DNA of 64,000 bases from Candidatus Latescibacterota bacterium (lineage in GTDB: Bacteria > Latescibacterota > UBA2968 > GCA-2709665): positions 3,904,001 through 3,968,000 of the forward strand of contig OZ242358.1 of the NCBI GenBank assembly GCA_965208835.1, in the 5' to 3' direction. Both the position numbers and the translations under genes were made by a program. The notes beneath the pieces are model-generated. The model saw nothing but the letters and a program-made list of their open reading frames with translations. It did not search any database and was not told the DNA's origin. Shown piece after piece: positions 1 through 64,000 of the stretch. Positions within the stretch are counted from its first letter, which is position 1. Every line of letters starts with the position of its first letter.

Positions 1-172
1 TACCGGTACTCATTATTTCCTCGCGAAGAAGCACCGCTTCAAGTACCCTGTGTCGATCGGTGATTTTCTCACTGTCTACGGCATCGACCAGCTCCTCGAG
101 AATTTCCCGCTTGTTCCGGCCCCTCAACCCGGAAATAACCGACCTGCCTGAAAGAATCTCCATCAGGGTCAT
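1..172 (-). CDS. PTS IIA domain protein (PtsN/fructose-type), N-terminal part; truncated by window edge
   Basis: Hand translation from ATG at 172 (GGAG upstream): MTLMEILSGRSVISGLRGRNKREILEELVDAVDSEKITDRHRVLEAVLLREEIMSTG. The K.E.L..L and RE...STG pattern is typical of EIIA_2. Not in the ORF track. Confidence 0.85.
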   Translation of the reverse strand, partial: MTLMEILSGRSVISGLRGRNKREILEELVDAVDSEKITDRHRVLEAVLLREEIMSTG

Positions 173-208
173 GAATGCGTCTCCCGCGAACACCCCGTAA
201 CCACCGCA

Positions 209-396
209 AGAAGCTTTCTTAAAATTACCGGTGAGTTCCCGAGCGCGAGCGAAAAAGTGGCGGTCAAGGCGGGAAAATCCGCCTATGAGAGGCGAGCAAG
301 CGCAGCCTCGATCTCGTAAGACGGGTGGGTTTGACCAACGCCGACCGCCGCTTTTGCAGCCGCGCGAAGACCGCTGGGAGTTTTAAGACAGCTTCT
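209..396. mobile_element. MITE-like repeat family A, long form (188 bp)
   Basis: Terminal inverted repeats AGAAGCTtTCTTAAAA...TTTTAAGACAGCTTCT. Near-identical inverted copy at 12081-12268. Confidence 0.85.
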
Positions 397-582
397 TAAT
401 ATCCGGCGCCTGTACAGCCAGACCCGGCGAAGCGAAAAATAACCCATAGCTTGTTCGTAGTCAAGGGAAAAGGCACAAAAAACAGGGGGATACGCCAATG
501 TCGGGACGGTTGACAAATGCCGGTGAAACCCTCGGCGCCAATGAACGTCCGAACATCGTCAGGCGCAGGCCCCGGGTATCGT

Positions 583-2376
583 CTATCCGGCGGTCCGGCC
601 TCGGATGAGGAGTTCTCTCTCGTAACTGCGCAGCAGGTCCGAGCGGGTGATGATCCCTTCCAGTTCTTCCCGGGAATCCGAACGAAATACCGGCAGCGTA
701 TCTGCATCCGTGTTTGAAAACTGAACAAGAGCGTCGGCCAGTGAATTTGAGGGCACCAGGGCGGGCGGTGGTTTTCCCATCACGTCTTCGGCGATCAGCA
801 GCGCATGCATATCATACTCAAGCATCACTTCCCGAATGTCATGAAACCAGATCATGCCCTTGAACCGGCCCCTGTCGTCGAGGAGCGGAAAGTCGTTGTG
901 GTTACTGCGGCCGATCAGGTCGACAATCTCGCGCAATGGGGTGTGTTCTCCGATAAAGTCGAATTCCGAGCGTACGATGCGCGAGACCGGTAGTTTTTCC
1001 AATACCGACAGATCCCGCCCCTGGTGTATATTCAAGCCCCTGCGCCGGAGCTTTAACGAATAGATGGACTCCCGTTCGATCACGCGCGCCACGACCACCG
1101 CCAGAACGGTCGTGAACATCAAGGGCAGAATGAGACGGTAGTTTCCAGTCATTTCAACGATAATCAGGGATGAAGTCAGCGGGGCGTGCGTCGTCGCTGC
1201 GACAAAGGCGCTCATGCCCACAACGGCGTATGCGCCGGGAGGGCTGATGACACCGGGCAACCAGCTTTGTGCGAGGCGGCCAAAAGCGCCGCCGAGCGTG
1301 GCGCCCATGAAAAGCGATGGCGCAAAAAGACCGCCCGATGCGCCCGAGCCCACGGTCAACGAAGTACTGAGCAGCTTCAACCCCAACAGAAGACCCAGCA
1401 TGGGCAGCAGAATCTGCCCTTGAAGAGCGTCGCCGACAATCTCGTAGCCAACGCCCATCGCAGGTGGACATCCGAGACCGATAAGCCCCACCAGCGCGCC
1501 GCCGATGGCCGGCTTCAGCCACGCAGGCATCCCGAACGCGCGCCGGTTGAACAGATCTTCGGTGGCATACAGCAGCCTGATGAAGAAAGCGCCGACGAAC
1601 CCCGCGAGAATGGCGAGGATAACGTACCATCCGAGCTCGTGGAGGTTTACAAACTGATAGTCCGGTACCTCGAATACCTGGCGCTCGCCCATATAGGCCT
1701 TGGCAACGACGGCCGACATAACCGAAGAGATGACCACCGGCGTGAATGCGGCAATCGTAAAGTCCGCCAGGATGATTTCCAGTGAAAAAAGCACACCTGC
1801 GATCGGCGCGTTGAAAATGGCCGAAATTCCGGCCGAAGCGCCGCAGGCAATCAACGTCTTCAGGTTTGCTTCGGAGAATCTGAACAGCCGGCCGACAGTG
1901 GAGCCCCAGGCGGCCCCGATCTGGATGATCGGCCCCTCGCTTCCGGCCGATCCGCCGGACCCGAGTGTAAAAGCTGAAGCAAACGCCTTGGCAACCATCA
2001 CCCGCGCGCGAATCACACCCCGGCGGGTAACGATCGCGTTCATAACTTCCGCAACGCCTGGGCCTCGCGCCTCCACCGCGTAGTAGCAAGCGATCAAGCC
2101 GGCGGCCAGACCGCCCATGGCAGGAATCAGGGGGAATAGATAGGGCTTGCCCAGAAGTTGCGGGGCGTCAACAAGCAGCAGCCTGTGCGCCAGGTCGAGC
2201 AGCCACTGAAACAGCACGGAACCCGCTCCGCAGCCGACTCCGATCAGAATGGCCAGACTGATGAGGATGGTCTGTTCACTGAGGTTTAACCGGGGGAAGA
2301 ACCGAACGATCCGGTTACGGAAGCGCTTTGCGGCATTGAGGGGTGTCGATATGGATGGCGAGGGATCAACATCCAC
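583..2376 (-). CDS. CLC-family chloride channel/H+ antiporter with C-terminal CBS pair
   Basis: GPGVAE, GSEGP and GGLFAP CLC motifs, many TM segments, CBS tail. Start moved to GTG 2376 (AAGGGA upstream) because the track start lies inside a repeat fragment. Confidence 0.92.
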   Translation of the reverse strand: MDVDPSPSISTPLNAAKRFRNRIVRFFPRLNLSEQTILISLAILIGVGCGAGSVLFQWLLDLAHRLLLVDAPQLLGKPYLFPLIPAMGGLAAGLIACYYAVEARGPGVAEVMNAIVTRRGVIRARVMVAKAFASAFTLGSGGSAGSEGPIIQIGAAWGSTVGRLFRFSEANLKTLIACGASAGISAIFNAPIAGVLFSLEIILADFTIAAFTPVVISSVMSAVVAKAYMGERQVFEVPDYQFVNLHELGWYVILAILAGFVGAFFIRLLYATEDLFNRRAFGMPAWLKPAIGGALVGLIGLGCPPAMGVGYEIVGDALQGQILLPMLGLLLGLKLLSTSLTVGSGASGGLFAPSLFMGATLGGAFGRLAQSWLPGVISPPGAYAVVGMSAFVAATTHAPLTSSLIIVEMTGNYRLILPLMFTTVLAVVVARVIERESIYSLKLRRRGLNIHQGRDLSVLEKLPVSRIVRSEFDFIGEHTPLREIVDLIGRSNHNDFPLLDDRGRFKGMIWFHDIREVMLEYDMHALLIAEDVMGKPPPALVPSNSLADALVQFSNTDADTLPVFRSDSREELEGIITRSDLLRSYERELLIRGRTAG

Positions 2377-2395
2377 CGTTAAATCCCTTTTCGAG

Positions 2396-2475
2396 CGATT
2401 CGGCGAGGGAGCGCAACGCAGTATTCCGACCACTGGGACCGGCCGTAGCCCTGATGGGCTTTGTCAACGGGCTGC
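2396..2475. mobile_element. Truncated copy of MITE-like family B
   Basis: Reverse complement matches the first ~80 bp of the element at 32922-33083, including the GCAGCCCGTTGA end. Confidence 0.75.
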
Positions 2476-2678
2476 CTGGCTGATTTCGACGCCTGAGTAT
2501 ACCTTCCGCCACCTGTACTGTCAAGCGGAAAGCGGATATTGCTGGGTACGCGAAAACTTGAAACATTTCGGCCGAATCGGCGTAAAACGGAGGAAATCTG
2601 CGCTCATCGGCCGGCAAACCGCCATGACCGGCGGTAAGTCACTCCGGCTCCGGCCCATTCGAAACCGAAAGGAAATCA

Positions 2679-5087
2679 ATGCGCCCTGTTGAACACCTGC
2701 CGACGTTTTTCGCCTGGACGTGCATCGCCCTTCTGTTGGCGCCATCCCCTGTCTTTCCGCTTTCACCCACAACCGCGGACTCCCTTTACGCACGTGGACA
2801 GTCCGCGGAACGCATGGACGACGTTCGCGAAGTCGTCTCCCGGCTTAACGCGGCACTGCCTTCCACGGTCCATCCTGCCGGCATGCGGATCCGCATTGGC
2901 AATCTCTACCTGCGGTTGCAGGAGGCGGACAGCGCGGAGGTCGCCTTCAACGCCGCCGTCGAGGAGGACAGTACTCTGGCGGGCGCCTATCTCGGCCTGG
3001 GCGAAGTCCTGCTTGAACACCGGAACAGACCCCGATCCGCCCTCGTCCAGCTGCAAAGAGCTGTCGACCTGGATTCCACGTATGCGGAAGCCCACTTCAT
3101 GATGGCTCGCGCTTACCTGCGATCCAGAAAGACCACGGCAGCGAGGCGAGCCGCGGACAAGAGTATTCAGGCGGAATCGAACTACGCGGCACCATACCTG
3201 TTTCTGGCTAAACTCTACCAACGTGAAAACAACAACCGGGCCGCCTTTACGTTCTATAAAGCATATCTCGAACAGCGCCCCGAAGACCAGTCCGCGGCCT
3301 ATGAATTCGCCGTTGAACTGCTCAAGGAGAAGGAACTCGACAGAGCACGTGAAATCGCCGAACGGCTCGGGGGGGCGCGCGGCCTGCCAATCGTCGCCCA
3401 GGCACTCATGGCCGACCGCGACTATGAAGGCGCGCTTGGGGCCTTTTCGGAGTATATCGACGGCCTGAACGCTGAGGAACAGGCGCTCTTCGAAGACATA
3501 TCGCTGGTAGGTCTTTCCCGCGAAGTGAGAGCCTATCGTACGACGACGCCGGAAACGCGCGAGGCGTTCCTTCGCAACTTCTGGCTCAGAAAAGACCCCT
3601 TCAAATCGTCGGCCGGCGCGATGCGTCGTGCCGAGCACTACCGCCGGGTCTGGTACGCCCGGACGTTTTTCGGAAAGAAGAAATTCCCGTATGACCGGCG
3701 GGGTGAGATTTACATTCGCTACGGCGAGCCGGATTTCCGATCCAGCTGGCGCGAACTGAATGCACAGATGCCACTGAAGGTCCAGCGCGTTCAGGAACGC
3801 ATGGCCCACCAGCTTTACGGAAACAAGGCCCTGGCCCTGACGTTCGTGGGTCCCGTCTACCCCATTCGCTCCGCCCAGGCCTCGGAAAACACGTGGCGAA
3901 ACTCGGAGGTCCGCGCAACCTCGCAGCCGATTCAGACGATCGACGAAGCCGCTATCGGCCTCGAACGCTACAAACCCATTACCTCCAGCGGCGACTGGTC
4001 GGCCGTACCCTGGGCGGTCTGGATCTACGCAGATATCGACGGCGGCATTGAAATCGCACTCACGGACGAGTTCAACACGGGCAACTTCGACTACGCGCCG
4101 GAACCCGTCCTGGGCCCGGAAGATATCAATGAATACAATATGCAAAGCCGGGGAGGCCCATTCCGCAACATGGTCAACCGGCTGAACACCCTGTCTCCCG
4201 CGGCGCGGATGACAAGGGTTGCGAGCAAGGAACCCGAACGATATGCCTTCGAAGCGCTGGAACCGCTGGACTATTATTATGAATCCCTTTCCTTTCGCGG
4301 AATCGACGGCAAAACCGAACTGCAACTCAACATCGGCCTGCCGATCGACAATGTAGCGAGGCCCGATGACATCGACACGACCATCGTCGTCAATCGCCGC
4401 GTCGCGCTTGTAGACAGCCGCAAGGGCCGACTTCACAAACGCAGCGACGACCTCGCCGTGCCGGTTACGGACGCCAACCTGGGACGGAGCCTGCTGGCGC
4501 TGGACCGCGTGGACATTGCCGCCGCGCCGGGTGTATATCAGCTCGCGGTGGAGGCCTGGCGAAAAAAAACGGACATGCTCCAGGTCTATCAGCAGACACT
4601 GGAACTGCCCGACTATCGCGGCGGCGAACTCATGATGAGCGACATCCAGATCGCCCAGAACGTCGAGGAAGCCCGCGAAGGATCCAATTCCAAGTTCGTT
4701 CGTAAAGGCTGGGACATTCTTCCGGCGCCGTCCCGCACATTTCACGTGGGCAGATCCGTCTTCGTCTACTTCGAAGTCTACAACCTGGAAAGAGACGCCT
4801 TCGGGAACACGCGTTACGAAGTGACGTTCGAGGTCATCTCAAAGTCCACAAGCGACAAATCTCCGAGGACGTTCCTGCCCAGAATCCGTAAAGACGGTGA
4901 ATCCATCGAAGTCCGGTACGAGCAGGTGGGTACGGAAACATCGGTCTCGGACTTTGTCGAGCTGGACCTGGGACAGGCGGACCCGGGTCGCTATTCGCTT
5001 CACATGACGGTCAAGGACCTCAATGGAGACCGTAACATTAAGCGGGACAGCATTTTCCGGATAGCGGCGCGCCCGCGCCGGCGATAG
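2679..5087 (+). CDS. Secreted TPR + GWxTD-type domain protein
   Basis: Signal peptide, TPRs, FW...DP, EHYRRV.YA and D.RGEIYIRYGEPD motifs, and a C-terminal VYFEVYNL beta domain. Confidence 0.8.
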   Translation: MRPVEHLPTFFAWTCIALLLAPSPVFPLSPTTADSLYARGQSAERMDDVREVVSRLNAALPSTVHPAGMRIRIGNLYLRLQEADSAEVAFNAAVEEDSTLAGAYLGLGEVLLEHRNRPRSALVQLQRAVDLDSTYAEAHFMMARAYLRSRKTTAARRAADKSIQAESNYAAPYLFLAKLYQRENNNRAAFTFYKAYLEQRPEDQSAAYEFAVELLKEKELDRAREIAERLGGARGLPIVAQALMADRDYEGALGAFSEYIDGLNAEEQALFEDISLVGLSREVRAYRTTTPETREAFLRNFWLRKDPFKSSAGAMRRAEHYRRVWYARTFFGKKKFPYDRRGEIYIRYGEPDFRSSWRELNAQMPLKVQRVQERMAHQLYGNKALALTFVGPVYPIRSAQASENTWRNSEVRATSQPIQTIDEAAIGLERYKPITSSGDWSAVPWAVWIYADIDGGIEIALTDEFNTGNFDYAPEPVLGPEDINEYNMQSRGGPFRNMVNRLNTLSPAARMTRVASKEPERYAFEALEPLDYYYESLSFRGIDGKTELQLNIGLPIDNVARPDDIDTTIVVNRRVALVDSRKGRLHKRSDDLAVPVTDANLGRSLLALDRVDIAAAPGVYQLAVEAWRKKTDMLQVYQQTLELPDYRGGELMMSDIQIAQNVEEAREGSNSKFVRKGWDILPAPSRTFHVGRSVFVYFEVYNLERDAFGNTRYEVTFEVISKSTSDKSPRTFLPRIRKDGESIEVRYEQVGTETSVSDFVELDLGQADPGRYSLHMTVKDLNGDRNIKRDSIFRIAARPRRR

Positions 5088-5214
5088 AGGCACAGCGCGA
5101 AAAGCCGCACCCGAGCGGATGCAGGCAGGCGTCTTTGCGCTTCCCGCCTTCATTCACGACGCCTGGAGTCAGATCGTCTCTATCGAGCGCCATCCGATTC
5201 CACGATCCGACCAA

Positions 5215-5763
5215 TCACCCGACTCGCATCACCAGAGTGCCGGACACCCGATCGTGCAGCGCCTGCCGGTCCGGATGACGGCGCGTGATCCAGACGAGCG
5301 CAAGGCCGAGCAGAGAGCCGGAGTAGAGAACGACCGACCAGAGATGAAGGCCTCTTGCATCGAAGTCCGGTGGCGGCGTGAGGACGCGTCCGGCACCCAA
5401 TGCCACCTGATGGGGTTCCGCATACGGGTTCAGCACAGACAGGACGATCAGGATCGCGAAAGCAGGCGTCCACTTCACTGTGGAACGGACGAATGCCCGG
5501 GCCCGCCCGATCGCGCCACCATCCACGGAGATGACCCTCAGACTCGTCATAATCTTTCCCGGCGTCTGTCCCCTGCGCGCAAGGAAAATGGTACAGTAAA
5601 CCAGCGTGATCCCGTATTCCAGAACCAGCGCCGCTATCGGCGAGGGCGTGACCTCTCTCAGAATCCGGGAAAGCGGCAGATCCAGCAGCTTCAACATCAG
5701 CATGTCAATGACCACCGCGAGAAGCCGCCGTCCAAGCCCGGCCATTTCATCCTGCATCAGCAT
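5215..5763 (-). CDS. RDD family membrane protein
   Basis: RRLLA..ID, GQTPGK and QALHDRVSGTLV motifs. Confidence 0.88.
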   Translation of the reverse strand: MLMQDEMAGLGRRLLAVVIDMLMLKLLDLPLSRILREVTPSPIAALVLEYGITLVYCTIFLARRGQTPGKIMTSLRVISVDGGAIGRARAFVRSTVKWTPAFAILIVLSVLNPYAEPHQVALGAGRVLTPPPDFDARGLHLWSVVLYSGSLLGLALVWITRRHPDRQALHDRVSGTLVMRVG

Positions 5764-6187
5764 CGTGTTGAATCCCCGCCTCCGATCGCGGCGCGTGAAG
5801 CGCGATCGGCAGAAATTCCCTGAACCGCAGAAAATCGTCGTCTGTAGTCAGGACCGGCATCTCGTACCTGTGTGATACCGCGCAAATCAGGAAGTCCGTA
5901 TTCGATCCCTGAACGCCCCGGCTTCGACTCAGATTGAAAAATTCGGCTGCGCATTCATAGTCAGCGGACTTGAGCGGGAGGTCCGGAAACGCCCGTAAGC
6001 GACTTCGAAGTCCTTCGAATTGAACTTGCGAACGAATTCCGCAGAGAATCTCCTGGCGGACAGGTCCGATCAGTTGTACACGTACCTCCCTGACAAGCTC
6101 AGCCAGTTCCTCGACGACAGGATGTTCGGAAACGACTTTGCGTCTCAGTGACAAGGACCAGACGCTGGTGTCCACCATAACCTTCAT
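5747..6187 (-). CDS. vapC: PIN-domain toxin VapC
   Basis: VDTSVW, QEIL.G, DFLICA and TTDDDF acidic PIN motifs. 4-bp overlap with the antitoxin. Confidence 0.9.
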   Translation of the reverse strand: MKVMVDTSVWSLSLRRKVVSEHPVVEELAELVREVRVQLIGPVRQEILCGIRSQVQFEGLRSRLRAFPDLPLKSADYECAAEFFNLSRSRGVQGSNTDFLICAVSHRYEMPVLTTDDDFLRFREFLPIALHAPRSEAGIQHDADAG

Positions 6188-6384
6188 TTCCGATTCCGCT
6201 GTATCTTGTACTCGAAGTCCGGATCGTAGTCGACCGTATTGAACAGATCCAGTATCTGGAGCTGTCTGCGGCGCTGGACATACTCTTCGAGGGCCTCGTT
6301 GACAACAGCCCTTTTTGTTCTGTGCCCGCTGACCCGGCGGGCTTCCTCGATCAACGCGTCGTCAAGCGCAAGATTTGTCGCCAT
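6184..6384 (-). CDS. vapB: VapB-family antitoxin (RHH)
   Basis: MATNLALDDALIEEA...TKRAVVNEALEEY; lies directly upstream of the PIN toxin. Confidence 0.9.
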   Translation of the reverse strand: MATNLALDDALIEEARRVSGHRTKRAVVNEALEEYVQRRRQLQILDLFNTVDYDPDFEYKIQRNRK

Positions 6385-6410
6385 TATACACCTCCGTCTT
6401 TACACGTCAA

Positions 6411-6432
6411 TCTACACAATACTATGTGTAGA
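6411..6432. promoter_or_regulatory. Palindromic operator of vapBC
   Basis: Perfect inverted repeat TCTACACA-N6-TGTGTAGA ~27 bp upstream of vapB. TA autoregulation through such palindromes is established. Confidence 0.7.
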
Positions 6433-6525
6433 ACCAAGCAGAAAATTCAGAGTCCAAGGACATTCCTGCCTCGAACGGACGATTTACGGCGCAGCTTTAT
6501 TGTGCTATCGGAGGAGGTTTAAACC

Positions 6526-7563
6526 GTGAGACTCCTGCAATTCCGCGATCCATCCGCCCCGAAACCCGCGCGTCTCGGGCTGGTCGAGAACGACACGGTA
6601 CTGGACCTCACGGCGTGCGAGCCCTGCCCCGAATCGGTCTACGATCTCTACTTCATACACGGAGGCGACAGCGTCGGGCTGGAAGGGGCAATCGCGCGCA
6701 TCGACACGGCGGGAGCGCCCGCCTACCGCCTGTCTGATCTGATGGACAGCGAACCCTGCGCCGATCGGCCCCACCTGACCGCGCCGGTAACGCCGCCGCC
6801 CGGTCAACCCCACCGGTTGCGGGTCTGGCTGGCGGGCGTGACCCACGCGGACAGCGCCAGGCTTCGCGAAACTGAAGCTAGAGAAGCTACAGGAGGCGCC
6901 GTAAACGTATACGATCAGAAATACAGGGAATGCGCGCAAGGCGGCATACCCGAACTCTTCGCGAAGAACGACGCGGACGCGTTGGCGGGACATCGCGGGC
7001 TCGTCTCCCGCCCTGACGATACCCGGCGCCTCGTTCCCGAAACCGAACTCGTCACGCTTTACGGACTGAACGCCCGCGGCCAGATCGAACGACTGGGCTT
7101 TACGGGCGGCAATGACTATACCGACAACGGTATTGAAGCCGAAAACCCGCTGAATCTTCCCCAGGCCAAGAACTGGCACGGCGGTTGCGCCAGCCTGGGG
7201 CCGGTTCTGGTCACGGATTCCGAATTCGACGACGCCAGCGTCGCCGTATCCTGCGAAATCCTGCGAGAGAACAAGCGAATCGCCCGAAAAACCGGACGCA
7301 CCGGACAAAGCCATCTCAATATGCCGGACCGGCTCTTCCACCTTGAGCGGTCTCTTTTCGGTCGACTCCCCCTGGGCGAAAAGTCCCTGCAACTGTTATA
7401 CTGGGGTACGCCCATCGTCTTTTCCGAAGCCGATCTGCCCAGCGGCCTCCAGGTTAACGACACCGTCCGGATGTCGTTCGGCGGTATCGGCGACCTGCAG
7501 AATTCGATCGGTCCTTTCACCAGAAACCGCCAATTGGCCTGGCTGGAAGCCAATCGGCGGTAA
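6526..7563 (+). CDS. Fumarylacetoacetate hydrolase family protein (2-keto-3-deoxy-sugar-acid dehydratase-like)
   Basis: VWLAGVT, PELFAK, PETEL and GND...IEAENPLNLPQAK motifs. GGAGG RBS before GTG. Confidence 0.75.
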   Translation: MRLLQFRDPSAPKPARLGLVENDTVLDLTACEPCPESVYDLYFIHGGDSVGLEGAIARIDTAGAPAYRLSDLMDSEPCADRPHLTAPVTPPPGQPHRLRVWLAGVTHADSARLRETEAREATGGAVNVYDQKYRECAQGGIPELFAKNDADALAGHRGLVSRPDDTRRLVPETELVTLYGLNARGQIERLGFTGGNDYTDNGIEAENPLNLPQAKNWHGGCASLGPVLVTDSEFDDASVAVSCEILRENKRIARKTGRTGQSHLNMPDRLFHLERSLFGRLPLGEKSLQLLYWGTPIVFSEADLPSGLQVNDTVRMSFGGIGDLQNSIGPFTRNRQLAWLEANRR

Positions 7564-7647
7564 CCGTCCGGTGGAAGAGTCGCTCTGAAGGCGAGATGTG
7601 GTGTCCCATGCCAAAAATACGTACCCCCGTGACGCGGGGGTTAGCAC

Positions 7648-7959
7648 CTACAAGACCCGATCGTGCCCCCACGGATCCTGTTTGACGATCTCGAATTCCT
7701 TGACCGGACTCCGGCCGCGGGGCGCGTCGTGCAACGTGGACGGATTGTAGGAGGCCCCTGCCAGCTTCAGCAGCGATTCCAGCTGGGGCTGGCCCAGCGT
7801 CAACCCCTCCAGAAACATCTCCTCGCCATTGATGTCCTTCACGGTGGTGCCTTCCGGCCCAACGAAAACCCTTCGCAACGCCCGCATGACCGCACGGTAT
7901 TCCCGGAAATACGCAAGCGCTCGGTCGGGGTCCCCGCCGTCGTATTTCAGTTCAGGCAT
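7648..7959 (-). CDS. Hypothetical protein (~103 aa)
   Basis: GGAGG RBS before ATG 7959 (MPELKYDGG...), protein-like composition, no family recognised. Confidence 0.6.
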   Translation of the reverse strand: MPELKYDGGDPDRALAYFREYRAVMRALRRVFVGPEGTTVKDINGEEMFLEGLTLGQPQLESLLKLAGASYNPSTLHDAPRGRSPVKEFEIVKQDPWGHDRVL

Positions 7960-8123
7960 CGATAGCCTCCGCGTTTCGTGCGTGCCTGTTACGTCCGCAA
8001 TAACCGTTTGATTCAAGACAAATATGGAAGTCCACCGCAAATCGGACAAGTGGATTCAACAGCCGCCACCGTCAGGCGGCATTTGTCTTTTGTAGACCTG
8101 TCAATGACCACATCAAACAACGC

Positions 8124-8152
8124 TTGCAGTTAATATGCGATTAGGTTATAAT
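8124..8152 (+). promoter_or_regulatory. Sigma-70-type promoter of the PFOR genes
   Basis: TTGCAG-N17-TATAAT in an AT-rich intergenic island. Confidence 0.65.
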
Positions 8153-8291
8153 TTTGCTAAATTGTACCCTATAATTTAGTATTTCTAATTTCACATATTA
8201 CCCAACATGCATCGGTCCCGGTCTTGGATCGGGCTGGCGGACCGGCGTCAGGTTCCACGACGTCGTGTGCATATTGTAAAGGAGAACCGTC

Positions 8292-10313
8292 ATGGCGGAA
8301 AGCGCCAGAATACAGATTGACGGACGGCCAGGTGAATTTCCGTTTCCAGGCACCCCCGACGTGGGCGACGGAGGCGATGCCGCAATCTGGGTCGAAAAAC
8401 ACATCAGCCAGGGCGCCTGCGCCTACCCCATCACGTCTTCCTCCATTCTGGGAGAGAAATACAGCGCGGTGGTGTCCAACGGCGGCGTCAACCTCTGGGG
8501 CGACACCCTGATCTTCATCGAACCCGAGTCCGAACACAGTTCGGCTTCAGCGGCCGAAGGCTTTTCGGTGGCCGGCGGCCGGGTCACCAACTTCACCTCC
8601 GGCCAGGGCCTCGTTCTGATGAAGGAGGTGCTGTACACAATCTCGGGCAAACGTCTTCCGGCGGTCTTCCACATCGGCGCGCGCGCGTTGACCTCCCAAT
8701 CGCTCAATGTACACGCGGGCCACGATGACATCATGGCCGTTGCAGACTGTGGATGGGGCATCGTATTCGCCCGGAACACGCAGGAAGTCATGGACACCAC
8801 GCTCATCGCGCGCCGTGCCGCGGAAGCTTCCCAGACACCGTTCATGGTTGTGCAGGATGGATTCCTCACAACCCATACGGTGCAGAACGTCATGGCCATA
8901 GAGCCTGAACTCATGAAGCTTTTTGTCGGACGCCCGGAAGACAAGATTCAGAATCTGATGGATGTCGACAATCCGATGATGAGCGGCGTTGTTCAGAACC
9001 AGGACAGCTATATGAAGGGCAAGATCGCCCAGCGGTACTTCTACGATCGCGTTCCGGACGACCTGCAGGAAGCCATGCAGGAATTCTACAGGATGACCGG
9101 AAGGCGCTACGACATGATCGACGGATATCGGCTCGAAGACGCCGAGTACATCATCGTGGGTATGGGCAGCATGCTCGAGACCGCCCTCACCGCCGTCGAC
9201 TGGCTGCGGGAGACCGAAAACCTGAAAGTGGGCGCCCTTCACGTCACGTCGTTCCGCCCGTTCCCGGGCGTTGAGATCGTGGAGGCCCTGAAGAACGCAA
9301 AGGTCGTTTCCGTCGTGGAACGCATGGACAACCCCCTTGCGCAGTCCAATCCGCTTACCGCCGAAATCAAGTCTGCCTTCGTCGATGCCGCCTGCGGCTC
9401 GAACGGTTATCCGAGGATCGAACGCATCCCCAAGATTCTATCGGGGATGGCCGGCCTGGGAAGCCGCGACGTCCGGCCGGGCGACTTCATTGCCGCGGTC
9501 AGAAATATGCAGGCGGCGGCACCCCGGCGGAAGGAGCTCTTCGTCCTCAATATCGAACACGAACTGGCCCTTCAGAGGCAGCCCGATCCGGGAACACGGG
9601 AAGTCGGGGCCTTCGCGATGCGCGGGCACTCGATCGGCGGATACGGATCCGTTACGACAAATAAGGTTATCGCCACATTGTTGGCGAACCTGGGACTTCA
9701 CGTACAGGCCTACCCGAAATACGGATCGGAAAAGAAGGGTCTGCCCACCACCTATTACCTCACCGCAGCCAACGAACACATCCGGACCCACTCCGAACTG
9801 GAAGTCGTGGACTTTGTGCCGCTCAACGACGTCAACGCCTTCAATACCGCCAATCCGCTTGCCGGCGTTGTCGACGGCGGTATGGTCTTCATCCAGAGCC
9901 CCCATGCGGAGGCTGAGAAGGTATGGGACAATGTTCCCGGATGGGCCAAAAAGACATTCCGCACCAGAAACATCAAACCTCTTGGCCTGGATGCCGTCAA
10001 AATTGCCCTGGAAGAAGCACCGTCGCCGGATCTGATGCAACGTTTCCAGGGCATTGTTCTTCTGGGGATCTTCCTGAAACACACGCCCTTTCAGAAAGAC
10101 CTGAATCTCACGGAAGACGAGCTGTTCGTGAACGTGGAAAATGCGGTCAACAAATACTGGGGCAGCAAGGGCAAGGGCGTCGTTGACGCCAACATGAACG
10201 CGATCATGAGAGGTTACCGGGAAGTCTTCGAAGTCCCGCGGGAACTGATCGAAAGCACAATCGATCAGGAAACGGACGCACTTCCGGCCGGTTTGGTCTC
10301 GATCGGATGCTGA
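8292..10313 (+). CDS. Pyruvate:ferredoxin oxidoreductase, N-terminal subunit (domains I-III)
   Basis: AYPIT, ESEHS, FTSGQGL, GHDD, DGFLTTH and FRPFP motifs, plus a gamma-like domain (GGYG, YGSEKKG). Confidence 0.9.
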   Translation: MAESARIQIDGRPGEFPFPGTPDVGDGGDAAIWVEKHISQGACAYPITSSSILGEKYSAVVSNGGVNLWGDTLIFIEPESEHSSASAAEGFSVAGGRVTNFTSGQGLVLMKEVLYTISGKRLPAVFHIGARALTSQSLNVHAGHDDIMAVADCGWGIVFARNTQEVMDTTLIARRAAEASQTPFMVVQDGFLTTHTVQNVMAIEPELMKLFVGRPEDKIQNLMDVDNPMMSGVVQNQDSYMKGKIAQRYFYDRVPDDLQEAMQEFYRMTGRRYDMIDGYRLEDAEYIIVGMGSMLETALTAVDWLRETENLKVGALHVTSFRPFPGVEIVEALKNAKVVSVVERMDNPLAQSNPLTAEIKSAFVDAACGSNGYPRIERIPKILSGMAGLGSRDVRPGDFIAAVRNMQAAAPRRKELFVLNIEHELALQRQPDPGTREVGAFAMRGHSIGGYGSVTTNKVIATLLANLGLHVQAYPKYGSEKKGLPTTYYLTAANEHIRTHSELEVVDFVPLNDVNAFNTANPLAGVVDGGMVFIQSPHAEAEKVWDNVPGWAKKTFRTRNIKPLGLDAVKIALEEAPSPDLMQRFQGIVLLGIFLKHTPFQKDLNLTEDELFVNVENAVNKYWGSKGKGVVDANMNAIMRGYREVFEVPRELIESTIDQETDALPAGLVSIGC

Positions 10314-10437
10314 CCGGTCGTGTCCGTCCCGCTCACAGCGTGATTCCGGTCGCGTGACGATATGACGTCGATAGAAACATAAACCGTAAAGATCCGGCCG
10401 ATTGAGGTCGTTCAAGCCGGATCGGGAGTAAATTACC

Positions 10438-12081
10438 ATGTCGACCAATGGCAAAGGCGAGCCCTCCACACTGCTGAGCGTCAGTTCATTGGAGGAAATG
10501 GATGAGGAGCCGATCTCTTCGTCTCCACTCAACCTGCATACCCTGCTCGATATCGAAGACTTCAACGGCCGCGTTGTGGCCGGCTACAATACAGGCATTG
10601 CCGAACAGGGGTTGCCTGCCGACGTCGGCGTTGCCCGCAGCCTCGTGGGGCCGGGCACCGGCGCCCTTCGCGACTTCAGCTACATCGCGCCCGAGATCCC
10701 GGAATTCATCCAGGAGAACTGCGTCGGCTGCATGGACTGCGTCACCGAATGTCCCGATACGGCCATACTGGGCAAGATTGCGACCCGCGAAGACCTGGAC
10801 GCCGCGCTGGCCAGGACGACCGATCCGGAAAAGAGGGAATTCCTGCGCAACCAGTTTTCCGAGACTTCGAAGTACTACAAGAACTTTGAGAAAAAGGGCA
10901 AGGAAGGCGCTTACTTCGGCATCTTCATAGACCCCACCAAGTGCAAGGGCTGCGCCGAATGCGTCGAGGTCTGCGCCGACAAGGATGCCCTGAAAATGGT
11001 CACCAAAACGGAAGACAACCTGGAGGAATTCCGCGCTGCCTGGGACTTCCACAACGACCTGCCTGAATCTCCGAGCGAATATATCCTGGACAAATCCGTT
11101 CAGGACATGATGCTGGCCGAACGATCTCTGCTCTACGTGGGCGGCGCGGGATCATGCATGGGCTGCGGAGAAGCCACGGCCCTGCGTATGATGCTGGCGT
11201 CCACGGGTTATCTGCACGGGCCCGAAAACATCGGCCTCGTCGCATCCACGGGCTGCAACACCGTCTACACCTCCACCTATCCATACAACCCTTATACGGT
11301 GCCCTGGACCAACTCCCTCTTCGAAAACGGGCCCACCGATGCCATGGGCGTGCGGGCCCGCTGGGACCAGATGGGCTGGCGGGACAAGAAGATATGGGTC
11401 ATAGGCGGAGACGGGGCCATGCTGGATATCGGTTTCCAGGCGCTCTCACGGATGCTCATGTCAGGTATGAATATCAACGTCCTGGTCCTGGATACCCAGG
11501 TCTACTCCAATACAGGCGGACAGGCCTCCACCTCCAGTTACATGGGGCAGAACACCAAGATGTCCGTCCACGGCTCCGCCGTTCCCGGAAAAACCGAACG
11601 CCGCAAGGAACTCGGACAGATCTGCATGATGCATCCGGACACCTTCGTGGCCCAGACCATCTGCAGCCTGCAGAACCACTTCTACCGCGCGATCGCCGCG
11701 GCCAACGAGTTCGACGGCCCGGCCGTTATCAACGTATTCACCACGTGCCAGCCCGAACACGGTGTGGGAGACCACCTGGCCGGACACCAGGCCAAACTTG
11801 CCATGGAGTCCCGGGCATTCCCCATTTTCATCTACGATCCGCGCAAGGGAGAACGCATCAAGGAGCGGCTGGATCTCCGGGGCAATCCCGCCGTAAAGGA
11901 CGACTGGTATACCATTCGCAAAACCGGCGAAACCGTCGACTTTGTTACTTTCGCCCGGACCGAAGGGCGTTTCGCCAAGCACTTCGACAAAGACGGAAAC
12001 CCTTCCGAAACCTTGATGGCCGCCCAGGAAGACCGCCGGCAGAACTGGCGCATGCTCCAGGAGATGGCCGGCATTATCTAA
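10438..12081 (+). CDS. Pyruvate:ferredoxin oxidoreductase, ferredoxin + TPP-binding subunit
   Basis: CVGCMDCVTECP, CKGCAECVEVC, SCMGCGE, GGDGAMLDIG and YSNTGGQ motifs. Confidence 0.9.
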   Translation: MSTNGKGEPSTLLSVSSLEEMDEEPISSSPLNLHTLLDIEDFNGRVVAGYNTGIAEQGLPADVGVARSLVGPGTGALRDFSYIAPEIPEFIQENCVGCMDCVTECPDTAILGKIATREDLDAALARTTDPEKREFLRNQFSETSKYYKNFEKKGKEGAYFGIFIDPTKCKGCAECVEVCADKDALKMVTKTEDNLEEFRAAWDFHNDLPESPSEYILDKSVQDMMLAERSLLYVGGAGSCMGCGEATALRMMLASTGYLHGPENIGLVASTGCNTVYTSTYPYNPYTVPWTNSLFENGPTDAMGVRARWDQMGWRDKKIWVIGGDGAMLDIGFQALSRMLMSGMNINVLVLDTQVYSNTGGQASTSSYMGQNTKMSVHGSAVPGKTERRKELGQICMMHPDTFVAQTICSLQNHFYRAIAAANEFDGPAVINVFTTCQPEHGVGDHLAGHQAKLAMESRAFPIFIYDPRKGERIKERLDLRGNPAVKDDWYTIRKTGETVDFVTFARTEGRFAKHFDKDGNPSETLMAAQEDRRQNWRMLQEMAGII

Positions 12082-12268
12082 GAAGCTGTCTCAAAATTCC
12101 CAGCGGTCTTCGCGCGGCTGCAAGAGCGCCGGTCGGCGTTGGTCAAATCCACCCGTCTTACGAGATCGAGGCTGCGCTTGCTCGCCTCTCATAGGCGAAT
12201 TTTCCCGCCTTGACCGCCACTTTTTCGCTCGCGCTCGGGAACTCACCGGTAATTTTAAAACAGCTTCT
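12081..12268. mobile_element. MITE-like repeat family A, long form (inverted)
   Basis: Begins on the last base of the PFOR TAA stop. Reverse complement of 209-396. Confidence 0.85.
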
Positions 12269-12310
12269 GAACCCTCGCCGCAGGCAGTTTAAATGGTCTC
12301 TGCACTGAAA

Positions 12311-12350
12311 GCCTCTGGAGGAGTGCCTCCGGGGGTTTTCTTGTTTTGTT
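12311..12350 (+). terminator. Intrinsic terminator after PFOR
   Basis: GCCTCTGGAGG-agtg-CCTCCGGGGGT hairpin followed by a T-rich tail. Confidence 0.7.
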
Positions 12351-12525
12351 TCCGCTCCTGCCGTGCGAAAGGGCAACATATTTGACTTTTCGGGCGTCTA
12401 CGGGTAAATTCAGGAGCCGATTGGACATCGATCGATTCGCCTGTATCGGCCGAGCGGGTGGACGAGGTTTCCCCTCGCGCCGGAGAACACCAGGAATTCT
12501 GAAACAACCTCTAACGAGGCCGCGA

Positions 12526-15228
12526 ATGTCTGATAAAGTCATCCGAGTTCCCTCCCGAGACGTCGACCCCGCAGAAACCCAGGACTGGGTCGAGTCGCTC
12601 GACTACGCCCTGAAAAACTACGGTCCGGACCGGGTGCGCTTCCTGTTCAAGAAAATCGAAGAGTGGGCGCACCGTGCGGAAGTCGTCATCCCCTTCAGCG
12701 CCAATACGCCCTATGTCAACACGATTCCGGCGGACCAGCAGCACCCGTATCCGGGCAACCGCGAAATCGAACGCCGCATCAAGAGCATCATTCGATGGAA
12801 CGCGATGGCGATGGTGGTCCGAGCCAACCGGGAATACGATGGGATTGGCGGCCATATTTCCACCTATGCGTCGGCCGCCACGCTGCTCGAGGTGGGTTTC
12901 GACCACTTCTTTCACGGACGGGGCAACGGATTCGTGGGCGACCAGGTGTATTTCCAGGGGCACGCCGCGCCGGGTGTCTACGCGCGGGCGTTCCTCGAAG
13001 GCAGGATCGACGAGCAGGCCCTGGAAAATTTCCGCCGGGACCTCCGGCGCCCCGGCGGCCTCTCCTCCTATCCGCATCCATGGCTGATGCCGGACTTCTG
13101 GGAATATCCAACCGTATCCATGGGCCTGGCGCCCATAATGGGCATCTATCACGCGCGTTTCAACCGCTACCTGGAGGACCGGGGTCTCAGGGACACCTCC
13201 GGTTCCCACGTGTGGGTCTTCATGGGCGACGGAGAAACCGACGAACCTGAATCCCTCGGCGCGATTACCCTGGCGTCCAGGGAAAAGCTGGACAACCTCA
13301 TCTTCGTGATCAACTGCAATCTCCAGCGGCTGGACGGACCCGTACGCGGCAACGGCAAGATCATCCAGGAATTGGAAGCCGCCTTCCGCGGCGCCGGCTG
13401 GAACGTCATCAAGGTGATCTGGGGAGACGACTGGGACCCATTGCTGAATCGCGACCACGAAGGGATACTGGTCCAGCGAATGAACGAAGTGGTGGACGGC
13501 CAATACCAGAAATACACAGTTGAATCGGGCGAATATATCCGCAGAGATTTCTTCGGCACCCACCCCGGGCTGCTCGACATGGTCGACCACCTTTCGGACG
13601 AGCAGCTGCAGAAGATGCGCCGCGGCGGGCACGACCCGGAAAAGGTATTCGCCGCGTACAAGTCGGCCGTTGAGCACAAGGGTTCGCCCACCGTCATCCT
13701 GGCGAAGACAATCAAGGGTTACGGTGTAGGCGAATCCGGCGAGGGCCGGAACGTCACTCACCAGCAGAAAAAACTCAATGAAGACGAACTGCGGGAATTC
13801 CGATCTCGATTCGGGATTCCCATCTCGGACGACGAGGTCGCCGCCGCGCCCTTCTACCGGCCTCCTGAAGACAGTCCCGAGATCGAGTATATGAAACAAC
13901 GCCGCGAGGAGCTGGGCGGGTACCTGCCCCGCAGGCAGGTCAACACGGAGCCCCTCGCCGCTCCCGGTCTGCACCTTTTCGACGAATTCCTGAAGGGCAC
14001 GAAGGGGCGGCAGGCCTCGACGACGATGGCCTTCGTGAGGATGTTCTCGAAGCTCCTGCGCGATCCCGAGATCGGCAATCTCATCGTGCCCATCATTCCG
14101 GACGAAGCCCGCACGTTCGGAATGGAACCGCTCTTTCGTCAATGCGGAATCTACTCCCGCGTCGGCCAGCTCTACGAGCCCGTCGACGCCGACAGGCTTC
14201 TGTATTACCGGGAAGTCAGGGAGGGGCAGATCCTGGAAGAAGGCATCAACGAAGCCGGTTCCATGTGCTCGTTCATCGCAGCCGGCACCGCCTATGCGAC
14301 ATGCGGCGTGAACACAATCCCGTTTTTCATCTACTACTCCATGTTCGGCTTTCAGCGCATCGGGGACCTGATCTGGGCCGCAGCGGACATGCGGTGCAAG
14401 GGGTTTCTCCTCGGCGGCACGGCCGGACGGACGACGTTGAACGGAGAGGGTCTTCAGCACCAGGACGGCCACAGCCACGTGCTGGCCAACACCGTCCCCA
14501 ATTTGCTTACGTACGATCCTGCATATGCGTACGAAATCGCGGTCATCGTACAGGACGGGATCCGGCGGATGTACGGTAATCAGGAAGACGTCTTCTATTA
14601 TCTGACGCTGGGAAACGAACCCTACGACATGCCCGCCATGCCGGAGGGCGCCGGGGAAGGCATCATCAAAGGCATCTATAAGCTCAAGGAGCAGTCGCTG
14701 GAAAACGCGGCGCACCAGGTTCAACTGTTCGGCAGCGGCGCTATCCTGAGAGAGGCCATTCGCGCCCGGAGCATTCTGGCTGAGAGATATGACATCTCCG
14801 CGCAGGTCTGGAGCGTCACCAGTTACAAGGAACTGCGACGAGACGCCCTCGAAACCGAGCGCTGGAACCGATTACACCCGTCGGAACCCCCGCGCAAGCC
14901 CTACATCTCGGAAGTACTCGAAGACGCCCGCGGCCCCATCGTGGCCGCTTCCGATTACATGAAGATCCTGCCCGACATGATCCGACCGTGGGTGCCGCTG
15001 GATCTGGTTGCGCTGGGTACCGACGGCTTTGGAAGAAGCGATACCAGGGAGGCGCTTCGCCGGCACTTCGAAGTCGATGCCGAGTCCATCGCCGTCGCCA
15101 CGCTCCACGCCCTCGCCAGCCAGGGGAGGATCGGACCGGACCGGGTTGCGCGCGCCATCGAGGACCTTGGCGTCGACCCCGAAAAGGCCAATCCGGTCGC
15201 GGCCGGCCCAACATTGAGTTACGGATAG
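12526..15228 (+). CDS. aceE: Pyruvate dehydrogenase E1, homodimeric type
   Basis: DVDPAETQDW, GGHIS, QGHAAPG, PTVSMGL, GDGETDEPES, NLQRLDGPV and GEGLQH motifs. Start at MSDKVIR. Confidence 0.96.
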   Translation: MSDKVIRVPSRDVDPAETQDWVESLDYALKNYGPDRVRFLFKKIEEWAHRAEVVIPFSANTPYVNTIPADQQHPYPGNREIERRIKSIIRWNAMAMVVRANREYDGIGGHISTYASAATLLEVGFDHFFHGRGNGFVGDQVYFQGHAAPGVYARAFLEGRIDEQALENFRRDLRRPGGLSSYPHPWLMPDFWEYPTVSMGLAPIMGIYHARFNRYLEDRGLRDTSGSHVWVFMGDGETDEPESLGAITLASREKLDNLIFVINCNLQRLDGPVRGNGKIIQELEAAFRGAGWNVIKVIWGDDWDPLLNRDHEGILVQRMNEVVDGQYQKYTVESGEYIRRDFFGTHPGLLDMVDHLSDEQLQKMRRGGHDPEKVFAAYKSAVEHKGSPTVILAKTIKGYGVGESGEGRNVTHQQKKLNEDELREFRSRFGIPISDDEVAAAPFYRPPEDSPEIEYMKQRREELGGYLPRRQVNTEPLAAPGLHLFDEFLKGTKGRQASTTMAFVRMFSKLLRDPEIGNLIVPIIPDEARTFGMEPLFRQCGIYSRVGQLYEPVDADRLLYYREVREGQILEEGINEAGSMCSFIAAGTAYATCGVNTIPFFIYYSMFGFQRIGDLIWAAADMRCKGFLLGGTAGRTTLNGEGLQHQDGHSHVLANTVPNLLTYDPAYAYEIAVIVQDGIRRMYGNQEDVFYYLTLGNEPYDMPAMPEGAGEGIIKGIYKLKEQSLENAAHQVQLFGSGAILREAIRARSILAERYDISAQVWSVTSYKELRRDALETERWNRLHPSEPPRKPYISEVLEDARGPIVAASDYMKILPDMIRPWVPLDLVALGTDGFGRSDTREALRRHFEVDAESIAVATLHALASQGRIGPDRVARAIEDLGVDPEKANPVAAGPTLSYG

Positions 15229-15506
15229 TCGTGTCAGGTACCGGAAACAGGTTGCCATTGATCCGTCGGATCAAACCGGCTCGCCGCCGGCAGACTTTGA
15301 CGAACTGCAACGTGAGAGGCTGCTGAACCGTCTCTACGAAGAACAGGCATCCGCGAATTGACATCGTGAGGGCGTTCCGGTAACCGGGTTTGGCTGACTG
15401 CTGAGAGTTGACAGCTGTTTTTTCTGCTTCCGGTTGGGCCAATCCGGGCGGTTAATTTCCGGGACTGAACGCCGGCGTCGTCTGTAGCGCCCGAAAAGGA
15501 GGAACC

Positions 15507-16799
15507 GTGGCTGAGGAAATCAGACTTCCGGACCTTGGCGAAGGCATCGATCAGGGCGACGTGGTGCGCATCCTGGTCTCGGAAGGAGATTCGATCGAGG
15601 TCGATCAGCCCGTCATCGAACTTGAAACAGACAAGGCGCTGGTTGAAGTTCCATCGTCAGTTGCCGGAACCGTCGCTACGGTCAACGTCAGCAGTGGCGA
15701 AAGCATCTCACCCGGCGCCGTGCTCGTCACCGTCAACGCGGAACAGGCGGGCGACACCCCGGAAGCCGTACGGGAGTCGCACGCGAAGGACAAGAACGAA
15801 CAGCAGCCTCCCACGGACGCGCCGGCGGAACGGCGAGCGCCGCCCGATCCGGTGAACGCGGACACGGACGAAGAAACGCCCGCCGTCGTGAAATCCTCAA
15901 GCGTCACCGTGCCGGCCGCTCCTTCCGTGCGGCGGTTCGCACGGGAACTCGGCGTCGATCTCCGGCAGGTTCCGGGCAGCGGAGCGGGAGGACGGATCAC
16001 CCGTGACGACGTGAAGAGCTATGTACAGTCCTCCCTGAACGAATCGGCGCAGGCCGGACCCGTCGTCGCGCCTGACCTGCCGGACTTCACCCGATGGGGC
16101 CACGTCGAGCGACAACCCCTGCCAGGTGTCCGCAGAACCATTGCGCAGAACGTGGGCACGGCGTGGGCGCAGATCCCCCACGTCACGCAGTTCGACCGGG
16201 CCGACGTGACGGACCTGGAGGCTTTCAGGCAGCGACAAAAGGCCAGTACCGAAGCGCGGGGCGGCAAGCTCACGCCCACGCCATTTGTACTGAAAGCCGT
16301 TGTCAGCGCACTGAAGGCCTTCCCGCAGTTCAACGCCAGCCTGGACCAGGCGGCCGGACAGCTCGTCCTCAAGCACTACTACCACATCGGCGTGGCCGTT
16401 GATACGGAGCGTGGCCTGCTCGTGCCGGTTATCCGCGACGTCGACCGGCGCGACATCTTCGAACTGGCCATTCAACTCGACGACCTCGCCCGCCGCACGC
16501 GGGAGGGACGGGCCGATCTCGAAGAGCTTCAGGGCGGCACCTTTACCGTCACCAACCTGGGGAGCATCGGCGGGACTTCCTTCACTCCGATCGTCAATTT
16601 CCCCGAAGTCGCCATACTCGGCATGGGACGGTCCCGGCAGGAACCCGTCGTGCGCGATGGGCGCATCGAAGCCCGTCTCATCATGCCTGTCTGCCTGTCT
16701 TACGATCATCGCGTCGTGGATGGCGCCGACGGCGCACGATTCACAAGGCACCTGGTTGAGTCCCTCGAAAACCCGGAACGTCTGCTACTCGGGGGATGA
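15507..16799 (+). CDS. aceF: Dihydrolipoamide acetyltransferase E2, single lipoyl domain
   Basis: ETDKA lipoyl site, AAPSVRRFARELGV binding domain, DHRVVDG catalytic motif. Confidence 0.93.
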   Translation: MAEEIRLPDLGEGIDQGDVVRILVSEGDSIEVDQPVIELETDKALVEVPSSVAGTVATVNVSSGESISPGAVLVTVNAEQAGDTPEAVRESHAKDKNEQQPPTDAPAERRAPPDPVNADTDEETPAVVKSSSVTVPAAPSVRRFARELGVDLRQVPGSGAGGRITRDDVKSYVQSSLNESAQAGPVVAPDLPDFTRWGHVERQPLPGVRRTIAQNVGTAWAQIPHVTQFDRADVTDLEAFRQRQKASTEARGGKLTPTPFVLKAVVSALKAFPQFNASLDQAAGQLVLKHYYHIGVAVDTERGLLVPVIRDVDRRDIFELAIQLDDLARRTREGRADLEELQGGTFTVTNLGSIGGTSFTPIVNFPEVAILGMGRSRQEPVVRDGRIEARLIMPVCLSYDHRVVDGADGARFTRHLVESLENPERLLLGG

Positions 16800-16863
16800 A
16801 CCCCATTCCACAAACCCGATGGCCCGCACCAGGGCCATCCCGCTACCCTTGTCCGGAGCGACC

Positions 16864-18282
16864 ATGCCGGAAGGTACCCACAGGACCGACCTCCTCGTAA
16901 TCGGCGGCGGGCCGGGCGGTTACGCCGCCGCTTTCAGGTCGGCGGACCTCGGAATCCCGGTTACGCTGGTGGAAGCCGACGACCGGCTCGGAGGAACCTG
17001 CCTGCTCCACGGTTGCATCCCCTCAAAAGCCCTGCTGCACGTCGCAGGCCTGATTTCGGAATCCCGCGAAGCGGCAGCGTGCGGATTAACGTTCTCCGAA
17101 CCGGAAATCGATCTCGATAAAATGCGCGGCTGGAAAGACGGGATTCTCACGAAGCTCTCGCGCGGCCTCGACGCGTTGTGCCGTCGGCGCCGGGTCAGGC
17201 GCATCCGCGGCCGCGCCGCGTTCGAGTCTTCCCAACGGGTCCGAATCTCGGGCGGTGACGACGTCTCTAAGATCGACTTCGTGCATGCCATCGTCGCCAC
17301 GGGGTCCCGGCCGGCGTTGCCGCCAATTTTTGACATTGACAGTCCGAAAATCCTGGACTCGACCAGGGCGCTTGACCTGGAGAACATCCCCGATCGCATA
17401 CTTGCCGTAGGCGGGGGTATCGTCGGACTCGAACTGAGCACCGTCTACGCCCGGCTTGGAAGCCGGGTGACGCTCGTCGAGATTACCGACGGCCTCCTGC
17501 CCGGCGTGGACCGGGACCTGGTCAAACCCCTGCAAAAACACGTCGAAGGCATTTTCGACGGAATCCACGTCAACACCGCCGTCGCCTCCCTGGAAGAAGG
17601 CGAATACGAGATTACAGCAAGTTTTGATGGGGATTTCAAGGGGGGCTCGCAGGCCTTCGACAACATCCTGCTCTCTGCCGGCCGGGTTCCAAACACCGGG
17701 GATCTGGGGCTGGAAAACACGAGGGTCGAGCTCTCGGATGCCGGCTTCATTGTCGTCGACGGACACATGCGCACGGCCGATACCCGCATTTTCGCCCTTG
17801 GAGACGTTGTGGATGGCCCCGGGCTCGCCCACAAGGCCGCCCACCAGGGGAAAGTTGCCGCCGAGGTCATCGCCGGGCAACCCGCGGCCTTTGACAGCAT
17901 CGTCCCCTCCGTCGTCTACACGGACCCGGAGATCGCGTGGTGCGGCCTGACGGAAACCGAGGCGCGTATACAGGAGCATCCTGTCAAGACCGCCCGCTAC
18001 CCCTGGGCCGCCTCGGGCCGGGCTGCAACTATCGGCCGTACCGAGGGGCTTACGAAACTGATTTTCGACCCGGAAACCAGCCGAATTCTGGGGGCGGGGA
18101 TCGTCGGCCCCAACGCCGGCGAACTCATCGCCGAAGCCGTCCTCGGTGTCGAAATGGGCGCTGTCGCCGAAGACCTGGCGCACACGATCCACCCCCATCC
18201 TTCCCTGTCAGAATCCCTGGGCATCGCCGCCGAGGTACATCTGGGCACCGCGACCGACCTCTACATTCCAAAAAAGAGATAA
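16864..18282 (+). CDS. lpdA: Dihydrolipoamide dehydrogenase E3
   Basis: GGGPGGY, GGTCLLHGCIPSK and HPHPSLSE motifs. Start at MPEGTH after GGAG. Confidence 0.95.
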   Translation: MPEGTHRTDLLVIGGGPGGYAAAFRSADLGIPVTLVEADDRLGGTCLLHGCIPSKALLHVAGLISESREAAACGLTFSEPEIDLDKMRGWKDGILTKLSRGLDALCRRRRVRRIRGRAAFESSQRVRISGGDDVSKIDFVHAIVATGSRPALPPIFDIDSPKILDSTRALDLENIPDRILAVGGGIVGLELSTVYARLGSRVTLVEITDGLLPGVDRDLVKPLQKHVEGIFDGIHVNTAVASLEEGEYEITASFDGDFKGGSQAFDNILLSAGRVPNTGDLGLENTRVELSDAGFIVVDGHMRTADTRIFALGDVVDGPGLAHKAAHQGKVAAEVIAGQPAAFDSIVPSVVYTDPEIAWCGLTETEARIQEHPVKTARYPWAASGRAATIGRTEGLTKLIFDPETSRILGAGIVGPNAGELIAEAVLGVEMGAVAEDLAHTIHPHPSLSESLGIAAEVHLGTATDLYIPKKR

Positions 18283-18385
18283 CGTTACATCAGGCGACAG
18301 CGGCTGCCCGAAATTACCGCCTTTCGCGGTCGATCCGGATCCGACTTCATCGTGCAACGAGATTGACAGATATCCTGACGGAACG

Positions 18386-21300
18386 TCATTTCAACAGCAC
18401 CATCTTCCTCACGGCCGTGAACTTGCCCCCATCCACCGCCAGGCGGCTGCAGTAGACACCGCTGGATACTTCCTGCCCCGAGTCGTCCATCCCGTCCCAG
18501 GTTATCTGGTAATAACCGGCCTGCCGTTTTCCCTCTGCCAGCACGCGTATGCGTTGTCCTAACAGATTGTAGACAATCAGCGAGACGTCACCCGCCTCGG
18601 GTAACTGGTAAGCAATCTGGCATTCGATATTGAACGGGTTCGGAAAATTCTGATACAGGGCGTATTCACCGGGTTCGGCCGGGGCGTCCCCGAGGAAGCG
18701 GCCGGCGATCTTCCATCCCGTCACTTCGCCCGCGTCGGTCCCAATCACGACGCCGTCTCCAATTCTCAGGATGCGGGTCGGCTTCCCCGAAACCCTTCCA
18801 AGACCCCGGACCTCGCCGGATCCATCCAACACAATGATGCTGCCGTCCTCGCAGCCGGTCACGACCCAGGACGCTTCATTGGCACGCAGGTACGCCAGTA
18901 CCGTGGGCGGGCTGTGAAGCCGCCGTGTCCATACCCGATTGCAACGCGCATCCAGTGCCACCACGAGTCCCTTCGACGTGGCCGCGAGGATTTCTTTCTT
19001 CCCGTCTCCGTTCAGGTCTCCGATGGCCAAGTCGCGCATATTCTGCGCGGGAATCCGATTCCCCGGGCCGAAGTTTGCATTATAGAGGGCGGCGCCGTTC
19101 TCATTCCACACGGTGACCCGGTTCCAGGTACCGTTGATCTCGCTGATCACCTCTTTCGCCCCGTCGCCGTCCAGATCTTCGTACAGGATGTGTTTCCGGC
19201 TCATCGAGGCCCATCCGCCAATATACGTGTGGCCAGCCGGAACACCGGCGAACCGACCCCGGGTCACCTGCGCCGACCGACTGTTCACCACCGACAAAGC
19301 GTGCGAATCCGTGGGCTGTCGTGCGATCAGGAGATCGACGCCGCCCCTTGGACTCTGAATCAGTGCGAACCGGGTTCCGGGCCCCCAGAACACCGGCAAC
19401 CTCTCCTCGAGCTCTCCCCTGCCATTCAGGATTTCCAGCGTACACGCGCTTCCCACGAATGCCTGGCTCTTCCCGTTTCGAAAGATTCCGGTATGCAGCC
19501 CGTGGATCCCCTCGTGGCCCGGCGCCGTCTTGAACCAGTAGGTCTTCCCGGCCCGGTAGACCGCCGGGTGCATTTCGGACACGAACGTCCACCGGCGTCT
19601 TCCCTCCAGGTCGAATGCGATCACCTGTTCGTCCCTGCACCCCACGAGCAACAGCTGGAAAGCATCCCACCATGCCATCGCCCTGATAGGGGCGTCCGTT
19701 CTGAAAAACCGACCCTCACGGCCATCCTGTGTCAACAGATGGACCCCGCTTTCCGCCGCGACTCCGATCCACGTCTCACCTTCGGCCGTGAAGGAAATCA
19801 TGTCCGTCACGGGGCCGCCGATCCGCGTTCTCAGAAATAGAGGCGCGGGCGGACCCTCCGGCGCTACCCGAGCATCAGGAAGTTCTGCGTCCCGGCGGCG
19901 CGACGCCCTGGCCTGCGACAACATCCTGCTGAGCCTGTCGACCGTTTCGGCGAGCACGCCCGGATCCGGCGTCGCGCCAGTCAATTCGTGCCGACCCTCC
20001 GTCACATCGAACACGGCGCCGCTATCAGAATCGGCAAGGATCGGCAGCGGAACGCCGTCCATGACGACGTCCGACGGTTCGGCGAAGGACGCGCGGATGC
20101 GTGTTTCTTCCCTGGCCGTGAACACCGCCGATCCCGTGTGAAAATCCCAGTCCAGATCGACTGGCGCATCTGCTGCAAACAGAATTCCCGGTAAACCCGC
20201 GGTTTTCAAGTCCTTCCCGAAGAGGTGATCGCCGGCCAGCAGGACAAGGTCGCCCGCAATGCCGGCATATTCACCACAGACGGCGATGGCCGGCTCGGGA
20301 AGACCCAGTGCCGCCGCCTGCGTTCCGAGCCGCAGGCAGGAGACCGGAACTCCGGCCGCGCCGTTATCAGCAATAAGAGAAAAAAAGGTGCGCTCCTCGC
20401 CGGAGGATACGGCGCCCGTCCAGACCAGGGACGCCGTTCTCCCGTTCAGCGTTATTTCTACCGGGTCGGAGGCCCGGATTCCAAAGCGCACGCCGCCGGT
20501 CTCGATGTGCGACTCGCCGCCCGCTGCAATCGAACGCCACCGACCCGGCGCCGTCCATTCCGTTCTCACTTCGAGATTCGCACTATCCGTCCGGAATTTC
20601 AGTCGGTCCACGAACAGCGCATACCTGCCCACGCGTTGCATCAGGGCACGGCGCCAGCTGCAGAACGAAGCATCGGGGACCTCGGCGACGGCCACGGCCG
20701 TCCTACCGACTACGTCCCGATAGCGAAGCGCAGCGTCCATCGGACTGTGCGGCTCCACAATTCCGTCGGCCCCAGTCAGCACCTGATTTCCGTACCCCTG
20801 AAGTATAGTTTCTCCGTCGAGGCGGAGTTCCAGAACCGCGAACGAGTGGTAGGGATTCCGGGACGCTCCGTTCAGCCCGTCGATCAGGACATAATCGCCC
20901 GTCCCGTCGCTCGTGCTTCGAAAACTCCCGAATTGAAACGAGTCCGAAAGCGGCAGCCCGCTCGCGCGTCGTTTCCACATTGGCTCGGGCAACTCGAGGA
21001 CGCTCCACTGTTGGACGAGATCGGTCGGCTGAGCCGGAACAAGGCCGGGCTCCGGCCAGAAAGACTGCCCCAGTCGGAACGCATCCAGGTTCACCCCCGT
21101 CCTGCGCGCGTATTCCAGATATCGCCCGTCACCCGTGAGATATGCGGCCTTGTGAAGATATCCGATAGACGCGTAACGAAGTGCCCAGTCGGGCTCGCGG
21201 CCGGATATCAGGATCTCCTGCCCGCGCAGCAGAGTTTCAAGAACGCCGTTCCGCAGCGCCGCCCGATCCCCCGAGATCAGCATATATGTGAGAATCGGGG

Positions 21301-22510
21301 CGATGCCTGTGCTGTACCAATACAGATTGTCGGCTTCGCCCATCACCCACGCGTGGTGACGTAGAGGAGAGAATTGCCATTCGGCCGCCCACATGCATTG
21401 CTGCCACAGCGGGTGCGGATAGTCCTTTTGAAAGTATCGGCCGAGACAATAAAGCGCAACGGCGGCCCACTGGTGGTGCCGCGTACCGACGCCTGAGGGC
21501 GGCGTGTCATAGGCCTCTCTGCCCGTATCCAGATTCCGTACGATCATCGCGGTCCGGCTCTGCCCATAGGGATCGTGCGAAAACTGCTTCGCGAACGCGT
21601 TGGTGATCCGCAGCCGCTGTTCGTCCGTGAAGACCGGACTCTCCTCGATCAGGTCCCAGAAGAGGATCAGCATATGCGCGGTGTAATGGTATGGACCGCT
21701 GAGGGGCTCATCCTTGTTCTCGATCCTCTCACCGTCGATCGCCGCGATCCGGGCCCTCGCCGCGGCGTCCGGAAATGCCAGTCGCAGAAATTCCCGCGCA
21801 TGGCGTTCCTCACCGGTCATATAGTACATCGCCATGTGTTTACTGATGCTGTTCCACCCGAAATACCCCACGGACCGGTAACCCGCGGAGGCCTCCCAGG
21901 TTTCGAATTCCTGGAGTTCTTCCGGTACCTGAATGGCCTTTCCAAGACGGATCTCCATCATCCAGCCCAGCGACAGGTCGGCGCCATTGCCGTCGCTTTC
22001 GGCAACCTTTCGAATAATGACGTCTGCCGCCTGACCCACCCCGGTGGCATCGCTCCCGCCGACCGTAATCACGTTGCGACCGTTTCCGAAGGGATTGTGA
22101 AGCGAACGCACGTCGTAGCCGCCCGGACCGGGGTATTTCAAGTCCAGCAGCGTGTAGTATCGATCGTACAGTGCGGAAATGGTGCGATTCGTGGACCTGT
22201 TGCCCAGCAATATCAGGTTTTCTACAATCGGCGCCGAACCGGCGGGTGAATCGTCCCGCGCCAGGGGAACCTGCACCCCGGTGCGTTCAAGAATTGCCCG
22301 CTGGATACCCGCCGCTTGGGCGTCATAGACTCCGTTTGACGGGACCACGATCGTCGCGGCCGCCCGTCCGTCCTCCACGAGTACGGTATTCAGGTACATG
22401 TCTTTGAGGCGCTCATACACCGGCGGGATTGACGCGGGATTCGCGTGAAGGGACGTTGTCGCAGATGAAAGGAGAAGGAGAAGGAGAAGGACAACCGCGT
22501 GCGGAACCAT
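18386..22510 (-). CDS. Large secreted multidomain protein (probable glycan-active helical/beta core, FG-GAP/PQQ-like propeller, C-terminal FlgD/T9SS-type domain)
   Basis: Leu-rich signal peptide, DLDGDGAKE and DLNGDGKKE repeats, and C-terminal LYQNFPNPFN...WDG.D..G..VSSGVY...KMVLLK. Start uncertain. Confidence 0.7.
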   Translation of the reverse strand: MVPHAVVLLLLLLLSSATTSLHANPASIPPVYERLKDMYLNTVLVEDGRAAATIVVPSNGVYDAQAAGIQRAILERTGVQVPLARDDSPAGSAPIVENLILLGNRSTNRTISALYDRYYTLLDLKYPGPGGYDVRSLHNPFGNGRNVITVGGSDATGVGQAADVIIRKVAESDGNGADLSLGWMMEIRLGKAIQVPEELQEFETWEASAGYRSVGYFGWNSISKHMAMYYMTGEERHAREFLRLAFPDAAARARIAAIDGERIENKDEPLSGPYHYTAHMLILFWDLIEESPVFTDEQRLRITNAFAKQFSHDPYGQSRTAMIVRNLDTGREAYDTPPSGVGTRHHQWAAVALYCLGRYFQKDYPHPLWQQCMWAAEWQFSPLRHHAWVMGEADNLYWYSTGIAPILTYMLISGDRAALRNGVLETLLRGQEILISGREPDWALRYASIGYLHKAAYLTGDGRYLEYARRTGVNLDAFRLGQSFWPEPGLVPAQPTDLVQQWSVLELPEPMWKRRASGLPLSDSFQFGSFRSTSDGTGDYVLIDGLNGASRNPYHSFAVLELRLDGETILQGYGNQVLTGADGIVEPHSPMDAALRYRDVVGRTAVAVAEVPDASFCSWRRALMQRVGRYALFVDRLKFRTDSANLEVRTEWTAPGRWRSIAAGGESHIETGGVRFGIRASDPVEITLNGRTASLVWTGAVSSGEERTFFSLIADNGAAGVPVSCLRLGTQAAALGLPEPAIAVCGEYAGIAGDLVLLAGDHLFGKDLKTAGLPGILFAADAPVDLDWDFHTGSAVFTAREETRIRASFAEPSDVVMDGVPLPILADSDSGAVFDVTEGRHELTGATPDPGVLAETVDRLSRMLSQARASRRRDAELPDARVAPEGPPAPLFLRTRIGGPVTDMISFTAEGETWIGVAAESGVHLLTQDGREGRFFRTDAPIRAMAWWDAFQLLLVGCRDEQVIAFDLEGRRRWTFVSEMHPAVYRAGKTYWFKTAPGHEGIHGLHTGIFRNGKSQAFVGSACTLEILNGRGELEERLPVFWGPGTRFALIQSPRGGVDLLIARQPTDSHALSVVNSRSAQVTRGRFAGVPAGHTYIGGWASMSRKHILYEDLDGDGAKEVISEINGTWNRVTVWNENGAALYNANFGPGNRIPAQNMRDLAIGDLNGDGKKEILAATSKGLVVALDARCNRVWTRRLHSPPTVLAYLRANEASWVVTGCEDGSIIVLDGSGEVRGLGRVSGKPTRILRIGDGVVIGTDAGEVTGWKIAGRFLGDAPAEPGEYALYQNFPNPFNIECQIAYQLPEAGDVSLIVYNLLGQRIRVLAEGKRQAGYYQITWDGMDDSGQEVSSGVYCSRLAVDGGKFTAVRKMVLLK

Positions 22511-22754
22511 TTCCACGTTCCTCTTTCGCGCCCTGACGCACCTGCGGGCGCGAGGGCGGTCAATAAGCCGTAACAACACAGGGTCGCAGAAATATAGCCA
22601 GTTTAAGGTCCAATGTGTAGTCGTACCTATTCGGCAGTCGCATAGACAGGGCGCGCGAGGGACTCTTCACCCTCCATGTCTGGACCCCCGATACCTTGCG
22701 TGACCACCGTCATTCGGCTATCTTTTGGCTTGAATCAAGCAGGAAGGAGAAAAC

Positions 22755-23618
22755 ATGCAATACCGCGAATTCGGCAATACGGGCATCCATGTCAGCGAGG
22801 TCAGCCTGGGAGGCGCGTACATCGGAGGACGGGACCCCGAACGCGAGCGGGAAAACGCGGTTGAGATCGTCCAGCGTGCGGACGAACTGGGAATCAACTA
22901 TATCGACACCGCGCCGCTTTACGGCAAGAGCGAAGCGCTGTTCGGGTACGCCCTCGAAGCCGCCGGCGCCCGCCTGCATGTCGCCACAAAGTTAGGGTTT
23001 GACCCCAAAGACTTCGACTATCGGCGTGACAGCGTATTGCGAAGCCTGGAACGAAGCCTGAAGCGGCTGCGCATATCCAGGCTTTTTTCGGCCCAGATCC
23101 ATCAGGTGAGCGAAGCCGGCTGGGAACGCATCGTGGAACGGGGCGGGACCCTGGAGGGGCTGCGGGAGGCGCAGAAACGCGGCCTGTGCGACCACATCGG
23201 CATAACGGACCGGGCCATTCCCCTTCTGGCGAAACTCGCTCGCACGGGTGAGTTCGAGACCCTTCTTGTTTTTCACGATTACCACCCCTGTTCGCAAAAG
23301 GCCGCCGATGAGGTCATACCGGCGGCAGCCGCAAGCGGGATGGGTATTGTGGTTGCCACAGTGCTCGCCGGAGGGCTGTTCTCCGACGAACCCCGGCGAA
23401 GGGCGGCACTTGAAAACCTGCAGGATCCGGGCGACCGGGCCAACGCGGAAGCGATCATTGGACGCCTCCGGGATAAACCGGGGACCGTGCCCCGGAATGC
23501 GTTCCGATATGTACTGGCGGACGCGAGGGTCAGCACGGTATCGAGCGGCGCGGCGAACGCGGCCGAACTGGACGACGTAGCCCTCGCGTCGGAGATGGGT
23601 CCGCTTCGGTTGGGCTGA
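22755..23618 (+). CDS. Aldo/keto reductase
   Basis: MQYREFGNTG, GINYIDTAPLYG, ATK and SLERSLKRL motifs. Confidence 0.92.
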   Translation: MQYREFGNTGIHVSEVSLGGAYIGGRDPERERENAVEIVQRADELGINYIDTAPLYGKSEALFGYALEAAGARLHVATKLGFDPKDFDYRRDSVLRSLERSLKRLRISRLFSAQIHQVSEAGWERIVERGGTLEGLREAQKRGLCDHIGITDRAIPLLAKLARTGEFETLLVFHDYHPCSQKAADEVIPAAAASGMGIVVATVLAGGLFSDEPRRRAALENLQDPGDRANAEAIIGRLRDKPGTVPRNAFRYVLADARVSTVSSGAANAAELDDVALASEMGPLRLG

Positions 23619-23782
23619 GCCGGCTTGAAGCCCGGGTGTTGGCGCATACGATGCGCCTGATGTATTTCAGGGAACCGTCTCCCGTCGCCTGGTGTCTTTC
23701 ATGGGCGCGTGATCGACTGTAACGCCCATGGATGCCTCGTTTAATACGTTGGTGCGCATTGTTCCGCACGGAGGGTCGCAAG

Positions 23783-26248
23783 ATGAGGAACTTTCTGGCT
23801 TTCGCGATAACATGCGTTCTTGGTACGGCTGGCGCAGCCCCAGTCGAAGCGACCGATTCCATCCAAACGTCAGCTGACGGTCTTTACCGCGAGGGCATGC
23901 GGTTGTTCGAAGCTGGAGACCCGGACGCCGCGCTGCGGAAATTCAGGCAAGCGCTGGGAATAAGCAGGAAACACGCGCCTTCGTTGGTCGGGATCGGCCA
24001 CGTGTATCTGCGGCGTGACGACCTGGATGCGGCCGAAGACGCGTTTATGGATGCCAGGCGCCGGCAAAGGAAATACGGCCCCGCCCACAATGGGTTGGGG
24101 CTGGTGTACATGAGGAAAGAAAAGGGGTTGCAGTGGGCGATCAAATACTTCCAGGATGCGATTTCAATGGACCGAGCCTATGCCGAGGCCTACTACAATC
24201 TTGCAAGGGCCTACCGTGAGATTGGCGACACCAAAGAGTTGATGGCGTACAGGCGACTTTCAAATATCGCACCGGAGCATCCGGATGTCTGGTTTCGCAT
24301 CGGTCGCATCTACAAGAATGGCGAAGCGGGAGAGTATGTCCAGGGCGAAAAGGCGGAAATGGCCTTTCGAAGGCAACTCGAGGTCAACCCGGATCACGCG
24401 GAAGCCCGGCTGGAACTGGGGGAGGTATTGACCGAACTGGAAAGGGCTGATGAGGCCCTGCCGGTTCTCACGCCGCTTGTGGAATCCGGCAATCCCCTCC
24501 AGCAGCGGTCGCTCGTGGCGATTGCAGAAGCCTGCATGAAACAGCGCCAATTCGACCGCGCCGACGTCCTCTTCGACCGGTATCTCGAGGGCCTGGGAGC
24601 GGACACGCAGACCGTATATTTCGACCTGCGCGAAGTGGCGGAAAACGGTGAGCGGGAAAAATTCGAAGCCGCGCCCCCGGCGGAGTGGAAGGCACTTTCC
24701 GAGAAATACTGGTCCGGCCGGGATCCTGCCCCCGCAACGGCCGCGAACGAGCGAAAGCTGGAACATTACCGCCGCGTGGCATACTCGCTGGAGCATTTCG
24801 GAAAGGACCGGTTCCCCTGGGACGTGCGCGGAGACGTCTACGTGCGCTACGGCAGTCCCGCCCACGTGAGCAGTTCCGAGAATATCCGATTCGAAACGAA
24901 CCCGAAAGCGATCAGGATCAAGGAACGGATCGCACTGCATGCCGGCGACGCGCTTTCCCACATGCTCAGGGTGCGAAACAGCGAGACGACTTCCTACGGA
25001 GGCAGGGACGGAGATCTCGGCGAAGCGAGTGTTTTAGGGCCCGTCAGCGAGAATCTTCGTGAAATGGAGGAGGCGGGCGTCACGCGGACAGCTACCGGCG
25101 GATACAGGGCGATCCCGTTGAGCGACGGCTCGGGGGATCTTTCCGGTAAATTGCGGATGACGTCCAGCATTCTGGGCTGGCCGGTGTACCCCGTTTACGG
25201 AAAAGTCTGGGAATACTGGATTTATACGGACGTGGGGCCCGGGATGGAGATTACCTTCACCCGCACGCTGGGAAAGACGTCTTTCAAATTCGCCGATATG
25301 CCCAGCGGGAAGGGCGGACACTCCCGCCACCTGTATACCTGGCAGCGCATGAATCCCAAGTTGAAACTGGACCATGTAGGTCGCCGTGTGCCCACACTCT
25401 ACAGGCCCACATTCGCCACGGGTCCGCTTGCGTATTTCTTCGACTCCGCGGGCTTCAAGGGAGCGCAGGACGCTTCGAATCTTGAAGTGTACTATGGCAT
25501 ACCGCTCTGGGAGCTGTCCTTCTCCCCGGGGTTCGACGGAAAGCCAACGGCCCGACTGAAAAACGGCGTGGCGCTTTACAACGATGCGAACGAGCGGGTG
25601 CTGCGGAGAGACGCGGAATTCGAGTTGTTTTCCGACATGCCTGCGGATACTTCCCGGATGGCCTATGTTCCGGAGATGTTCCGGGTTTCGGCTCCGCCCG
25701 GCAGATACCGGATGTCCGTCCAGGTAATTGACACCGGTACGGGCAGATCGCAGGTCTACGAGCAGCACGTCGTGTTGCCGTCATTTGCCAGCGGTTATCT
25801 GAGGCTGAGCGGAATCCAGCTGGCTGCGTCCATCCAACCCGCGGAGGGCGATCGATTCCGAAAGGGTGACATCCAGGTCGTTCCCAATCCCACGCGGACG
25901 TATGAACGCGGGCAATCGGTTTTCATCTACTACGAGGTCTACAATCTGAAGCGGGATTCGTTCGGAGCCACGCGCTACCGGGTGTCCTACGAAATGCGGT
26001 CGGCGCTGAGCGAATCGATTGGCGCCCGTATTCGAAGTGGAATCGGGAAACTGATGAATATCCGGCAGCACAATCAGGCGTCGATTTCGATCGAATACGC
26101 CCATATCGGGAACCGTGCAGACGACCAGGGATACGTGGAGCTGGACATGGCGGCTTCCGATCCGGGAGAAAAGTTCGTGAGGGTGACCGTAACGGACCAG
26201 GTGTCCGGACAGACGACGACCGGAACCACGAGATTGACGATCAGGTAG
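23783..26248 (+). CDS. Secreted TPR + GWxTD-type domain protein, paralog of 2679-5087
   Basis: Signal peptide after GGAGG, TPRs, NERKLEHYRRV, WDVRGDVYVRYGSP and IYYEVYNL motifs. Confidence 0.8.
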   Translation: MRNFLAFAITCVLGTAGAAPVEATDSIQTSADGLYREGMRLFEAGDPDAALRKFRQALGISRKHAPSLVGIGHVYLRRDDLDAAEDAFMDARRRQRKYGPAHNGLGLVYMRKEKGLQWAIKYFQDAISMDRAYAEAYYNLARAYREIGDTKELMAYRRLSNIAPEHPDVWFRIGRIYKNGEAGEYVQGEKAEMAFRRQLEVNPDHAEARLELGEVLTELERADEALPVLTPLVESGNPLQQRSLVAIAEACMKQRQFDRADVLFDRYLEGLGADTQTVYFDLREVAENGEREKFEAAPPAEWKALSEKYWSGRDPAPATAANERKLEHYRRVAYSLEHFGKDRFPWDVRGDVYVRYGSPAHVSSSENIRFETNPKAIRIKERIALHAGDALSHMLRVRNSETTSYGGRDGDLGEASVLGPVSENLREMEEAGVTRTATGGYRAIPLSDGSGDLSGKLRMTSSILGWPVYPVYGKVWEYWIYTDVGPGMEITFTRTLGKTSFKFADMPSGKGGHSRHLYTWQRMNPKLKLDHVGRRVPTLYRPTFATGPLAYFFDSAGFKGAQDASNLEVYYGIPLWELSFSPGFDGKPTARLKNGVALYNDANERVLRRDAEFELFSDMPADTSRMAYVPEMFRVSAPPGRYRMSVQVIDTGTGRSQVYEQHVVLPSFASGYLRLSGIQLAASIQPAEGDRFRKGDIQVVPNPTRTYERGQSVFIYYEVYNLKRDSFGATRYRVSYEMRSALSESIGARIRSGIGKLMNIRQHNQASISIEYAHIGNRADDQGYVELDMAASDPGEKFVRVTVTDQVSGQTTTGTTRLTIR

Positions 26249-26346
26249 GGCTGACCTCATATGGACGATAGGGGCGGAGGGGACCGGGAGCAGCAGACGA
26301 CATCGGACCATTTCGGGCATCGACCACGTTTGTCACGGAGCGATCC

Positions 26347-28632
26347 ATGAACATCAACCCGCCAATCCGGCTGGTTCTGGCCCTCCTTCTGTGGGCCTGT
26401 TCGGAGGAAGAGGCGGCGGTTAGCCTTTCCGGAGCAGTGGCGCGCCCGGGTGCTTACGCCCACAAGCCGGAATGGACGGTGGCCGATTACGTAGAGGCCG
26501 CCGGCAGTTATACCGCGGAAGCGGTCGTTTCCGAGGGAAGGTTGATCCGGGTACAGCGGGACAGCGTGACCAACGAGGAGACGCTCCGGTCGTGGTGGCC
26601 ACTGGTATCGTCGCCACCGGTCTTCGCAGGGGACGTAATCGTCATCCCGTTTCGGACGTACGCGGTGCAGATGGATTCCGTACGGCCGGTGGAAAACCTG
26701 ACCATTCAATGGAAGGACAGGGAGTATCGGGTTCCGGAAGCGTGGCTGGCCGAAGGCCGGACCGACTCGGGGGTGATGGTTGCTTCCGTGATTGGTACCG
26801 GCACGGTCGTTGGAAGCGCAGAAGGAGAGATCCTGGGCAGGTTTCAGTATCTGTACCTGCATCTCCACCCCCATGTCTACGACGAATTGGCGCTGCCTGC
26901 CCGAAGCCCGGTTGAGAACGACATGATCCTGGAAGATGCCGTTGGTGTCCATCAGAGCGTTTTTCCCAGACTCCGCCACCGGTCCGGAGTACGCGCCGAG
27001 ATGCCGCCGGCCGGGTATTTGCGGGTACTGGCAGGCGTGTGGCCAAAACCCAAGAGCAAGACGATGCCCGGTTCGGGCATGCGCAGACGGAAATACAGGG
27101 ACGGACGAGAGTGGACCACGTTTCCGGATGGCAGGCAGCGAGTGGTCTTCCCGGACGGGCGGGTGGAAGTGGAATTGCCCGACGGAGCGCGGGAAAATCG
27201 CCATGCCGACGGCAGGATCGAAATGACGGACGCGCGGGGAAACGTTCGGGTGACCCATCCTGATGGAGGGATCGCTGCCACATTCGCGGACGGCAACCGG
27301 GAAGAACGATTTGCCGACGGGCGCATCGTTCAGCACTTCAAGACCGGAACAGAGCGGACGATTTTTCCTGACGGCAGCGAGACGACGCGATTTGAGGACG
27401 GCACCCTCCGCGTGAAGCGCAGGAATGGGACCGTTGAGATGACCTTTCCCGAGGGAATGAAGGAGACCCGTTATGCGGACGGTCGAATCGTTGCCATAAC
27501 CGGTGAAGGACACCGGGTCACCGTGTTCCCGAACGGACGGCGGCTTACCCGGACACGGGACGGTACGGTGCTGGAGGAATTCGCGGACGGGCGGCGGGTA
27601 CAACGGGGTCCGGACGGCGAGCGTGTGGAGGTATTTATAGACGGGACCAGGCGAACCTTCATGAAGGACGGCTCCTCGGTTATTGAGAAACCTGGAGGCG
27701 GCCGCGTCGAGCGCCATGCGGATGGCTTGACCGTAGAGATGTACCCGGACGGGCGCGAAGTGCAGACCGGTGCCGACGGCGTCCGCCTGGAGGTGTTTCC
27801 CGACGGCCGGGAAGTACAGACCGACGCCGGTGGCAACCGGCTGGAGACGTTTCCGGACGGACGGCGTCTTCAGAGCGACGCAAAGGGCAACCAGGTAGAG
27901 GAGTTTCCGGATGGGACGCGGATCAAGACCTTTGTGAATGCCTACAGGTACTGGGGACCGTTAAGGAATGATCTTGCGGACGTCGACGAAACACCGGGCC
28001 GACTGTCGCCAGGTGGTCGCCTGCGGGTGTCGGGCGCTTTAATTTCCGATCTCGACGACCTGCTGGCGACTGTCTTCCGGCTGCCCGATGGCAATGTGTT
28101 TGAGTCGCCGGTTGAGCGGGAGGAAGGGCGGTTTTCCTGTGTGTTCCCGGAAAGTGTCCTGACGAAATCCGGACATTACCGTGTACAGGTCCTGGCGCAA
28201 CTCGCCGAAGGGGCCGTCGTGGTCGCCGACCGGCCCCTGGTCGTTGGGCATCCGCCGCCGCTCGGGAGATTTGTACTCGCGGTCATGCCGTTTCGAGGCG
28301 CGGAAGACGCCCGGAGCCGGCTTTCGCGGATGATCAACGCGACGCGCAGCCGACTGGGACTGCCGGCGCTTAAGGCGCATCCACCGCTGATCGATGCGGC
28401 CCGGGCGAGGTTGTGGGATGTCCTGGCGTCTGGCGGCCCTGCGACCGAACGGACGCGCTGGGGCGCGGAGAGTATTACCCGGGGTCCTTCCCTTGAGGAA
28501 GTATTCACCTATATGATGCACAGCGCCGCCCAGAGGCGGAGCATTCTGAACCGTGAATGGAAGCACGTGGGCCTGGCCGTGGATCAGGACGGCGCAGAAA
28601 TCGTGGCCGTGGTGATTCTTGACAAGACCTAG
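26347..28632 (+). CDS. Lipoprotein with SLBB-like domain, long PDG beta-hairpin repeat (Tcp10_C-like) and C-terminal CAP/SCP-like domain
   Basis: LLLWAC lipobox, VSLSGAVARPGAY...AAG (SLBB-like), ~30 (F/Y)PDG-type turns at ~9-aa spacing, and INATR...GLPAL...ILNREWKHVGLAV (CAP). Confidence 0.72.
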   Translation: MNINPPIRLVLALLLWACSEEEAAVSLSGAVARPGAYAHKPEWTVADYVEAAGSYTAEAVVSEGRLIRVQRDSVTNEETLRSWWPLVSSPPVFAGDVIVIPFRTYAVQMDSVRPVENLTIQWKDREYRVPEAWLAEGRTDSGVMVASVIGTGTVVGSAEGEILGRFQYLYLHLHPHVYDELALPARSPVENDMILEDAVGVHQSVFPRLRHRSGVRAEMPPAGYLRVLAGVWPKPKSKTMPGSGMRRRKYRDGREWTTFPDGRQRVVFPDGRVEVELPDGARENRHADGRIEMTDARGNVRVTHPDGGIAATFADGNREERFADGRIVQHFKTGTERTIFPDGSETTRFEDGTLRVKRRNGTVEMTFPEGMKETRYADGRIVAITGEGHRVTVFPNGRRLTRTRDGTVLEEFADGRRVQRGPDGERVEVFIDGTRRTFMKDGSSVIEKPGGGRVERHADGLTVEMYPDGREVQTGADGVRLEVFPDGREVQTDAGGNRLETFPDGRRLQSDAKGNQVEEFPDGTRIKTFVNAYRYWGPLRNDLADVDETPGRLSPGGRLRVSGALISDLDDLLATVFRLPDGNVFESPVEREEGRFSCVFPESVLTKSGHYRVQVLAQLAEGAVVVADRPLVVGHPPPLGRFVLAVMPFRGAEDARSRLSRMINATRSRLGLPALKAHPPLIDAARARLWDVLASGGPATERTRWGAESITRGPSLEEVFTYMMHSAAQRRSILNREWKHVGLAVDQDGAEIVAVVILDKT

Positions 28633-28689
28633 TGTTCTGTCCCCACAGCAAGTTGCCTAAATTCGACCGCCGAGTCGCCCGGCTCGCAT

Positions 28690-28710
28690 CCTTCGACAGG
28701 CTCAGGAACC
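28690..28710. repeat. Single REP-like unit CCTTCGACAGGCTCAGG
   Basis: Same motif as the inverted pair at 54492-54592. Confidence 0.5.
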
Positions 28711-28837
28711 AGCGCTTGAGCGCAGGCGACCTGCGTAGGGTCGGCGAGCGAGGGGAACGTCGCGAGACGGGATGAATCGTCGGTCGAATGGTGAGGAATT
28801 TTCGGGACAGGACACCAGCGTGGACGATGCGGATATG

Positions 28838-28871
28838 AAAAGGGCCGACGTGAATTTGTCGGCCCTTTTTT
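28838..28871. terminator. Bidirectional intrinsic terminator
   Basis: AAAA-GGGCCGAC-N8-GTCGGCCC-TTTTTT between convergent genes. Confidence 0.8.
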
Positions 28872-28899
28872 ACGTTCCCGTATTCCGGAACGACCCCTA

Positions 28900-29063
28900 A
28901 GAAGCTGTCTTAAAATTCCCAGCGGTCTTCGCACGGCTGCAAAAGCGCCGGTCGGCGTTGGTCAAACCCACCCGTATAGACAAATATGGGCGAGTTTTCC
29001 CGCCTTGACCGCCACTTTTTCGCTCGCGCTCGGGAACACGCCGGTGATTTTAAAACAGCTTCT
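28900..29063. mobile_element. MITE-like repeat family A, short form (164 bp, inverted)
   Basis: Same TIRs and arms as the long form; the central 37-nt segment is replaced by 13 nt. Confidence 0.85.
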
Positions 29064-29113
29064 AAACGGAAAAACAGGCGCCCGTAACTGCGCGTTCATC
29101 CGGTGAGGTCCAG

Positions 29114-30196
29114 CTATTTCCGCCCGTACTGAAGAATGAAATCTTCCACCATCTCCCGGGCTTCGTCGTCGCTGAACTGCTCGGGCGGGGTCTTCATAAA
29201 GTAGGAGGAGGGGCCCAATAACGGTCCTTTCAGGCCGTGTTCCAGACCCAGTTTGCAGCAACGGACCGCGTCGATGACCACGCCTGCGGAATTGGGCGAA
29301 TCCCATACCTCCAGTTTCAATTCCAGGTTAAGCGGCACACCGCCGAAGGTTTCACCTTCCATCCGGATGTGGCACCACTTCCGGTCTTCCAGCCACGGCA
29401 CATGATCGCTGGGGCCGACGTGGACGTTCGCCTCACCCAAATCGTAGTCAAGCTGGGAAGTCACTGCGTTGGTCTTGCTGATTTTCTTGGATTCCAGCCT
29501 TGATCGTTCCAGCATGTTGTAGAAGTCGGTGTTCCCGCCAAAGTTCAACTGGTAGGTACGGGTAAGCTTGACGCCTCGCTCACGGAAGAGCCGGGTGAGA
29601 ACCCGGTGGGCGATGGTTGCCCCGACCTGCGATTTGATATCGTCTCCAATGATTGGCAGGCCGCGCTTTTCGAATCGATCGGGCCAGTGTCCCGCGCTCG
29701 CAATGAAAACGGGCACGCAATTGACGAAACCGCAGCCGGCTTGAAGAACCTGCTCCACGTACCACTTCGTGGCTTCTTCGCTTCCGACAGGAAGATAGTT
29801 GACAACCACGTCGGTTCCCGATGCTTTGAGGACCTCCGCCACGTCCACGGTGCTCCCGTCGGCCTTTTGTATGACTTCGCTGAGATACCGGCCCAGACCG
29901 TCGTGGGTCATTCCGCGCTGAACGGGCACGTCGAGGTGAGGAACATCCGCGAATTTGACGGTATTATTGGGCTCGGTGAAGATCGCCTCGCTGAGATCCC
30001 TGCCGACCTTGTTCGTATCGATGTCGAACGCGGCCGAGAACTCGATGTCGCGGATGTGATAGCCGCCCAGTTCAGGATGCATCAGCCCGGGAATGAAGCT
30101 GTCTTCAGGCGCATCCCCGTAATACTGGACGCCCTGGACGAGAGAAGATGCGCAGTTGCCGACACCGACGATGGCAACGCGGACTTTCCTGGCCAT
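29114..30196 (-). CDS. ino1: myo-inositol-1-phosphate synthase
   Basis: [33 protein letters not shown] and VWDSPNSAG motifs. Confidence 0.95.
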
Positions 30197-30300
30197 TTCA
30201 ACACTCCTTCGAGAGAAAAAGTTCCGCCTACTTGGACAAAAACAGGTGTAAAAGATAGGTACATTTATATATTTGACAAATGAATAATTACTATATTATT

Positions 30301-30317
30301 TATAGGAATTCTCTATA
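30301..30317. promoter_or_regulatory. LysR-type binding site between divergent ino1 and lysR
   Basis: Perfect TATAG-N7-CTATA palindrome (contains T-N11-A) in the AT-rich divergent region; TTGACA at 30273. Confidence 0.65.
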
Positions 30318-30348
30318 GAAAAATGTCTTGTTCAGGGGTGACTTAAAT

Positions 30349-30457
30349 CCGGGCGCCCACAAGGGACGTCTCTACAAGTGCATCGTCGGCACGAAACCCG
30401 GATCGTTCCAATTCACGGAAGTCTGGGTTTATAGGGGAGACCCTTGTGGGCGCCCGG
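30349..30457. repeat. Inverted pair of GTAG-type REP-like sequences
   Basis: CCGGGCGCCCACAAGGG..CTCTACA and TATAGGGGAGACCCTTGTGGGCGCCCGG; 17-bp perfect inverted match. Confidence 0.65.
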
Positions 30458-30525
30458 CCTCCGATCTCTGCCGACTCACCTCTACCCTCTCCCGGCCTCT
30501 CGGGAGGGCACAACAGGAGGTGTAA

Positions 30526-31449
30526 ATGAACCTGCAACACCTGAAGTACTTCCTGGCAGTCGCACGCGAGGGCAGTTTCAGCCGGGCGGCACGTGAACTG
30601 CACGTGACGCAGCCTACCGTCAGCAGCGGCGTGGCTGACCTGGAGCGTGCGCTGGGCGTGCGACTCTTCAACCGGGGCAACCGGCATGTGGGGCTGACGA
30701 TGGAAGGAAGGACGCTTGCGAATTACGGGATGCAGATCCAGGATCTGGTGGAATCGACCGAAGACCGGCTCAGACGACGGGACGTACTTCCGGGCGAGGG
30801 ATTTCAGTTCGGGGCGATCGACGCCGCCGTTACGTATCTGTTGCCTGACATCCTGAAGGCGTACATGCGGGACTTTCCTAACGTGGCGCTTTCCGTTCAG
30901 GTAGCGCCCTCCCGATATCTCGTGGACGATCTTCTGCTTAACCGCTCCGAATTCGCGGTGATTTCGCTACCGTTCGCCCATCCGAAGCTGGAAACGGTTT
31001 CCATACACCGGGACTCCATGCCCCTGGTGGCGGGGGCATCGCACCGGTTTTCCAGGCGTTCGTCCGTGGCCCTCGGAGAGATTGCTGAGGAGCCGTTGAT
31101 TCTGTTTCACGCCGACTCCGTGTCGCGAAAAATCGTGGACGAACGGTTTGCCGAAGCCGGAGTATCACCGGGCGTGGTTATGGAAATGCGGAGCCCGGAG
31201 GCCATGAGGAAGCTGGTGGAGGTGGGCGTGGGTATTTCCTTCCTGCCGCATCTGACCGTTCAGGATTCCCTGACGTCGGGGGCGCTGGTGACCGTACAGG
31301 TGACGGGTGTACGGTTCGGCCGTGAGATTGGCGTGGCCTGGCGGCAGGGGCGATATTTCGGACCCGCGATCCGGCACCTGCTGGACGCCGTCTTTGAACG
31401 GTTCGGAGTCACAGCCGACGGAATGCACGATGACCCACACGACGTTTAG
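30526..31449 (+). CDS. LysR-family transcriptional regulator
   Basis: MNLQHLKYFLAVAREGSFSRAARELHVTQPTVS HTH plus substrate-binding domain; AGGAGG RBS. Confidence 0.95.
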   Translation: MNLQHLKYFLAVAREGSFSRAARELHVTQPTVSSGVADLERALGVRLFNRGNRHVGLTMEGRTLANYGMQIQDLVESTEDRLRRRDVLPGEGFQFGAIDAAVTYLLPDILKAYMRDFPNVALSVQVAPSRYLVDDLLLNRSEFAVISLPFAHPKLETVSIHRDSMPLVAGASHRFSRRSSVALGEIAEEPLILFHADSVSRKIVDERFAEAGVSPGVVMEMRSPEAMRKLVEVGVGISFLPHLTVQDSLTSGALVTVQVTGVRFGREIGVAWRQGRYFGPAIRHLLDAVFERFGVTADGMHDDPHDV

Positions 31450-31643
31450 CCTCAATCCGAAAAAAACAGCAACGCTGCGACGCGATAAAACCCTCCGAAA
31501 CGGGGCAATATTGACGTATAGAATGACGTTTTTTCCCTTCACGTCCAGTGACCTGGTGTATCCTGGTAATCCGCCGTTTAATCGCCTTTATCAACTTGCA
31601 TATATTCGAATTAACGTCCTCGAAAAATGACGAATCCTGGTTA
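31447..31643. mobile_element. MITE-like repeat family C (~197 bp)
   Basis: Colinear with 58270-58464 (shared core TTCACGTCCAGTGACC.GGTGTATCCTGGTAATCCGC...ATCAACTTGCAT). Degenerate inverted ends TAGCC...GGTTA. Confidence 0.7.
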
Positions 31644-32813
31644 GTATTTCACGGTCATCACGTCGGTCGCCTTCAGCGCCTGTTCGATCAGCGGAGGCAG
31701 GTCGAGTCCGGGTTCGATTTCATGGACCGTCTTCAGATTGGCGCGGGTTTCCGGATGTTTGGGCACGAAGACCGTACAGCAATCTTCATAGGGCTCGATT
31801 GAAATGTCGTAGGTGCCGATACGCCGGGCAAGATCGATGATTTCCTCCTTGTTGTCCCCGGAAAGCGGGCGAAGAAGGGGAAGCGGGGTCGCTTCCTCGA
31901 TTGCGCGCATATTCGACAGGGTCTGAGAAGCGACCTGGCCGACGCTTTCGCCGGTGACAAGGGCCTGCGCGCCCTCCCGTTCGGCGATGGCTTCGGCGAT
32001 CCGCAACATGGCTCTTCGATAGAGGACCACCCTGTAACCCGGCCGTGCGTGGGTCATCACGCGGCGCTGGATCTCCACGAACGGCACCAGATACAGCGTC
32101 GACCGGTACTGGTACCGCGTCAGCACCCGTACAAGCTCCTCGGTATTGCGCTGCGAGCTTCGGTTGGTATACGGCTGGCTGTGAAAGTGCACGAACGAGA
32201 GCCGCACGCCGCGTTTCATTGTCTTGTAAGAAGCGACCGGCGAGTCGATGCCCGATGACAACAGACTGACCGCACGCTCGTTCGCGCCAACGGGAAGACC
32301 GCCGGGCCCGGATGTCTTCCCGGTATAGATGAAAGCGCCCTGGTAGGCGACTTCGATGAAACAGGTCAGGTCCGGGTCGTCCAGCATGACCCGGGCCCGG
32401 GAGAGCGTCTGGACATGGGCGCCCACGTCGCGGTTGATCTCCTCGGACGTGAGCGGGAAACTCCTGTCGCCGCGACGCGCGGCAATCTTGAACGAGCGAA
32501 AGTCCTCTTTTCGAACGGCGTCCCAGGCCCCCGTCCGCAGGTCTTCGATGGTGTTGGGGACGCGAATGGCTTCGGAAAAATTCGCAATCCCGAACACGTC
32601 AACCAGGCGCTCGCGGATGGCCTCGATTCCCGCATCCGGGGGCAGTTCCAGGATGATGCGACCGGAAAGGCGCCGGACGGCCCCGCGCGGCAGGCCTTTC
32701 AACGCGCGAGTGACGTTGGTGCACAGCTGCCGTTCGAAGCGTCCGCGGTTCCTGCCCTTCAGGCCGATTTCGTGGTAATGGATGAGAACAACGCGTTCGT
32801 GCGCGGCGCCCAT
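31641..32813 (-). CDS. thiI: tRNA 4-thiouridine synthase ThiI (no rhodanese domain)
   Basis: YHEIGLKGRNR, THUMP domain, LLSSGIDSPVA, GESVGQVASQT and EDCC motifs. Confidence 0.95.
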   Translation of the reverse strand: MGAAHERVVLIHYHEIGLKGRNRGRFERQLCTNVTRALKGLPRGAVRRLSGRIILELPPDAGIEAIRERLVDVFGIANFSEAIRVPNTIEDLRTGAWDAVRKEDFRSFKIAARRGDRSFPLTSEEINRDVGAHVQTLSRARVMLDDPDLTCFIEVAYQGAFIYTGKTSGPGGLPVGANERAVSLLSSGIDSPVASYKTMKRGVRLSFVHFHSQPYTNRSSQRNTEELVRVLTRYQYRSTLYLVPFVEIQRRVMTHARPGYRVVLYRRAMLRIAEAIAEREGAQALVTGESVGQVASQTLSNMRAIEEATPLPLLRPLSGDNKEEIIDLARRIGTYDISIEPYEDCCTVFVPKHPETRANLKTVHEIEPGLDLPPLIEQALKATDVMTVKY

Positions 32814-32921
32814 GGCGTCTCTCGGGGAAATCGATCGCGGGAAAGCAGGCCGGTTGACCCGTCCTGCGGTACGGCGGTGCAGGTCCGGCGCTCCAGGGGA
32901 TTCGACATTACATCTTCCTTA

Positions 32922-33083
32922 GCAGCCCGTTGAAAAAGTCCATCCGCGCTGCGGCCGGCCCTTGCGGTCGAAATACTGCGTTGCGCGCCCTCGCCGAATC
33001 GATGGATGGGACTCGGTTGCGCGCCTTGTCTTCGGCCACAATGGCTCGGCCTCGCCTGCAGAGCGACTTTATCAACGGACTGT
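32922..33083. mobile_element. MITE-like repeat family B (162 bp, TA-flanked)
   Basis: TA|GCAGCCCGTTGAAAAAGTC...GACTTTATCAACGGACTGT|TA. Partial second copy at 2396-2475. Confidence 0.8.
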
Positions 33084-34181
33084 TAGAAGCCAATAGAGAT
33101 TATGAAGGAAGTTGCGGTTGTCGCCGTCGACGTATATCATCTCGCCTCCCATTCGGCTGAACGACTTGCAGAACCTGAGGTAATACGCCGGGTTGTCTTT
33201 GGGAGGTTCGCCACTGGACCAATCCCAGGTCATCGGCGCGAGATCGTTGACAGCTATGAGCGGGCGTATTACGCGTTTGTTTTCCTGAATTCGTAGATTA
33301 TTGGCCAGTGAGAGGGCTTTCTCAAAGACCTGCGGCGCCATGACAGCCGAGCCACTTGAGAGGAAAACGCCCCCATCCAGATCCACCACGCCCCTAGCGA
33401 ACACCCGGAAGTCGATATCCGCGCCGCGTCCGATTGCCGCGCCATTGGCCAGGTGATGGTTGTGGATGATATCGTAGCCGATGCCCGGATGTACCGTAAG
33501 TGGCACGCCGAGACGGTATGCCTGGGCCGTGACGGACGCATCCTTGAAAGGGTGTTCCACGCGGCAGCGGCCGGAAGGAATGCCGAAACGGGAGACGACC
33601 TGGAGCAGTTCGGCGTACGCGGGCATTGCGGGTGAGTCCGTGGGGACTGCGGCCCATTCGCGCAGGGCGGATACCAGGTCGTCGCGGCCGGGGATATCGC
33701 AGCCGTCTTCCGAAATGAACTTCCCCAGCGATTCGCCGTAGCCCCTGCCCTCCAGCGCACCGGCGAGAACGGCCAGATGGATGTATCGGCCGGTTTCCTC
33801 CCACGTACCGAAACACCCCGTCGCGACATTTGCCCGCACGTCTTCTTCGGAACGCCCCTGAAAGGCATACTCCCAGTCGTGAATCGTTCCGGCGCCGTTG
33901 GTGGCCAGATGGGTGATCCAACCGCCCTCCATCAGACGGGTCACGACCGGCCCCAGGCCGTTCTTGACCAGATGGGCGCCGTACGCCAGCATGACGGAGG
34001 CGCCCCGCCGCCTGGCGTCGCGGATTTCTTCGGCAACGCGCCGCAGCCTGTCCGCCAGCAGCCCGGAGCCGGGCGCAGGCGCGTCGGGATCGACCATGAT
34101 CTCGTCGATCGAGAACTTGCTCCGCCTCTCCGACAGAGATCTGAGGACGAGATCCCGATGGTCAATCTGTTGATACGGCAT
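33072..34181 (-). CDS. Conserved hypothetical protein, deoxyhypusine-synthase-like fold
   Basis: GAHLVKNG, HLATNGAGTIHD.E, VHPGIGYDIIH and GSAVMAPQVFEKA motifs. Function not established. Confidence 0.6.
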   Translation of the reverse strand: MPYQQIDHRDLVLRSLSERRSKFSIDEIMVDPDAPAPGSGLLADRLRRVAEEIRDARRRGASVMLAYGAHLVKNGLGPVVTRLMEGGWITHLATNGAGTIHDWEYAFQGRSEEDVRANVATGCFGTWEETGRYIHLAVLAGALEGRGYGESLGKFISEDGCDIPGRDDLVSALREWAAVPTDSPAMPAYAELLQVVSRFGIPSGRCRVEHPFKDASVTAQAYRLGVPLTVHPGIGYDIIHNHHLANGAAIGRGADIDFRVFARGVVDLDGGVFLSSGSAVMAPQVFEKALSLANNLRIQENKRVIRPLIAVNDLAPMTWDWSSGEPPKDNPAYYLRFCKSFSRMGGEMIYVDGDNRNFLHNLYWLLTVR

Positions 34182-34193
34182 GAGCCTGCTTGC

Positions 34194-34619
34194 CTATTTG
34201 GCCACCCAGCCCCGCTTGAGTGGGACGTCGGGAGATTCCAGGACGCCGCCGTAGATCGTCACGGCGGTGATTTTTCCGTTCTGCATCCGGCACATATGCA
34301 CTTCGGTGGCATCCAGCTGTTTGCCGTACATTGCTTCGGGCAGTCCGGGAAGAGGCTGGTTTACGATACCCGTGAAGTGAAACTCCACAGCGGCCATGTC
34401 GTGGTCAGCGACGATATTGAGAATTTCGAGCTGCATGTCCCGCTCTTCCTCGTGACAGCCCTGCCAGAGCGCTACCAGCTTATCCGCACCCCGGATGTTC
34501 AGTGCGCCGCCGACCATGGTCGCGTCGTCGGCGTAGGTTTCGCGAAGTCGCTTCCAGTCACAGGCGAAGGCGGCTTCGAGGGACTCCCGTGCAATTCGAG
34601 CGTTGTTTTCGGCGGACAT
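34194..34619 (-). CDS. SnoaL/NTF2-like (ester cyclase family) protein
   Basis: MSAENN...YADDA...GADK...GKI pattern; AGGGAG RBS. Confidence 0.75.
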   Translation of the reverse strand: MSAENNARIARESLEAAFACDWKRLRETYADDATMVGGALNIRGADKLVALWQGCHEEERDMQLEILNIVADHDMAAVEFHFTGIVNQPLPGLPEAMYGKQLDATEVHMCRMQNGKITAVTIYGGVLESPDVPLKRGWVAK

Positions 34620-34659
34620 TCGCATCTCCCTTTGTAGTTGCCGGATCGTAGCCCTCTCT

Positions 34660-35448
34660 CTATTCCACGTCGGCGCCGATCCGGTATTGTTCGAGATTTC
34701 CCCTGTATTGCAGACCGAGAATCTCACGGGACCGTGCGACATTGCACGTTTTTTCGGCACCCGGCGTCCCCACGACGTGGAATACGTCGAAGTCTATATC
34801 CTGGGACTCCAGGCCCAGCCGGCAGGCTTCCGCGAGGTCGTGGCGGCACACCCAGCCCTGGCGGTAGGGGCGCGCTTCCGTACCCAGTTTTTCCCTGTAG
34901 CGGCCGATCCCGAGCCTGCTGTCAACGATGTAATCAGGCCGGAGCACGATGATGCGCAGCCCGAACGCGTCGTAAAACTGCCGGCACATCTCTTCCTGGA
35001 GGCGTTTCGTGACGCCGTAGAGGCCGCCGTCGGGACGCCTGACGTCGGCCGAGAAGAAGATGCCCCCGGGATGGGCGGTCTGGCACGAACCGATGTGCAC
35101 GATTCTCCCGATGCCGTGCCGCCGGGCGGATTCCAGCACGTTCCAGAGCCCCTTGACGTTGATAAGGAAGGGCTTTGCGTCGTCTGTGCCATGGGCGCCG
35201 GGTTCGTCCGAGTGGTACACCGCCATGTGCAGAACCGCGTCCATGCCCGCCACGGCACGATGAACGGCATCGAAATCCACGATATCACCGTGCACGACGT
35301 CGCCGCCCGTCCACTCGCCGTCGGTATCGTTCCAGGCTTGCCAGGCCTGCGGGCCGTAGTCGAAAGCCCGGATCCGATGGTTCCCGTCCAAAGCGGCCAG
35401 CGCCGCCCTTCCCAGCCAGCCCGCCGCGCCGAATACGACAATGTTCAT
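34660..35448 (-). CDS. NAD-dependent epimerase/dehydrogenase (uronate dehydrogenase-like)
   Basis: GAAGWLG Rossmann motif and YGVTK catalytic motif. Confidence 0.85.
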   Translation of the reverse strand: MNIVVFGAAGWLGRAALAALDGNHRIRAFDYGPQAWQAWNDTDGEWTGGDVVHGDIVDFDAVHRAVAGMDAVLHMAVYHSDEPGAHGTDDAKPFLINVKGLWNVLESARRHGIGRIVHIGSCQTAHPGGIFFSADVRRPDGGLYGVTKRLQEEMCRQFYDAFGLRIIVLRPDYIVDSRLGIGRYREKLGTEARPYRQGWVCRHDLAEACRLGLESQDIDFDVFHVVGTPGAEKTCNVARSREILGLQYRGNLEQYRIGADVE

Positions 35449-35478
35449 CTTCCTGGCTCCCCTCGCAATGAACAGGTG

Positions 35479-36885
35479 TCAGAACTTCTCCCCTGCAAGT
35501 CCGTATTTCCTGTAATAGTGACGAAATTGATCGTAGCTCAAGCTGAGCGACTCGGCCGCCTTGCGCTGGTTCCAGTTTGCGCGGCTCAGCGCGCTTCTGA
35601 GCAGGCCGAGTTCAAATGCCGTGACCTGATCGTCAAACCCGTCTCCGGGTGCGGCCACGGCCTCGCTGGTGATTTCCGGCGGCAGGTCCCGCGGCTCGAT
35701 GGACGCGCCCGTTGCCATGCACGCGGCGCGTTCGACGGCGAATTTGAGCTCACGCACGTTTCCAGGCCACGCGTAACCCAACAGCTGGCGCAGGGCGCTT
35801 TCCGAAAACGGTCGGGCCTCGAGGCCCGGCACCTCCCGGACGATCTGTTCGACGAAAAATCCGGCGAGCGGATGGATGTCTTCACGACGCTCCCGAAGCG
35901 GAGGAATGCGGATGATTTCAAAACGCAGGCGGTCGTAGAGATCCTGCCGGAAACGGCCTTCACCAATCTCGCGCTCGAGGTTGGCATTCGTGGCGGCAAT
36001 GATACGTACGTCCACGCTGGTCGGCGCGGCGCCACCCACCCGTTGAATTTCCTGGTACTCGATGGCGCGCAAGACGTTCTGCTGGAACTCGGGCGTGGTG
36101 TTGCCGATCTCGTCCAGCAACAGAGTGCCGCCGTTTGCCGCTTCAAACCGGCCCGGCCGGGCTTCCGTGGCTCCGGTAAAGGCGCCTTTCTCATGGCCGA
36201 AGAGCTCGCTTTCCAGGAGGTTGGCGGAAAGGGCGGCGCAGTTGACTTTGACGAATGGACGATCTCTTCGTAACCCGCCGTAGTGGATCGCTGCGGCTAC
36301 GAGTTCCTTTCCGGTTCCGGGTTCGCCGAGAACCAGGACCGGTCGGGGTATGGAAGCGATGCGCTCTGCCTGTTGCATAATCCGCAGCATCTGGGAGCTG
36401 GCGTTTACCGTCCGGTACTTCTTCCCGAATTCGTCCCGGTAGAAACGGTTCTCCCGGTCCAGATCCTTTACCCTGGCCTGGAGGCGCGCGTTCTCCTTGA
36501 GTACGGCAAGTACGCGGTCGAGTTTTTCGAGGCTGAGTTCGAGCCTGTCCTCTATATAGAAATCCTTCTCGATAAAGTCGGAAGCACCCATGCGCAGGGC
36601 CGCAACGGCATTTTCCACGGTGCCCTTGCCCGTGAGGATAATGACCGGCAAATCGGGTGCGAGATCGCGAATCTGGCGAAGGATTTCGAGACCGTCCGGC
36701 TCGGCCGGTCCGAAATCGATATCCAGAATGGCCATGTCAACGTCCGAAACGTGCTTTCGCAGGTACGCAAAGGCGGCTCTTCCTGTTGGGAAAGCCCTCA
36801 CGATCCGGCCATCAACCTGAAGGCTTCGCGTGAGCATGCCCAGGATTTCGGACTGGTCGTCTGCGACAACGATTTGCGGGTTCAT
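35479..36885 (-). CDS. Sigma-54-dependent response regulator (REC-AAA+-HTH), PspF-like
   Basis: ADD...LDI...TG...EK receiver, [31 protein letters not shown] and [17 protein letters not shown] motifs. Confidence 0.92.
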
Positions 36886-36888
36886 GAC

Positions 36889-38517
36889 TTACTCGATGAA
36901 TTCCTCGGCCAGCGGCAGCCTGGATGAAGATATCGGATCGCCGCTCCAGCCGATGCTGTCTGTTTCGGAAACGAGTTCGAAGTCCACCGGAATGTCGATG
37001 CGAAACACGGCTCCGGCGCCCGGTCTGCTGATCATGCGCAGGTTTCCCCTGTGGGCGGACACGATGCGCGAGCAGATGCTCAGGCCGAATCCATTGCCCT
37101 TTTCTTTGGTTGAGAACCCGGGATCGAAGATTCTGCCCTGGATCTCTTCCGATATGCCGGGCCCGTCGTCTTCCACTTCGATGAAAACCGAAGCCCGCTT
37201 ATTGTCGTAGCCGGCCTGTACCGTGACCACACCCTCCTCGTCTACGGCGTCCAGTGCGTTCAGAATCAGGTTGGTGACGGCTTCCCGCAACATGCCGGGG
37301 TCGACCTTGACCTGCGGAACCTGCGGCTCGTACACGAAGCGGAGCAACGCACCGCCGGTACGGGTAGAGACTGTCTCCCTGATTCTGCCCAACAACGGCG
37401 GAACGTCAACCAGTGTGGGGTTCAACGGGTCCTGCTTCATGCTGCGCAGATAGGCGACCCATTGGTCGTAGATGTGCTCCTGGTCCCGGGCGATCCCTGT
37501 CAGATCATCGAGAAATCTGTCTTCCTGCGGGACCCTTCGAATCAGCCGGCGTGTACGACTCCCGACCAGTCCCATCAGGTTCTTTATCTGGTGGCCCCGC
37601 GTGTACAGGCTCTCACCCACCTGCACACGCCCCATGTCGATGAGTTCGAGGGATAACCGTGCCAGAACCGAGGCTGCCTTTGCGCCGAACTCTTCGATGA
37701 TGGTCGTATATTCCTGCTCCATCTGCGCCGAACTCTTGTGATCGAACAAGAGATGCGCCAGGTTTCTGTAGGGCAGCGCGTAGTCCGGCTCGAGCTGGAT
37801 GGCTATCTTGAATGCGCCAAGTGCCTGGAGGGTCTGACCCGCTTGCATGAGCAGAACCCCAAGGTTGTTGTGACCCGGCGCGAACAGCGGATTCGCTTCA
37901 AGACCGCGACGGTAAACCATGATCGCTTCATCGACGTTTTCCGGAAGGTCGTCGAGGAAGCTGGCGAGCAGGAAGCAGGTGCCGTCCACGTTGCCGAAGG
38001 GCACCCCCCGATCCACGGCATCCAGAATATAACGAAGCGCGTCGACCGCCTGTTGCCGACCCGTCGATCCCGATTCCGCGCCCTCTGCCCGCAAGAGCGC
38101 CAGTTGAAAGTGCGCCGCCAGATGGTCAGGATCAAACCTGGTGGCGGCTTCGAGGTCCTTCAGTCCCCCTTTGAATCCGCCCTTGATCCGGCACAGGCCC
38201 ATCTTGAAATGCATGTCCGCGGCGCGGTCCGGGACAAGATCCAGGCAGACGGTAAAGCAGTCCAGCGCGTCCCCCCAACTGCCCTGTCTGAAGTGTACAA
38301 CGCCCAGGTTATGGCGCGCCCGCACATTCCCGGCATCCTCCGTCAATGCCGCCAGGTAGGCTGCTTCGGCACTCGCCAGGTCGCCAGTTTCCATCGCGTT
38401 GTCGCCGCCACGGCAGTGCCTCCGGGCGTCGGCATTCCCGGATTCAGGCAGGGTCCGGGCGATACCGATACGGTCGGACGGGGCCGGCGCGTTGTCCGGT
38501 AATTCGGATTTATTCAA
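36889..38517 (-). CDS. Soluble histidine kinase with N-terminal TPRs
   Basis: HNLG/HNNLG TPRs, H-box GHQIKN, NLILNA, EDDGPGI, FDPGFSTK and GFGL. No TM segment seen. Confidence 0.88.
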   Translation of the reverse strand: MNKSELPDNAPAPSDRIGIARTLPESGNADARRHCRGGDNAMETGDLASAEAAYLAALTEDAGNVRARHNLGVVHFRQGSWGDALDCFTVCLDLVPDRAADMHFKMGLCRIKGGFKGGLKDLEAATRFDPDHLAAHFQLALLRAEGAESGSTGRQQAVDALRYILDAVDRGVPFGNVDGTCFLLASFLDDLPENVDEAIMVYRRGLEANPLFAPGHNNLGVLLMQAGQTLQALGAFKIAIQLEPDYALPYRNLAHLLFDHKSSAQMEQEYTTIIEEFGAKAASVLARLSLELIDMGRVQVGESLYTRGHQIKNLMGLVGSRTRRLIRRVPQEDRFLDDLTGIARDQEHIYDQWVAYLRSMKQDPLNPTLVDVPPLLGRIRETVSTRTGGALLRFVYEPQVPQVKVDPGMLREAVTNLILNALDAVDEEGVVTVQAGYDNKRASVFIEVEDDGPGISEEIQGRIFDPGFSTKEKGNGFGLSICSRIVSAHRGNLRMISRPGAGAVFRIDIPVDFELVSETDSIGWSGDPISSSRLPLAEEFIE

Positions 38518-38542
38518 TCGGTTACACCTCGATCAAACGGGT

Positions 38543-40057
38543 TTATTCAGAGGCTTTTTCGGTTTTGTCTTCAGTGCCGTCCGCCGGATTCATCCCGCCT
38601 GCCATCCTGCCCAGAAACTCCGGCAGTTCCAGACCCGCCAGTTTTGCCAGTTCGTGCATGGGAGGAATGGCGCCCATCAGACGCTGACCGAGGTTGGTCA
38701 TACCTCCCTGTCCGTTGCCGCCGTCCCAGACCACGATCTTTTCCAGCGGGAGATTCCGAATGGCTTCGGCCTGTATGCCCGCAACCTCGGTCAACCGCTC
38801 CACGATGAGGAAGGCGGCGGCAGCCTGGTCCTTTCCGCCGCACGCGGCAACCAACTCCTTATAACCTTCGGCCTTGGCATCAAGGATGGCCTGGGTGCCC
38901 TCTGCTTCGGCCCTCCTCTCCGCCAGAATCGCGGCGGCCTCGCCTTCAGCCACAAGTGTTTTTCGGGTTTTCTCCGCCTCGGCCTGCACAACCAGCTTCT
39001 GTTTCTGCGCCTCGGCCTCTACGACGATTTCGGCCCTGAGTCGGGCTTCTTCGCGCAGCGACCGGGCTTCCTCGGCCTCTCTCTCCGCCTTTTCCTGGGC
39101 GACCCGGATGGCGCCGTCGGCGGCCTTGGCCGCCTCCTGTCCCGTCTGGCGCGCGACCTCTTCTGCTACCGTCTGCTGCGCCATGTAACCGGCCTTTTTT
39201 GAATCGGCCTCAGCCTCGGCCTGCACCGCTTCCGCGTCCAGAGCAGAGACCATCTGGCGTTTGTTTCTGGTGGCCTCCGCCTCCCCGATCTGGGCTTCGG
39301 ATTCCAGTGCGGCAACCCTCTGTCGCCTGTCCGTGGCGGCTTCCGCCTCGCCGATATCGGCGGCCGCGTTCGCGGCAGCCACGTCCGTACGCTGGTCACG
39401 CTCCCGTTCGGCCACACCCACCTTGCCCATTTTCTCCTGCTCGGCCACGTCGATGGCCGCCTGGTTGATGGCTTCGGCAGCCGCTTTCTGACCAAGGGCC
39501 TTGATATAGCCGCTCTCGTCTTCGATATCCTTGATATTCACATTGATCACGGAGAGACCGATTTTCTCCATTTCGGTTGACACGGCGTCATTGACCTTGG
39601 ACATAAACGCCTGCCGGTCCCGGTTGATTTCTTCGATTTCCATTGTGGCGATCACCGCCCGCATCTGGCCGAGGATGATATCCTGCGCCTGACTCTCGAT
39701 CTGTTCGCGCGAAAGACCCAACAGTCGGATTGCCGCATTTTGCATCACGCCGGTCTGATTTGAAACCGCTGCCGTGACGGTTGTGGGAACCGACACACGG
39801 ATGTTCTCCTGGGAAAGCGCGTTGTCCAGGTCTATGGGAACGACGAACGGCTCCAGGTCCAGATACTCGTAGTCCTGAAGGAGCGGAAGGACGAAGGCAG
39901 CGCCCCCATGTACGCACTTTGCGGCCCCTTTTCCGGTCTTTCCGTAGACGACCAGTATCTTGTTGGAGGGACACCGTTTGTACCTGGAAATGAACGTCAC
40001 GAACAGAAGAAACACCACCAGCAGCAAAATGATCGTTAGAATCGTCTCGGTTGCCAT
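38543..40057 (-). CDS. Flotillin (SPFH + coiled coil)
   Basis: N-terminal TM, RYKRCPSNKILVVYG, GGAAFVLP and INVNIKDI motifs, long EA-rich coiled coil. Confidence 0.93.
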   Translation of the reverse strand: MATETILTIILLLVVFLLFVTFISRYKRCPSNKILVVYGKTGKGAAKCVHGGAAFVLPLLQDYEYLDLEPFVVPIDLDNALSQENIRVSVPTTVTAAVSNQTGVMQNAAIRLLGLSREQIESQAQDIILGQMRAVIATMEIEEINRDRQAFMSKVNDAVSTEMEKIGLSVINVNIKDIEDESGYIKALGQKAAAEAINQAAIDVAEQEKMGKVGVAERERDQRTDVAAANAAADIGEAEAATDRRQRVAALESEAQIGEAEATRNKRQMVSALDAEAVQAEAEADSKKAGYMAQQTVAEEVARQTGQEAAKAADGAIRVAQEKAEREAEEARSLREEARLRAEIVVEAEAQKQKLVVQAEAEKTRKTLVAEGEAAAILAERRAEAEGTQAILDAKAEGYKELVAACGGKDQAAAAFLIVERLTEVAGIQAEAIRNLPLEKIVVWDGGNGQGGMTNLGQRLMGAIPPMHELAKLAGLELPEFLGRMAGGMNPADGTEDKTEKASE

Positions 40058-40208
40058 CGCAATCCCTCCTCAAATGAATATTCCACCATTGAACGAGATC
40101 ACTCCCGGGGGAGGATTCCAACCGGTTTCAATTCTCGATCCTTCTTCCGCGTTGTCGCGGGCCCGCAATCAGGACACTGCAAGCAAGGAGTTCGGAACCG
40201 GAAGTCAA

Positions 40209-40805
40209 TCAGGACGTGATGGGCTCGACCTCAAGCGTGGTTGGACTAACCACCCGGAGAATGCGGACAGGCGTTTTGGCCGAGACCGGCATGCCGTTTT
40301 TTCCGCGGGCAGATACGTAGGCGACCGTCCCGCTCTCTATCACCCGGACCTGCCCTGTGCCGCCCTCCGGTATATCCAGATACACTTCTCCCGACGTGCC
40401 GACGCAGGTATCCAGGCTGGCATTTCCAGTCTCGGTGAGCTGCCGGATGCCGTGGAAGAAATAGGCCACGACCGCCATGCCCGCGCTGCCCCAGACAAGC
40501 GCGTAGACAAGGGCGGTTCGAACTTCCAGCCCTCTTTGCAGATAGAGAGCGCCGGCCCACCCGAACAGCATGCCAAAGGCAATGAGAGACCTGATAGAAA
40601 GCAGCTTGAAAGAGGCAACCGTACCGTCGTTGAACTCCGGCCCGGAATCGCCGAAGTTCGCATCTCCAGACACGGCCGCGTCCGCACCTCCTCCGAGACC
40701 GAGCAAAGCCGCCAGGAGTTGCCAGACGAAAAACGCACTGAAGAAAATCGCCACGACGTAGAAAATCTGGTTGAGTACGGTCAGTTCCATCCACCAGCTA
40801 TCCAT
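40209..40805 (-). CDS. NfeD-like membrane protein, flotillin partner
   Basis: Three TMs with S.RS..AF..FGW.G motif and OB-fold tail (GEVYLDIP...GQVRV). Lies directly upstream of flotillin. Confidence 0.85.
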   Translation of the reverse strand: MDSWWMELTVLNQIFYVVAIFFSAFFVWQLLAALLGLGGGADAAVSGDANFGDSGPEFNDGTVASFKLLSIRSLIAFGMLFGWAGALYLQRGLEVRTALVYALVWGSAGMAVVAYFFHGIRQLTETGNASLDTCVGTSGEVYLDIPEGGTGQVRVIESGTVAYVSARGKNGMPVSAKTPVRILRVVSPTTLEVEPITS

Positions 40806-41072
40806 ATCCGGCTCCCTTCTTCGTACCTCGTTGAATCTGCGCAGCCGATCTCCTGCAAGTGGACATAACGCGGGCTGCGTCCGGCAGCGTCCTGCGCCGC
40901 GAAATGTGATATAGAATATTCTCTGCGTCAATACAAAATCGTGACGGTTTCAGCAGGTGTCTGCCGATGCCGGGCCATTCACTGACCGTGATATCGTCCG
41001 GGAAACCGGCTGAATTTCAATGGCTGGCACCCTGGATCCCGGACCTGATCCCGGACCGGCCGTTATGCGGCA

Positions 41073-41648
41073 TCAGGAGGGCATCAGCCCCCGCTTCTTG
41101 AATTCGCCCTTCAATTGGTAACGTCCGCGGTTGAGCCAGGTCTTTACCGTCCCCATCGGAATCTGAAGCGCCAGGGTGATCTCTTCGTAGGACCAGTCCC
41201 GGACATAACGCATCCAGACGACCTTGCGGTACCTGGCCGGCAATGCGCGAATGCTCTTCCTGACCAGTTCGCGCTGCTGGTTTCGCTCCACCGAGACTTC
41301 CGGATTCTCGTCCACAACGGGCATGCGCGTGGCATCGGCGAGGGCCGCGGGGTCGTCGGTTACCTTTATCCACCTTCGGCGCACCTGCTGTTTGCGAAAG
41401 TGGGATTTGTGCACGTTCAGCGCAATCTGGGTAAGCCAGGTGGCGAATGCGGCCTCGCCTCTGTACGAGCCAAGAGCACCATACGCCTTCAGAAAGGCGG
41501 TTTGAACAAGATCCTGCGCGGTTTCTGGATCGCTCGTCCGTCGCACCATCGTCGCGTAGATTTGTTCATGACAGGCCCGGTAAAGAACACCAAAGGCAGC
41601 CGCGTCGCCATCGATTGCCCTTCGGACCAGATACTGTTCGTTTTCCAT
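41073..41648 (-). CDS. ECF sigma factor (SigW/RpoE-like)
   Basis: GDAAAF, DLVQTAF, FATWL.QIA.N and SYEEI...GTVKT.L.R motifs. Confidence 0.93.
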   Translation of the reverse strand: MENEQYLVRRAIDGDAAAFGVLYRACHEQIYATMVRRTSDPETAQDLVQTAFLKAYGALGSYRGEAAFATWLTQIALNVHKSHFRKQQVRRRWIKVTDDPAALADATRMPVVDENPEVSVERNQQRELVRKSIRALPARYRKVVWMRYVRDWSYEEITLALQIPMGTVKTWLNRGRYQLKGEFKKRGLMPS

Positions 41649-41679
41649 TTATTGGATTTCCTCTTTGAGGTACTGTGAA

Positions 41680-41856
41680 TTACCTGGCGTAACCGGTCAG
41701 CAGCCGGTAACCCACGTAAATCAGGACGAACGACACAAGCAGTTTGAGGAGCAACAACACGATTTCCAGGGACATGCCGATGAGCTTGATCGCTTCGAAG
41801 ATACCTAGGTACGCACCTATGGCGATAAGTATGATGCCGAGAATCTTTGCGAGCAT
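41680..41856 (-). CDS. Small 58-aa hydrophobic two-TM protein, below ORF-track cutoff
   Basis: GAAAGGAA RBS, then MLAKILGIILIAIGAYLGIFEAIKLIGMSLEIVLLLLKLLVSFVLIYVGYRLLTGYAR*. Fills the operon gap. Confidence 0.8.
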   Translation of the reverse strand: MLAKILGIILIAIGAYLGIFEAIKLIGMSLEIVLLLLKLLVSFVLIYVGYRLLTGYAR

Positions 41857-41976
41857 GGGTTTTCCTTTCTCGTTCGAGGTGGTGATGTTGACAAAGAATA
41901 CCTTCTGGACTTTGAAACGAACCAGGAGCCCACTCTATCCCTGGTGTGCGCAGGCGGGATCCGATCTCAACGGCAA

Positions 41977-42354
41977 TCAGCCCGGTGGCCCATTGCCTTC
42001 CGTCCTGCCGAGTTTTTCGTCCATGGAAATCAGTACATCCTGAACGTCCGTCATTCTCCGTTCCAGTTCGTTCAGGCGGGCGTTGACCGATTCTGTCTCT
42101 CGGGCGCCAGTTCCACCGGTCTGGCCGCCGGTACGTCGTCTCAGGAATTTCACAACGCTGCCAATCGCAAGGATTGACACGGCAAGGATCACGGAGATTG
42201 ACAGAATTCCCAACGCAATATCCATGACGAAACCCCTGAAGTCGAAATGGTACGTCGGTGCGAGAGGGTCGCCGAAGAGGAATTTCAGCGTTACCGCACC
42301 TATAAAAAACAGGATAAAGACGACGGCGCCCTTGGTAACGAACTCTCGGTTCAT
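41977..42354 (-). CDS. Two-TM protein with C-terminal coiled-coil motif (paralog 1)
   Basis: AAGGAGG RBS before MNREF; ends ARLNELERRMTDVQDVLISMDEKL. Confidence 0.8.
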   Translation of the reverse strand: MNREFVTKGAVVFILFFIGAVTLKFLFGDPLAPTYHFDFRGFVMDIALGILSISVILAVSILAIGSVVKFLRRRTGGQTGGTGARETESVNARLNELERRMTDVQDVLISMDEKLGRTEGNGPPG

Positions 42355-42385
42355 CAGGCTTCCTCCTTCGGCTTGCAGTCGTTGT

Positions 42386-42961
42386 TCAGACGCTGGTTTT
42401 GTCTCGCCTGAGCCTCTCATCCAGGGTGATGATCACCTCCTGGAGGTCGTTCAGGCGCTGGTCCACGGCGTCCAGCCGGGATTCCATTCGTTTTGCCCGT
42501 TCGGGACTCATCCCCTTGCCTTCCCTCTTCTTTCTCACATGTATATAGCTCACGAAGCCCCCGGCGAAAATAATCAGACAGATGCCGATTCCGATATCCA
42601 TCGCGATGCCCAGCCCCGTTCCGGATTGAGCCAACTCAAGCCGGTCTGCGACGTCCTCGAGTTTACCGGCAGTTGACTCCAGACGTCTCTGATTTTCCAG
42701 GAACAGTCTCACGCCTTCGTCCGTCAGGCCGGCGGTTTTATCGGACAGGGTAAGCGCGGGAACGTCATCGGCATCTGGCAGCAGGTTCCACCGTTCCGAC
42801 GTGAAGGCCCAGATCACGAACCCGACGGCCGCCATCGCCAGGAATATACCCACAGTGGATCCGCTTGGCTTTTTGTTGCCGGGAGTCATTAAATAAACGG
42901 AAAATCCACCCGCGACCATCAGCAGGCAAAGAGCCAACGCCAATTCCAGTATCCAACTCAT
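42386..42961 (-). CDS. Three-TM protein with C-terminal coiled-coil motif (paralog 2)
   Basis: GGAGG upstream of MSWILEL; ends SRLDAVDQRLNDLQEVIITLDERL. Confidence 0.8.
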   Translation of the reverse strand: MSWILELALALCLLMVAGGFSVYLMTPGNKKPSGSTVGIFLAMAAVGFVIWAFTSERWNLLPDADDVPALTLSDKTAGLTDEGVRLFLENQRRLESTAGKLEDVADRLELAQSGTGLGIAMDIGIGICLIIFAGGFVSYIHVRKKREGKGMSPERAKRMESRLDAVDQRLNDLQEVIITLDERLRRDKTSV

Positions 42962-43028
42962 CCTTTTCCCTCCTCTGAAATCCCTGCGTTTCGATAATCC
43001 TGAGTCGGATTTCCGGCTAACTGAATTT

Positions 43029-43403
43029 TCAAGCCACCTTATTGACGTTTCGTGTGGCGGCTTCCGTCGTACTGCTCGCCGCCTCGGCATACTTGAAAAA
43101 GCGCGAGAGCCTCGTCACTTCAAGGGCTTTCCGGATCCGACGGGAAACGCCGCTCAGCCTCAGGTCGCCACCGGCGTTTCGGGTGGATTTCAGGCCCGTT
43201 GCCAGTTCACCGAGCATGGCAGCGCCGACACGATTTACGTGCGAAAAGTCGACCACGACCGTGCGAGCGCCGCTGTCCACCAGGTTCGTTATCTTGCGTC
43301 CCAGGGTCGCCGCGTCCGGGTTGGCGACGGGGTCGCCGCTTACGGAGACGACAACCGTCCCATCCTGAATCCGATCGCTTAGGTGAATGCGTTGTGAATT
43401 CAT
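43029..43403 (-). CDS. STAS-domain (anti-sigma antagonist-like) protein
   Basis: VVVSVSGD, VVVDFSHV, GGDLRL and LEVTRL..FF motifs. Confidence 0.85.
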   Translation of the reverse strand: MNSQRIHLSDRIQDGTVVVSVSGDPVANPDAATLGRKITNLVDSGARTVVVDFSHVNRVGAAMLGELATGLKSTRNAGGDLRLSGVSRRIRKALEVTRLSRFFKYAEAASSTTEAATRNVNKVA

Positions 43404-43489
43404 GATTCAATGCTCCGTATTTTGGTCAGGTTTAAATCTGATGATTCCGGATCCTTCTTCTCGACGTTATCCAATGACTTTGCCAAAAT

Positions 43490-43705
43490 TCACGATGCGC
43501 CTCCCGATACCTGGCGATTCAGCTTTTCATCGATCGCGATCATGATTTCCTGGATATCGGTCAATCTCCTGTCGAGGTCGTCCAGTCTGGCATTCAGACG
43601 CTCCTCGACCTTTCCCGGCAAAACCCCCTTGGACTGCCGATCTACGTATTTGTGTACGGCGGCCGCGAGCACTATCAACGCGATTCCAACACCGACTTCA
43701 AACAT
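43490..43705 (-). CDS. One-TM protein with C-terminal coiled-coil motif (paralog 3, PspB-like architecture)
   Basis: GGAGG RBS; ends ARLDDLDRRLTDIQEIMIAIDEKL. Confidence 0.8.
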   Translation of the reverse strand: MFEVGVGIALIVLAAAVHKYVDRQSKGVLPGKVEERLNARLDDLDRRLTDIQEIMIAIDEKLNRQVSGGAS

Positions 43706-43731
43706 GACATCCCTCCGTCAATTTAGTGATA

Positions 43732-44373
43732 TCAAAGTTCATCCACCGGCTTAGCCCGGTGTTTTTCGGACCCGCGTTCAATTTCGGGAAAGTGATACAC
43801 AACGAGACCGGACTCTGACACACGCACCTCGGCGCTGCCGCCGACGGCCAACGCACCGAGGATCTCTTCCGCTTTACCTACCGTCATCCTCCCGTCAGTA
43901 GCCGCCTCCAGAACGGTGACGCTACCGCCTTTCTCCCGGGCGAGCCTGAGCAATCGATGTTGATACTGCGCGTAGCGCCTATGTTCGGCCGACATGTGGA
44001 CCGAGCGGGCAGCGAGCCATAAAACCAGCGCAAGCGCGATGACGGCGATGCCCACAAAAAAGTCCAGAGGGTCGAGGCTGAAGCCGGACGACTGGAATCC
44101 GGAAAAGACTATGCCCATCAGACCGCCGAAAACGAACAGAATCGCTGTGGCTTTCAGCAGGACCGAGAAAGCGTATCGCATAGAGCAACTCCCGTCAGTG
44201 GCCAGATCGGAGAATCGGAAGGACAGCCGACGCGATCGCGGACATCGAACCGTTCCCGGCATCTGCCGCGCGGGTCGGGTCTTCCGGAAATCACGCCATG
44301 CCTCTGTTGCGTCGCGCATCGTTTTATCGATCTCGTACGCGATTTCGTCCAGGATTTTCTGGAATTCACGCAT
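43732..44373 (-). CDS. Two-TM membrane protein with C-terminal winged-helix-like domain
   Basis: Overlaps the pspA stop by 8 bp. LLRLAREKGGSVTVLEAA...AEEIL..L...VRVSESGLVVYHFPE fits a helix-HTH-wing pattern. Confidence 0.7.
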   Translation of the reverse strand: MREFQKILDEIAYEIDKTMRDATEAWRDFRKTRPARQMPGTVRCPRSRRLSFRFSDLATDGSCSMRYAFSVLLKATAILFVFGGLMGIVFSGFQSSGFSLDPLDFFVGIAVIALALVLWLAARSVHMSAEHRRYAQYQHRLLRLAREKGGSVTVLEAATDGRMTVGKAEEILGALAVGGSAEVRVSESGLVVYHFPEIERGSEKHRAKPVDEL

Positions 44374-45043
44374 CGGATTTGCGGATCTTTTTCTTCAGGG
44401 CCTCGAGTTCCTCTTCCACCGTGTTCCGTCGTTCCAGTTTTTCGAACGTGTCGTCGAGCGAGGGATCTTCGCCTGCGATTTCGGCGTGAGCGGAAGCCTC
44501 GGCTTCTTCGTTCTCAACCCGGCTGCGGAAACGTTCGAAGCTGGAAAAAGCGTCGTCGCCTATGCCCGAGAGCCCTTGGGCGATCTGCTTCCGCGCCTGG
44601 GCGGCGCGTCGCCGCGCGATGAGGGCGCCCTGGCGGGTGCGTGCCTCGTCCAGTTTGGACTTCAGCTGCGACAGTTGCTTCTTGAGTTGATCGGAGGTCT
44701 TGTGGCTCTCTTCGAACGCGACTTCCAAATCGCGGGCGGCTTTTTCAACCGTGGACTTTCGTTCCAGCGCGCGCCGGGCGAGGTCGTCCTCACCGGATTC
44801 CACGGCGAGTTCGGCCTTCTTCTGCCACGCCTCGATCTGGTCCGTCTTATCCAGCAGTTGACGCTCCAGGCGCTTCTCGTTGGCGACGGCGGTCCCGACG
44901 GACGCCGTCGCCTTGTTCACGGCCTCTTCCATTTCGAGGATCATCTGCCGGATCATCTTTTCCGGATCTTCCGCGCGATTCAGAAGGTCGTTTATGTTGG
45001 CCTTGATAATGTCCGCCATTCTGGAGAAAATTCCCTTCGCCAT
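44366..45043 (-). CDS. pspA: PspA/IM30 (Vipp1, ESCRT-III superfamily) protein
   Basis: MAKGIFSRMADIIKANINDLLNRAEDPEKM, W..KA..A...G.DDLAR.AL and VEEELEALK motifs; AAGGAG RBS. Confidence 0.96.
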   Translation of the reverse strand: MAKGIFSRMADIIKANINDLLNRAEDPEKMIRQMILEMEEAVNKATASVGTAVANEKRLERQLLDKTDQIEAWQKKAELAVESGEDDLARRALERKSTVEKAARDLEVAFEESHKTSDQLKKQLSQLKSKLDEARTRQGALIARRRAAQARKQIAQGLSGIGDDAFSSFERFRSRVENEEAEASAHAEIAGEDPSLDDTFEKLERRNTVEEELEALKKKIRKSDA

Positions 45044-45136
45044 GATTATACTCCTTTCTCTTGCGGGTGTCCGTAGCCCGTCACGGTAAAAAATCCCAGA
45101 ATCTGTCACACATCCGCCGATCTACCGTCCACTTAT

Positions 45137-45152
45137 TGCAAGGACCGTGCCC
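45137..45152 (-). promoter_or_regulatory. Sigma-54 (-24/-12) promoter of the pspA operon
   Basis: Minus strand reads GGGCACG-GTCC-TTGCA with exact GG-N10-GC spacing, ~94 bp upstream of the pspA ATG. Confidence 0.85.
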
Positions 45153-45159
45153 ATTTGAC

Positions 45160-45212
45160 AATAAGCCATAGAATTATTTAAATATCTGTTATTTATTGAT
45201 TTATTTCTTAAT
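45160..45212 (-). promoter_or_regulatory. AT-rich tract with IHF-like site upstream of the sigma-54 promoter
   Basis: Minus strand AATCAA-TAAA-TAA at 45189-45201, near match to WATCAA-N4-TTR. Confidence 0.5.
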
Positions 45213-45414
45213 CCCTTGTACGGTTGTCGACGACTGTTGGTGAAATACACCAGATACAAGGCGAAAACGACCGACTTGCATCGGCTCCGGAGGCTCGTTC
45301 ACGTCCATAGCCGACTTGTCTTTTTCGGACAAATGGCGTAAAGTTTGGAGTCCTCTAACCTGAGCGATCGGTGTAGCTGCGGGATTTTTCGAGTTTCCGT
45401 GTAAGTCGGCCAAT

Positions 45415-46536
45415 ATGGACAAGTACAGACAACTGCGCATGCTGAGCGCCGGGCTTTGCCTGGTCATGTTATGTGCAAGCCCTCTTGCCGGGCTTTCGCT
45501 GGTCTACAAGGTTCGTAAGGGCGATTCCCTGTGGTCGATTGCCCGAAAACACCAGACCAGCATCGGGGCGATCAAGCGGATCAACAAGCTGCGGACCAAC
45601 AACGTCTATCCGGGTCAGGTACTCCGTCTGACACCACGGATTGTCAAGTATAACGCAGCGAACGGACCTTATTACTACCGCAAGCCCACTGCCGGCAGGC
45701 AGAGGCATCGGAATTACAGGGAACGTTCGCGTTCGTCCCCGAAGACGGACTATACACGCGCACGAACCCTCCTGCAAGCCTTCGATGCACAAATTTTCGC
45801 CAAAGCCCCGAAAAAGAGATGGCAACCGCTCAAGGGCTGGCGGATTGTGCTTGACCCCGGACATGGGGGTATCGATCCGGGAGCGATCGTTTCGAATACA
45901 ACGGGCAAGGATAGACGGGTATATGTGGTCGAGGATGAATACGTGTACGACATCGCGCTGCGCATGTACAAGAGACTCCGGCTTCTGGGTGCCGAGGTCG
46001 CATTGACGGTGATCAGCCCGAATCACCTGATCCGGGACAACCTGCCGGCCCGCACGACGTTTGTCCACGAACAGAACGAAGTCTACAACGATGAGCGGTA
46101 CAACAGGAGAAATTCGGAAAAGGTGAGACCCAGGAGCGCCAATCTCTCACAGCGAGTCCGGGTGGCGAATCGTTTTTTCAAGAAGGCGCGCAGAGACAGG
46201 TGTCTGTTTGTCTCGCTGCACGCGGATAACACCCCCGGGCGCCCGCAAGGTCCGCTGGTGATCTATCACAAGAGGCGGGGCAGGGTTGACAGGCGTTCCA
46301 GGTCCTTCGCCCGGGTCATGCGTTCGGCCCTGCACCGGCCGAACCTGCCCGCGGGGGACCGGGGGAGGAACCTCGCGGTCCTGCGGAACAACCTGGCTCA
46401 CGCCGAAATTCTCGTTGAAGTTCACAACGTCCACCACAAGCACGAGGCCTGGCTGATTCGACGTCATCCGATACGCGAGCAGAACGCGGACCGAGTCGTT
46501 AAGGGAATCCTGGCTTACGCAAAAAAACGAAGATGA
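45415..46536 (+). CDS. LysM + N-acetylmuramoyl-L-alanine amidase (Amidase_3)
   Basis: Signal peptide, YKVRKGDSLWSIA LysM, LDPGHGG, SLHAD and ILVEV motifs. Confidence 0.88.
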   Translation: MDKYRQLRMLSAGLCLVMLCASPLAGLSLVYKVRKGDSLWSIARKHQTSIGAIKRINKLRTNNVYPGQVLRLTPRIVKYNAANGPYYYRKPTAGRQRHRNYRERSRSSPKTDYTRARTLLQAFDAQIFAKAPKKRWQPLKGWRIVLDPGHGGIDPGAIVSNTTGKDRRVYVVEDEYVYDIALRMYKRLRLLGAEVALTVISPNHLIRDNLPARTTFVHEQNEVYNDERYNRRNSEKVRPRSANLSQRVRVANRFFKKARRDRCLFVSLHADNTPGRPQGPLVIYHKRRGRVDRRSRSFARVMRSALHRPNLPAGDRGRNLAVLRNNLAHAEILVEVHNVHHKHEAWLIRRHPIREQNADRVVKGILAYAKKRR

Positions 46537-46623
46537 ATGTTCGAGAATCGCTCGAATTCCGAACGCCATCGCTGGGATTCATCCGCTCCAACAGGCATCC
46601 TCGTTCTTCCGGAAGCCACGCGC

Positions 46624-49068
46624 CTATCTCTCGAATCCCCTGATCCGGAGTGAATTCGAGATCACCGATACGGAACTCATCGCCATGGCGGCGGCCGCCA
46701 CCATGGGCCCGCCGAGCGGGTTGAGAAGGCCGAGAGCCGCCACCGGAATCAACAGTACATTGTAGGCAAACGCCCAGAACAGGTTCTGGCGAATCGTGCG
46801 CACGGTCCGCCCGGACAGGCGGATCGCCGTCTCTATTCCGGTTAGGCTGCCTGACATGAGGGTGATATCCGCGCTTTCCATGGCGACGGCCGTCCCGGTG
46901 CCGACGGCAATGCCAACGTCGGCGGTCGCCAGGGCGGGCGCGTCGTTGACGCCGTCTCCGACCATTGCCACACAATGCCGCCGGTCCTGCAATTCCGAGA
47001 TGCGGGCGGCTTTCTCGTTGGGCATGACCCCGGCAATGACCCGAGGGATTTCCGCGTGTTCCGCGACGGTTACGGCGGTCCTTGCGTTGTCTCCCGTCAG
47101 GAGGATGACGGTCAGGTCAAGTAACTTGAGATCTGCAACGGCGCGGACGGAATCGGGCTTCAGGACGTCGGCCACGCCGATGAGGCCTTCCACCTGATCG
47201 TCGACGGCGACGAAAAGGACCGTTTTACCGTCCGCTTCCAGTCGAGCCGCCTTCGCATCCAGGTCGTCGGTCAATACGACCTGGCTTCCCACCAACCGCC
47301 GGTTGCCCAGTAGAACGGTGCGACCGGCCTTTTTTGCGCGCACGCCCTGCCCCGGCAGGGCTTCGAATTCGTGAGATTCCTCAACGGACAGTTTCCGTTC
47401 CCGCGCCGCGTTCCGGATGGCTTCTCCTAGGGGGTGTTCGGAGCCCTGTTCAACGGACGCTGCCAACCTGAGCAGATCCGATTCCGAGCCTGTACCTGTT
47501 GTGACGAAGTCGGTAACGGCAGGCCTTCCGGTTGTGAGGGTGCCGGTCTTGTCCAGGACGATCGTGTCCAGGCGGTGGGCGGTTTCGAGTACCGGGCCGC
47601 CCTTGATGAGGACGCCCAGTTCCGCCGCCCGGCCGGTGCCGACCAGTATGGCCGTGGGCGTGGCCAGGCCCAGCGCGCACGGACAGGCGATAATGAGGAC
47701 GGCAACGGCGTTGAGCAACGCGTGTGAGGCGCCGGATCCGGAACCGGCAATCCACCACAGGACGAACGTAAGCAGGGCGACGCCGAAAACGACCGGCACA
47801 AAGATCCCGGCAACCCGGTCCGCGACCCGCTGAACGGGAGCGCGCGAGCCCTGGGCCTGTCGAACCATCCGAACGATCCGGGCGTGTACCGTTTCGGCGC
47901 CGACCTGTGTAGCCCTTACCGTGAAACTCCCGGTCTTGTTGAGCGTTGCACCCAGAACCCGGCTTTGCCTGCCTTTTTCAACGGGCATGCTCTCACCCGT
48001 GATCACAGACTCGTCGACGCTCGATTGCCCCTCCTGCACGACACCGTCTACAGGGATTCTGTCGCCCGGCCGGATGCGAATGAGGTCGCCCACGGCGACA
48101 TCCTCGACAGGAACCAGCGTCTCCTCGCCGTTCCTGATGACACATGCGGTCTCGGGACGGAGATCCATCAGCGCACGGATGGCGTCGGCGGCGCGGCCGC
48201 GGGACCGGATTTCCAGCAACCGGCCCAGGAGGATGAGGGTGATGATCATGGCGGAGGTGTCGAAGTATACGCTGACGGCCCCGCCCGGACCGGCAACGGC
48301 ATGGGGCGCGGCAACGCCGGCGACGCTGTATCCGTATGCCGCCAGCGTTCCGACGGCAATAAGGCTGTTCATGTCGGCCGTCATGTGCCGCAGGCCGCTC
48401 CAGAACCCCTTTAGAAAGCGCCATCCGCACCAGAATTGTACAGGAGTTGCCAGGAGGAAGAGCAGAAGGTGGACCTGCCGGATGGAGTACGGCGCTCCCA
48501 GGAATTCGTTCAGCATGCCCGCGCTCATTATCAGTATTGACAGCGCGGCCGCGAAAATGAATCGTACGCGGACCGAGCGCTGCTCCGCCCGTTCTTCCTC
48601 CCGCTCTCCGTCGTTCGCGGCGGCGTCCTGTTTCACGACTGTTGCGGCGTACCCTGCATCGATTACCGCGCGCGTCAGCGTGGAATCGGGGACCGCGAAA
48701 TGGCGCACCGTGGCGTGACGGGCCGCGAGGTTGACCTCGCTGTCGACGACGCCGGGAACCCCTGTTAACGCGTTCTCAATTGCGGACACGCAGGCGGCAC
48801 AGTGCATGTCGCGGACGGCGAGTCTCGTCTCGTCCGTGCGGATCCCGTAGCCGAGACTCTCGATTTTTCCAACAAGCCGCTTGACAGCGTCCCGATCAGA
48901 CCTGATCAGGACGCTGGCCTCTCCCGTCGCATAGTTGACGACCGCTTCCTTTGTGCCGTGGTCCTGTCGCAATTCTTCCTGGATGCGGGCGGCGCAGGCG
49001 GCGCAGCTCATCCCGGTAACGGGTAAGGTCAGGCTGACATTACCACTCGACTCTGGAATTTCGGACAT
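46624..49068 (-). CDS. copA: Cu(I)-translocating P1B ATPase with two HMA domains
   Basis: MSCAAC and [35 protein letters not shown] and MAMSS motifs. Confidence 0.95.
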
Positions 49069-49148
49069 GCCGTATCGGTCCTGTTCCTTCCACGGTGCCA
49101 CGACTCGATCGAATAGATTCAGCTAAAAATTCAGGGAGCCCCGGAGCC

Positions 49149-50183
49149 CTAAAAATGCTCGAAGCCGCGCGCTTCCAGCTCCGTCCTCACTCCCTGCGCG
49201 TTCTCGAGATATATGCGTCCGTCGCCCGCTTCGATCCGCCCGATGCGCGAAATCCCTGACTTGGCAGCGAGTGCCTCGACGTCGTCTCTCCCCCCGTGCG
49301 CCACCGTACACAACAACTCATAGTCCTCTCCGCCCGATATCTCCAGGTTCCGTGTTCCCGCATCCGAAAGCCCGCGGAATCGCCTGAACGCGGGTGAAAC
49401 GGGAATCGCCGTCCCATCGATCACCGCGGACACCCCGCTTTGCCTGCAGATATGCCGCAGATCCGAAGCCACCCCGTCCGAGAGATCCAGCATGGCCGTC
49501 ACAACGCCCGACGCCGCCAGCGCCTGCCCCAACGCCACCCTGGGCTCCGGACGTTGGTGCCTGCATAGAAGGAACTCGCGGTCCTCCTCAGACAGTCCTA
49601 CTTCGTCACCCTGCGCCAGTTTCAAGCCCGCCGCGGAGTCCCCGAGCGTGCCCGACACGTAGATCAGATCGCCGGGGCTGGCGCCCGAGCGGTAGCACAC
49701 CCGGTCCTGATCCATCTCGCCGGTGAGCGTCAGATTCATGACCAGCGGCCCTGTACTCCGCGTTGTGTCGCCGCCAACGACGTTGACGCCAAAACGGGAG
49801 GCCAGTTCGCGCAATCCACGATATACGCGTTCCATATAGCCCACGTCCAAGTCCCGGTGAATCGCCAACGAAATCAGCGCCTCGCGAGGCTCCCCGCCCA
49901 TCGCCGCGACATCCGAAAGGTTCACTGCAAGCAGCTTATGGCCCAACCAGCGGGGATTGGAAACCTCAAGCACGAAATGCACGCCTTCAACCATCAGGTC
50001 GGACGTGATAAGCCGCACCCGGTCGTTTTCGCACGCCAATACGGCGCAGTCATCCCCGATTCCACAACGTACCCGGGCCGTCCGGGGCATCTCCGCTGCC
50101 CCGATCCGTTCGATAAAACCGAACTCTCCTATCTCCCCAAATGTCGCCACGGGGCTCTCCACCGGAAAAGGCGGTCCACTCAA
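49149..50183 (-). CDS. thiL: Thiamine-monophosphate kinase
   Basis: GEFGFI, GIGDDCA, NLSDVAAMGG, GGDTT, DLSDG and GGEDYEL motifs. Confidence 0.95.
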   Translation of the reverse strand: MSGPPFPVESPVATFGEIGEFGFIERIGAAEMPRTARVRCGIGDDCAVLACENDRVRLITSDLMVEGVHFVLEVSNPRWLGHKLLAVNLSDVAAMGGEPREALISLAIHRDLDVGYMERVYRGLRELASRFGVNVVGGDTTRSTGPLVMNLTLTGEMDQDRVCYRSGASPGDLIYVSGTLGDSAAGLKLAQGDEVGLSEEDREFLLCRHQRPEPRVALGQALAASGVVTAMLDLSDGVASDLRHICRQSGVSAVIDGTAIPVSPAFRRFRGLSDAGTRNLEISGGEDYELLCTVAHGGRDDVEALAAKSGISRIGRIEAGDGRIYLENAQGVRTELEARGFEHF

Positions 50184-50227
50184 GTCGGTAATAGGGACGC
50201 GTATGTCTGTCTACACGGTGACAGACC

Positions 50228-50995
50228 TCACACCGGCCGTTCCCGCCGCCGCTGCCAGGCCACGACATCCGCATAAGGCACGTCGCCGCCGAATATGTCC
50301 AGCGCACTGCCGATTGTCAGACCCACTCGCCCTCTCCCCAGCGTCTCGACGCGGTCCAGATCTTCCAGGCGCCGCGCGCCGCCCGCGTACGTCACGTCTA
50401 TCGGCGACTCGGCCCCGAGCAGTTTCACGAGCGAATCCTCTATGCCCGTTTGTTTACCCTCTACGTCCACGCCGTGCACGAGAAACCCGTCGCAGAAATC
50501 CGAGAGCCAGTTCAGCGTGGGTCCGTCCACCTCGACCCCGGTAAACCGCTGCCACAGATCGGTCACCACCAGGTAAGCGCCGTCTCGCCGCCGGCAACTC
50601 AGGTCCAGCACCAGCCGATCCCGACCAACAATGCGTACCATCCTGTCGAGCCGATCGGTATCTACACGCCCGTCTCGAAACACATACGAAGTAACGATGA
50701 CATGGCTGGCGCCGGCGTTTAGAAATCGGCGCGCGTTTTCGGGCCGGATACCGCCGCCCACCCGGAGCCCGCCAGGAAAGGCGGATAACGCTGACAGCGC
50801 GGCGGACTCATTGCCCGGCCCCAGCATGATCACGTGACCTCCCGGCAGATTGTCCGCCATGTACATCCTCGCATAGTCGGCCGCCGCCCGGTCCGTCTCA
50901 AAGTTCGTCTCCGGCGCCGCGACGCCGTGCAACGACCCGCCCACTATTTGAACCACGCGCCCGCCACGCAGATCGATACAGGGCCTGAATCTCAC
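50228..50995 (-). CDS. hisA: ProFAR isomerase, eukaryote (His6)-type
   Basis: FRPCIDL..G.V.QIVGG, GGHVIMLG, LVLDLSCR, HGVDVEG and TIGSALDIFGG motifs; AGGAG RBS. Confidence 0.9.
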   Translation of the reverse strand: MRFRPCIDLRGGRVVQIVGGSLHGVAAPETNFETDRAAADYARMYMADNLPGGHVIMLGPGNESAALSALSAFPGGLRVGGGIRPENARRFLNAGASHVIVTSYVFRDGRVDTDRLDRMVRIVGRDRLVLDLSCRRRDGAYLVVTDLWQRFTGVEVDGPTLNWLSDFCDGFLVHGVDVEGKQTGIEDSLVKLLGAESPIDVTYAGGARRLEDLDRVETLGRGRVGLTIGSALDIFGGDVPYADVVAWQRRRERPV

Positions 50996-51164
50996 GGATA
51001 CTCCTAAGAAACCGGCTTAAAGTCCCGGCAGGCTTCGCGCGTCCGAAACCGCGCATGCCCCGAGCAGGTTCACGCAGAAATCGCCGACAAGGACGGATGA
51101 ACAGCCGGGATAATATAACGTACTGTACCAACCACTTCAACCCCGGCCCATCCATGGCATGAAC

Positions 51165-51193
51165 AAAAAAAACCGGAGGGTTGCGCCTCCGGC
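51165..51193 (-). terminator. Intrinsic terminator after the RND gene
   Basis: Minus strand CCGGAGG-cgcaac-CCTCCGG followed by T8. Confidence 0.8.
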
Positions 51194-51260
51194 TCATACA
51201 TCAACCGTGGATAAGCAGCCACCCGCCGCGGAAGGAACGGGGGCCGGTCCGCCCGTGCGA

Positions 51261-54200
51261 TCAGTCGTCCGCCGGCTGTTCGCTGACGGTCCGGCGGAAA
51301 AACGCGGCTCGAACGACACCTTTCAGAAACGTCCGCAAGTCGTCCAGAAGTGTGTAGCAGATGGGCACAAGCAGCAGGGTCATAAACGTCGAAACCAGCA
51401 ACCCGCCCATCATAGTCCGTCCTAGCGGGGCATAGGGAATCCCGATCAGATTGCTATTCCCCAATGCCATTGGCAACAGGCCGAACACCGTGGTGAACGT
51501 TGTCATCAGAATGGGACGAAACCGGTTGTGTCCGGCCTCCAGAATTGCGTCTGTGCGGCTGAGGCCCTCCAGTCGCATCCGGTTGACCATATCCACCAGC
51601 ACGATGGCGTTGTTTACGACGACACCGATAAGTACGATCATGCCGATGTTGGCCATCATGTCCATTGGCGTGCCGGTCAGATAGAGCGCCCAGTACACCC
51701 CCAGGAATGAAAACGGAATGGAAAACAACACCGAGAAAGGCAGGACCACGGACTCGAACAACACACCCATCAGAAGAAAGACACAGGTAACGGCCATCAC
51801 CACCGCGAATATCGTATCGTTGTCGGACTCCCGGAACTTTGCGAACCGTTCTCCCTTGTTCCACGAATATCCCCTGGGCATTTCGAAACCGTCCATCGCC
51901 CGGTCGACTTCGGCGTACAGGCTCTTGAGATCGTCCTTTGTCGTAAACGCTTTCACCTCCAGGCGCGTCTTACCGTCTTCCCTCCGTATTCTCCCGCGCC
52001 CCGGCGTTACCTTGAAGCTGGCCAGTTCGGAAAGCGGGATCATCTCCCCCGACGCGGACCTGAACATGAAACTCTTGAGATGATGCAGCGTCTGCCGGTC
52101 CGCCTCTTCCAGGTACAGGCGCGTTTCCACCTCCCGCTCACCGGACTGGTACCGGGGCAGGCTCACGCCCTGCATGGTGAAGGCAAGCGTCCGCGCCACT
52201 ACCTGCGGAGAAATCCCGTAGCGCCTTGCCCGTTCGCGGTCGATGTGGACCTGCGCCTCGTCCGTGGAACGTTCCAGGTCCGAGTCGACGTTCACCACCG
52301 AGGGTATCGCCCGGAGCCGGCGCTCGACTTCGGTTACGAGACCCGCCAGCGCCTCGGTGTCGTCTCCGTAGAGGTACACGGAAACTGACGGGGCACCGCC
52401 CCCGCGGGCCCGGCTCTCCACGCCTATGCGCACCCCCACGTACTTGGGCATCTTCTGTTTCAAGTCCTTAATGACTTCCGTTCGTTCCATCGCATTGTCG
52501 ACCGGCACCCCCAGACCCGACCTCAGGTTCTTGTACGCGACGTACCACCACGCCTCATTGGGATCCGAATCCAGAAAGATCTCGAAATTCCCACGGGTCT
52601 TGCGGAACCACGACCGGATGGTCCTGATGCCGTACGCCTCCCGCTTGGAATCCAGGAATTCTTCCACTTCGTTCATTAATTCGAAAGTTTCATACGTCGT
52701 GAAATCACGGGGCGTTCGAATATTGATATCGATATCGTTGATATTTCCACGGGAGGCATCCGAGCGTTTTATCCTGTCGGCCGGAATCGCAATGGTTGCA
52801 AATACCGCGAGGAGGATCAATATGGCGTCCCGGCGATGGCTCAGCGCCCACTTCAGAACGCGACCGTAACGCATCCGGGCCCAGCCGATGGACTTCGAGT
52901 CCGGCTTGATGCGGCCGCCCCCGAAGCGCACCGAGGCCAGCGGAATGATCAGCAGCGCGACGAACAACGACCCCACCAGCATCACGATCACAGGAACGCC
53001 CATCCGGGAAAGATAGAACGTCATACCGACGTTGCCGGTCATCAACATCAGGGGCAGAAAGACGACGACAGTGGTCAGCGTTGCCATGGTAATCGCCATG
53101 GCGACCTCGCTGGCGCCCGAGACGGCAGCAGTTTTCGGCGTCTCGCCCTTCTCCCTCCGGCGGTAGATGTTCTCCAGAATGACGACCGCATTGTCGACAA
53201 CCATCCCCACGCCTACCATCAGACCCATCATCGTCATGAGATTCAGGGACCACCCGGAAAAATAAAGCACCGTAACCGTCATCATCGCGCACAGCGGAAT
53301 CGACAGTGTAATGATGGCCGTCATTCGGATGACACGCAGGAAGAACAGCAGGATCAGCGCGGCAAACAGCCCGCCCCAGAGTCCCGTATTTCTCAGAGTC
53401 GCGACCGACGCCCGGATGAGTTCGCCCTGGTTGAAGAATACGTTGAATTGCACTTTTCCGTCCAGGGCAGTCCCGTTCTCGATCTCGATGAGCGCCTCAG
53501 AAACGCGGTCGCAAACCGTAGCGATGTCCGCCCCGGACTCGGCCTTGATCCCCACGGAAGAAGCTGGCTGGCCGTCGATTCTCTGATACCAGCTCCGGGC
53601 CGGAATGTCGTAGACCACGTCGGCGACTTCACGCAATCTGACGCCGCCCTGCCGGGTACCGACGGGAATATTGCCGACCTCCTCGAGACTGCGGTACCGG
53701 GCGAGCGAACGGACGTAGAATTTCTTCGTCCCCTCGTTCACATAGCCGCTCTTTAGCGCGAAATTGTCACTTTGCAGCCTTTGAACCATGTCGTAGACAT
53801 TCACGCCCCTCGCGACCAGTTTCTCACGGTCGATTTCGATCATCACCTCTTTCGGGTCCGCACCCCAGAGTTCCACCCTTGCCACGCCTTCGATGCGTTC
53901 CAGAGGTCGTTGCACATGGGTTTCCAGGTAACGGTACACGTCTACGATCGAGGAGTCGAGGGCCGCGCCTACCCACATGATATTCCAGCCTTCGTCGTTG
54001 TACTTCCACACGAATATCCGATCCCGGACCTCCTCCGGAAGTTCCGGTTTGAGACGATCCAGTTGATCACGCAACTGGTTGTACGCCAGGGTCATGTCGG
54101 CATCCTGCTGAAACCGGAGGGGCGCGCCGACGCCCCGGCTGTCCGTGTACGTCCGGACCCGCTCGATTCCCTTTATCGTTCGCAGGCGCTCCTCCAGGGG

Positions 54201-54419
54201 GCGCGTTATCTGTTGTTCAACCTCCTGAGGCGTGGCGGTCGAACCGGGATACCGGACGCTCAACCAAAGAAACGGCGGCTCGAATCCCGCCGGCATCATC
54301 TTTACCGCGATCCGGGAATAGCCCACGGCGCCCATCACGAGCAACGCCAACAGGCACACCGCTATCGTCACGGGTCTATTGACGGAGATACGCGTTAGAA
54401 GGGAAGATCGATTGTTCAT
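51261..54419 (-). CDS. RND efflux permease (AcrB/D/F family)
   Basis: NRPV, GMVVDNAVVILENI, GVVVNNAIVLVD and RFRPILMTT motifs; 1052 aa. Confidence 0.93.
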   Translation of the reverse strand: MNNRSSLLTRISVNRPVTIAVCLLALLVMGAVGYSRIAVKMMPAGFEPPFLWLSVRYPGSTATPQEVEQQITRPLEERLRTIKGIERVRTYTDSRGVGAPLRFQQDADMTLAYNQLRDQLDRLKPELPEEVRDRIFVWKYNDEGWNIMWVGAALDSSIVDVYRYLETHVQRPLERIEGVARVELWGADPKEVMIEIDREKLVARGVNVYDMVQRLQSDNFALKSGYVNEGTKKFYVRSLARYRSLEEVGNIPVGTRQGGVRLREVADVVYDIPARSWYQRIDGQPASSVGIKAESGADIATVCDRVSEALIEIENGTALDGKVQFNVFFNQGELIRASVATLRNTGLWGGLFAALILLFFLRVIRMTAIITLSIPLCAMMTVTVLYFSGWSLNLMTMMGLMVGVGMVVDNAVVILENIYRRREKGETPKTAAVSGASEVAMAITMATLTTVVVFLPLMLMTGNVGMTFYLSRMGVPVIVMLVGSLFVALLIIPLASVRFGGGRIKPDSKSIGWARMRYGRVLKWALSHRRDAILILLAVFATIAIPADRIKRSDASRGNINDIDINIRTPRDFTTYETFELMNEVEEFLDSKREAYGIRTIRSWFRKTRGNFEIFLDSDPNEAWWYVAYKNLRSGLGVPVDNAMERTEVIKDLKQKMPKYVGVRIGVESRARGGGAPSVSVYLYGDDTEALAGLVTEVERRLRAIPSVVNVDSDLERSTDEAQVHIDRERARRYGISPQVVARTLAFTMQGVSLPRYQSGEREVETRLYLEEADRQTLHHLKSFMFRSASGEMIPLSELASFKVTPGRGRIRREDGKTRLEVKAFTTKDDLKSLYAEVDRAMDGFEMPRGYSWNKGERFAKFRESDNDTIFAVVMAVTCVFLLMGVLFESVVLPFSVLFSIPFSFLGVYWALYLTGTPMDMMANIGMIVLIGVVVNNAIVLVDMVNRMRLEGLSRTDAILEAGHNRFRPILMTTFTTVFGLLPMALGNSNLIGIPYAPLGRTMMGGLLVSTFMTLLLVPICYTLLDDLRTFLKGVVRAAFFRRTVSEQPADD

Positions 54420-54484
54420 AGCGACGATGATCCGTTTGTCTCAGGTTGTCAGCCCGGCCTCCGGCGGCTTGCCCTGCCCTGAGA

Positions 54485-54598
54485 CGCTCCCTGAGCTTGT
54501 CGAAGGGTCGGCGAAGGGCTATCGGATACCTGAGATCGGCGCACCCAAAAGCTCGCGAAGAGTTACAAAAAGCGGGCATTTCGACAAGCTCAATGACC
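54485..54598. repeat. REPIN-like inverted pair
   Basis: TGAGCTTGTCGAA (54492-54504) and TTCGACAAGCTCA (54580-54592). Confidence 0.6.
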
Positions 54599-54877
54599 AC
54601 GCGTCGACACGGAGTTTCGACCGACTCCGCTTGTAAAAAGAACCCCTCGCAACAGGACTGGATGAAACGGTCGAATGAAAGGCGACATATCTCCCAGATG
54701 GAACATGGAGCAAAATTGCGGGCCCTTCGCGTAATGGCGACTGATACATGCCATATCCTTTTGACGCATCAACCCCCGAAATGATTCATACCTGCTGTTA
54801 GTTGCGCAGCAGCGCCGGCAGGCGTCGAGCGGGAAACGGAACAGAACGTACGGGCTGAACGGACATTTGTCCGGAGA

Positions 54878-55228
54878 CTACGTGCAAGACCTGTCCACGA
54901 TCCGCCGCAGCGCTTTTTTTCGCGCCTGTCGGCGTTTCTGTTCCATGCGCTTTTCTCTGGAGGTACGCGAAGGCCGGGTTGGTCTACGGGGTTTGACCGT
55001 GTGGTTCAGCCCAATGAGTTTTCGACGGAGACGCTGGAGGGCAAGGTCCCGGTTGCGTCCCTGGAGGCGATGTTCGGACGCAACGACCTTGATGCCGGAG
55101 GGAAGGTGTACAAGTCTGACCGCGCTTTCAACCTTATTGCGGTGCTGGCCGCCCGGTCCACTGCCGCGAAAGGGATGGAATTGCACTTCCTTGAGGAGGA
55201 CGTCAGGATTGGTGTTGTAGCGTGGCAT
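54878..55228 (-). CDS. arfB: ArfB/YaeJ-like peptidyl-tRNA hydrolase (ribosome rescue)
   Basis: GPGGQHRNK and basic tail RRPTRPSR...KK..R. Start may be at 55246. Confidence 0.8.
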   Translation of the reverse strand: MPRYNTNPDVLLKEVQFHPFRGSGPGGQHRNKVESAVRLVHLPSGIKVVASEHRLQGRNRDLALQRLRRKLIGLNHTVKPRRPTRPSRTSREKRMEQKRRQARKKALRRIVDRSCT

Positions 55229-55306
55229 GTCGGGATCCCTGGCCATTCTCCGTGGTCGCGGCCTCGTCGGACCGGATCGGATGCGGGATCCTGCAACCCT
55301 GTTCCA

Positions 55307-55470
55307 AGAAGCCGTTTTAAAATTACCGGTGAGTTCCCGAGCACAAGCGAAAAAGCGGCGGCCAAGGCGGGAAAACCCGCCCATATTTGTCTATACGGGT
55401 GGGTTTGACCAACGCCGACCGGCGCTTTTGCAGCCGTGCGAAGACCGCTGGGAATTTTAAGACGGCTTCT
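55307..55470. mobile_element. MITE-like repeat family A, short form
   Basis: Reverse complement of 28900-29063. Its end overlaps the TAG stop of the S1 gene. Confidence 0.85.
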
Positions 55471-56695
55471 ATAGCAATCCGGCCCGGCGGAGGGCGTCGG
55501 CCATGACGCTTTCAGATTTGTCGTCGGACGAATTTTCCTTGATCTTGAACGCTTCGATTTCCTTAACTTCAACCGCCTTCTTTTCTTCTTCCTGAAGATC
55601 GCGTATGGAAAGTGAGATGCGTTTCTTGTCCCGGTCGATTTTCCGGATCCGGGCGCGAACTTCCTGCCCTACCGAAACGGCGTCATCCGGCCGCGCAACG
55701 CGGCTTCGGGCGAGTTGCGAGACGTGAACCAGGCCTTCCACACCCGGAACGACTTCGACAAAAGCGCCGAACTGCTGGATCGAGACGACTTTGCCGGTGA
55801 TGACCTCTCCCTCCTGCAACTTCTCCAATGCGCCGTCCCAGGGATCGGGCAGCAGGGCCTTTATGGAAAGTGAGATCCGCTCTTTGTCTCCGCCGAGGCC
55901 CTTGAGTTCGAGGATCTTCACGTTGACTTCCTCGTCCGACCGGAGTACGTCCTTCGGATGCCCGACGCGGTTGTGCGCAATTTCCGAAATGTGCACCAGA
56001 CCCTCCACGCCTCCGAGATCGACAAAGGCTCCGAACCGTTCAAGCCTGGTAATCTTCCCGCGGACTTCGGCGCCTTCGTTCAGCTTCTCGCGTAACTCAT
56101 CGGCGCGACGGGCGGCCTCGGCTTCGAGATGGGCTCGGCGTGACAGGACGATGTTGCGGCCCCGGCCCCGGAATTCGACAATTTTAAATGTAAGGGTCTG
56201 CCCGGCATAGGAGGCGAGATCCTTGCTGTAACCCGTATCGATCTGGGAAACAGGACAAAAAGCCCGTCGGCCGCCGAGATTGACGACCAGACCGCCGGAG
56301 TTGAATCCGGTTACTCGTCCGTCGACCGGTATCTTGTTTTCGTAGGCCTGGCGCAGCATCTGGATATTGCCGGTCCGCCGGGACAGGGTCAATCGAACTT
56401 CGTTCTCCACAGAGGCGACAAAGGCTTCGACGGTATCGCCGACGCTACAGGAGACCTCGCCTTGCTCGTTCTTCAATTCCTGGACGTCGATAACGGCTTC
56501 GCTTCGGCCTCCATAGTCCACAAACACGGAAGATTCATCGATCGACTGAATGTGACCCGACAGCCGCTGGCCCACGGAAAGTAAGGGGGCGGGCGCCTGA
56601 TCCGATTCACCTTCCAGCAAGGCTGCGAATTCGTCGCTGGAACGGTCTGCGACGTATTTCTCGTCCATTTCGTTCACATTCTGCGGTTCTTTCAT
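55469..56695 (-). CDS. Ribosomal protein S1-like protein with four S1 domains
   Basis: RAFCPVSQ, FGAFVDLGGVEGLVHISE and FGAFVEVVPGVEGLVHVSQ motifs. Confidence 0.88.
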   Translation of the reverse strand: MKEPQNVNEMDEKYVADRSSDEFAALLEGESDQAPAPLLSVGQRLSGHIQSIDESSVFVDYGGRSEAVIDVQELKNEQGEVSCSVGDTVEAFVASVENEVRLTLSRRTGNIQMLRQAYENKIPVDGRVTGFNSGGLVVNLGGRRAFCPVSQIDTGYSKDLASYAGQTLTFKIVEFRGRGRNIVLSRRAHLEAEAARRADELREKLNEGAEVRGKITRLERFGAFVDLGGVEGLVHISEIAHNRVGHPKDVLRSDEEVNVKILELKGLGGDKERISLSIKALLPDPWDGALEKLQEGEVITGKVVSIQQFGAFVEVVPGVEGLVHVSQLARSRVARPDDAVSVGQEVRARIRKIDRDKKRISLSIRDLQEEEKKAVEVKEIEAFKIKENSSDDKSESVMADALRRAGLL

Positions 56696-57016
56696 GCGGC
56701 TTCTCTCAAGCTCCTTTTCCGGCGATGTTCGATCATTTCCCCACGCGCTCGCCGGGCGCGCGCGGCGCGGGGATCCCAGGCAGGAAACCCTCGGATCAAG
56801 ACACATTAATGTATGAGAAAATTACAAAGACGCAAGGTTTTTTTGGCAATTTCAAACTGGCGACGACGGCAGTACAACGGCGGGAACCCGGTTATGTACG
56901 GTTCTGGATTCGGAGGCATTTCGAATCTCATCGTTGATCGCGCCGGGTCGTTATGGTATATTTCCCCGGGATCAGGAGTAACGCAATAGAATGCATTCAC
57001 CGACAGGGAACGGAAG

Positions 57017-58228
57017 ATGAACGAAACAATCGAAGGTGCGCGGCAGGTTGCGCTTCGGGTATTGAAGCCTCGCAAGAAAGAGCTGGAACACGGATTGGCG
57101 TTACACGCGGAATCCATCGTGTGCGACACGTACGGATTCGCGCCCCGGGCCGCAATCGATGGAGACGCGATGGCCGCCGCCATCGAAGCCGGCGCGTCGG
57201 AGGCGGAGCTGAACGATATGAACGAAGAGATGTCGATGACCCGGTGCGCAACCGACCCTGACGAGCGCACGGAGTTTCAGGAGGCGTGGCGGTCAAGCGG
57301 CGTGACGTGCATCGTTCAGAACGCCGGAGAGGAGGGGCAGGCGCCCCTGCGACTGATCAAGCGTCTCGCGCGGTTTACATATGTGGCGGACGTCATGCGC
57401 GACTTTCTGCTGCGTGCAACCACACCCGAGGATATCGAAACAGCCGGGAGTCAGGGCAAGCAGTGTCTTTACATGAGCGGAAACGGGGTCCCCCTGTCTC
57501 AGGACTGGGTGTCCGTGGAGGAGGAACTCAGATACATCCGGATTTTCTTTCAACTGGGGATTCGGATGATGCACCTGACGTACAACCGGCGCAATATGCT
57601 GGGAGACGGGTGCGCCGAGCCGGCCAACGCGGGGCTGAGCGATTTCGGGAGATCCGTGGTCGCCGAAATGAACCGTGTGGGCGTGATCGTGGACGTGGCG
57701 CACGCGGGCTGGCAGACCAGCCTTGAGGCGGCCAGGGCGTCCGCGGTCCCGATGGTGGCAAGCCACTCGGGCTGCTGTTCCGTGAACGAACACGTCCGAT
57801 GCAAACCGGACAACGTGATCCGGGCGATTGCGGATACGGGCGGTTACGTGGGCATCTGCTGCATTCCGGCATTCCTGGGTCGAAGCGGAGACATACAGGC
57901 GCTGCTGGACCATGTCGACTATATGGTCAGGACGTTCGGGGCCGATCATGTGACGATCGGTACGGATACGGCGTACGCATCGCGCGCTGCCGCCGCTGAA
58001 AGGAGTAAGGCGCCGCGTTCACGGGGGCGTCCTCGGTGGGCATACTTCTGGCCGCCGGATGCGTTTGGCGACCGCTGGCGGCAGGATCACATGGTGAAGA
58101 GTCTGGCGTGGACGAACTGGCCGCTCTTTACAGTAGGGATGGTCCAACGCGGACATTCGGATGCCGACATCCGCAAGATCCTTGGCGGCAACATGCTCCG
58201 CGTGGCGGGTGCCGCTCTGGCGGGATGA
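57017..58228 (+). CDS. Membrane dipeptidase (M19) family protein
   Basis: GIRMMHLTYN..N, GLSDFG, EMNRVG..VDVAH, ASHS, IGTD and KILGGN motifs. Confidence 0.85.
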   Translation: MNETIEGARQVALRVLKPRKKELEHGLALHAESIVCDTYGFAPRAAIDGDAMAAAIEAGASEAELNDMNEEMSMTRCATDPDERTEFQEAWRSSGVTCIVQNAGEEGQAPLRLIKRLARFTYVADVMRDFLLRATTPEDIETAGSQGKQCLYMSGNGVPLSQDWVSVEEELRYIRIFFQLGIRMMHLTYNRRNMLGDGCAEPANAGLSDFGRSVVAEMNRVGVIVDVAHAGWQTSLEAARASAVPMVASHSGCCSVNEHVRCKPDNVIRAIADTGGYVGICCIPAFLGRSGDIQALLDHVDYMVRTFGADHVTIGTDTAYASRAAAAERSKAPRSRGRPRWAYFWPPDAFGDRWRQDHMVKSLAWTNWPLFTVGMVQRGHSDADIRKILGGNMLRVAGAALAG

Positions 58229-58269
58229 ACGCGGTGGGTTGATTTCCGGCAGGGCCGGTTCGCATTCAT

Positions 58270-58464
58270 TAGCCCCAATTCGAGAAAAGCGGCAACCGGG
58301 CGTCTTGGAAAAACCTTCGAAACGGAGCGTAAACGTCGTCCGGAAGGACATTTTTTCGTTCACGTCCAGTGACCGGGTGTATCCTGGTAATCCGCAGTTT
58401 AGTCGCCTTCATCAACTTGCATGTACTCGATTTAACGTCCACGAAAACATAAGAATCATGGTTA
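58270..58464. mobile_element. MITE-like repeat family C, second copy
   Basis: Colinear with 31447-31643. Confidence 0.7.
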
Positions 58465-58475
58465 AAGGATGCTCC

Positions 58476-59726
58476 ATGACTGGAATTCTCAATCTGATGC
58501 TGTCTTTCGTGTTTTTCACCTTTGCGTCCCTGCTTCCGGCGCATGGACAGAGTCCGAGGCTGATATGGCAGCCCGAGGGACCCGTTTCGCAATGGTCGAC
58601 AGGTCCGCTCACGGCGGATTTCGACAATGACGGCGTTGTTGGGTTTTCGGATTTTCTGTTGTTCGCCAGCAGTTTCAACTCCCGGGATGGCGAGCCGGCG
58701 TACGACGCCAGGATGGACCTGAACGACGACGGAGCTATCGATTTTTCCGATTTCGTTTCTTTCAGCGCCGCTTACGGAAGGCCTTCCGACGACGCATTCT
58801 CCAACCGATACGTCATCTACGCGCTCGACCCGTTGCTGGGAGGGATGGCGGTTATCGACTCGGACTCGCATCTGCTTTCGGAATACCTCAGGTTTCGAGG
58901 TCCGACAGGTATGGCGGTCTCGGCGGACGAACGGACAATCTACGTCTCGGAAGGATTCGGTCTCTTTGCAATTGATGAAAATCACGAAGCGCTGTTTTCG
59001 ATCCCTACGGAATCGCAGGGTCGCGTAGTCCTTAGCCCGGACGAGCGGATCGCATTTGTCACCGAGGAACGGCACGACCGACTGGTGGTCCTGGACCTGG
59101 TGGCACGTGTTCCCGCAGATACGATCTCGGTAGGCGAAAGGCCGATCGACGTGGCGATTACACCGGATGGCAGGAAGCTCTACGTGGCGAACGCCGACAG
59201 CCGCGACATCTCGGTCATCGACGTGGAACGCGGGGAGGTCACGGCCGCCATCATTATCGGCGGGGTTCCAGGTGAGATCGGCATCACGAAGGACGGCGCG
59301 CGAGCGTACGTGACCAACGTCGACCGAGGTGTCGTCTCCGTGCTGGATCTAAGTTCGGATCAGGTTGTAAGCGGCCTTCAGTTGAGTGGAGATTCTGCGC
59401 GTGGACTGGCGTTTTCACCAGACGGCGAGACGCTCTACGTGGCTTCGACGGGGACACGCTCCGGCGGGTTTCTCGTAACCGTTGACGTACAACGCAATCT
59501 GATATCCCAGCGTCTCCGCGTCGGGGATGCCGCGTCCACGATCGGCGTTGCTCCGGATGGCGCCCGCATCTACATCGGTACGCTTGTACTGGACGGCGGC
59601 GGACCTGGGCTGAGCGCCATCGACCTGAAGGACGGGCGCGTCATGGGCCGGTTGCTGGGCATCGACTTCATCGCGCAGTTTGCCTTCCGCACCCTTTCTC
59701 GGAGTCAATCCGTCCGCGAAAATTGA
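58476..59726 (+). CDS. Secreted protein with dockerin/EF-hand-like module and YncE/YVTN beta-propeller
   Basis: Signal peptide, DFDNDGVVGFSDF and DLNDDGAIDFSDF loops, TPDGRKLYVAN-type repeats. The track's upstream extension runs through repeat C. Confidence 0.8.
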   Translation: MTGILNLMLSFVFFTFASLLPAHGQSPRLIWQPEGPVSQWSTGPLTADFDNDGVVGFSDFLLFASSFNSRDGEPAYDARMDLNDDGAIDFSDFVSFSAAYGRPSDDAFSNRYVIYALDPLLGGMAVIDSDSHLLSEYLRFRGPTGMAVSADERTIYVSEGFGLFAIDENHEALFSIPTESQGRVVLSPDERIAFVTEERHDRLVVLDLVARVPADTISVGERPIDVAITPDGRKLYVANADSRDISVIDVERGEVTAAIIIGGVPGEIGITKDGARAYVTNVDRGVVSVLDLSSDQVVSGLQLSGDSARGLAFSPDGETLYVASTGTRSGGFLVTVDVQRNLISQRLRVGDAASTIGVAPDGARIYIGTLVLDGGGPGLSAIDLKDGRVMGRLLGIDFIAQFAFRTLSRSQSVREN

Positions 59727-59773
59727 CCCTCCGCGGACCCCCGCCGCACCACCGTCGCCAGGTCGCCCAATCC

Positions 59774-60238
59774 TCAGTCGATCTTCTTGATGATTCGGAT
59801 CTTGACCCGCGCAACCCCCTCCTCCACCATTTCCAGACGACGCGCCGCACCCAGGGAAAGGTCCAGAATCCGGCCTTCTATAAAGGGTCCCCGGTCGTTG
59901 ACCTTCACCTTGACGCTCCGTCCGTTTCCGAGATGGGTAACATGGATGACGGTACCGAGCGGCAGCTCCCGATGGGCCGCGGTGAGACCGTACATATCGA
60001 AGATTTCACCGCTGGCGGTGGGACGGCCGTGAAACTTATGCGCGTAGTACGAGGCAAGGCCGACCTGAAAGGCGTCTTTGGTGGAGATAACGGGAGAATC
60101 AGCGGTCGTCTTTTCGGAGTCGGTCCCGGGGGGCGAGGTACGATACCTCGGCCGGGAAAAACAGCCTGAAGTAAGGCCGATTGCAAAAATCAGGAGAATG
60201 TGAATTGCAACGCGGTCAGTTCCGCGGCCCGGTTTCAA
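59774..60238 (-). CDS. rlpA: RlpA-family lipoprotein (lytic transglycosylase)
   Basis: LTSGC lipobox, ASYY, TASGE, TAAHRELP, VNDRGPF and LDLS motifs. Start approximate. Confidence 0.9.
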   Translation of the reverse strand: MKPGRGTDRVAIHILLIFAIGLTSGCFSRPRYRTSPPGTDSEKTTADSPVISTKDAFQVGLASYYAHKFHGRPTASGEIFDMYGLTAAHRELPLGTVIHVTHLGNGRSVKVKVNDRGPFIEGRILDLSLGAARRLEMVEEGVARVKIRIIKKID

Positions 60239-61139
60239 ACGAACCCACGAGGTCCGATATGCTCCCGATCCCGTGGCTCCGGCAGTATTCGGCAATGCCA
60301 TCGACAATCTCCACGGCCGCCCAGGGGTTGATGAAGGTGGTGGTTCCTATCTGTACAGCGGATGCGCCAACGATGAGAAACTCGATTGCGTCTCGAGCGG
60401 TCGCAATCCCGCCCATGCCGACGATAGGTATCGAAACCGTATCGGCGACCCGCCACACCATCGCCAGCGCGACCGGCTTGATGGCAGGTCCGGAAAGCCC
60501 ACCGGTAATATTCCCCAGAACAGGGCGACGGGTGCCGGCGTCCACGGCAAGGCCAAGCAGCGTGTTGATCAGCGCGATCCCGTCCGCACCGCCCTCTTCG
60601 ACGGCCGCGGCCACCGAGGCGATGTCGGTCACGTTGGGCGTGAGCTTGACGATGACGGGAAGCCTGGAGGCCGCCTTCACCGCCGCTGTGACATCGTGCG
60701 CGGCCTGCTCGCGACACCCGAAAAGCTGGCCGCCGTCCTTCATATTGGGCGAAGAGATGTTCAATTCAAGGGCGTCTACGTTCGGTATGTCGTTGAACCG
60801 TCGCGCCATTTCGGCGAATTCGTCGTTCGAGGTGCCGGCAATGCTGACGATCCGCGCTGTGGGAAGTGCCTGCAAGGGCGGTACCTTCTCGGCGATAAAG
60901 GCATCGAGACCGGGATTCGTGAGGCCGATGGAATTGAGCATTCCGGAAGGCGTTTCCGCGGTGCGGGGGGCACTGTTGCCGGCGCGGGGATGATAGGTTA
61001 TCGTCTTTGTAACCACGCCGCCTATCCTTGCGAAGTCGAGCATGCCCTCGTATTCGGCGCCGTGCCCGATGGTTCCCGAGGCCATCATCACTGGATTCCT
61101 GATGGTCAGACCGCCGCCGATGTGTGTGGAAAGGTCCAT
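60216..61139 (-). CDS. pyrD: Dihydroorotate dehydrogenase B, catalytic subunit
   Basis: NPVMMASGT, NSIGL.NPG, ELNISSPN, VKLTPNV, INT and GGLSGPAIKP motifs. Confidence 0.93.
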   Translation of the reverse strand: MDLSTHIGGGLTIRNPVMMASGTIGHGAEYEGMLDFARIGGVVTKTITYHPRAGNSAPRTAETPSGMLNSIGLTNPGLDAFIAEKVPPLQALPTARIVSIAGTSNDEFAEMARRFNDIPNVDALELNISSPNMKDGGQLFGCREQAAHDVTAAVKAASRLPVIVKLTPNVTDIASVAAAVEEGGADGIALINTLLGLAVDAGTRRPVLGNITGGLSGPAIKPVALAMVWRVADTVSIPIVGMGGIATARDAIEFLIVGASAVQIGTTTFINPWAAVEIVDGIAEYCRSHGIGSISDLVGSFETGPRN

Positions 61140-61209
61140 GGGCGTTCCGGGATGGCATTCCGAACAGTCCGTTGCTAAAGTCCTCTCCGCCGGCCAGGCC
61201 TGGCACCTG

Positions 61210-62004
61210 TTACCAGACGATCGCGTGTGCATCCACCACCGGTCCCTCAATGCAGACCCGCCGGTATCGATGGTCTTCCCTGTCCGCTTCCCGGTATTCC
61301 ACGACACAACCGACACACGCGCCAAATCCACAGGCCATATGGTTTTCGAGGGATGCCTGGCACGGCAGACCGCGATCTGCTGCGATCTCGGCTACCCGCG
61401 CCATCATGGCGTGTGGACCGCAGGTAAGTACCTGTGTTCCGACCTGCAGAGCATGTTCCGGAATCAGGTCCGTCACAGGGCCCTTATGCCCGAAGCTGCC
61501 GTCGTCGGTAGCCAGCCGTCGACGGAGATCGGAGGGAATCACACGATCCATCCCGGGCATGCGCGACTTGCTGGCCGCCCCCATCAGGAAAACCATGTCC
61601 TTCCGTCGTTCTTCATGGTACCAGGCCATGAAGGCGAGCGGAACCAGACCGACCCCTCCGGCGACGAGCAGGACACGGCCGGTAGCGGGAGGGACAAATG
61701 GGCGTCCGAGCGGGCCGAGCAGGTCGAGGCGATGACCGGGCGCGGCGGCGGCCATCCGGCAGGTGCCTTCTCCGATGGCGTCGTAGACCACCTCTATCGA
61801 TCCCGCATCGGGGTCCGTGCGAAGTGCACTGAATGGGCGCCGAAGATAGGGCGACTGACCTGCGTCGGTAAGGACCTGGACGAATTGAGCGGGGCGGCAC
61901 GCCCTGGCAATCCGCGGCGCGCGCAGTCTCATCAGGTAGACGTTTCGCGCAATCTGCTCGTTGACAAGGACTTCGGCGTATTCCTGGAAGAATTGAGGAA
62001 TCAT
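61210..62004 (-). CDS. pyrK: Dihydroorotate dehydrogenase electron-transfer subunit
   Basis: RRPFS, GGVG, TDDGS.G, CGP and MACGFGACVGC...C motifs. Confidence 0.93.
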   Translation of the reverse strand: MIPQFFQEYAEVLVNEQIARNVYLMRLRAPRIARACRPAQFVQVLTDAGQSPYLRRPFSALRTDPDAGSIEVVYDAIGEGTCRMAAAAPGHRLDLLGPLGRPFVPPATGRVLLVAGGVGLVPLAFMAWYHEERRKDMVFLMGAASKSRMPGMDRVIPSDLRRRLATDDGSFGHKGPVTDLIPEHALQVGTQVLTCGPHAMMARVAEIAADRGLPCQASLENHMACGFGACVGCVVEYREADREDHRYRRVCIEGPVVDAHAIVW

Positions 62005-62055
62005 GTGGACGAGAGCGTCACCCGCGCAAGCCGAAACGCCTTGAGAAGCTACTTG

Positions 62056-62094
62056 GAAGCTGTCTTAGAATTCCCGGCGGTCTTCGCACGGCTG
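62056..62094. mobile_element. Terminal fragment of MITE family A
   Basis: GAAGCTGTCTTAGAATTCCCGGCGGTCTTCGCACGGCTG matches one end of family A. Confidence 0.65.
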
Positions 62095-62206
62095 ACGTGC
62101 AAGATTGTGGCTTTGCGACTCTTGTGGCAATTGACCTCAGCCACGGATTTTTCGCGAATTTCGTAGTCTCGTAGTTTCGTAGTTTTGTCTTTCGTCGTTC
62201 CGTCGA

Positions 62207-63988
62207 CTAATTCTTGGGCGGGCTTTCGTTGTCCCGCTTGGGTTCTTCAAGCACCCGGTCGGCGGGCGCGGCACTATCGGCTCGATCAGCGGGTTCCGTA
62301 TCCGGTTCGGACTGTGCGATGGCTTTCAGGAAATCGCCTTTAAGGCTCGTTGACGCGAGATCCGCGAACTCCGTGAGCGGATAGCCGTCAACAAGCTTCT
62401 GGTAGTAGACCCGGGCGGAATCGGGGTTCTCCAGACGGTTCGCAAAGGTCCACGCGACTGTATAGAGCGCCCTGGCCGCAACCGGGCTGTTTGGGAATTC
62501 CAAAGGCAACTGTCTGAGGATATCCAGATGGCCGGTCGGGCTGACCCCGTCGGCCATCAGCGACTCGGCCTCACGAAACCGCGCTTCAGCCCTCGCGTCT
62601 TCCTCGAGGGCCTGCGCCAGCCGCTCGCGGGCGCTCACGGCATAGGGGTTGACGGGGTACGTGCCGATCAGTCTCCGGAACGTCTTCTCGGCCGCTTCCT
62701 GGTTCTTCAGACTGTCCGCGTAGATCAGGCCGATGGCATACAGGGCTTTTGGCGCCAGTTCGGTGTCGAGGCTGTCGGCGATCGCGTATGCCCTCCGATA
62801 CGTGGCGAGCGCAGAATCCGGTTCTGAGAAGTTGAACAAATACATCTCCGCCACGTTGAATAGCGCCTTAAGGCCCTTTTTCTTGCCCTTGGCGGCCGCC
62901 TTTTGAAAGCGCTCCAGCTTGACCAGGTCCTTTTCCCGGTCTCTGGCCGCCTTTCCTACGTCGGAACCGGGTCGTTCTTTTCGGGCGCTGGCGAAGAGCT
63001 CTTTCGCCTTCTCCATGTCTCTCTGGGTCGTCTGGGCGACCATCGCCAGCCGGTAGTAGGCTTCGGCGCTGAATTCGGTTTTCGGATTGTTCTCGATGAC
63101 TTCATTGTAGATCTCATCGGCGATTTCCTGTTTACCCATGAGATGATACACATTCGCCCGTTTAAGATGGACTTCTGGCTCATACGATCTCAGGCTCTTG
63201 ATATTCAGTATGCGGTTGTACGTTCCCAGGACTTCGTCCAGTTTTCCCTGACGCTCGAGAATGCTTCCGATCCGAAGGCGGGTTTCGAAATTGATCTTGT
63301 TTTTCGGTTTCGACTTCAACACCCGGCGATACGCCAGCAGGGCTTCTTCGTACCGTTCCAGGTGAAACCTGGCGTCGCCGATGCCTAGCCATATTCGCGT
63401 AGCGAGGCCCTTGGGCCTCGCCTCCAGCAGCTTCCGGTACGCATTTATGGCGGCGGCGTGATCGCCGGCTTCGGCTTCCAGTTCGGCCAGCGCGAGCCTC
63501 GCTTTCCCGTTAAATTGCGCATCGGCGCTCTCGCCCACGTTGGCCAGTACCGGACGCGCTTCTTCTGCCCTTCCTGACGCCCAGAACGTAAGCCCCTTCC
63601 AGTAGAGGGCCTCGGTGAGCAGCAGGCTTTGTGGAAAATTGTCCTGCAGTTCCTGGAACTTCAGCAGGGCGTCACGATAGTTGCGGAGCCAGTAGAAGGC
63701 CTTACCGATCAGCAGCAGGCTGTCGTCCACCCAGTCGCTGTCCCCGTGCCGGTCGAGGACGATGGAAGCCTTGCGTATGGCACGCCAATAGAAGTCGCGG
63801 TACCTGAACACCCTTTGCCGGTTCTTCTGGCTGGTGGCGGCCACGTTCTCGGCTTCCTCTCTCTTGCGTTCGGCTTCCTGGAACTGTTTTCGGGCATTAT
63901 AGAACGTGTTGTAATAGACACACCCGGAAACCAGGGTTCCCGCAAGCAGGACGATACAGAGCAGCAGGATCATCCGGATTGATTTCAT
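62207..63988 (-). CDS. TPR lipoprotein
   Basis: LVSGC lipobox followed by YYNTFYNA and many TPRs. Confidence 0.85.
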   Translation of the reverse strand: MKSIRMILLLCIVLLAGTLVSGCVYYNTFYNARKQFQEAERKREEAENVAATSQKNRQRVFRYRDFYWRAIRKASIVLDRHGDSDWVDDSLLLIGKAFYWLRNYRDALLKFQELQDNFPQSLLLTEALYWKGLTFWASGRAEEARPVLANVGESADAQFNGKARLALAELEAEAGDHAAAINAYRKLLEARPKGLATRIWLGIGDARFHLERYEEALLAYRRVLKSKPKNKINFETRLRIGSILERQGKLDEVLGTYNRILNIKSLRSYEPEVHLKRANVYHLMGKQEIADEIYNEVIENNPKTEFSAEAYYRLAMVAQTTQRDMEKAKELFASARKERPGSDVGKAARDREKDLVKLERFQKAAAKGKKKGLKALFNVAEMYLFNFSEPDSALATYRRAYAIADSLDTELAPKALYAIGLIYADSLKNQEAAEKTFRRLIGTYPVNPYAVSARERLAQALEEDARAEARFREAESLMADGVSPTGHLDILRQLPLEFPNSPVAARALYTVAWTFANRLENPDSARVYYQKLVDGYPLTEFADLASTSLKGDFLKAIAQSEPDTEPADRADSAAPADRVLEEPKRDNESPPKN

Positions 63989-64000
63989 GCGTTATCTGGC

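Follow-up and report, generated by a model that had tools for sequence, protein, structure and literature searches.

PspF is the textbook enhancer-binding protein without a regulatory domain of its own, and it is controlled in trans by PspA (phage shock protein A). The YLW patch of PspF (Y51, L52, and W56) is described as the site at which PspA docks (PMC3791423), and according to a comparative survey, descriptions of PspF are confined to Enterobacteriaceae (PMC9239133). Effectors of the PspA family also occur under two-component control. In Bacillus subtilis, the histidine kinase and response regulator of LiaFSR induce LiaIH, a PspA-family effector and its membrane partner (PMC11237479). In PEP-CTERM systems, PrsK, PrsR, and PrsT bring together a kinase, a receiver-bearing enhancer-binding protein (bEBP), and TPR repeats in one envelope-related unit (PMC1569441). 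Neither a receiver-fused PspF nor a TPR kinase in a psp context was found in passages of PMC11237479, PMC9239133, PMC3041696, and PMC4641369; the supplementary tables and web app of PMC11237479, which cover many PspA neighborhoods, may hold such cases.

Here, we describe a gene cluster of an uncultured Candidatus Latescibacterota bacterium, located in a window (the whole stretch of DNA that was analyzed) of 64,000 nucleotides. Our preferred reading, which we consider probable, is that the locus is a two-component-controlled Psp system, in which a histidine kinase acts on a PspF-clade activator and the activator acts on a sigma54 promoter of pspA. The cluster resembles the Escherichia coli PspF/PspA system in its same-clade AAA+ and HTH domains, in a sigma54 promoter before pspA that is accompanied by an AT-rich stretch and upstream sites, and in the PspA-based membrane-stress response that is the presumed output. 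However, E. coli PspF lacks a cis regulatory domain, and PspA exerts its inhibition in trans via Y51, L52, and W56, whereas the activator here has a receiver and a long linker ahead of its AAA+ domain and reads Y/G/R at the patch. The regulator gene is also not divergent from pspA as in E. coli but sits next to the kinase gene, at the far end of the cluster, and there is no PspB or PspC, unlike in pspF-pspABCDE. The likeness to LiaFSR-LiaIH is one of outline, namely, two-component induction of a PspA homologue, but the parts are unrelated. In the Lia system, the kinase LiaS is a membrane protein, and the receiver-wHTH protein LiaR works with sigma70-type polymerase; the present cluster pairs a soluble, TPR-based kinase with a sigma54 AAA+ activator.

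The gene cluster

The genes of the cluster, with positions in the window, are as follows.

44366-45043, reverse strand: pspA; the open reading frame extends to 45109, and translation probably begins at the ATG behind AAGGAG (MAKGIFSR...)
43732-44373, reverse strand: 2-TM protein, 213 aa, overlapping the pspA stop; N-terminal helix, two TM helices, and a cytoplasmic winged-helix-like domain
43735-43749, reverse strand: conserved C-terminus of the 2-TM protein, ...R-A-K-P-V-D-E-L-COOH (alignment)
43029-43403, reverse strand: STAS protein, an accessory gene between pspA and the kinase
42386-43090 and 41977-42420, reverse strand: two TM proteins, paralogues of each other, whose C-terminal helix is conserved; accessory, between pspA and the kinase
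41073-41648, reverse strand: ECF sigma factor, an accessory gene between pspA and the kinase
40209-40931, reverse strand: 240-aa multi-TM partner of the flotillin/SPFH protein (accessory pair)
38543-40057, reverse strand: flotillin/SPFH protein (accessory pair)
36889-38517, reverse strand: soluble TPR histidine kinase, 542 aa, TTG start; N-terminus conserved in orthologues
35479-36885, reverse strand: response-regulator bEBP of the PspF clade, 468 aa, with a receiver, putative coiled-coil linker, sigma54 AAA+ domain, lid, and Fis-type HTH

The stop codon of the kinase gene and the start codon of the activator gene are 3 nt apart. PspA was detected by tblastn in 45 of 48 Latescibacterota-type loci, the three misses being contigs of 2.8 to 6.5 kb, and the kinase was present in 47 of the 48. 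All four of pspA, the 2-TM protein, the kinase, and the activator occurred together in 45/48 loci, and the minimal loci (L046 and L047) consist of these four genes only. The flotillin/SPFH gene and its multi-TM partner were jointly missing from 12 of 48 related loci.

In a fold search of the 2-TM protein, its C-terminal domain matched many winged-helix families in ties at Z 9 to 10, among them ArsR-type, Z-alpha, and MarR proteins and ESCRT-II subunits, and a protein atlas returned unnamed clusters only for this protein, with a weak MarR lead at 0.79. We rejected assignment of this domain to a specific family, ESCRT-II included, because many winged-helix families tied and none was singled out. 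A PspB-like tail on the 147-aa TM protein was likewise dropped as a candidate, since BLASTP did not align it with E. coli PspB even at E ≤ 100.

A receiver-bearing activator of the PspF clade

The activator has the following parts.

36550-36873, reverse strand: receiver domain, residues 5 to 112 (Pfam Response_reg PF00072, E = 1e-19)
36406-36549, reverse strand: receiver-AAA+ linker, residues 113 to 160, 48 residues (alignment)
35920-36405, reverse strand: sigma54-interaction AAA+ core, residues 161 to 322 (Pfam Sigma54_activat, E = 1e-62)
36256-36285, reverse strand: equivalent of the E. coli PspF W56 loop, residues 201 to 210; Y kept, L to G, W to R
36169-36186, reverse strand: GAFTGA, residues 234 to 239 (sequence and alignment)
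35920-35943, reverse strand: DLYDRLRF, residues 315 to 322, with the clade signature D-x-x-D-R-L-x-F (alignment)
Residues 331 to 409, reverse strand: AAA_lid_14 (Pfam)
35521-35619, reverse strand: C-terminal Fis-type HTH, residues 423 to 455 (HTH_8 and alignment to the PspF HTH)

The AAA+ domain of the activator is a true relative of E. coli PspF. In a careful maximum-likelihood tree of AAA+ domains (61 rows by 253 columns), one clade with support of 100/99 held E. coli PspF together with 12 Latescibacterota, 10 Planctomycetota, and 17 receiver-less forms. Outside this clade fell E. coli NtrC, AtoC, ZraR, GlrR, NorR, and FhlA, along with all 11 paralogues of the genome. Branching with NtrC and AtoC, which an earlier note on this DNA had set against a PspF origin, was rejected by the AU test for a clade of activator-type proteins with E. 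coli NtrC and AtoC (dlnL 81.7, p = 6.1e-5). The signature D-x-x-D-R-L-x-F occurred in 40/40 rows of the PspF clade and in 0/21 other rows of the same alignment. A larger tree of 168 rows added 113 of the 150 best matches from a whole-library HMMER search. There, all 26 library matches bearing D-R-L-x-F fell in the same clade of 63 rows (SH-aLRT 94), and 86 of the 87 added matches without the motif fell outside it. Branching within the clade, including the order of receiver gain or loss, was poorly resolved in both trees. Three enterobacterial loci returned by a pattern search (L048, L057, and L080) were of the NorR type, not PspF.

Profile models gave a compatible ranking. The top NCBIfam model was PspF (TIGR02974), with 347.2 bits from the AAA+ part alone, versus 334 bits for NtrC with the receiver included. 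The activator is not an equivalog of PspF because it lies below both PspF cut-offs (347.2 versus 443.55 for TIGR02974 and 291.4 versus 529 for NF008622); it was also under the cut-offs of the NtrC and AtoC models TIGR01818 and NF008469 (334 versus 558.6 and 333 versus 714, respectively). Alignment to solved PspF chains and K-12 PspF gave 45% identity over 320 residues. DLLDRLAF of E. coli PspF aligned with DLYDRLRF, and NQKRAAELLGLTYHQFR of the E. coli HTH aligned with residues 439 to 455, although the HTH_8 match itself was weak (E = 0.0014; 18.7 bits, under the Pfam cut-off of 22). The E. coli motifs that the earlier note had quoted were correct in this alignment, and the PspF-like AAA+ and HTH signatures that it had pointed out are borne out by phylogeny, signature motif, and context alike.

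The same note had reported an N-terminal receiver, and that receiver is complete. The acidic pocket, phosphoacceptor Asp, T/S, and K expected of the fold were all found by PF00072, sequence, and alignment: D9/D10, T85, and K107 are present, and the acceptor is D55 or D57, the alignment being ambiguous between them. The activator shares the order of receiver, AAA+, and HTH and an adjacent cognate histidine kinase with NtrB/NtrC, AtoS/AtoC, and ZraS/ZraR. In addition to the separate grouping of the AAA+ domains, it differs from the NtrC family in its receiver, which has LD-x-D-x-G in place of D-[IVL]-x-M-P; this motif is common to the activator and the Planctomycetota forms and does not occur in E. 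coli NtrC, AtoC, ZraR, or GlrR. The linker is approximately 15 residues longer than those of the same four E. coli proteins and is reminiscent of the NtrC1/DctD class. It contains a heptad-like KEN-x-x-L stretch, and we infer that it forms a coiled coil.

The W56 loop and control by PspA

HYLSSRWQGP of E. coli PspF aligned with residues 201 to 210 of the activator, with W56 opposite R207; the YLW positions read Y202, G203, and R207. The earlier note had taken this altered loop as a sign that direct inhibition by PspA was replaced here. Across the 61-row alignment, however, W stood in the W56 column in E. coli PspF only. Y51, L52, and W56 were all absent from 17/17 receiver-less clade members of other phyla, and a PspA homologue lies beside the gene in 15 of 18 loci of such receiver-less PspF relatives. 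Because these pspA-adjacent relatives also lack W56, its loss is not diagnostic, and the argument does not hold. The YLW patch looks like a feature of the enterobacterial protein rather than of the PspF clade; its absence is therefore uninformative with respect to rewiring. The word "rewired" also overstated how unusual the activator is. Receiver-bearing PspF-clade proteins are widespread, with at least nine further clusters at 50% identity, and the same TPR-kinase/regulator pair occurs in Planctomycetota loci that lack pspA.

These comparisons bear on a form of dual control, in which the trans inhibition of the AAA+ domain by PspA, known from E. coli, would persist while the receiver and kinase provide an added second input. 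The AAA+ domain belongs to the PspF clade, and the Y of the YLW patch is retained in 12/12 aligned Latescibacterota forms. Moreover, PspA-type trans control in the clade may use other surfaces, because receiver-less members beside pspA lack the whole patch as well as a cis regulatory domain. Yet the equivalents of L52 and W56 are G and R, and activators of the NtrC1/DctD type normally need no more than a cis-acting receiver and a long linker for their gating. On balance, we regard dual control as possible but somewhat unlikely.

A soluble TPR histidine kinase

The kinase has the following parts.

37738-38433, reverse strand: TPR-like helical repeats, residues 29 to 260 (AlphaFold2 model and alignment)
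37438-37614, reverse strand: DHp helical hairpin, residues 302 to 360 (AlphaFold2 model and alignment)
37591-37593, reverse strand: H309, in R-G-H-x-[IL]-K-N (alignment)
36988-37416, reverse strand: catalytic ATP-binding domain, residues 368 to 510 (PF02518, E = 7e-23; alignment; model)
36892-36981, reverse strand: disordered C-terminal tail ending ...P-L-A-E-E-F-I-E-COOH (pattern and model)

As the earlier note had described, the kinase is soluble and has only TPRs as input. It contains no hydrophobic segment, with a maximum 19-residue Kyte-Doolittle mean of 1.06 compared with 2.2 to 3.1 for membrane proteins of the cluster. Pfam identified TPRs at residues 38 to 100 and 200 to 256 and HATPase_c at 406 to 511, with no further domain, HisKA type included, even at E ≤ 5. 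In the AlphaFold2 model (mean pLDDT 81), residues 29 to 260 are entirely helical and lead through a long helix and a DHp hairpin into the catalytic domain. H309, K312, and N313, which fall in the predicted hairpin without a Pfam HisKA match, were invariant in 21/21 sequences, two of them from Planctomycetota; so were N416/N420, D450-x-G-x-G, and G474-x-G-x-G (the N, G1, and G2 boxes). The TPR core at residues 157 to 256 is highly conserved, and the first ~120 residues are missing in one subgroup of orthologues (~420 aa). A tail of the AEEFIE type was present by pattern in 40/44 orthologues and had a pLDDT of <50 in the monomer model.

With TPRs instead of PAS or transmembrane sensors and with no HisKA match, the protein is unlike the kinases of the NtrC family. 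It also differs from the PrsK/PrsR/PrsT arrangement, where the kinase is membrane bound and the TPRs belong to a protein of their own. The PEP-CTERM models scored far below their cut-offs (regulator TIGR02915, 324 versus 502.6; kinase TIGR02916, 76.9 versus 300). The TPR-kinase family gave 393 database matches at E ≤ 1e-10, all generically named.

Outside Latescibacterota, the kinase/regulator pair was found in Planctomycetota (L058 and L059) beside SurA-like and Mur-ligase genes and without pspA. The Planctomycetota pair has the H-box R-G-H-x-[IM]-K-N and the same receiver motif, and its regulator shares 46 to 50% full-length identity. The pair is not intrinsically tied to pspA, since 0/10 Planctomycetota loci with the homologous pair contain pspA; weak PspA matches only were detected, in two of five Planctomycetota genomes (incomplete) bearing the pair. 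A scan of the 10 loci returned no sigma54 site worth following next to the pair. Such loci, together with a single origin of receiver-bearing forms that was not rejected (p-AU 0.36), would suit an independent signaling cassette, whose input is unrelated to Psp proteins and for which the pspA operon is merely the output in Latescibacterota. We find this doubtful, given that, in Latescibacterota, pspA accompanies the pair in every locus with sufficient flanking sequence. Furthermore, the kinase tail and the PVDEL tail of the pspA-coupled 2-TM protein are present or absent jointly, both being gone in the two most divergent loci, and the TPR part is weakly alike between the phyla, with the 26% overall identity of the kinases lying mostly in the catalytic half.

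The pspA promoter and upstream sites

Upstream of pspA, we identified the following elements.

45137-45152, reverse strand: sigma54 -24/-12 promoter of the pspA operon, GGGCACGGTCCTTGCA, with one mismatch to TGGCACG-N4-TTGCW
45239-45332, reverse strand: candidate enhancer (UAS), a putative binding region with conserved blocks in 12 close loci
45316-45332, reverse strand: UAS palindrome TTGTC-N7-GACAA, found once in the 5.18-Mb genome
45260-45272, reverse strand: UAS block GGTCGTTTTCGCC, conserved
45239-45251, reverse strand: UAS block GGTGTATTTCACC, conserved

The promoter is the sole intergenic sigma54 match of such quality in the cluster, and the genome has one copy of rpoN. In 40 of 44 related loci, the region ahead of pspA contains a match of at least 10/12 specified bases, and the other four have 9/12. 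From the candidate UAS toward the promoter, the sequence continues with an AT-rich stretch. The half-site GG[CT]G-N5-C[GA]CC was too degenerate to search the whole genome for a regulon; with a stricter form, there were 33 genome matches, of which two, including that at pspA, had a sigma54-like site no more than 400 bp away. A scan of 34000 to 45600 for sigma70 promoters and terminators gave counts not above those of shuffles, so operon boundaries could not be drawn. The kinase and regulator genes lie ~7 kb downstream of the promoter, behind the ECF sigma gene and other regulators, and these could drive parts of the cluster on their own.

A third pspA copy in this genome (~1.143 Mb) is preceded by a sigma54-like TGGCACG-N4-TTGTA with a GGCGT-N3-ACGCC palindrome, and its -12 element, TTGT, is identical to that of the E. 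coli pspA promoter. As targets, this promoter and the one at 45137-45152 are not mutually exclusive. It is highly unlikely that the regulator acts on another sigma54 promoter, such as this one, rather than on 45137-45152: despite the ~7-kb distance from the regulator gene and the existence of the second promoter, the cluster has only one good sigma54 site, synteny and promoter are conserved across 40 or more loci, and the TTGTC-N7-GACAA palindrome is unique to the promoter at 45137-45152.

Discussion

In the two-component-controlled Psp system that we favor, the TPR kinase would autophosphorylate on H309 and pass the phosphate to the activator receiver at D55 or D57. The activator would bind the conserved palindromic sites ~90 to 190 bp upstream of pspA, and its AAA+ ring would open the sigma54 promoter at 45137-45152, its presumed target. 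Expression of pspA and of the gene for the 2-TM winged-helix protein would follow, probably along with that of the membrane genes downstream. Acting through the long linker, the unphosphorylated receiver would hold the AAA+ domain inactive, as in NtrC1/DctD-type regulators, and the kinase input would be a protein or peptide bound by the TPRs, for which the earlier note had suggested PspA or the coiled-coil tails.

One conceivable switch, which we consider improbable, is competition for the TPR groove between the ...AEEFIE-COOH tail of the kinase and the ...PVDEL-COOH tail of the 2-TM protein. With its own tail in the groove, the kinase would be autoinhibited or locked as a dimer; membrane stress, or PspA loading on the 2-TM protein, would expose or hide the PVDEL tail. 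If true, this would be a peptide-tail relay that replaces the enterobacterial PspA-PspF contact and allows a soluble kinase to report the state of the membrane. The TPR carboxylate clamp of Hop, CHIP, and PP5 binds the C-terminal EEVD tails of Hsp70 and Hsp90. The likeness to it is a resemblance only, of TPRs and short conserved acidic C-termini in one module, with no clamp residues identified. A complex predicted from alignments of the kinase TPR region (residues 30 to 300) and the C-terminal domain of the 2-TM protein (residues 125 to 213) had a score of 0.00 and a mark of 0.32, which counts neither way.

A receiver-fused PspF activator with a TPR kinase is a modest new combination of known parts. 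It overturns nothing: modularity is a familiar property of enhancer-binding proteins, and the Lia system already provides a case of PspA homologues under two-component control. What the comparisons show is that the PspF lineage is broad across phyla, that outside the enterobacteria it lacks the PspA-docking YLW patch, and that a large branch bears a receiver and a dedicated soluble TPR kinase. An uncharacterized TPR-kinase family now stands beside a candidate output, and the locus offers a concrete system in which to ask how membrane stress may be relayed to a sigma54 activator if something other than the PspA-PspF contact serves as the switch.

The regulator within the pspA gene cluster

The source genome is a single contig of 5.18 Mb, of which the window forms part. 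It carries a single rpoN, three copies of pspA, and 12 clear sigma54 enhancer-binding proteins (bEBPs), and its close relatives are MAGs labelled Latescibacterota or, in some cases, Gemmatimonadota. The receiver-bearing bEBP studied here (the regulator) is the last gene of a cluster that reads as follows.

Features of the cluster, in order
45137-45152 (-): sigma54-type promoter, first in the cluster
44366-45043/45109 (-): pspA, after the promoter
43732-44373 (-): 213-aa protein with two transmembrane (TM) segments (2-TM protein), overlapping the pspA stop
43029-43403 (-): STAS protein (anti-sigma antagonist-like), after the 2-TM protein and upstream of the ECF sigma gene
42386-43090 and 41977-42420 (-): a pair of TM paralogues, each with a conserved C-terminal helix, after the STAS gene
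41073-41648 (-): ECF sigma factor, after the TM paralogues
40209-40931 (-): 240-aa multi-TM protein, after the ECF sigma factor
38543-40057 (-): flotillin/SPFH protein, after the 240-aa multi-TM protein
36889-38517 (-): TPR kinase, after the flotillin/SPFH gene
35479-36885 (-): receiver-bEBP regulator, last in order, 3 nt past the kinase

The AAA+ domain groups with PspF

An earlier note on this DNA had proposed that the regulator carries a PspF-type AAA+ domain. Every motif quoted for the regulator is present in the window sequence, and the E. coli PspF motifs given for comparison proved correct when checked against solved PspF chains and K-12 PspF. In the alignment to these references, HYLSSRWQGP of PspF falls opposite a ten-residue segment of the regulator; DLLDRLAF is aligned to DLYDRLRF, and the HTH segments also align. 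The regulator is 45% identical to PspF across 320 residues and 41% identical to E. coli NtrC over 415 residues, in a BLASTP alignment that stops short of the HTH. The top NCBIfam model is PspF, with 347 bits against an equivalog cut-off of 443.55.

We built a careful maximum-likelihood tree on 253 AAA+ columns. The references were E. coli PspF, NtrC, AtoC, ZraR, GlrR, NorR, and FhlA, as annotated in the K-12 record, together with the source genome's 11 other bEBPs. To these came 42 relatives drawn from the 80 loci fetched for comparison: 11 representatives chosen among 47 near-identical Latescibacterota loci, and every remaining locus except L018 and L069. E. coli PspF formed one clade with 12 Latescibacterota receiver forms, 10 Planctomycetota receiver forms, and 17 receiver-less forms (ultrafast bootstrap 100, SH-aLRT 99), and all other references fell outside. 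Phylogeny thus agreed with the proposed grouping, and the branching with NtrC or AtoC was not obtained; a tree constrained to unite the Latescibacterota proteins with NtrC and AtoC was worse by 81.7 log-likelihood units (p-AU 6.1e-5). In this first alignment, D-x-x-D-R-L-x-F was present in 40/40 clade rows and 0/21 other rows, which read [YH]-R-[LV]-x-[VT...].

Because the loci had been retrieved by query-derived patterns, we also ran a HMMER search with the AAA+/HTH part over 1.84 billion representatives. We added 113 of the best 150 matches to the tree and dropped 37 because of their length (above 700 or below 300 residues), a number of Walker A matches other than one, or too short a core. 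All 26 added matches with D-x-x-D-R-L-x-F fell inside the same clade (63 rows, SH-aLRT 94); among those without the pattern, 1 was inside and 86 were outside. E. coli PspF itself was placed within a 12-row subclade of receiver-less proteins in this enlarged tree. Given the tree, the motif, and an NCBIfam score under the cut-off, the AAA+/HTH part belongs to the PspF lineage without being a PspF equivalog.

Three enterobacterial loci from the pattern search (L048, L057, and L080) encode bEBPs of NorR type and not PspF; they form a clade with E. coli NorR (100/99). Such a list of degenerate-pattern matches is no guide to family.

Receiver-bearing forms and the PspA-docking residues

The N-terminal receiver ascribed to the regulator is complete, with D9/D10, D55 or D57, T85, and K107. 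The receiver is real, but proteins of this form are not peculiar to the locus, which weakens the reading of the regulator as rewired. Of 15 library matches in the clade that extend about 150 residues further at the N-terminus, 9 gave a Pfam receiver match at E<=1e-6. In Planctomycetota, ten loci carry relatives that are collinear over the full length (46-50% identity) and keep the regulator's unusual receiver motif, LD-x-D-x-G, and its long linker. In two of them (L058 and L059), the gene immediately upstream of the regulator encodes a TPR + HATPase_c kinase that shares the H-box of the window kinase. None of the ten loci contains pspA, and a PspA family search of five of those genomes, which are incomplete, gave weak matches only, in two of the five.

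At these two loci the kinase/regulator pair (L058:4876-7632 and L059:8633-11386) adjoins genes for a SurA-like PPIase and a Mur ligase; neither pspA nor a clear sigma54 site lies close by.

The hypothesis that the receiver-bearing forms arose once was not rejected (dlnL 2.7, p-AU 0.36), and the free tree placed the Planctomycetota forms closer to the receiver-less ones (96/80).

The earlier note had also taken loss of W56 of PspF as a sign of rewiring. According to excerpts from PMC3791423, the determinants of PspA docking on E. coli PspF are Y51, L52, and W56. In our alignment, only E. coli PspF has W in the W56 column, and the regulator has Y, G, and R opposite the three residues. All three determinants are absent from the 17 receiver-less clade members, whose phyla include Acidobacteriota, Calditrichota, Desulfobacterota, Lentisphaerota, Omnitrophota, and others, and a PspA homologue adjoins the gene in 15 of 18 receiver-less loci. 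The argument from W56 therefore fails: its absence is the rule outside enterobacteria, including in receiver-less, pspA-adjacent relatives.

The adjacent TPR kinase

The kinase has no membrane segment, in keeping with its description as soluble. TPRs likewise stood as its only recognizable input: at a threshold as loose as E<=5, Pfam gave no domain beyond TPRs and HATPase_c. Its AlphaFold2 monomer model (mean pLDDT 81) has the following parts.

Kinase model, by residue
29-260: TPR-like helices
263-298: long helix
302-360: helical hairpin
368-510: alpha/beta catalytic domain
513-542: disordered tail

All 21 kinases in the alignment, including two from Planctomycetota, share H309 (R-G-H-x-[IL]-K-N) and the N, G1, and G2 boxes without variation. 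The family comprises 393 database relatives at E<=1e-10, with generic names throughout.

Co-conservation and promoter

Window proteins were run by tblastn against the 80 loci, and counts are given for the 48 Latescibacterota-type loci. The kinase was found in 47/48, the ECF sigma factor in 45/48, and PspA with the 2-TM protein in 45/48, the three misses being contigs of 2.8-6.5 kb. Flotillin and its 240-aa multi-TM partner were both present in 36 and were always absent jointly. The most divergent loci, L046 and L047 (58-59% identity), retain only pspA, the 2-TM protein, the kinase, and the regulator, apart from one small TM gene in L046; these four genes therefore make up the core module.

A sigma54 site upstream of pspA matched at least 10 of 12 specified bases in 40 of the 44 loci with enough sequence, and the remaining 4 matched 9/12 at the same position. 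Across 12 close loci, the pspA intergenic region holds a conserved palindrome, TTGTC-N7-GACAA, found nowhere else in the genome, together with two GG-rich near-palindromes, an AT-rich stretch, and the -24/-12 element. These predicted elements are laid out in the usual arrangement of an enhancer-dependent promoter. No further intergenic sigma54 site of equal quality was found within the cluster.

Elsewhere in the window, TGGCACGGCGGTTGCG at 7174-7189 (+) has one mismatch to the sigma54 consensus. The third pspA copy (G000:C1:1142528-1143169, -) lies outside the window; its upstream region, inspected over about 400 bp, contains TTGGCACGACATTTGTA, preceded by an AT-rich stretch and by the perfect palindrome GGCGT-ATC-ACGCC. 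Its -12 element, TTGT, matches that of the E. coli pspA promoter. Because no bEBP gene adjoins this copy, it may share the regulator of the cluster.

Conserved tails and neighbouring membrane proteins

The kinase ends in ...P-[LI]-A-E-E-F-[IV]-[EQ] (window 36892-36912), a pattern found in 40/44 orthologues, and the 2-TM protein in ...R-A-[KR]-P-V-D-[ED]-L (window 43735-43749; 42/45). Where both genes are complete (41 loci), 36 have both tails by pattern and 3 are discordant (L018 is a pattern miss; L017 and L034 have odd gene ends), while joint absence in 2, L046 and L047, counts as one phylogenetic event and not as a statistic. The C-terminus of flotillin, in contrast, shows no conservation, and that of PspA shows only a moderate degree. 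TPRs are well known to bind short acidic C-terminal tails, as in EEVD-TPR co-chaperone systems, which makes tail recognition, by analogy, an attractive candidate for the kinase input.

The model of the 2-TM protein (pLDDT 73) starts with a helix, followed by a TM hairpin and then a winged-helix-like domain (132-200), with a flexible tail at the end. The predicted winged helix, on the cytoplasmic side, matches ArsR/MarR, Z-alpha, and ESCRT-II subunits, none of them ahead of the others (Z about 9-10); the ESCRT-II matches are curious beside PspA, of the ESCRT-III family, yet not outstanding.

The TM paralogues match each other at E 2e-9, have the last TM helix in common, and vary in copy number among relatives. 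Their C-terminal helix reads L-[TN]-D-[IVL]-Q-[DE]-[VI]-x-I-x-[IML]-D-E-[KR]-L; they had no Pfam match and no match to E. coli PspB by BLASTP. The 240-aa multi-TM protein has a C-terminal beta-rich domain and matches no family model; with flotillin, it fits the flotillin and YqiJ/YuaF-type partner pair described in PMC11237479. No recognizable anti-sigma gene adjoins the ECF sigma factor, and the STAS protein was detectable in the closest relatives only (12 of the 14 loci L001-L014).

Relation to known systems and proposed mechanism

In the portions covered of three comparative Psp surveys and one sigma54 regulome paper (PMC11237479, PMC9239133, PMC3041696, and PMC4641369), PspF is an AAA+ domain plus HTH, with ACT/PAS variants (section on variants in PMC11237479), and PspA appears with band-7/flotillin neighbours and under Lia-type two-component control. 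A receiver-fused PspF or a TPR kinase was not found there.

We propose that the TPR kinase would phosphorylate the regulator's receiver and that the activated PspF-type AAA+ ring, sitting at the upstream palindromes, would open the sigma54 promoter of the pspA operon. This outline, which we regard as reasonably probable, builds on the observed parts, catalytic residues, lineage, promoter, and co-conservation. From these we infer phosphotransfer from kinase to regulator, the pspA sigma54 promoter as the regulator's target, the sign of receiver control over the regulator, and, as the kinase input, a protein or peptide bound by the TPRs. Since bEBPs have a modular build and PspA homologues are already known to come under two-component control, a receiver-fused PspF paired with a TPR kinase is no new principle.

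Follow-up and report, generated by a model that had tools for sequence, protein, structure and literature searches.

A probable Latescibacterota-specific version of the Psp membrane-stress system with two new families of candidate PspA partners

The pspA gene of a 5.18-Mb Candidatus Latescibacterota MAG heads a gene cluster that is probably a Latescibacterota-specific version of the Psp membrane-stress system, grown by insertion. Such a variant of Psp is new, as are two families of its candidate partners. Psp/IM30 proteins are bacterial relatives of ESCRT-III and, to our knowledge, how PspA is recruited and regulated is poorly known beyond a few model phyla. The proposed control of pspA by a soluble TPR kinase and an NtrC-type regulator via sigma-54 would, next to PspF and LiaRS, give PspA a third regulatory design, and two conserved families, the 2TM winged-helix and TM-coil proteins, take the places of PspC and PspB as new candidate partners. 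The natural series of ECF sigma, flotillin and STAS insertions further suggests which membrane-stress modules cooperate. The phylum is uncultured, and the small parts of the system could be rebuilt in a laboratory host.

Gene content, conservation and probable core of the cluster

Twelve consecutive ORFs occupy the minus strand between positions 35479 and 45109 of the window, the 64,000-nucleotide stretch of DNA analyzed here, and follow a sigma-54 motif at 45137-45151; the twelve genes, the promoter, the upstream enhancer sites and the spacer described below lie on this strand. The twelve co-oriented genes and sigma-54 promoter of the original prediction are thus real, and Pfam agrees with its assignment of PspA, STAS, ECF sigma, flotillin, TPR histidine kinase and REC-AAA+ activator proteins. 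The other six of the 12 proteins (g02, g03, g05, g06, g07 and g09) have no Pfam or NCBIfam match above threshold. The genome also encodes rpoN (429 bits against a cut-off of 277), the absence of which would have told against sigma-54 control. Model searches likewise bear out the earlier claim that no pspC, liaF or anti-sigma gene is recognizable, as PspB (PF06667) gave no match at E<=10 across the whole genome, PspC (PF04024) gave none above cut-off genome-wide (best 14.4 bits, outside the cluster), and the anti-sigma, LiaF, LiaI and Toastrack models of Pfam/NCBIfam gave none among the cluster proteins. The small proteins match none of the PspB, PspC and LiaI models; such matches in an already described layout would have told against the original prediction.

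The first gene, pspA (g01, 44366..45043), encodes a 225-aa PspA_IM30 protein (PF04012, E 2e-48) that is 39% identical to E. coli PspA over its full length (222 residues) and scores 185 bits against TIGR02977, under the cut-off of 243. Neighborhood comparison indicates that the gene order is conserved in other genomes. Six of 45 loci were left out because their contigs were short. Among the other 39, in which the sequence continues for at least 8.5 kb past g02 in the downstream direction and which come from related species and are not independent samples, pspA, g02, the ECF gene, the kinase gene and the activator gene are present in all 39, a TM-coil gene in 38, an NfeD-like/flotillin pair in 35 (from two families, with order and strand preserved) and the STAS gene in 12. 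In the sister order, all eight loci contain only pspA, a short g02, a TM-coil gene, the kinase and the activator. Given that the sister order has these five genes only, they likely form the core, and the sequence comparison marks the ECF, flotillin and STAS parts as likely later insertions. The ancestral core common to the two orders would therefore have comprised pspA, g02, at least one single-pass TM-coil protein, the kinase and the activator. Within the order of the window, an insertion behind the TM-coil genes would have added a two-TM miniprotein and an RpoE-like ECF sigma, the NfeD-like/flotillin pair would then have entered between the ECF and kinase genes in most members, and the STAS gene and extra TM-coil paralogues would have been added in the window's genus and close relatives.

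Sigma-54 promoter and kinase-activator pair

The sigma-54 type -24/-12 promoter GGCACGGTCCTTGCA (45137..45151) is located 94 nt upstream of the pspA ATG, and its position is conserved across loci. GG-N10-GC is found at the same relative place in 44/44 related and 8/8 sister-order loci (52/52 in total), while the chance rate of the loose -24/-12 motif is 0.025 per 300 nt, and the 5.18-Mb genome, both strands counted, has only nine copies of the exact form GGCACG-N4-TTGC[AT]. An AT-rich stretch separates the promoter from a probable enhancer (UAS, 45238..45272), which was recognized from conserved columns in an alignment of 14 upstream regions and consists of two sites, the palindrome TGGTGTATTTCACCA (45238-45252) and the degenerate GGTCGTTTTCGCC (45260-45272). 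Tandem TGGYG-N5-CRCCA sites mostly accompany the -24/-12 motif about 100 bp further upstream: a full TGGYN-N5-NRCCA site lies 60-150 nt upstream of the -24 element in 34/44 related loci, at least two core UAS sites are found in 32/44, and the sister-order loci have tandem sites in five of eight cases and a single site in the other three. The UAS and the sigma-54 motif occur together at only two places in the genome, the window's pspA and a second, solitary pspA paralogue (pspA3), orthologues of which keep the promoter in 14/14 loci and the UAS site in 11/14.

The last two genes of the cluster encode an NtrB/NtrC-type pair. The kinase, g11 (542 aa, 36889..38517), combines TPR families with a HATPase_c domain (6.6e-23) and is predicted to be soluble, with no hydrophobic or TM segment detected. 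Its kinase core resembles AtoS, ZraS and NtrB (the models cover residues 287-513); HisKA was not matched, and the H-box was read by eye as G-H-Q-I-K-N. The activator, g12 (468 aa, 35479..36885), the start of which overlaps the g11 stop, is a REC-AAA+-HTH protein (Response_reg 1e-19, Sigma54_activat 1.1e-62, AAA_lid_14) with an intact GAFTGA motif and a sub-threshold HTH_8 match. Its description as PspF-like holds in part: in its AAA+ and HTH parts g12 shares 45% identity with E. coli PspF, but it carries a receiver domain and scores 347 bits against the PspF equivalog model TIGR02974, under the cut-off of 443.55 (334 bits against NtrC, also below cut-off). PspF of enterobacteria is an AAA+-HTH activator without a receiver domain that is held in check by PspA. 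The PspF tryptophan that we take to be the PspA contact is aligned with an arginine in g12.

We propose that g11 phosphorylates g12, that g12 binds the tandem TGGYG-N5-CRCCA sites, and that bound g12 would enable sigma-54 RNA polymerase to transcribe pspA together with the closely spaced genes that follow; in the window's genus, g12 may also drive pspA3. At the level of sequence, this wiring from kinase to activator to sigma-54 to pspA is well supported, as the promoter motif is universal among the loci and its combination with upstream sites is restricted to pspA genes. The cluster thereby offers clear candidate DNA sites for g12, although the genome encodes 12 full-length sigma-54 activators, and g12 is accordingly assigned to the UAS by linkage.

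The cluster shares with the enterobacterial Psp system (pspF/pspABCDE) the PspA effector, an AAA+ activator resembling PspF, small membrane proteins encoded right behind pspA, and a sigma-54 promoter preceded by activator sites. In contrast to that system, the activator here has a receiver domain, is paired with a soluble TPR kinase and is encoded co-oriented at the cluster end, while pspF is divergent; PspB, PspC, PspD and PspE are missing; and the cluster additionally encloses an ECF sigma gene and a flotillin pair. A PspA homologue, small membrane partners and a dedicated two-component system are also features of Bacillus Lia (liaIH-GFSR). Unlike LiaS, however, g11 is soluble with TPRs, g12 is a sigma-54 activator rather than a LiaR, and no LiaI, LiaF or Toastrack counterpart was matched.

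Probable insertions: the ECF sigma and NfeD-like/flotillin genes

The ECF sigma factor g08 (191 aa, 41073..41648) has sigma-70 regions 2 and 4 only (Sigma70_r2 2.2e-15, r4_2 1.3e-13), scores 102 bits against TIGR02937, above cut-off, and is a member of the RpoE/AlgU/SigW-like group, its nearest solved chains being 6in7_B (2.3e-27), E. coli sigma-E 1or7 (4e-22) and SigW 5wuq (2.4e-18). Directly upstream lies g07 (41680..41856), a 58-aa two-TM hairpin miniprotein without a soluble domain; nine close homologues were found, none named, and a g07-like ORF holds this place in 38/39 loci. Models of Pfam/NCBIfam matched no co-encoded anti-sigma among the neighbors of the ECF gene. The g07-ECF genes follow the TM-coil genes at short gaps, and the ECF gene sits inside the tightly packed pspA operon, so that membrane stress would also raise the ECF sigma. 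A comparable arrangement exists in Pseudomonas syringae, where HrpR/HrpS act through sigma-54 on HrpL, placing an ECF gene for type III secretion under enhancer-binding proteins. Both cases involve an ECF sigma without a known anti-sigma that is transcribed from a sigma-54 promoter, but hrpL has a sigma-54 promoter of its own, whereas the ECF gene here is one of the distal members of the pspA operon.

Downstream of a 267-nt spacer (40806..41072), g09 (40209..40805; 198 aa if started at the ATG at 40805) encodes an NfeD/YqiJ/YuaF-like 3-TM protein, as judged from orthologue matches and its model; its true start is probably downstream of the longest-ORF start. The nfeD assignment made for this gene is weak. 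The window copy has no Pfam match even at E<=10, but 9/13 orthologues match PF01957, all below threshold (best E 0.009). The model (pLDDT 58.8 overall) has three TM helices and, where NfeD carries its OB-type partner-binding domain, a low-confidence C-terminal beta domain (pLDDT 35-52), the Atlas neighbors of the protein include NfeD_TM at 11% and YqiJ domains at 14%, and hhalign found no similarity to E. coli YqiJ. After a gap of 151 nt follows the flotillin gene g10 (504 aa, 38543..40057; Band_7 E 5.2e-28), whose product combines an SPFH domain with an N-terminal TM (residues 1-29) and an extended coiled coil, shares 25% identity with E. coli YqiK (E 3e-13) and scores 139.9 bits against the FloT model, under the cut-off of 700. 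As in B. subtilis yuaF-floT(-yuaI) and E. coli yqiJ-yqiK, a small multi-TM gene lies just upstream of flotillin; in contrast to them, g09 has diverged too far for the NfeD or YqiJ models to recognize it, and the pair is located between the ECF and kinase genes. An association of PspA, flotillin and a YqiJ/YuaF-type protein has been published before, though in another setting (Ravi et al. 2024, PMC11237479), with a CesT/Tir-PspA dyad and a novel AAA+ ATPase at its center as that paper's main text describes it. No cluster protein matched the CesT/Tir or novel-AAA+-ATPase models of those contexts in Pfam/NCBIfam, and the passages of the paper's main text on which this comparison draws contain no sigma-54 two-component control, ECF sigma, g02 or TM-coil family.

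Two other readings of these insertions were weighed against the preferred one. The cascade originally predicted has one 12-gene sigma-54 operon in which the ECF sigma drives nfeD-flotillin and the small proteins couple PspA polymers to flotillin microdomains. The position of the ECF gene within the packed operon, the occurrence of the pair after it in 35/39 loci and the spacer before g09, which could hold a promoter, all speak for this cascade, as does the sigmaW regulon of B. subtilis, which contains both pspA and yuaF-floT. We nevertheless regard it as unlikely, as the ECF gene occurs without the pair in 4/39 loci and the core without both in 8/8 sister-order loci. The ECF sigma is therefore probably not a dedicated, sigmaW-like regulator of the pair, and the pair, absent from these same loci, is not a core part of the system. 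Furthermore, no ECF-type -35/-10 motif shared across genera was seen in 35 g09 upstream regions, read by eye. The spacer has a genus-conserved block, GAAAC..TTGAC..TCTATATCACATTT; by our reading it looks more like an ordinary promoter than an ECF type, making it a possible internal promoter. In other loci that carry the flotillin pair, the spacer measures 82-278 nt. Where the kinase gene directly follows the ECF gene (L059, L066 and L068), the two are spaced by -4 to 31 nt; in L066 and L068, which lack the pair, they overlap or are separated by 2 nt. Simple scans for promoters and terminators yielded no more than chance. Transcription of all twelve genes from one promoter agrees with the packing from pspA to the ECF gene but less well with the 267-nt and 151-nt gaps around g09, and what survives of the hybrid cascade is its kinase-activator-sigma-54-pspA arm together with an ECF gene inside the operon.

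Quite unlikely, in turn, is the opposite reading, that a Psp system and its two-component regulator merely enclose unrelated ECF and NfeD-flotillin units. Each inserted module does stand alone elsewhere, such as yqiJ-yqiK in E. coli, the insertions are lineage-specific, and spacers flank the flotillin pair. Yet 35/39 loci, from two families, keep the insertions between pspA and the regulators of pspA with order and strand unchanged, short gaps connect the TM-coil genes to g07-ECF, and a membrane-stress theme is common to all parts. A Psp system extended by insertion, in which flotillin may have a functional link to PspA and the ECF sigma its own putative targets, is our favored explanation.

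Small membrane proteins behind pspA

The start of g02 (213 aa, 43732..44373), a modeled 2TM winged-helix protein of no Pfam family, overlaps the pspA stop, and g02 directly follows pspA in every related and sister-order locus. It consists of an N-terminal helix, an SDLATDGSC-MRY motif, two TM helices, a C-terminal winged helix and an acidic tail, the motif and tail being conserved. Two hydrophobic segments and a winged helix at residues 132-202 that aligns to solved winged helices with Z of about 10 (model pLDDT 76.8) confirm that the protein is a membrane protein with a winged helix, as predicted from the window. None of its 125 close homologues is named. The full-length form is found in 50/52 genomes of both families of the window's order and a short form in 50/76 genomes of family f4, compared with 0/39 genomes of other families. 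The N-terminal extension is confined to the order in which g07 and the ECF gene were also acquired, and is a candidate anti-sigma.

In the roles of PspC and PspB, PspA probably has g02 and the TM-coil proteins as its membrane partners or sensors; a search for homology to PspB/PspC found none, and the case for these roles is one of analogy. That g02 is instead a membrane-tethered DNA-binding regulator, acting for instance at the palindrome TTGTC-N9-GACAA (45316-45332) between pspA and a divergent amidase gene, is highly improbable. Its best structural matches include the Zalpha, ArsR, MarR and TFE winged helices (Z 9-10), distant relatives show weak MarR_2 and HTH_24 matches, and the upstream palindrome is conserved. 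However, protein-binding winged helices (ESCRT-II, PCI) score equally well, the presumed recognition helix T-V-E-K-T-E-E-I-L-R-E-L is acidic or hydrophobic in alignments read by eye, and conservation of the palindrome is confined to the window's family. A bolder version of the adaptor role, improbable as it stands, makes g02 a two-faced hub, whose winged helix anchors or nucleates PspA, as ESCRT-II does for ESCRT-III, and whose N-terminal extension, as a short anti-sigma domain, holds the ECF sigma. If so, recruitment of PspA to damaged membrane would release the ECF sigma, a new coupling of a membrane-remodeling polymer to transcription. In this scheme, the kinase g11 may dock on the conserved acidic C-terminal tail of g02. 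In two metagenome contigs, distant g02 relatives adjoin a zinc-ribbon protein gene and not pspA, which means that the winged-helix module does not partner PspA everywhere.

The three proteins predicted to be of the TM-coil type are paralogues with a common C-terminal motif. The founding member, g03 (71 aa, 43490..43705), has a single TM and a coil that is conserved in the family alignment (R-L-T-D-I-Q-x-x-M-I-x-I-D-E-K-L), is found in 39/41 related genomes and has 393 homologues, none named. Its build is PspB-like, with no detectable relation to PspB; as a PspB homologue the family was rejected, hhalign against E. coli PspB giving a probability of 3.8%. Between g03 and its paralogues lies g04 (124 aa, 43029..43403), a STAS-domain protein (PF01740, E 5.7e-11) that scores 43.4 bits against TIGR00377, under the cut-off of 53.45; Pfam matched no RsbW/SpoIIAB-type kinase in the cluster. 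The paralogue g05 (42386..43090) has three hydrophobic segments and a C-terminal coil similar to that of g03 (E 1e-11), and since its conserved part begins at ORF residue 44, its true start is probably near 42961. For g06 (41977..42420), a paralogue with two hydrophobic segments, relatives of 125-128 aa place the true start probably near 42354.

Composition of the pspA cluster

Twelve consecutive ORFs, all on the minus strand, occupy 35479-45109, in agreement with the twelve co-oriented genes of the original prediction, and Pfam together with NCBIfam identifies six of the encoded proteins. These are the PspA protein g01 (PF04012, E 2e-48), the STAS protein g04, the ECF sigma factor g08 with its regions 2 and 4, the flotillin g10 (Band_7, 5.2e-28), a soluble kinase comprised of TPR repeats and a HATPase_c domain (g11), and a receiver-AAA+-HTH sigma-54 activator (g12; Sigma54_activat, 1.1e-62). 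The proteins g02, g03, g05, g06, g07 and g09 gave no above-threshold family match in a search widened to E≤10, and no Rfam family was found anywhere in the window.

PspA of the cluster shares 39% identity with E. coli PspA; g12 shares 45% with E. coli PspF across the AAA+ and HTH parts and retains an intact GAFTGA motif. The activator has a receiver domain as well, and its scores on the models for PspF and NtrC are nearly equal, each under the respective cut-off. The genome to which the window belongs encodes rpoN, as a sigma-54 circuit presupposes, three PspA paralogues and twelve full-length sigma-54 activators. The respective Pfam models find neither PspB nor PspC in this genome, consistent with the proposal that the small proteins of the cluster are not these known Psp components. 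The closest solved structures to the ECF sigma factor belong to the AlgU/RpoE/SigW group, and no recognisable anti-sigma partner for it was found.

The consulted passages of Ravi et al. 2024 (PMC11237479) cover several variants of pspFABC, among them some with a duplicated PspB or with NtrC-like regulators bearing ACT/PAS domains; they also cover PspA with band-7/flotillin and YqiJ/YuaF-type proteins around a CesT/Tir dyad, and two-component systems with HTH regulators. Latescibacteria do not come up in these passages, and no TPR kinase paired with a REC-AAA+ regulator and no pspA operon containing an ECF sigma factor is mentioned there. Outside Enterobacteriaceae, PspF is hard to tie to Psp, according to an excerpt of Popp et al. 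2022 (PMC9239133). Our literature search returned no description of the present layout and no paper on PspA in Latescibacteria; the supplements or web app of PMC11237479 may list it. The cluster is of specialist interest and not categorically new: it is a Psp variant with two new partner families (g02-type and TM-coil) and a documented stepwise accretion.

Conservation and history

A scan with the g02 alignment, taking one genome per species, yielded 45 loci, all in MAGs whose label is Candidatus Latescibacterota or Latescibacteria or, for a few of them, Gemmatimonadota or "uncultured bacterium". To score gene presence, we mapped the window proteins onto these loci and counted the 39 with at least 8.5 kb downstream of g02, excluding six shorter contigs. 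The genes for PspA, g02, the ECF sigma factor, the kinase and the activator are present in 39/39 loci. One or more TM-coil genes, as well as a g07-like miniprotein gene preceding the ECF gene, are each found in 38/39, the NfeD-like and flotillin pair in 35/39 and the STAS gene in 12/39. Gene order and strand, on whose conservation the idea of a distinct system hinges, are constant across the 39 loci, and 12 loci taken straight from relatives give an identical picture. Because the species sampled are relatives, these counts reflect retention and not independent origins.

In a phylum survey of 168 genomes, full-length g02 occurs in 20/21 and 30/31 genomes of the two families of the window's order, and a short g02 without the first ~70 residues in 50/76 genomes of a sister family; neither form appears in the remaining 39 phylum genomes surveyed. 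All eight sister-family loci retrieved contain pspA, short g02, one or two TM-coil genes, the TPR kinase and the activator, and all eight lack the ECF sigma factor, g07, the NfeD-like gene and the flotillin. The simplest history read from these gene contents would be a five-gene core that received g07 and the ECF gene, then the NfeD-like/flotillin pair, and then the STAS and extra TM-coil genes.

The flanks of the cluster are also partly retained. Divergent from pspA lies a gene for a cell-wall amidase with LysM and Amidase_3 domains (45415-46536, plus strand), which is the upstream neighbour in 42 of the 45 related loci and was undetected by tblastn in the 8 sister-order loci. Downstream, on the minus strand, are genes for an NAD-dependent epimerase-family protein (34660-35448) and a 369-aa protein without a Pfam family (33072-34181), both kept beside the cluster in the window's genus and some close relatives.

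Predicted sigma-54 promoter, upstream sites and operon extent

A sigma-54-type promoter, GGCACGGTCCTTGCA (45137-45151, minus strand), is located 94 nt ahead of the pspA ATG. The GG-N10-GC motif occurs 71-109 nt before pspA in 44/44 loci, the 45th having pspA at a contig end and falling outside the count, and takes the strict GGCAC-N5-TTGC form in 26 of them. The motif also precedes pspA in 8/8 sister-order loci; the chance rate of its loose form in the window's genome is 0.025 per 300 nt. An alignment of 14 upstream regions places a 15-bp palindrome, TGGTGTATTTCACCA (45238-45252, minus strand), ~100 bp upstream of the -24 element and a second, weaker site 22 bp upstream of the palindrome, with an AT-rich stretch between these sites and the promoter. 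On sequence grounds, this is the layout of a classical enhancer-dependent promoter. A full TGGYN-N5-NRCCA site is found at the expected position in 34/44 loci and two core sites in 32/44, while the sister-order loci possess TGGCG-N5-CGCCA-type sites, in tandem and 21-22 bp apart in five of the eight and single in the other three.

Genome-wide, such a site and a sigma-54 motif fall within 260 nt of each other in exactly two places: at the window pspA and at pspA3, a solitary PspA paralogue outside the window (C1:1142507-1143184). The -12 element of the pspA3 promoter, TGGCACGACATTTGTA, reads GT instead of GC, and the site TGGCGTATCACGCCA lies 90 bp upstream of this promoter; among pspA3 orthologues in the genus, the promoter is kept in 14/14 and the site in 11/14. 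The third PspA paralogue (C1:262533-263818, also outside the window), which is followed by a gene for a DUF4178 protein, has neither a sigma-54 motif nor an upstream site, and so seems to be a distinct PspA unit under different control. Comparison thus shows the predicted sigma-54 promoter and putative enhancer sites to be specific to pspA genes, and the linkage of kinase and activator to be constant. Comparatively, this speaks well for control of the pspA genes by one activator via sigma-54; as the genome encodes eleven other activators, it is the constant linkage of g12 that makes it the candidate for this role. A further palindrome of the form TTGTC-N7-GACAA, TTGTCCGAAAAAGACAA (45316-45332, minus strand), located between the amidase gene and the putative enhancer sites, is conserved in the window's family and may be the binding site of another regulator.

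Along the stretch from pspA to the ECF gene, neighbouring genes of the window either overlap or leave gaps no longer than about 120 nt, which bears out that the ECF gene lies within the pspA operon, and in relatives g07 sits close behind a TM-coil gene. At loci lacking the flotillin pair, the ECF and kinase genes overlap (L068) or are spaced by 2 nt (L066), 31 nt (L059) or 91-326 nt (four others). Since the two genes can overlap or adjoin when the pair is missing, a single sigma-54 transcript could cover the core, which would then be positively autoregulated. Loci with the pair have a spacer of 82-278 nt (267 nt in the window) ahead of g09, and it holds a block conserved within each genus. Read by eye, this block resembles an ordinary Bacteroidota-type promoter, for which the consensus is TTG, about 20 nt, then A-N2-TTT. 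No ECF-type motif common to different genera was found upstream of g09 on this reading, and simple scans returned sigma-70 promoters (4 found vs 3.2 expected) and terminators (13 found vs 11.1 expected) no more often than chance. Given the spacer and its promoter-like block, the original prediction that one promoter serves all twelve genes is plausible only as far as the eighth gene.

Partner proteins and the proposed circuit

The g02 gene always comes directly after pspA, with its start codon overlapping the pspA stop. Its predicted structure (pLDDT 76.8) comprises a cytoplasmic helix (2-31), a conserved SDLATDGSC-MRY stretch, two TM helices, a winged helix (132-202) and a conserved tail with an acidic ...PVDEL end. 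Foldseek gave no match of this model to the PDB at E≤0.001. A second-look aligner (VIA) scored the winged helix at Z about 10 with Zalpha, ArsR/MarR and TFE, and at Z 9.7 (69 residues, 23% identity) with an ESCRT-II subunit (3cuq_A/2zme_A); since ESCRT-II and DNA-binding families are tied, the fold is a generic winged helix, and the comparison speaks neither for nor against an ESCRT-II relationship. A complex prediction of PspA with g02 residues 128-213 scored 0.02 against a mark of 0.32 and is uninformative either way. None of the 125 close g02 homologues is named, and the g02 profile matches 1181 proteins at E≤0.001 among 1.84 billion representatives. Beyond the lineage, the matches are mostly ~150-aa 2TM-winged-helix proteins or carry the domain fused to TMEM43/RDD membrane domains, and none has a known function. 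A single-protein scan for such distant relatives gave six loci, and the two inspected, on soil-type metagenome contigs (L083:2293-3006 and L084:6284-6958), are too few to generalise; in both, the gene for the 150-aa relative is followed, with overlapping stop and start, by one for a protein with two TFIIB-type zinc ribbons, and pspA is not a neighbour.

The TM-coil proteins g03, g05 and g06 are built alike, with a TM helix, a basic juxtamembrane stretch and a coil that hardly varies, and have 393 unnamed homologues, all from the same lineage. Although their build is that of enterobacterial PspB, there is no detectable homology: the Pfam PspB model finds nothing in the genome and hhalign against E. 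coli PspB gives a probability of 3.8%, so a PspB assignment is not supported. At 58 aa, the miniprotein g07 is a TM hairpin; its 9 homologues are unnamed, and the ECF gene is always directly downstream. For g09, which has three TM helices and a beta domain, the C-terminal domain is poorly modelled (pLDDT 35-52) and hhalign against E. coli YqiJ gives nothing. Of 13 g09 orthologues, 9 touch the NfeD model below threshold, NfeD_TM or YqiJ domains occur in 11-14% of members among its Atlas neighbours, and the gene directly after it encodes the flotillin, 25% identical to E. coli YqiK; for these reasons, the description of g09 as NfeD/YqiJ-like is reasonable but not proven.

In the proposed circuit, a membrane-stress signal would raise PspA, as in Psp or Lia, with g11 phosphorylating g12 and g12 binding the upstream sites. 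If the analogy with PspC and PspB holds, g02 and the TM-coil proteins may bind PspA, pass a signal to the soluble TPR kinase, or do both; PspC of Yersinia binds PspA. The conserved promoter and sites and the constant linkage make a strong case for the predicted arm from kinase through activator and sigma-54 to pspA, in which phosphotransfer and site binding are the inferred steps. Stress should also raise the RpoE-like sigma factor, because its gene rides on the pspA transcript, and a precedent for an ECF gene under sigma-54 exists in the cascade that leads from HrpR/S through sigma-54 to HrpL. The system can do without the flotillin pair, which probably is expressed, or functions, together with the other genes of the cluster. 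The original interpretation is thus borne out in part; its hypothetical elements are control of the flotillin pair by the ECF sigma factor and a coupling of PspA to flotillin through adaptors.

Further along the window, a P-type ATPase with two heavy-metal-associated domains (46624-49101, minus strand) probably exports copper or another heavy metal. DNA near-identical or related to 35479-45300 occurs in sponge and marine metagenome runs from 12 studies, with no RNA run among the 23 listed, and its occurrence there suggests a sponge-associated or marine lineage.
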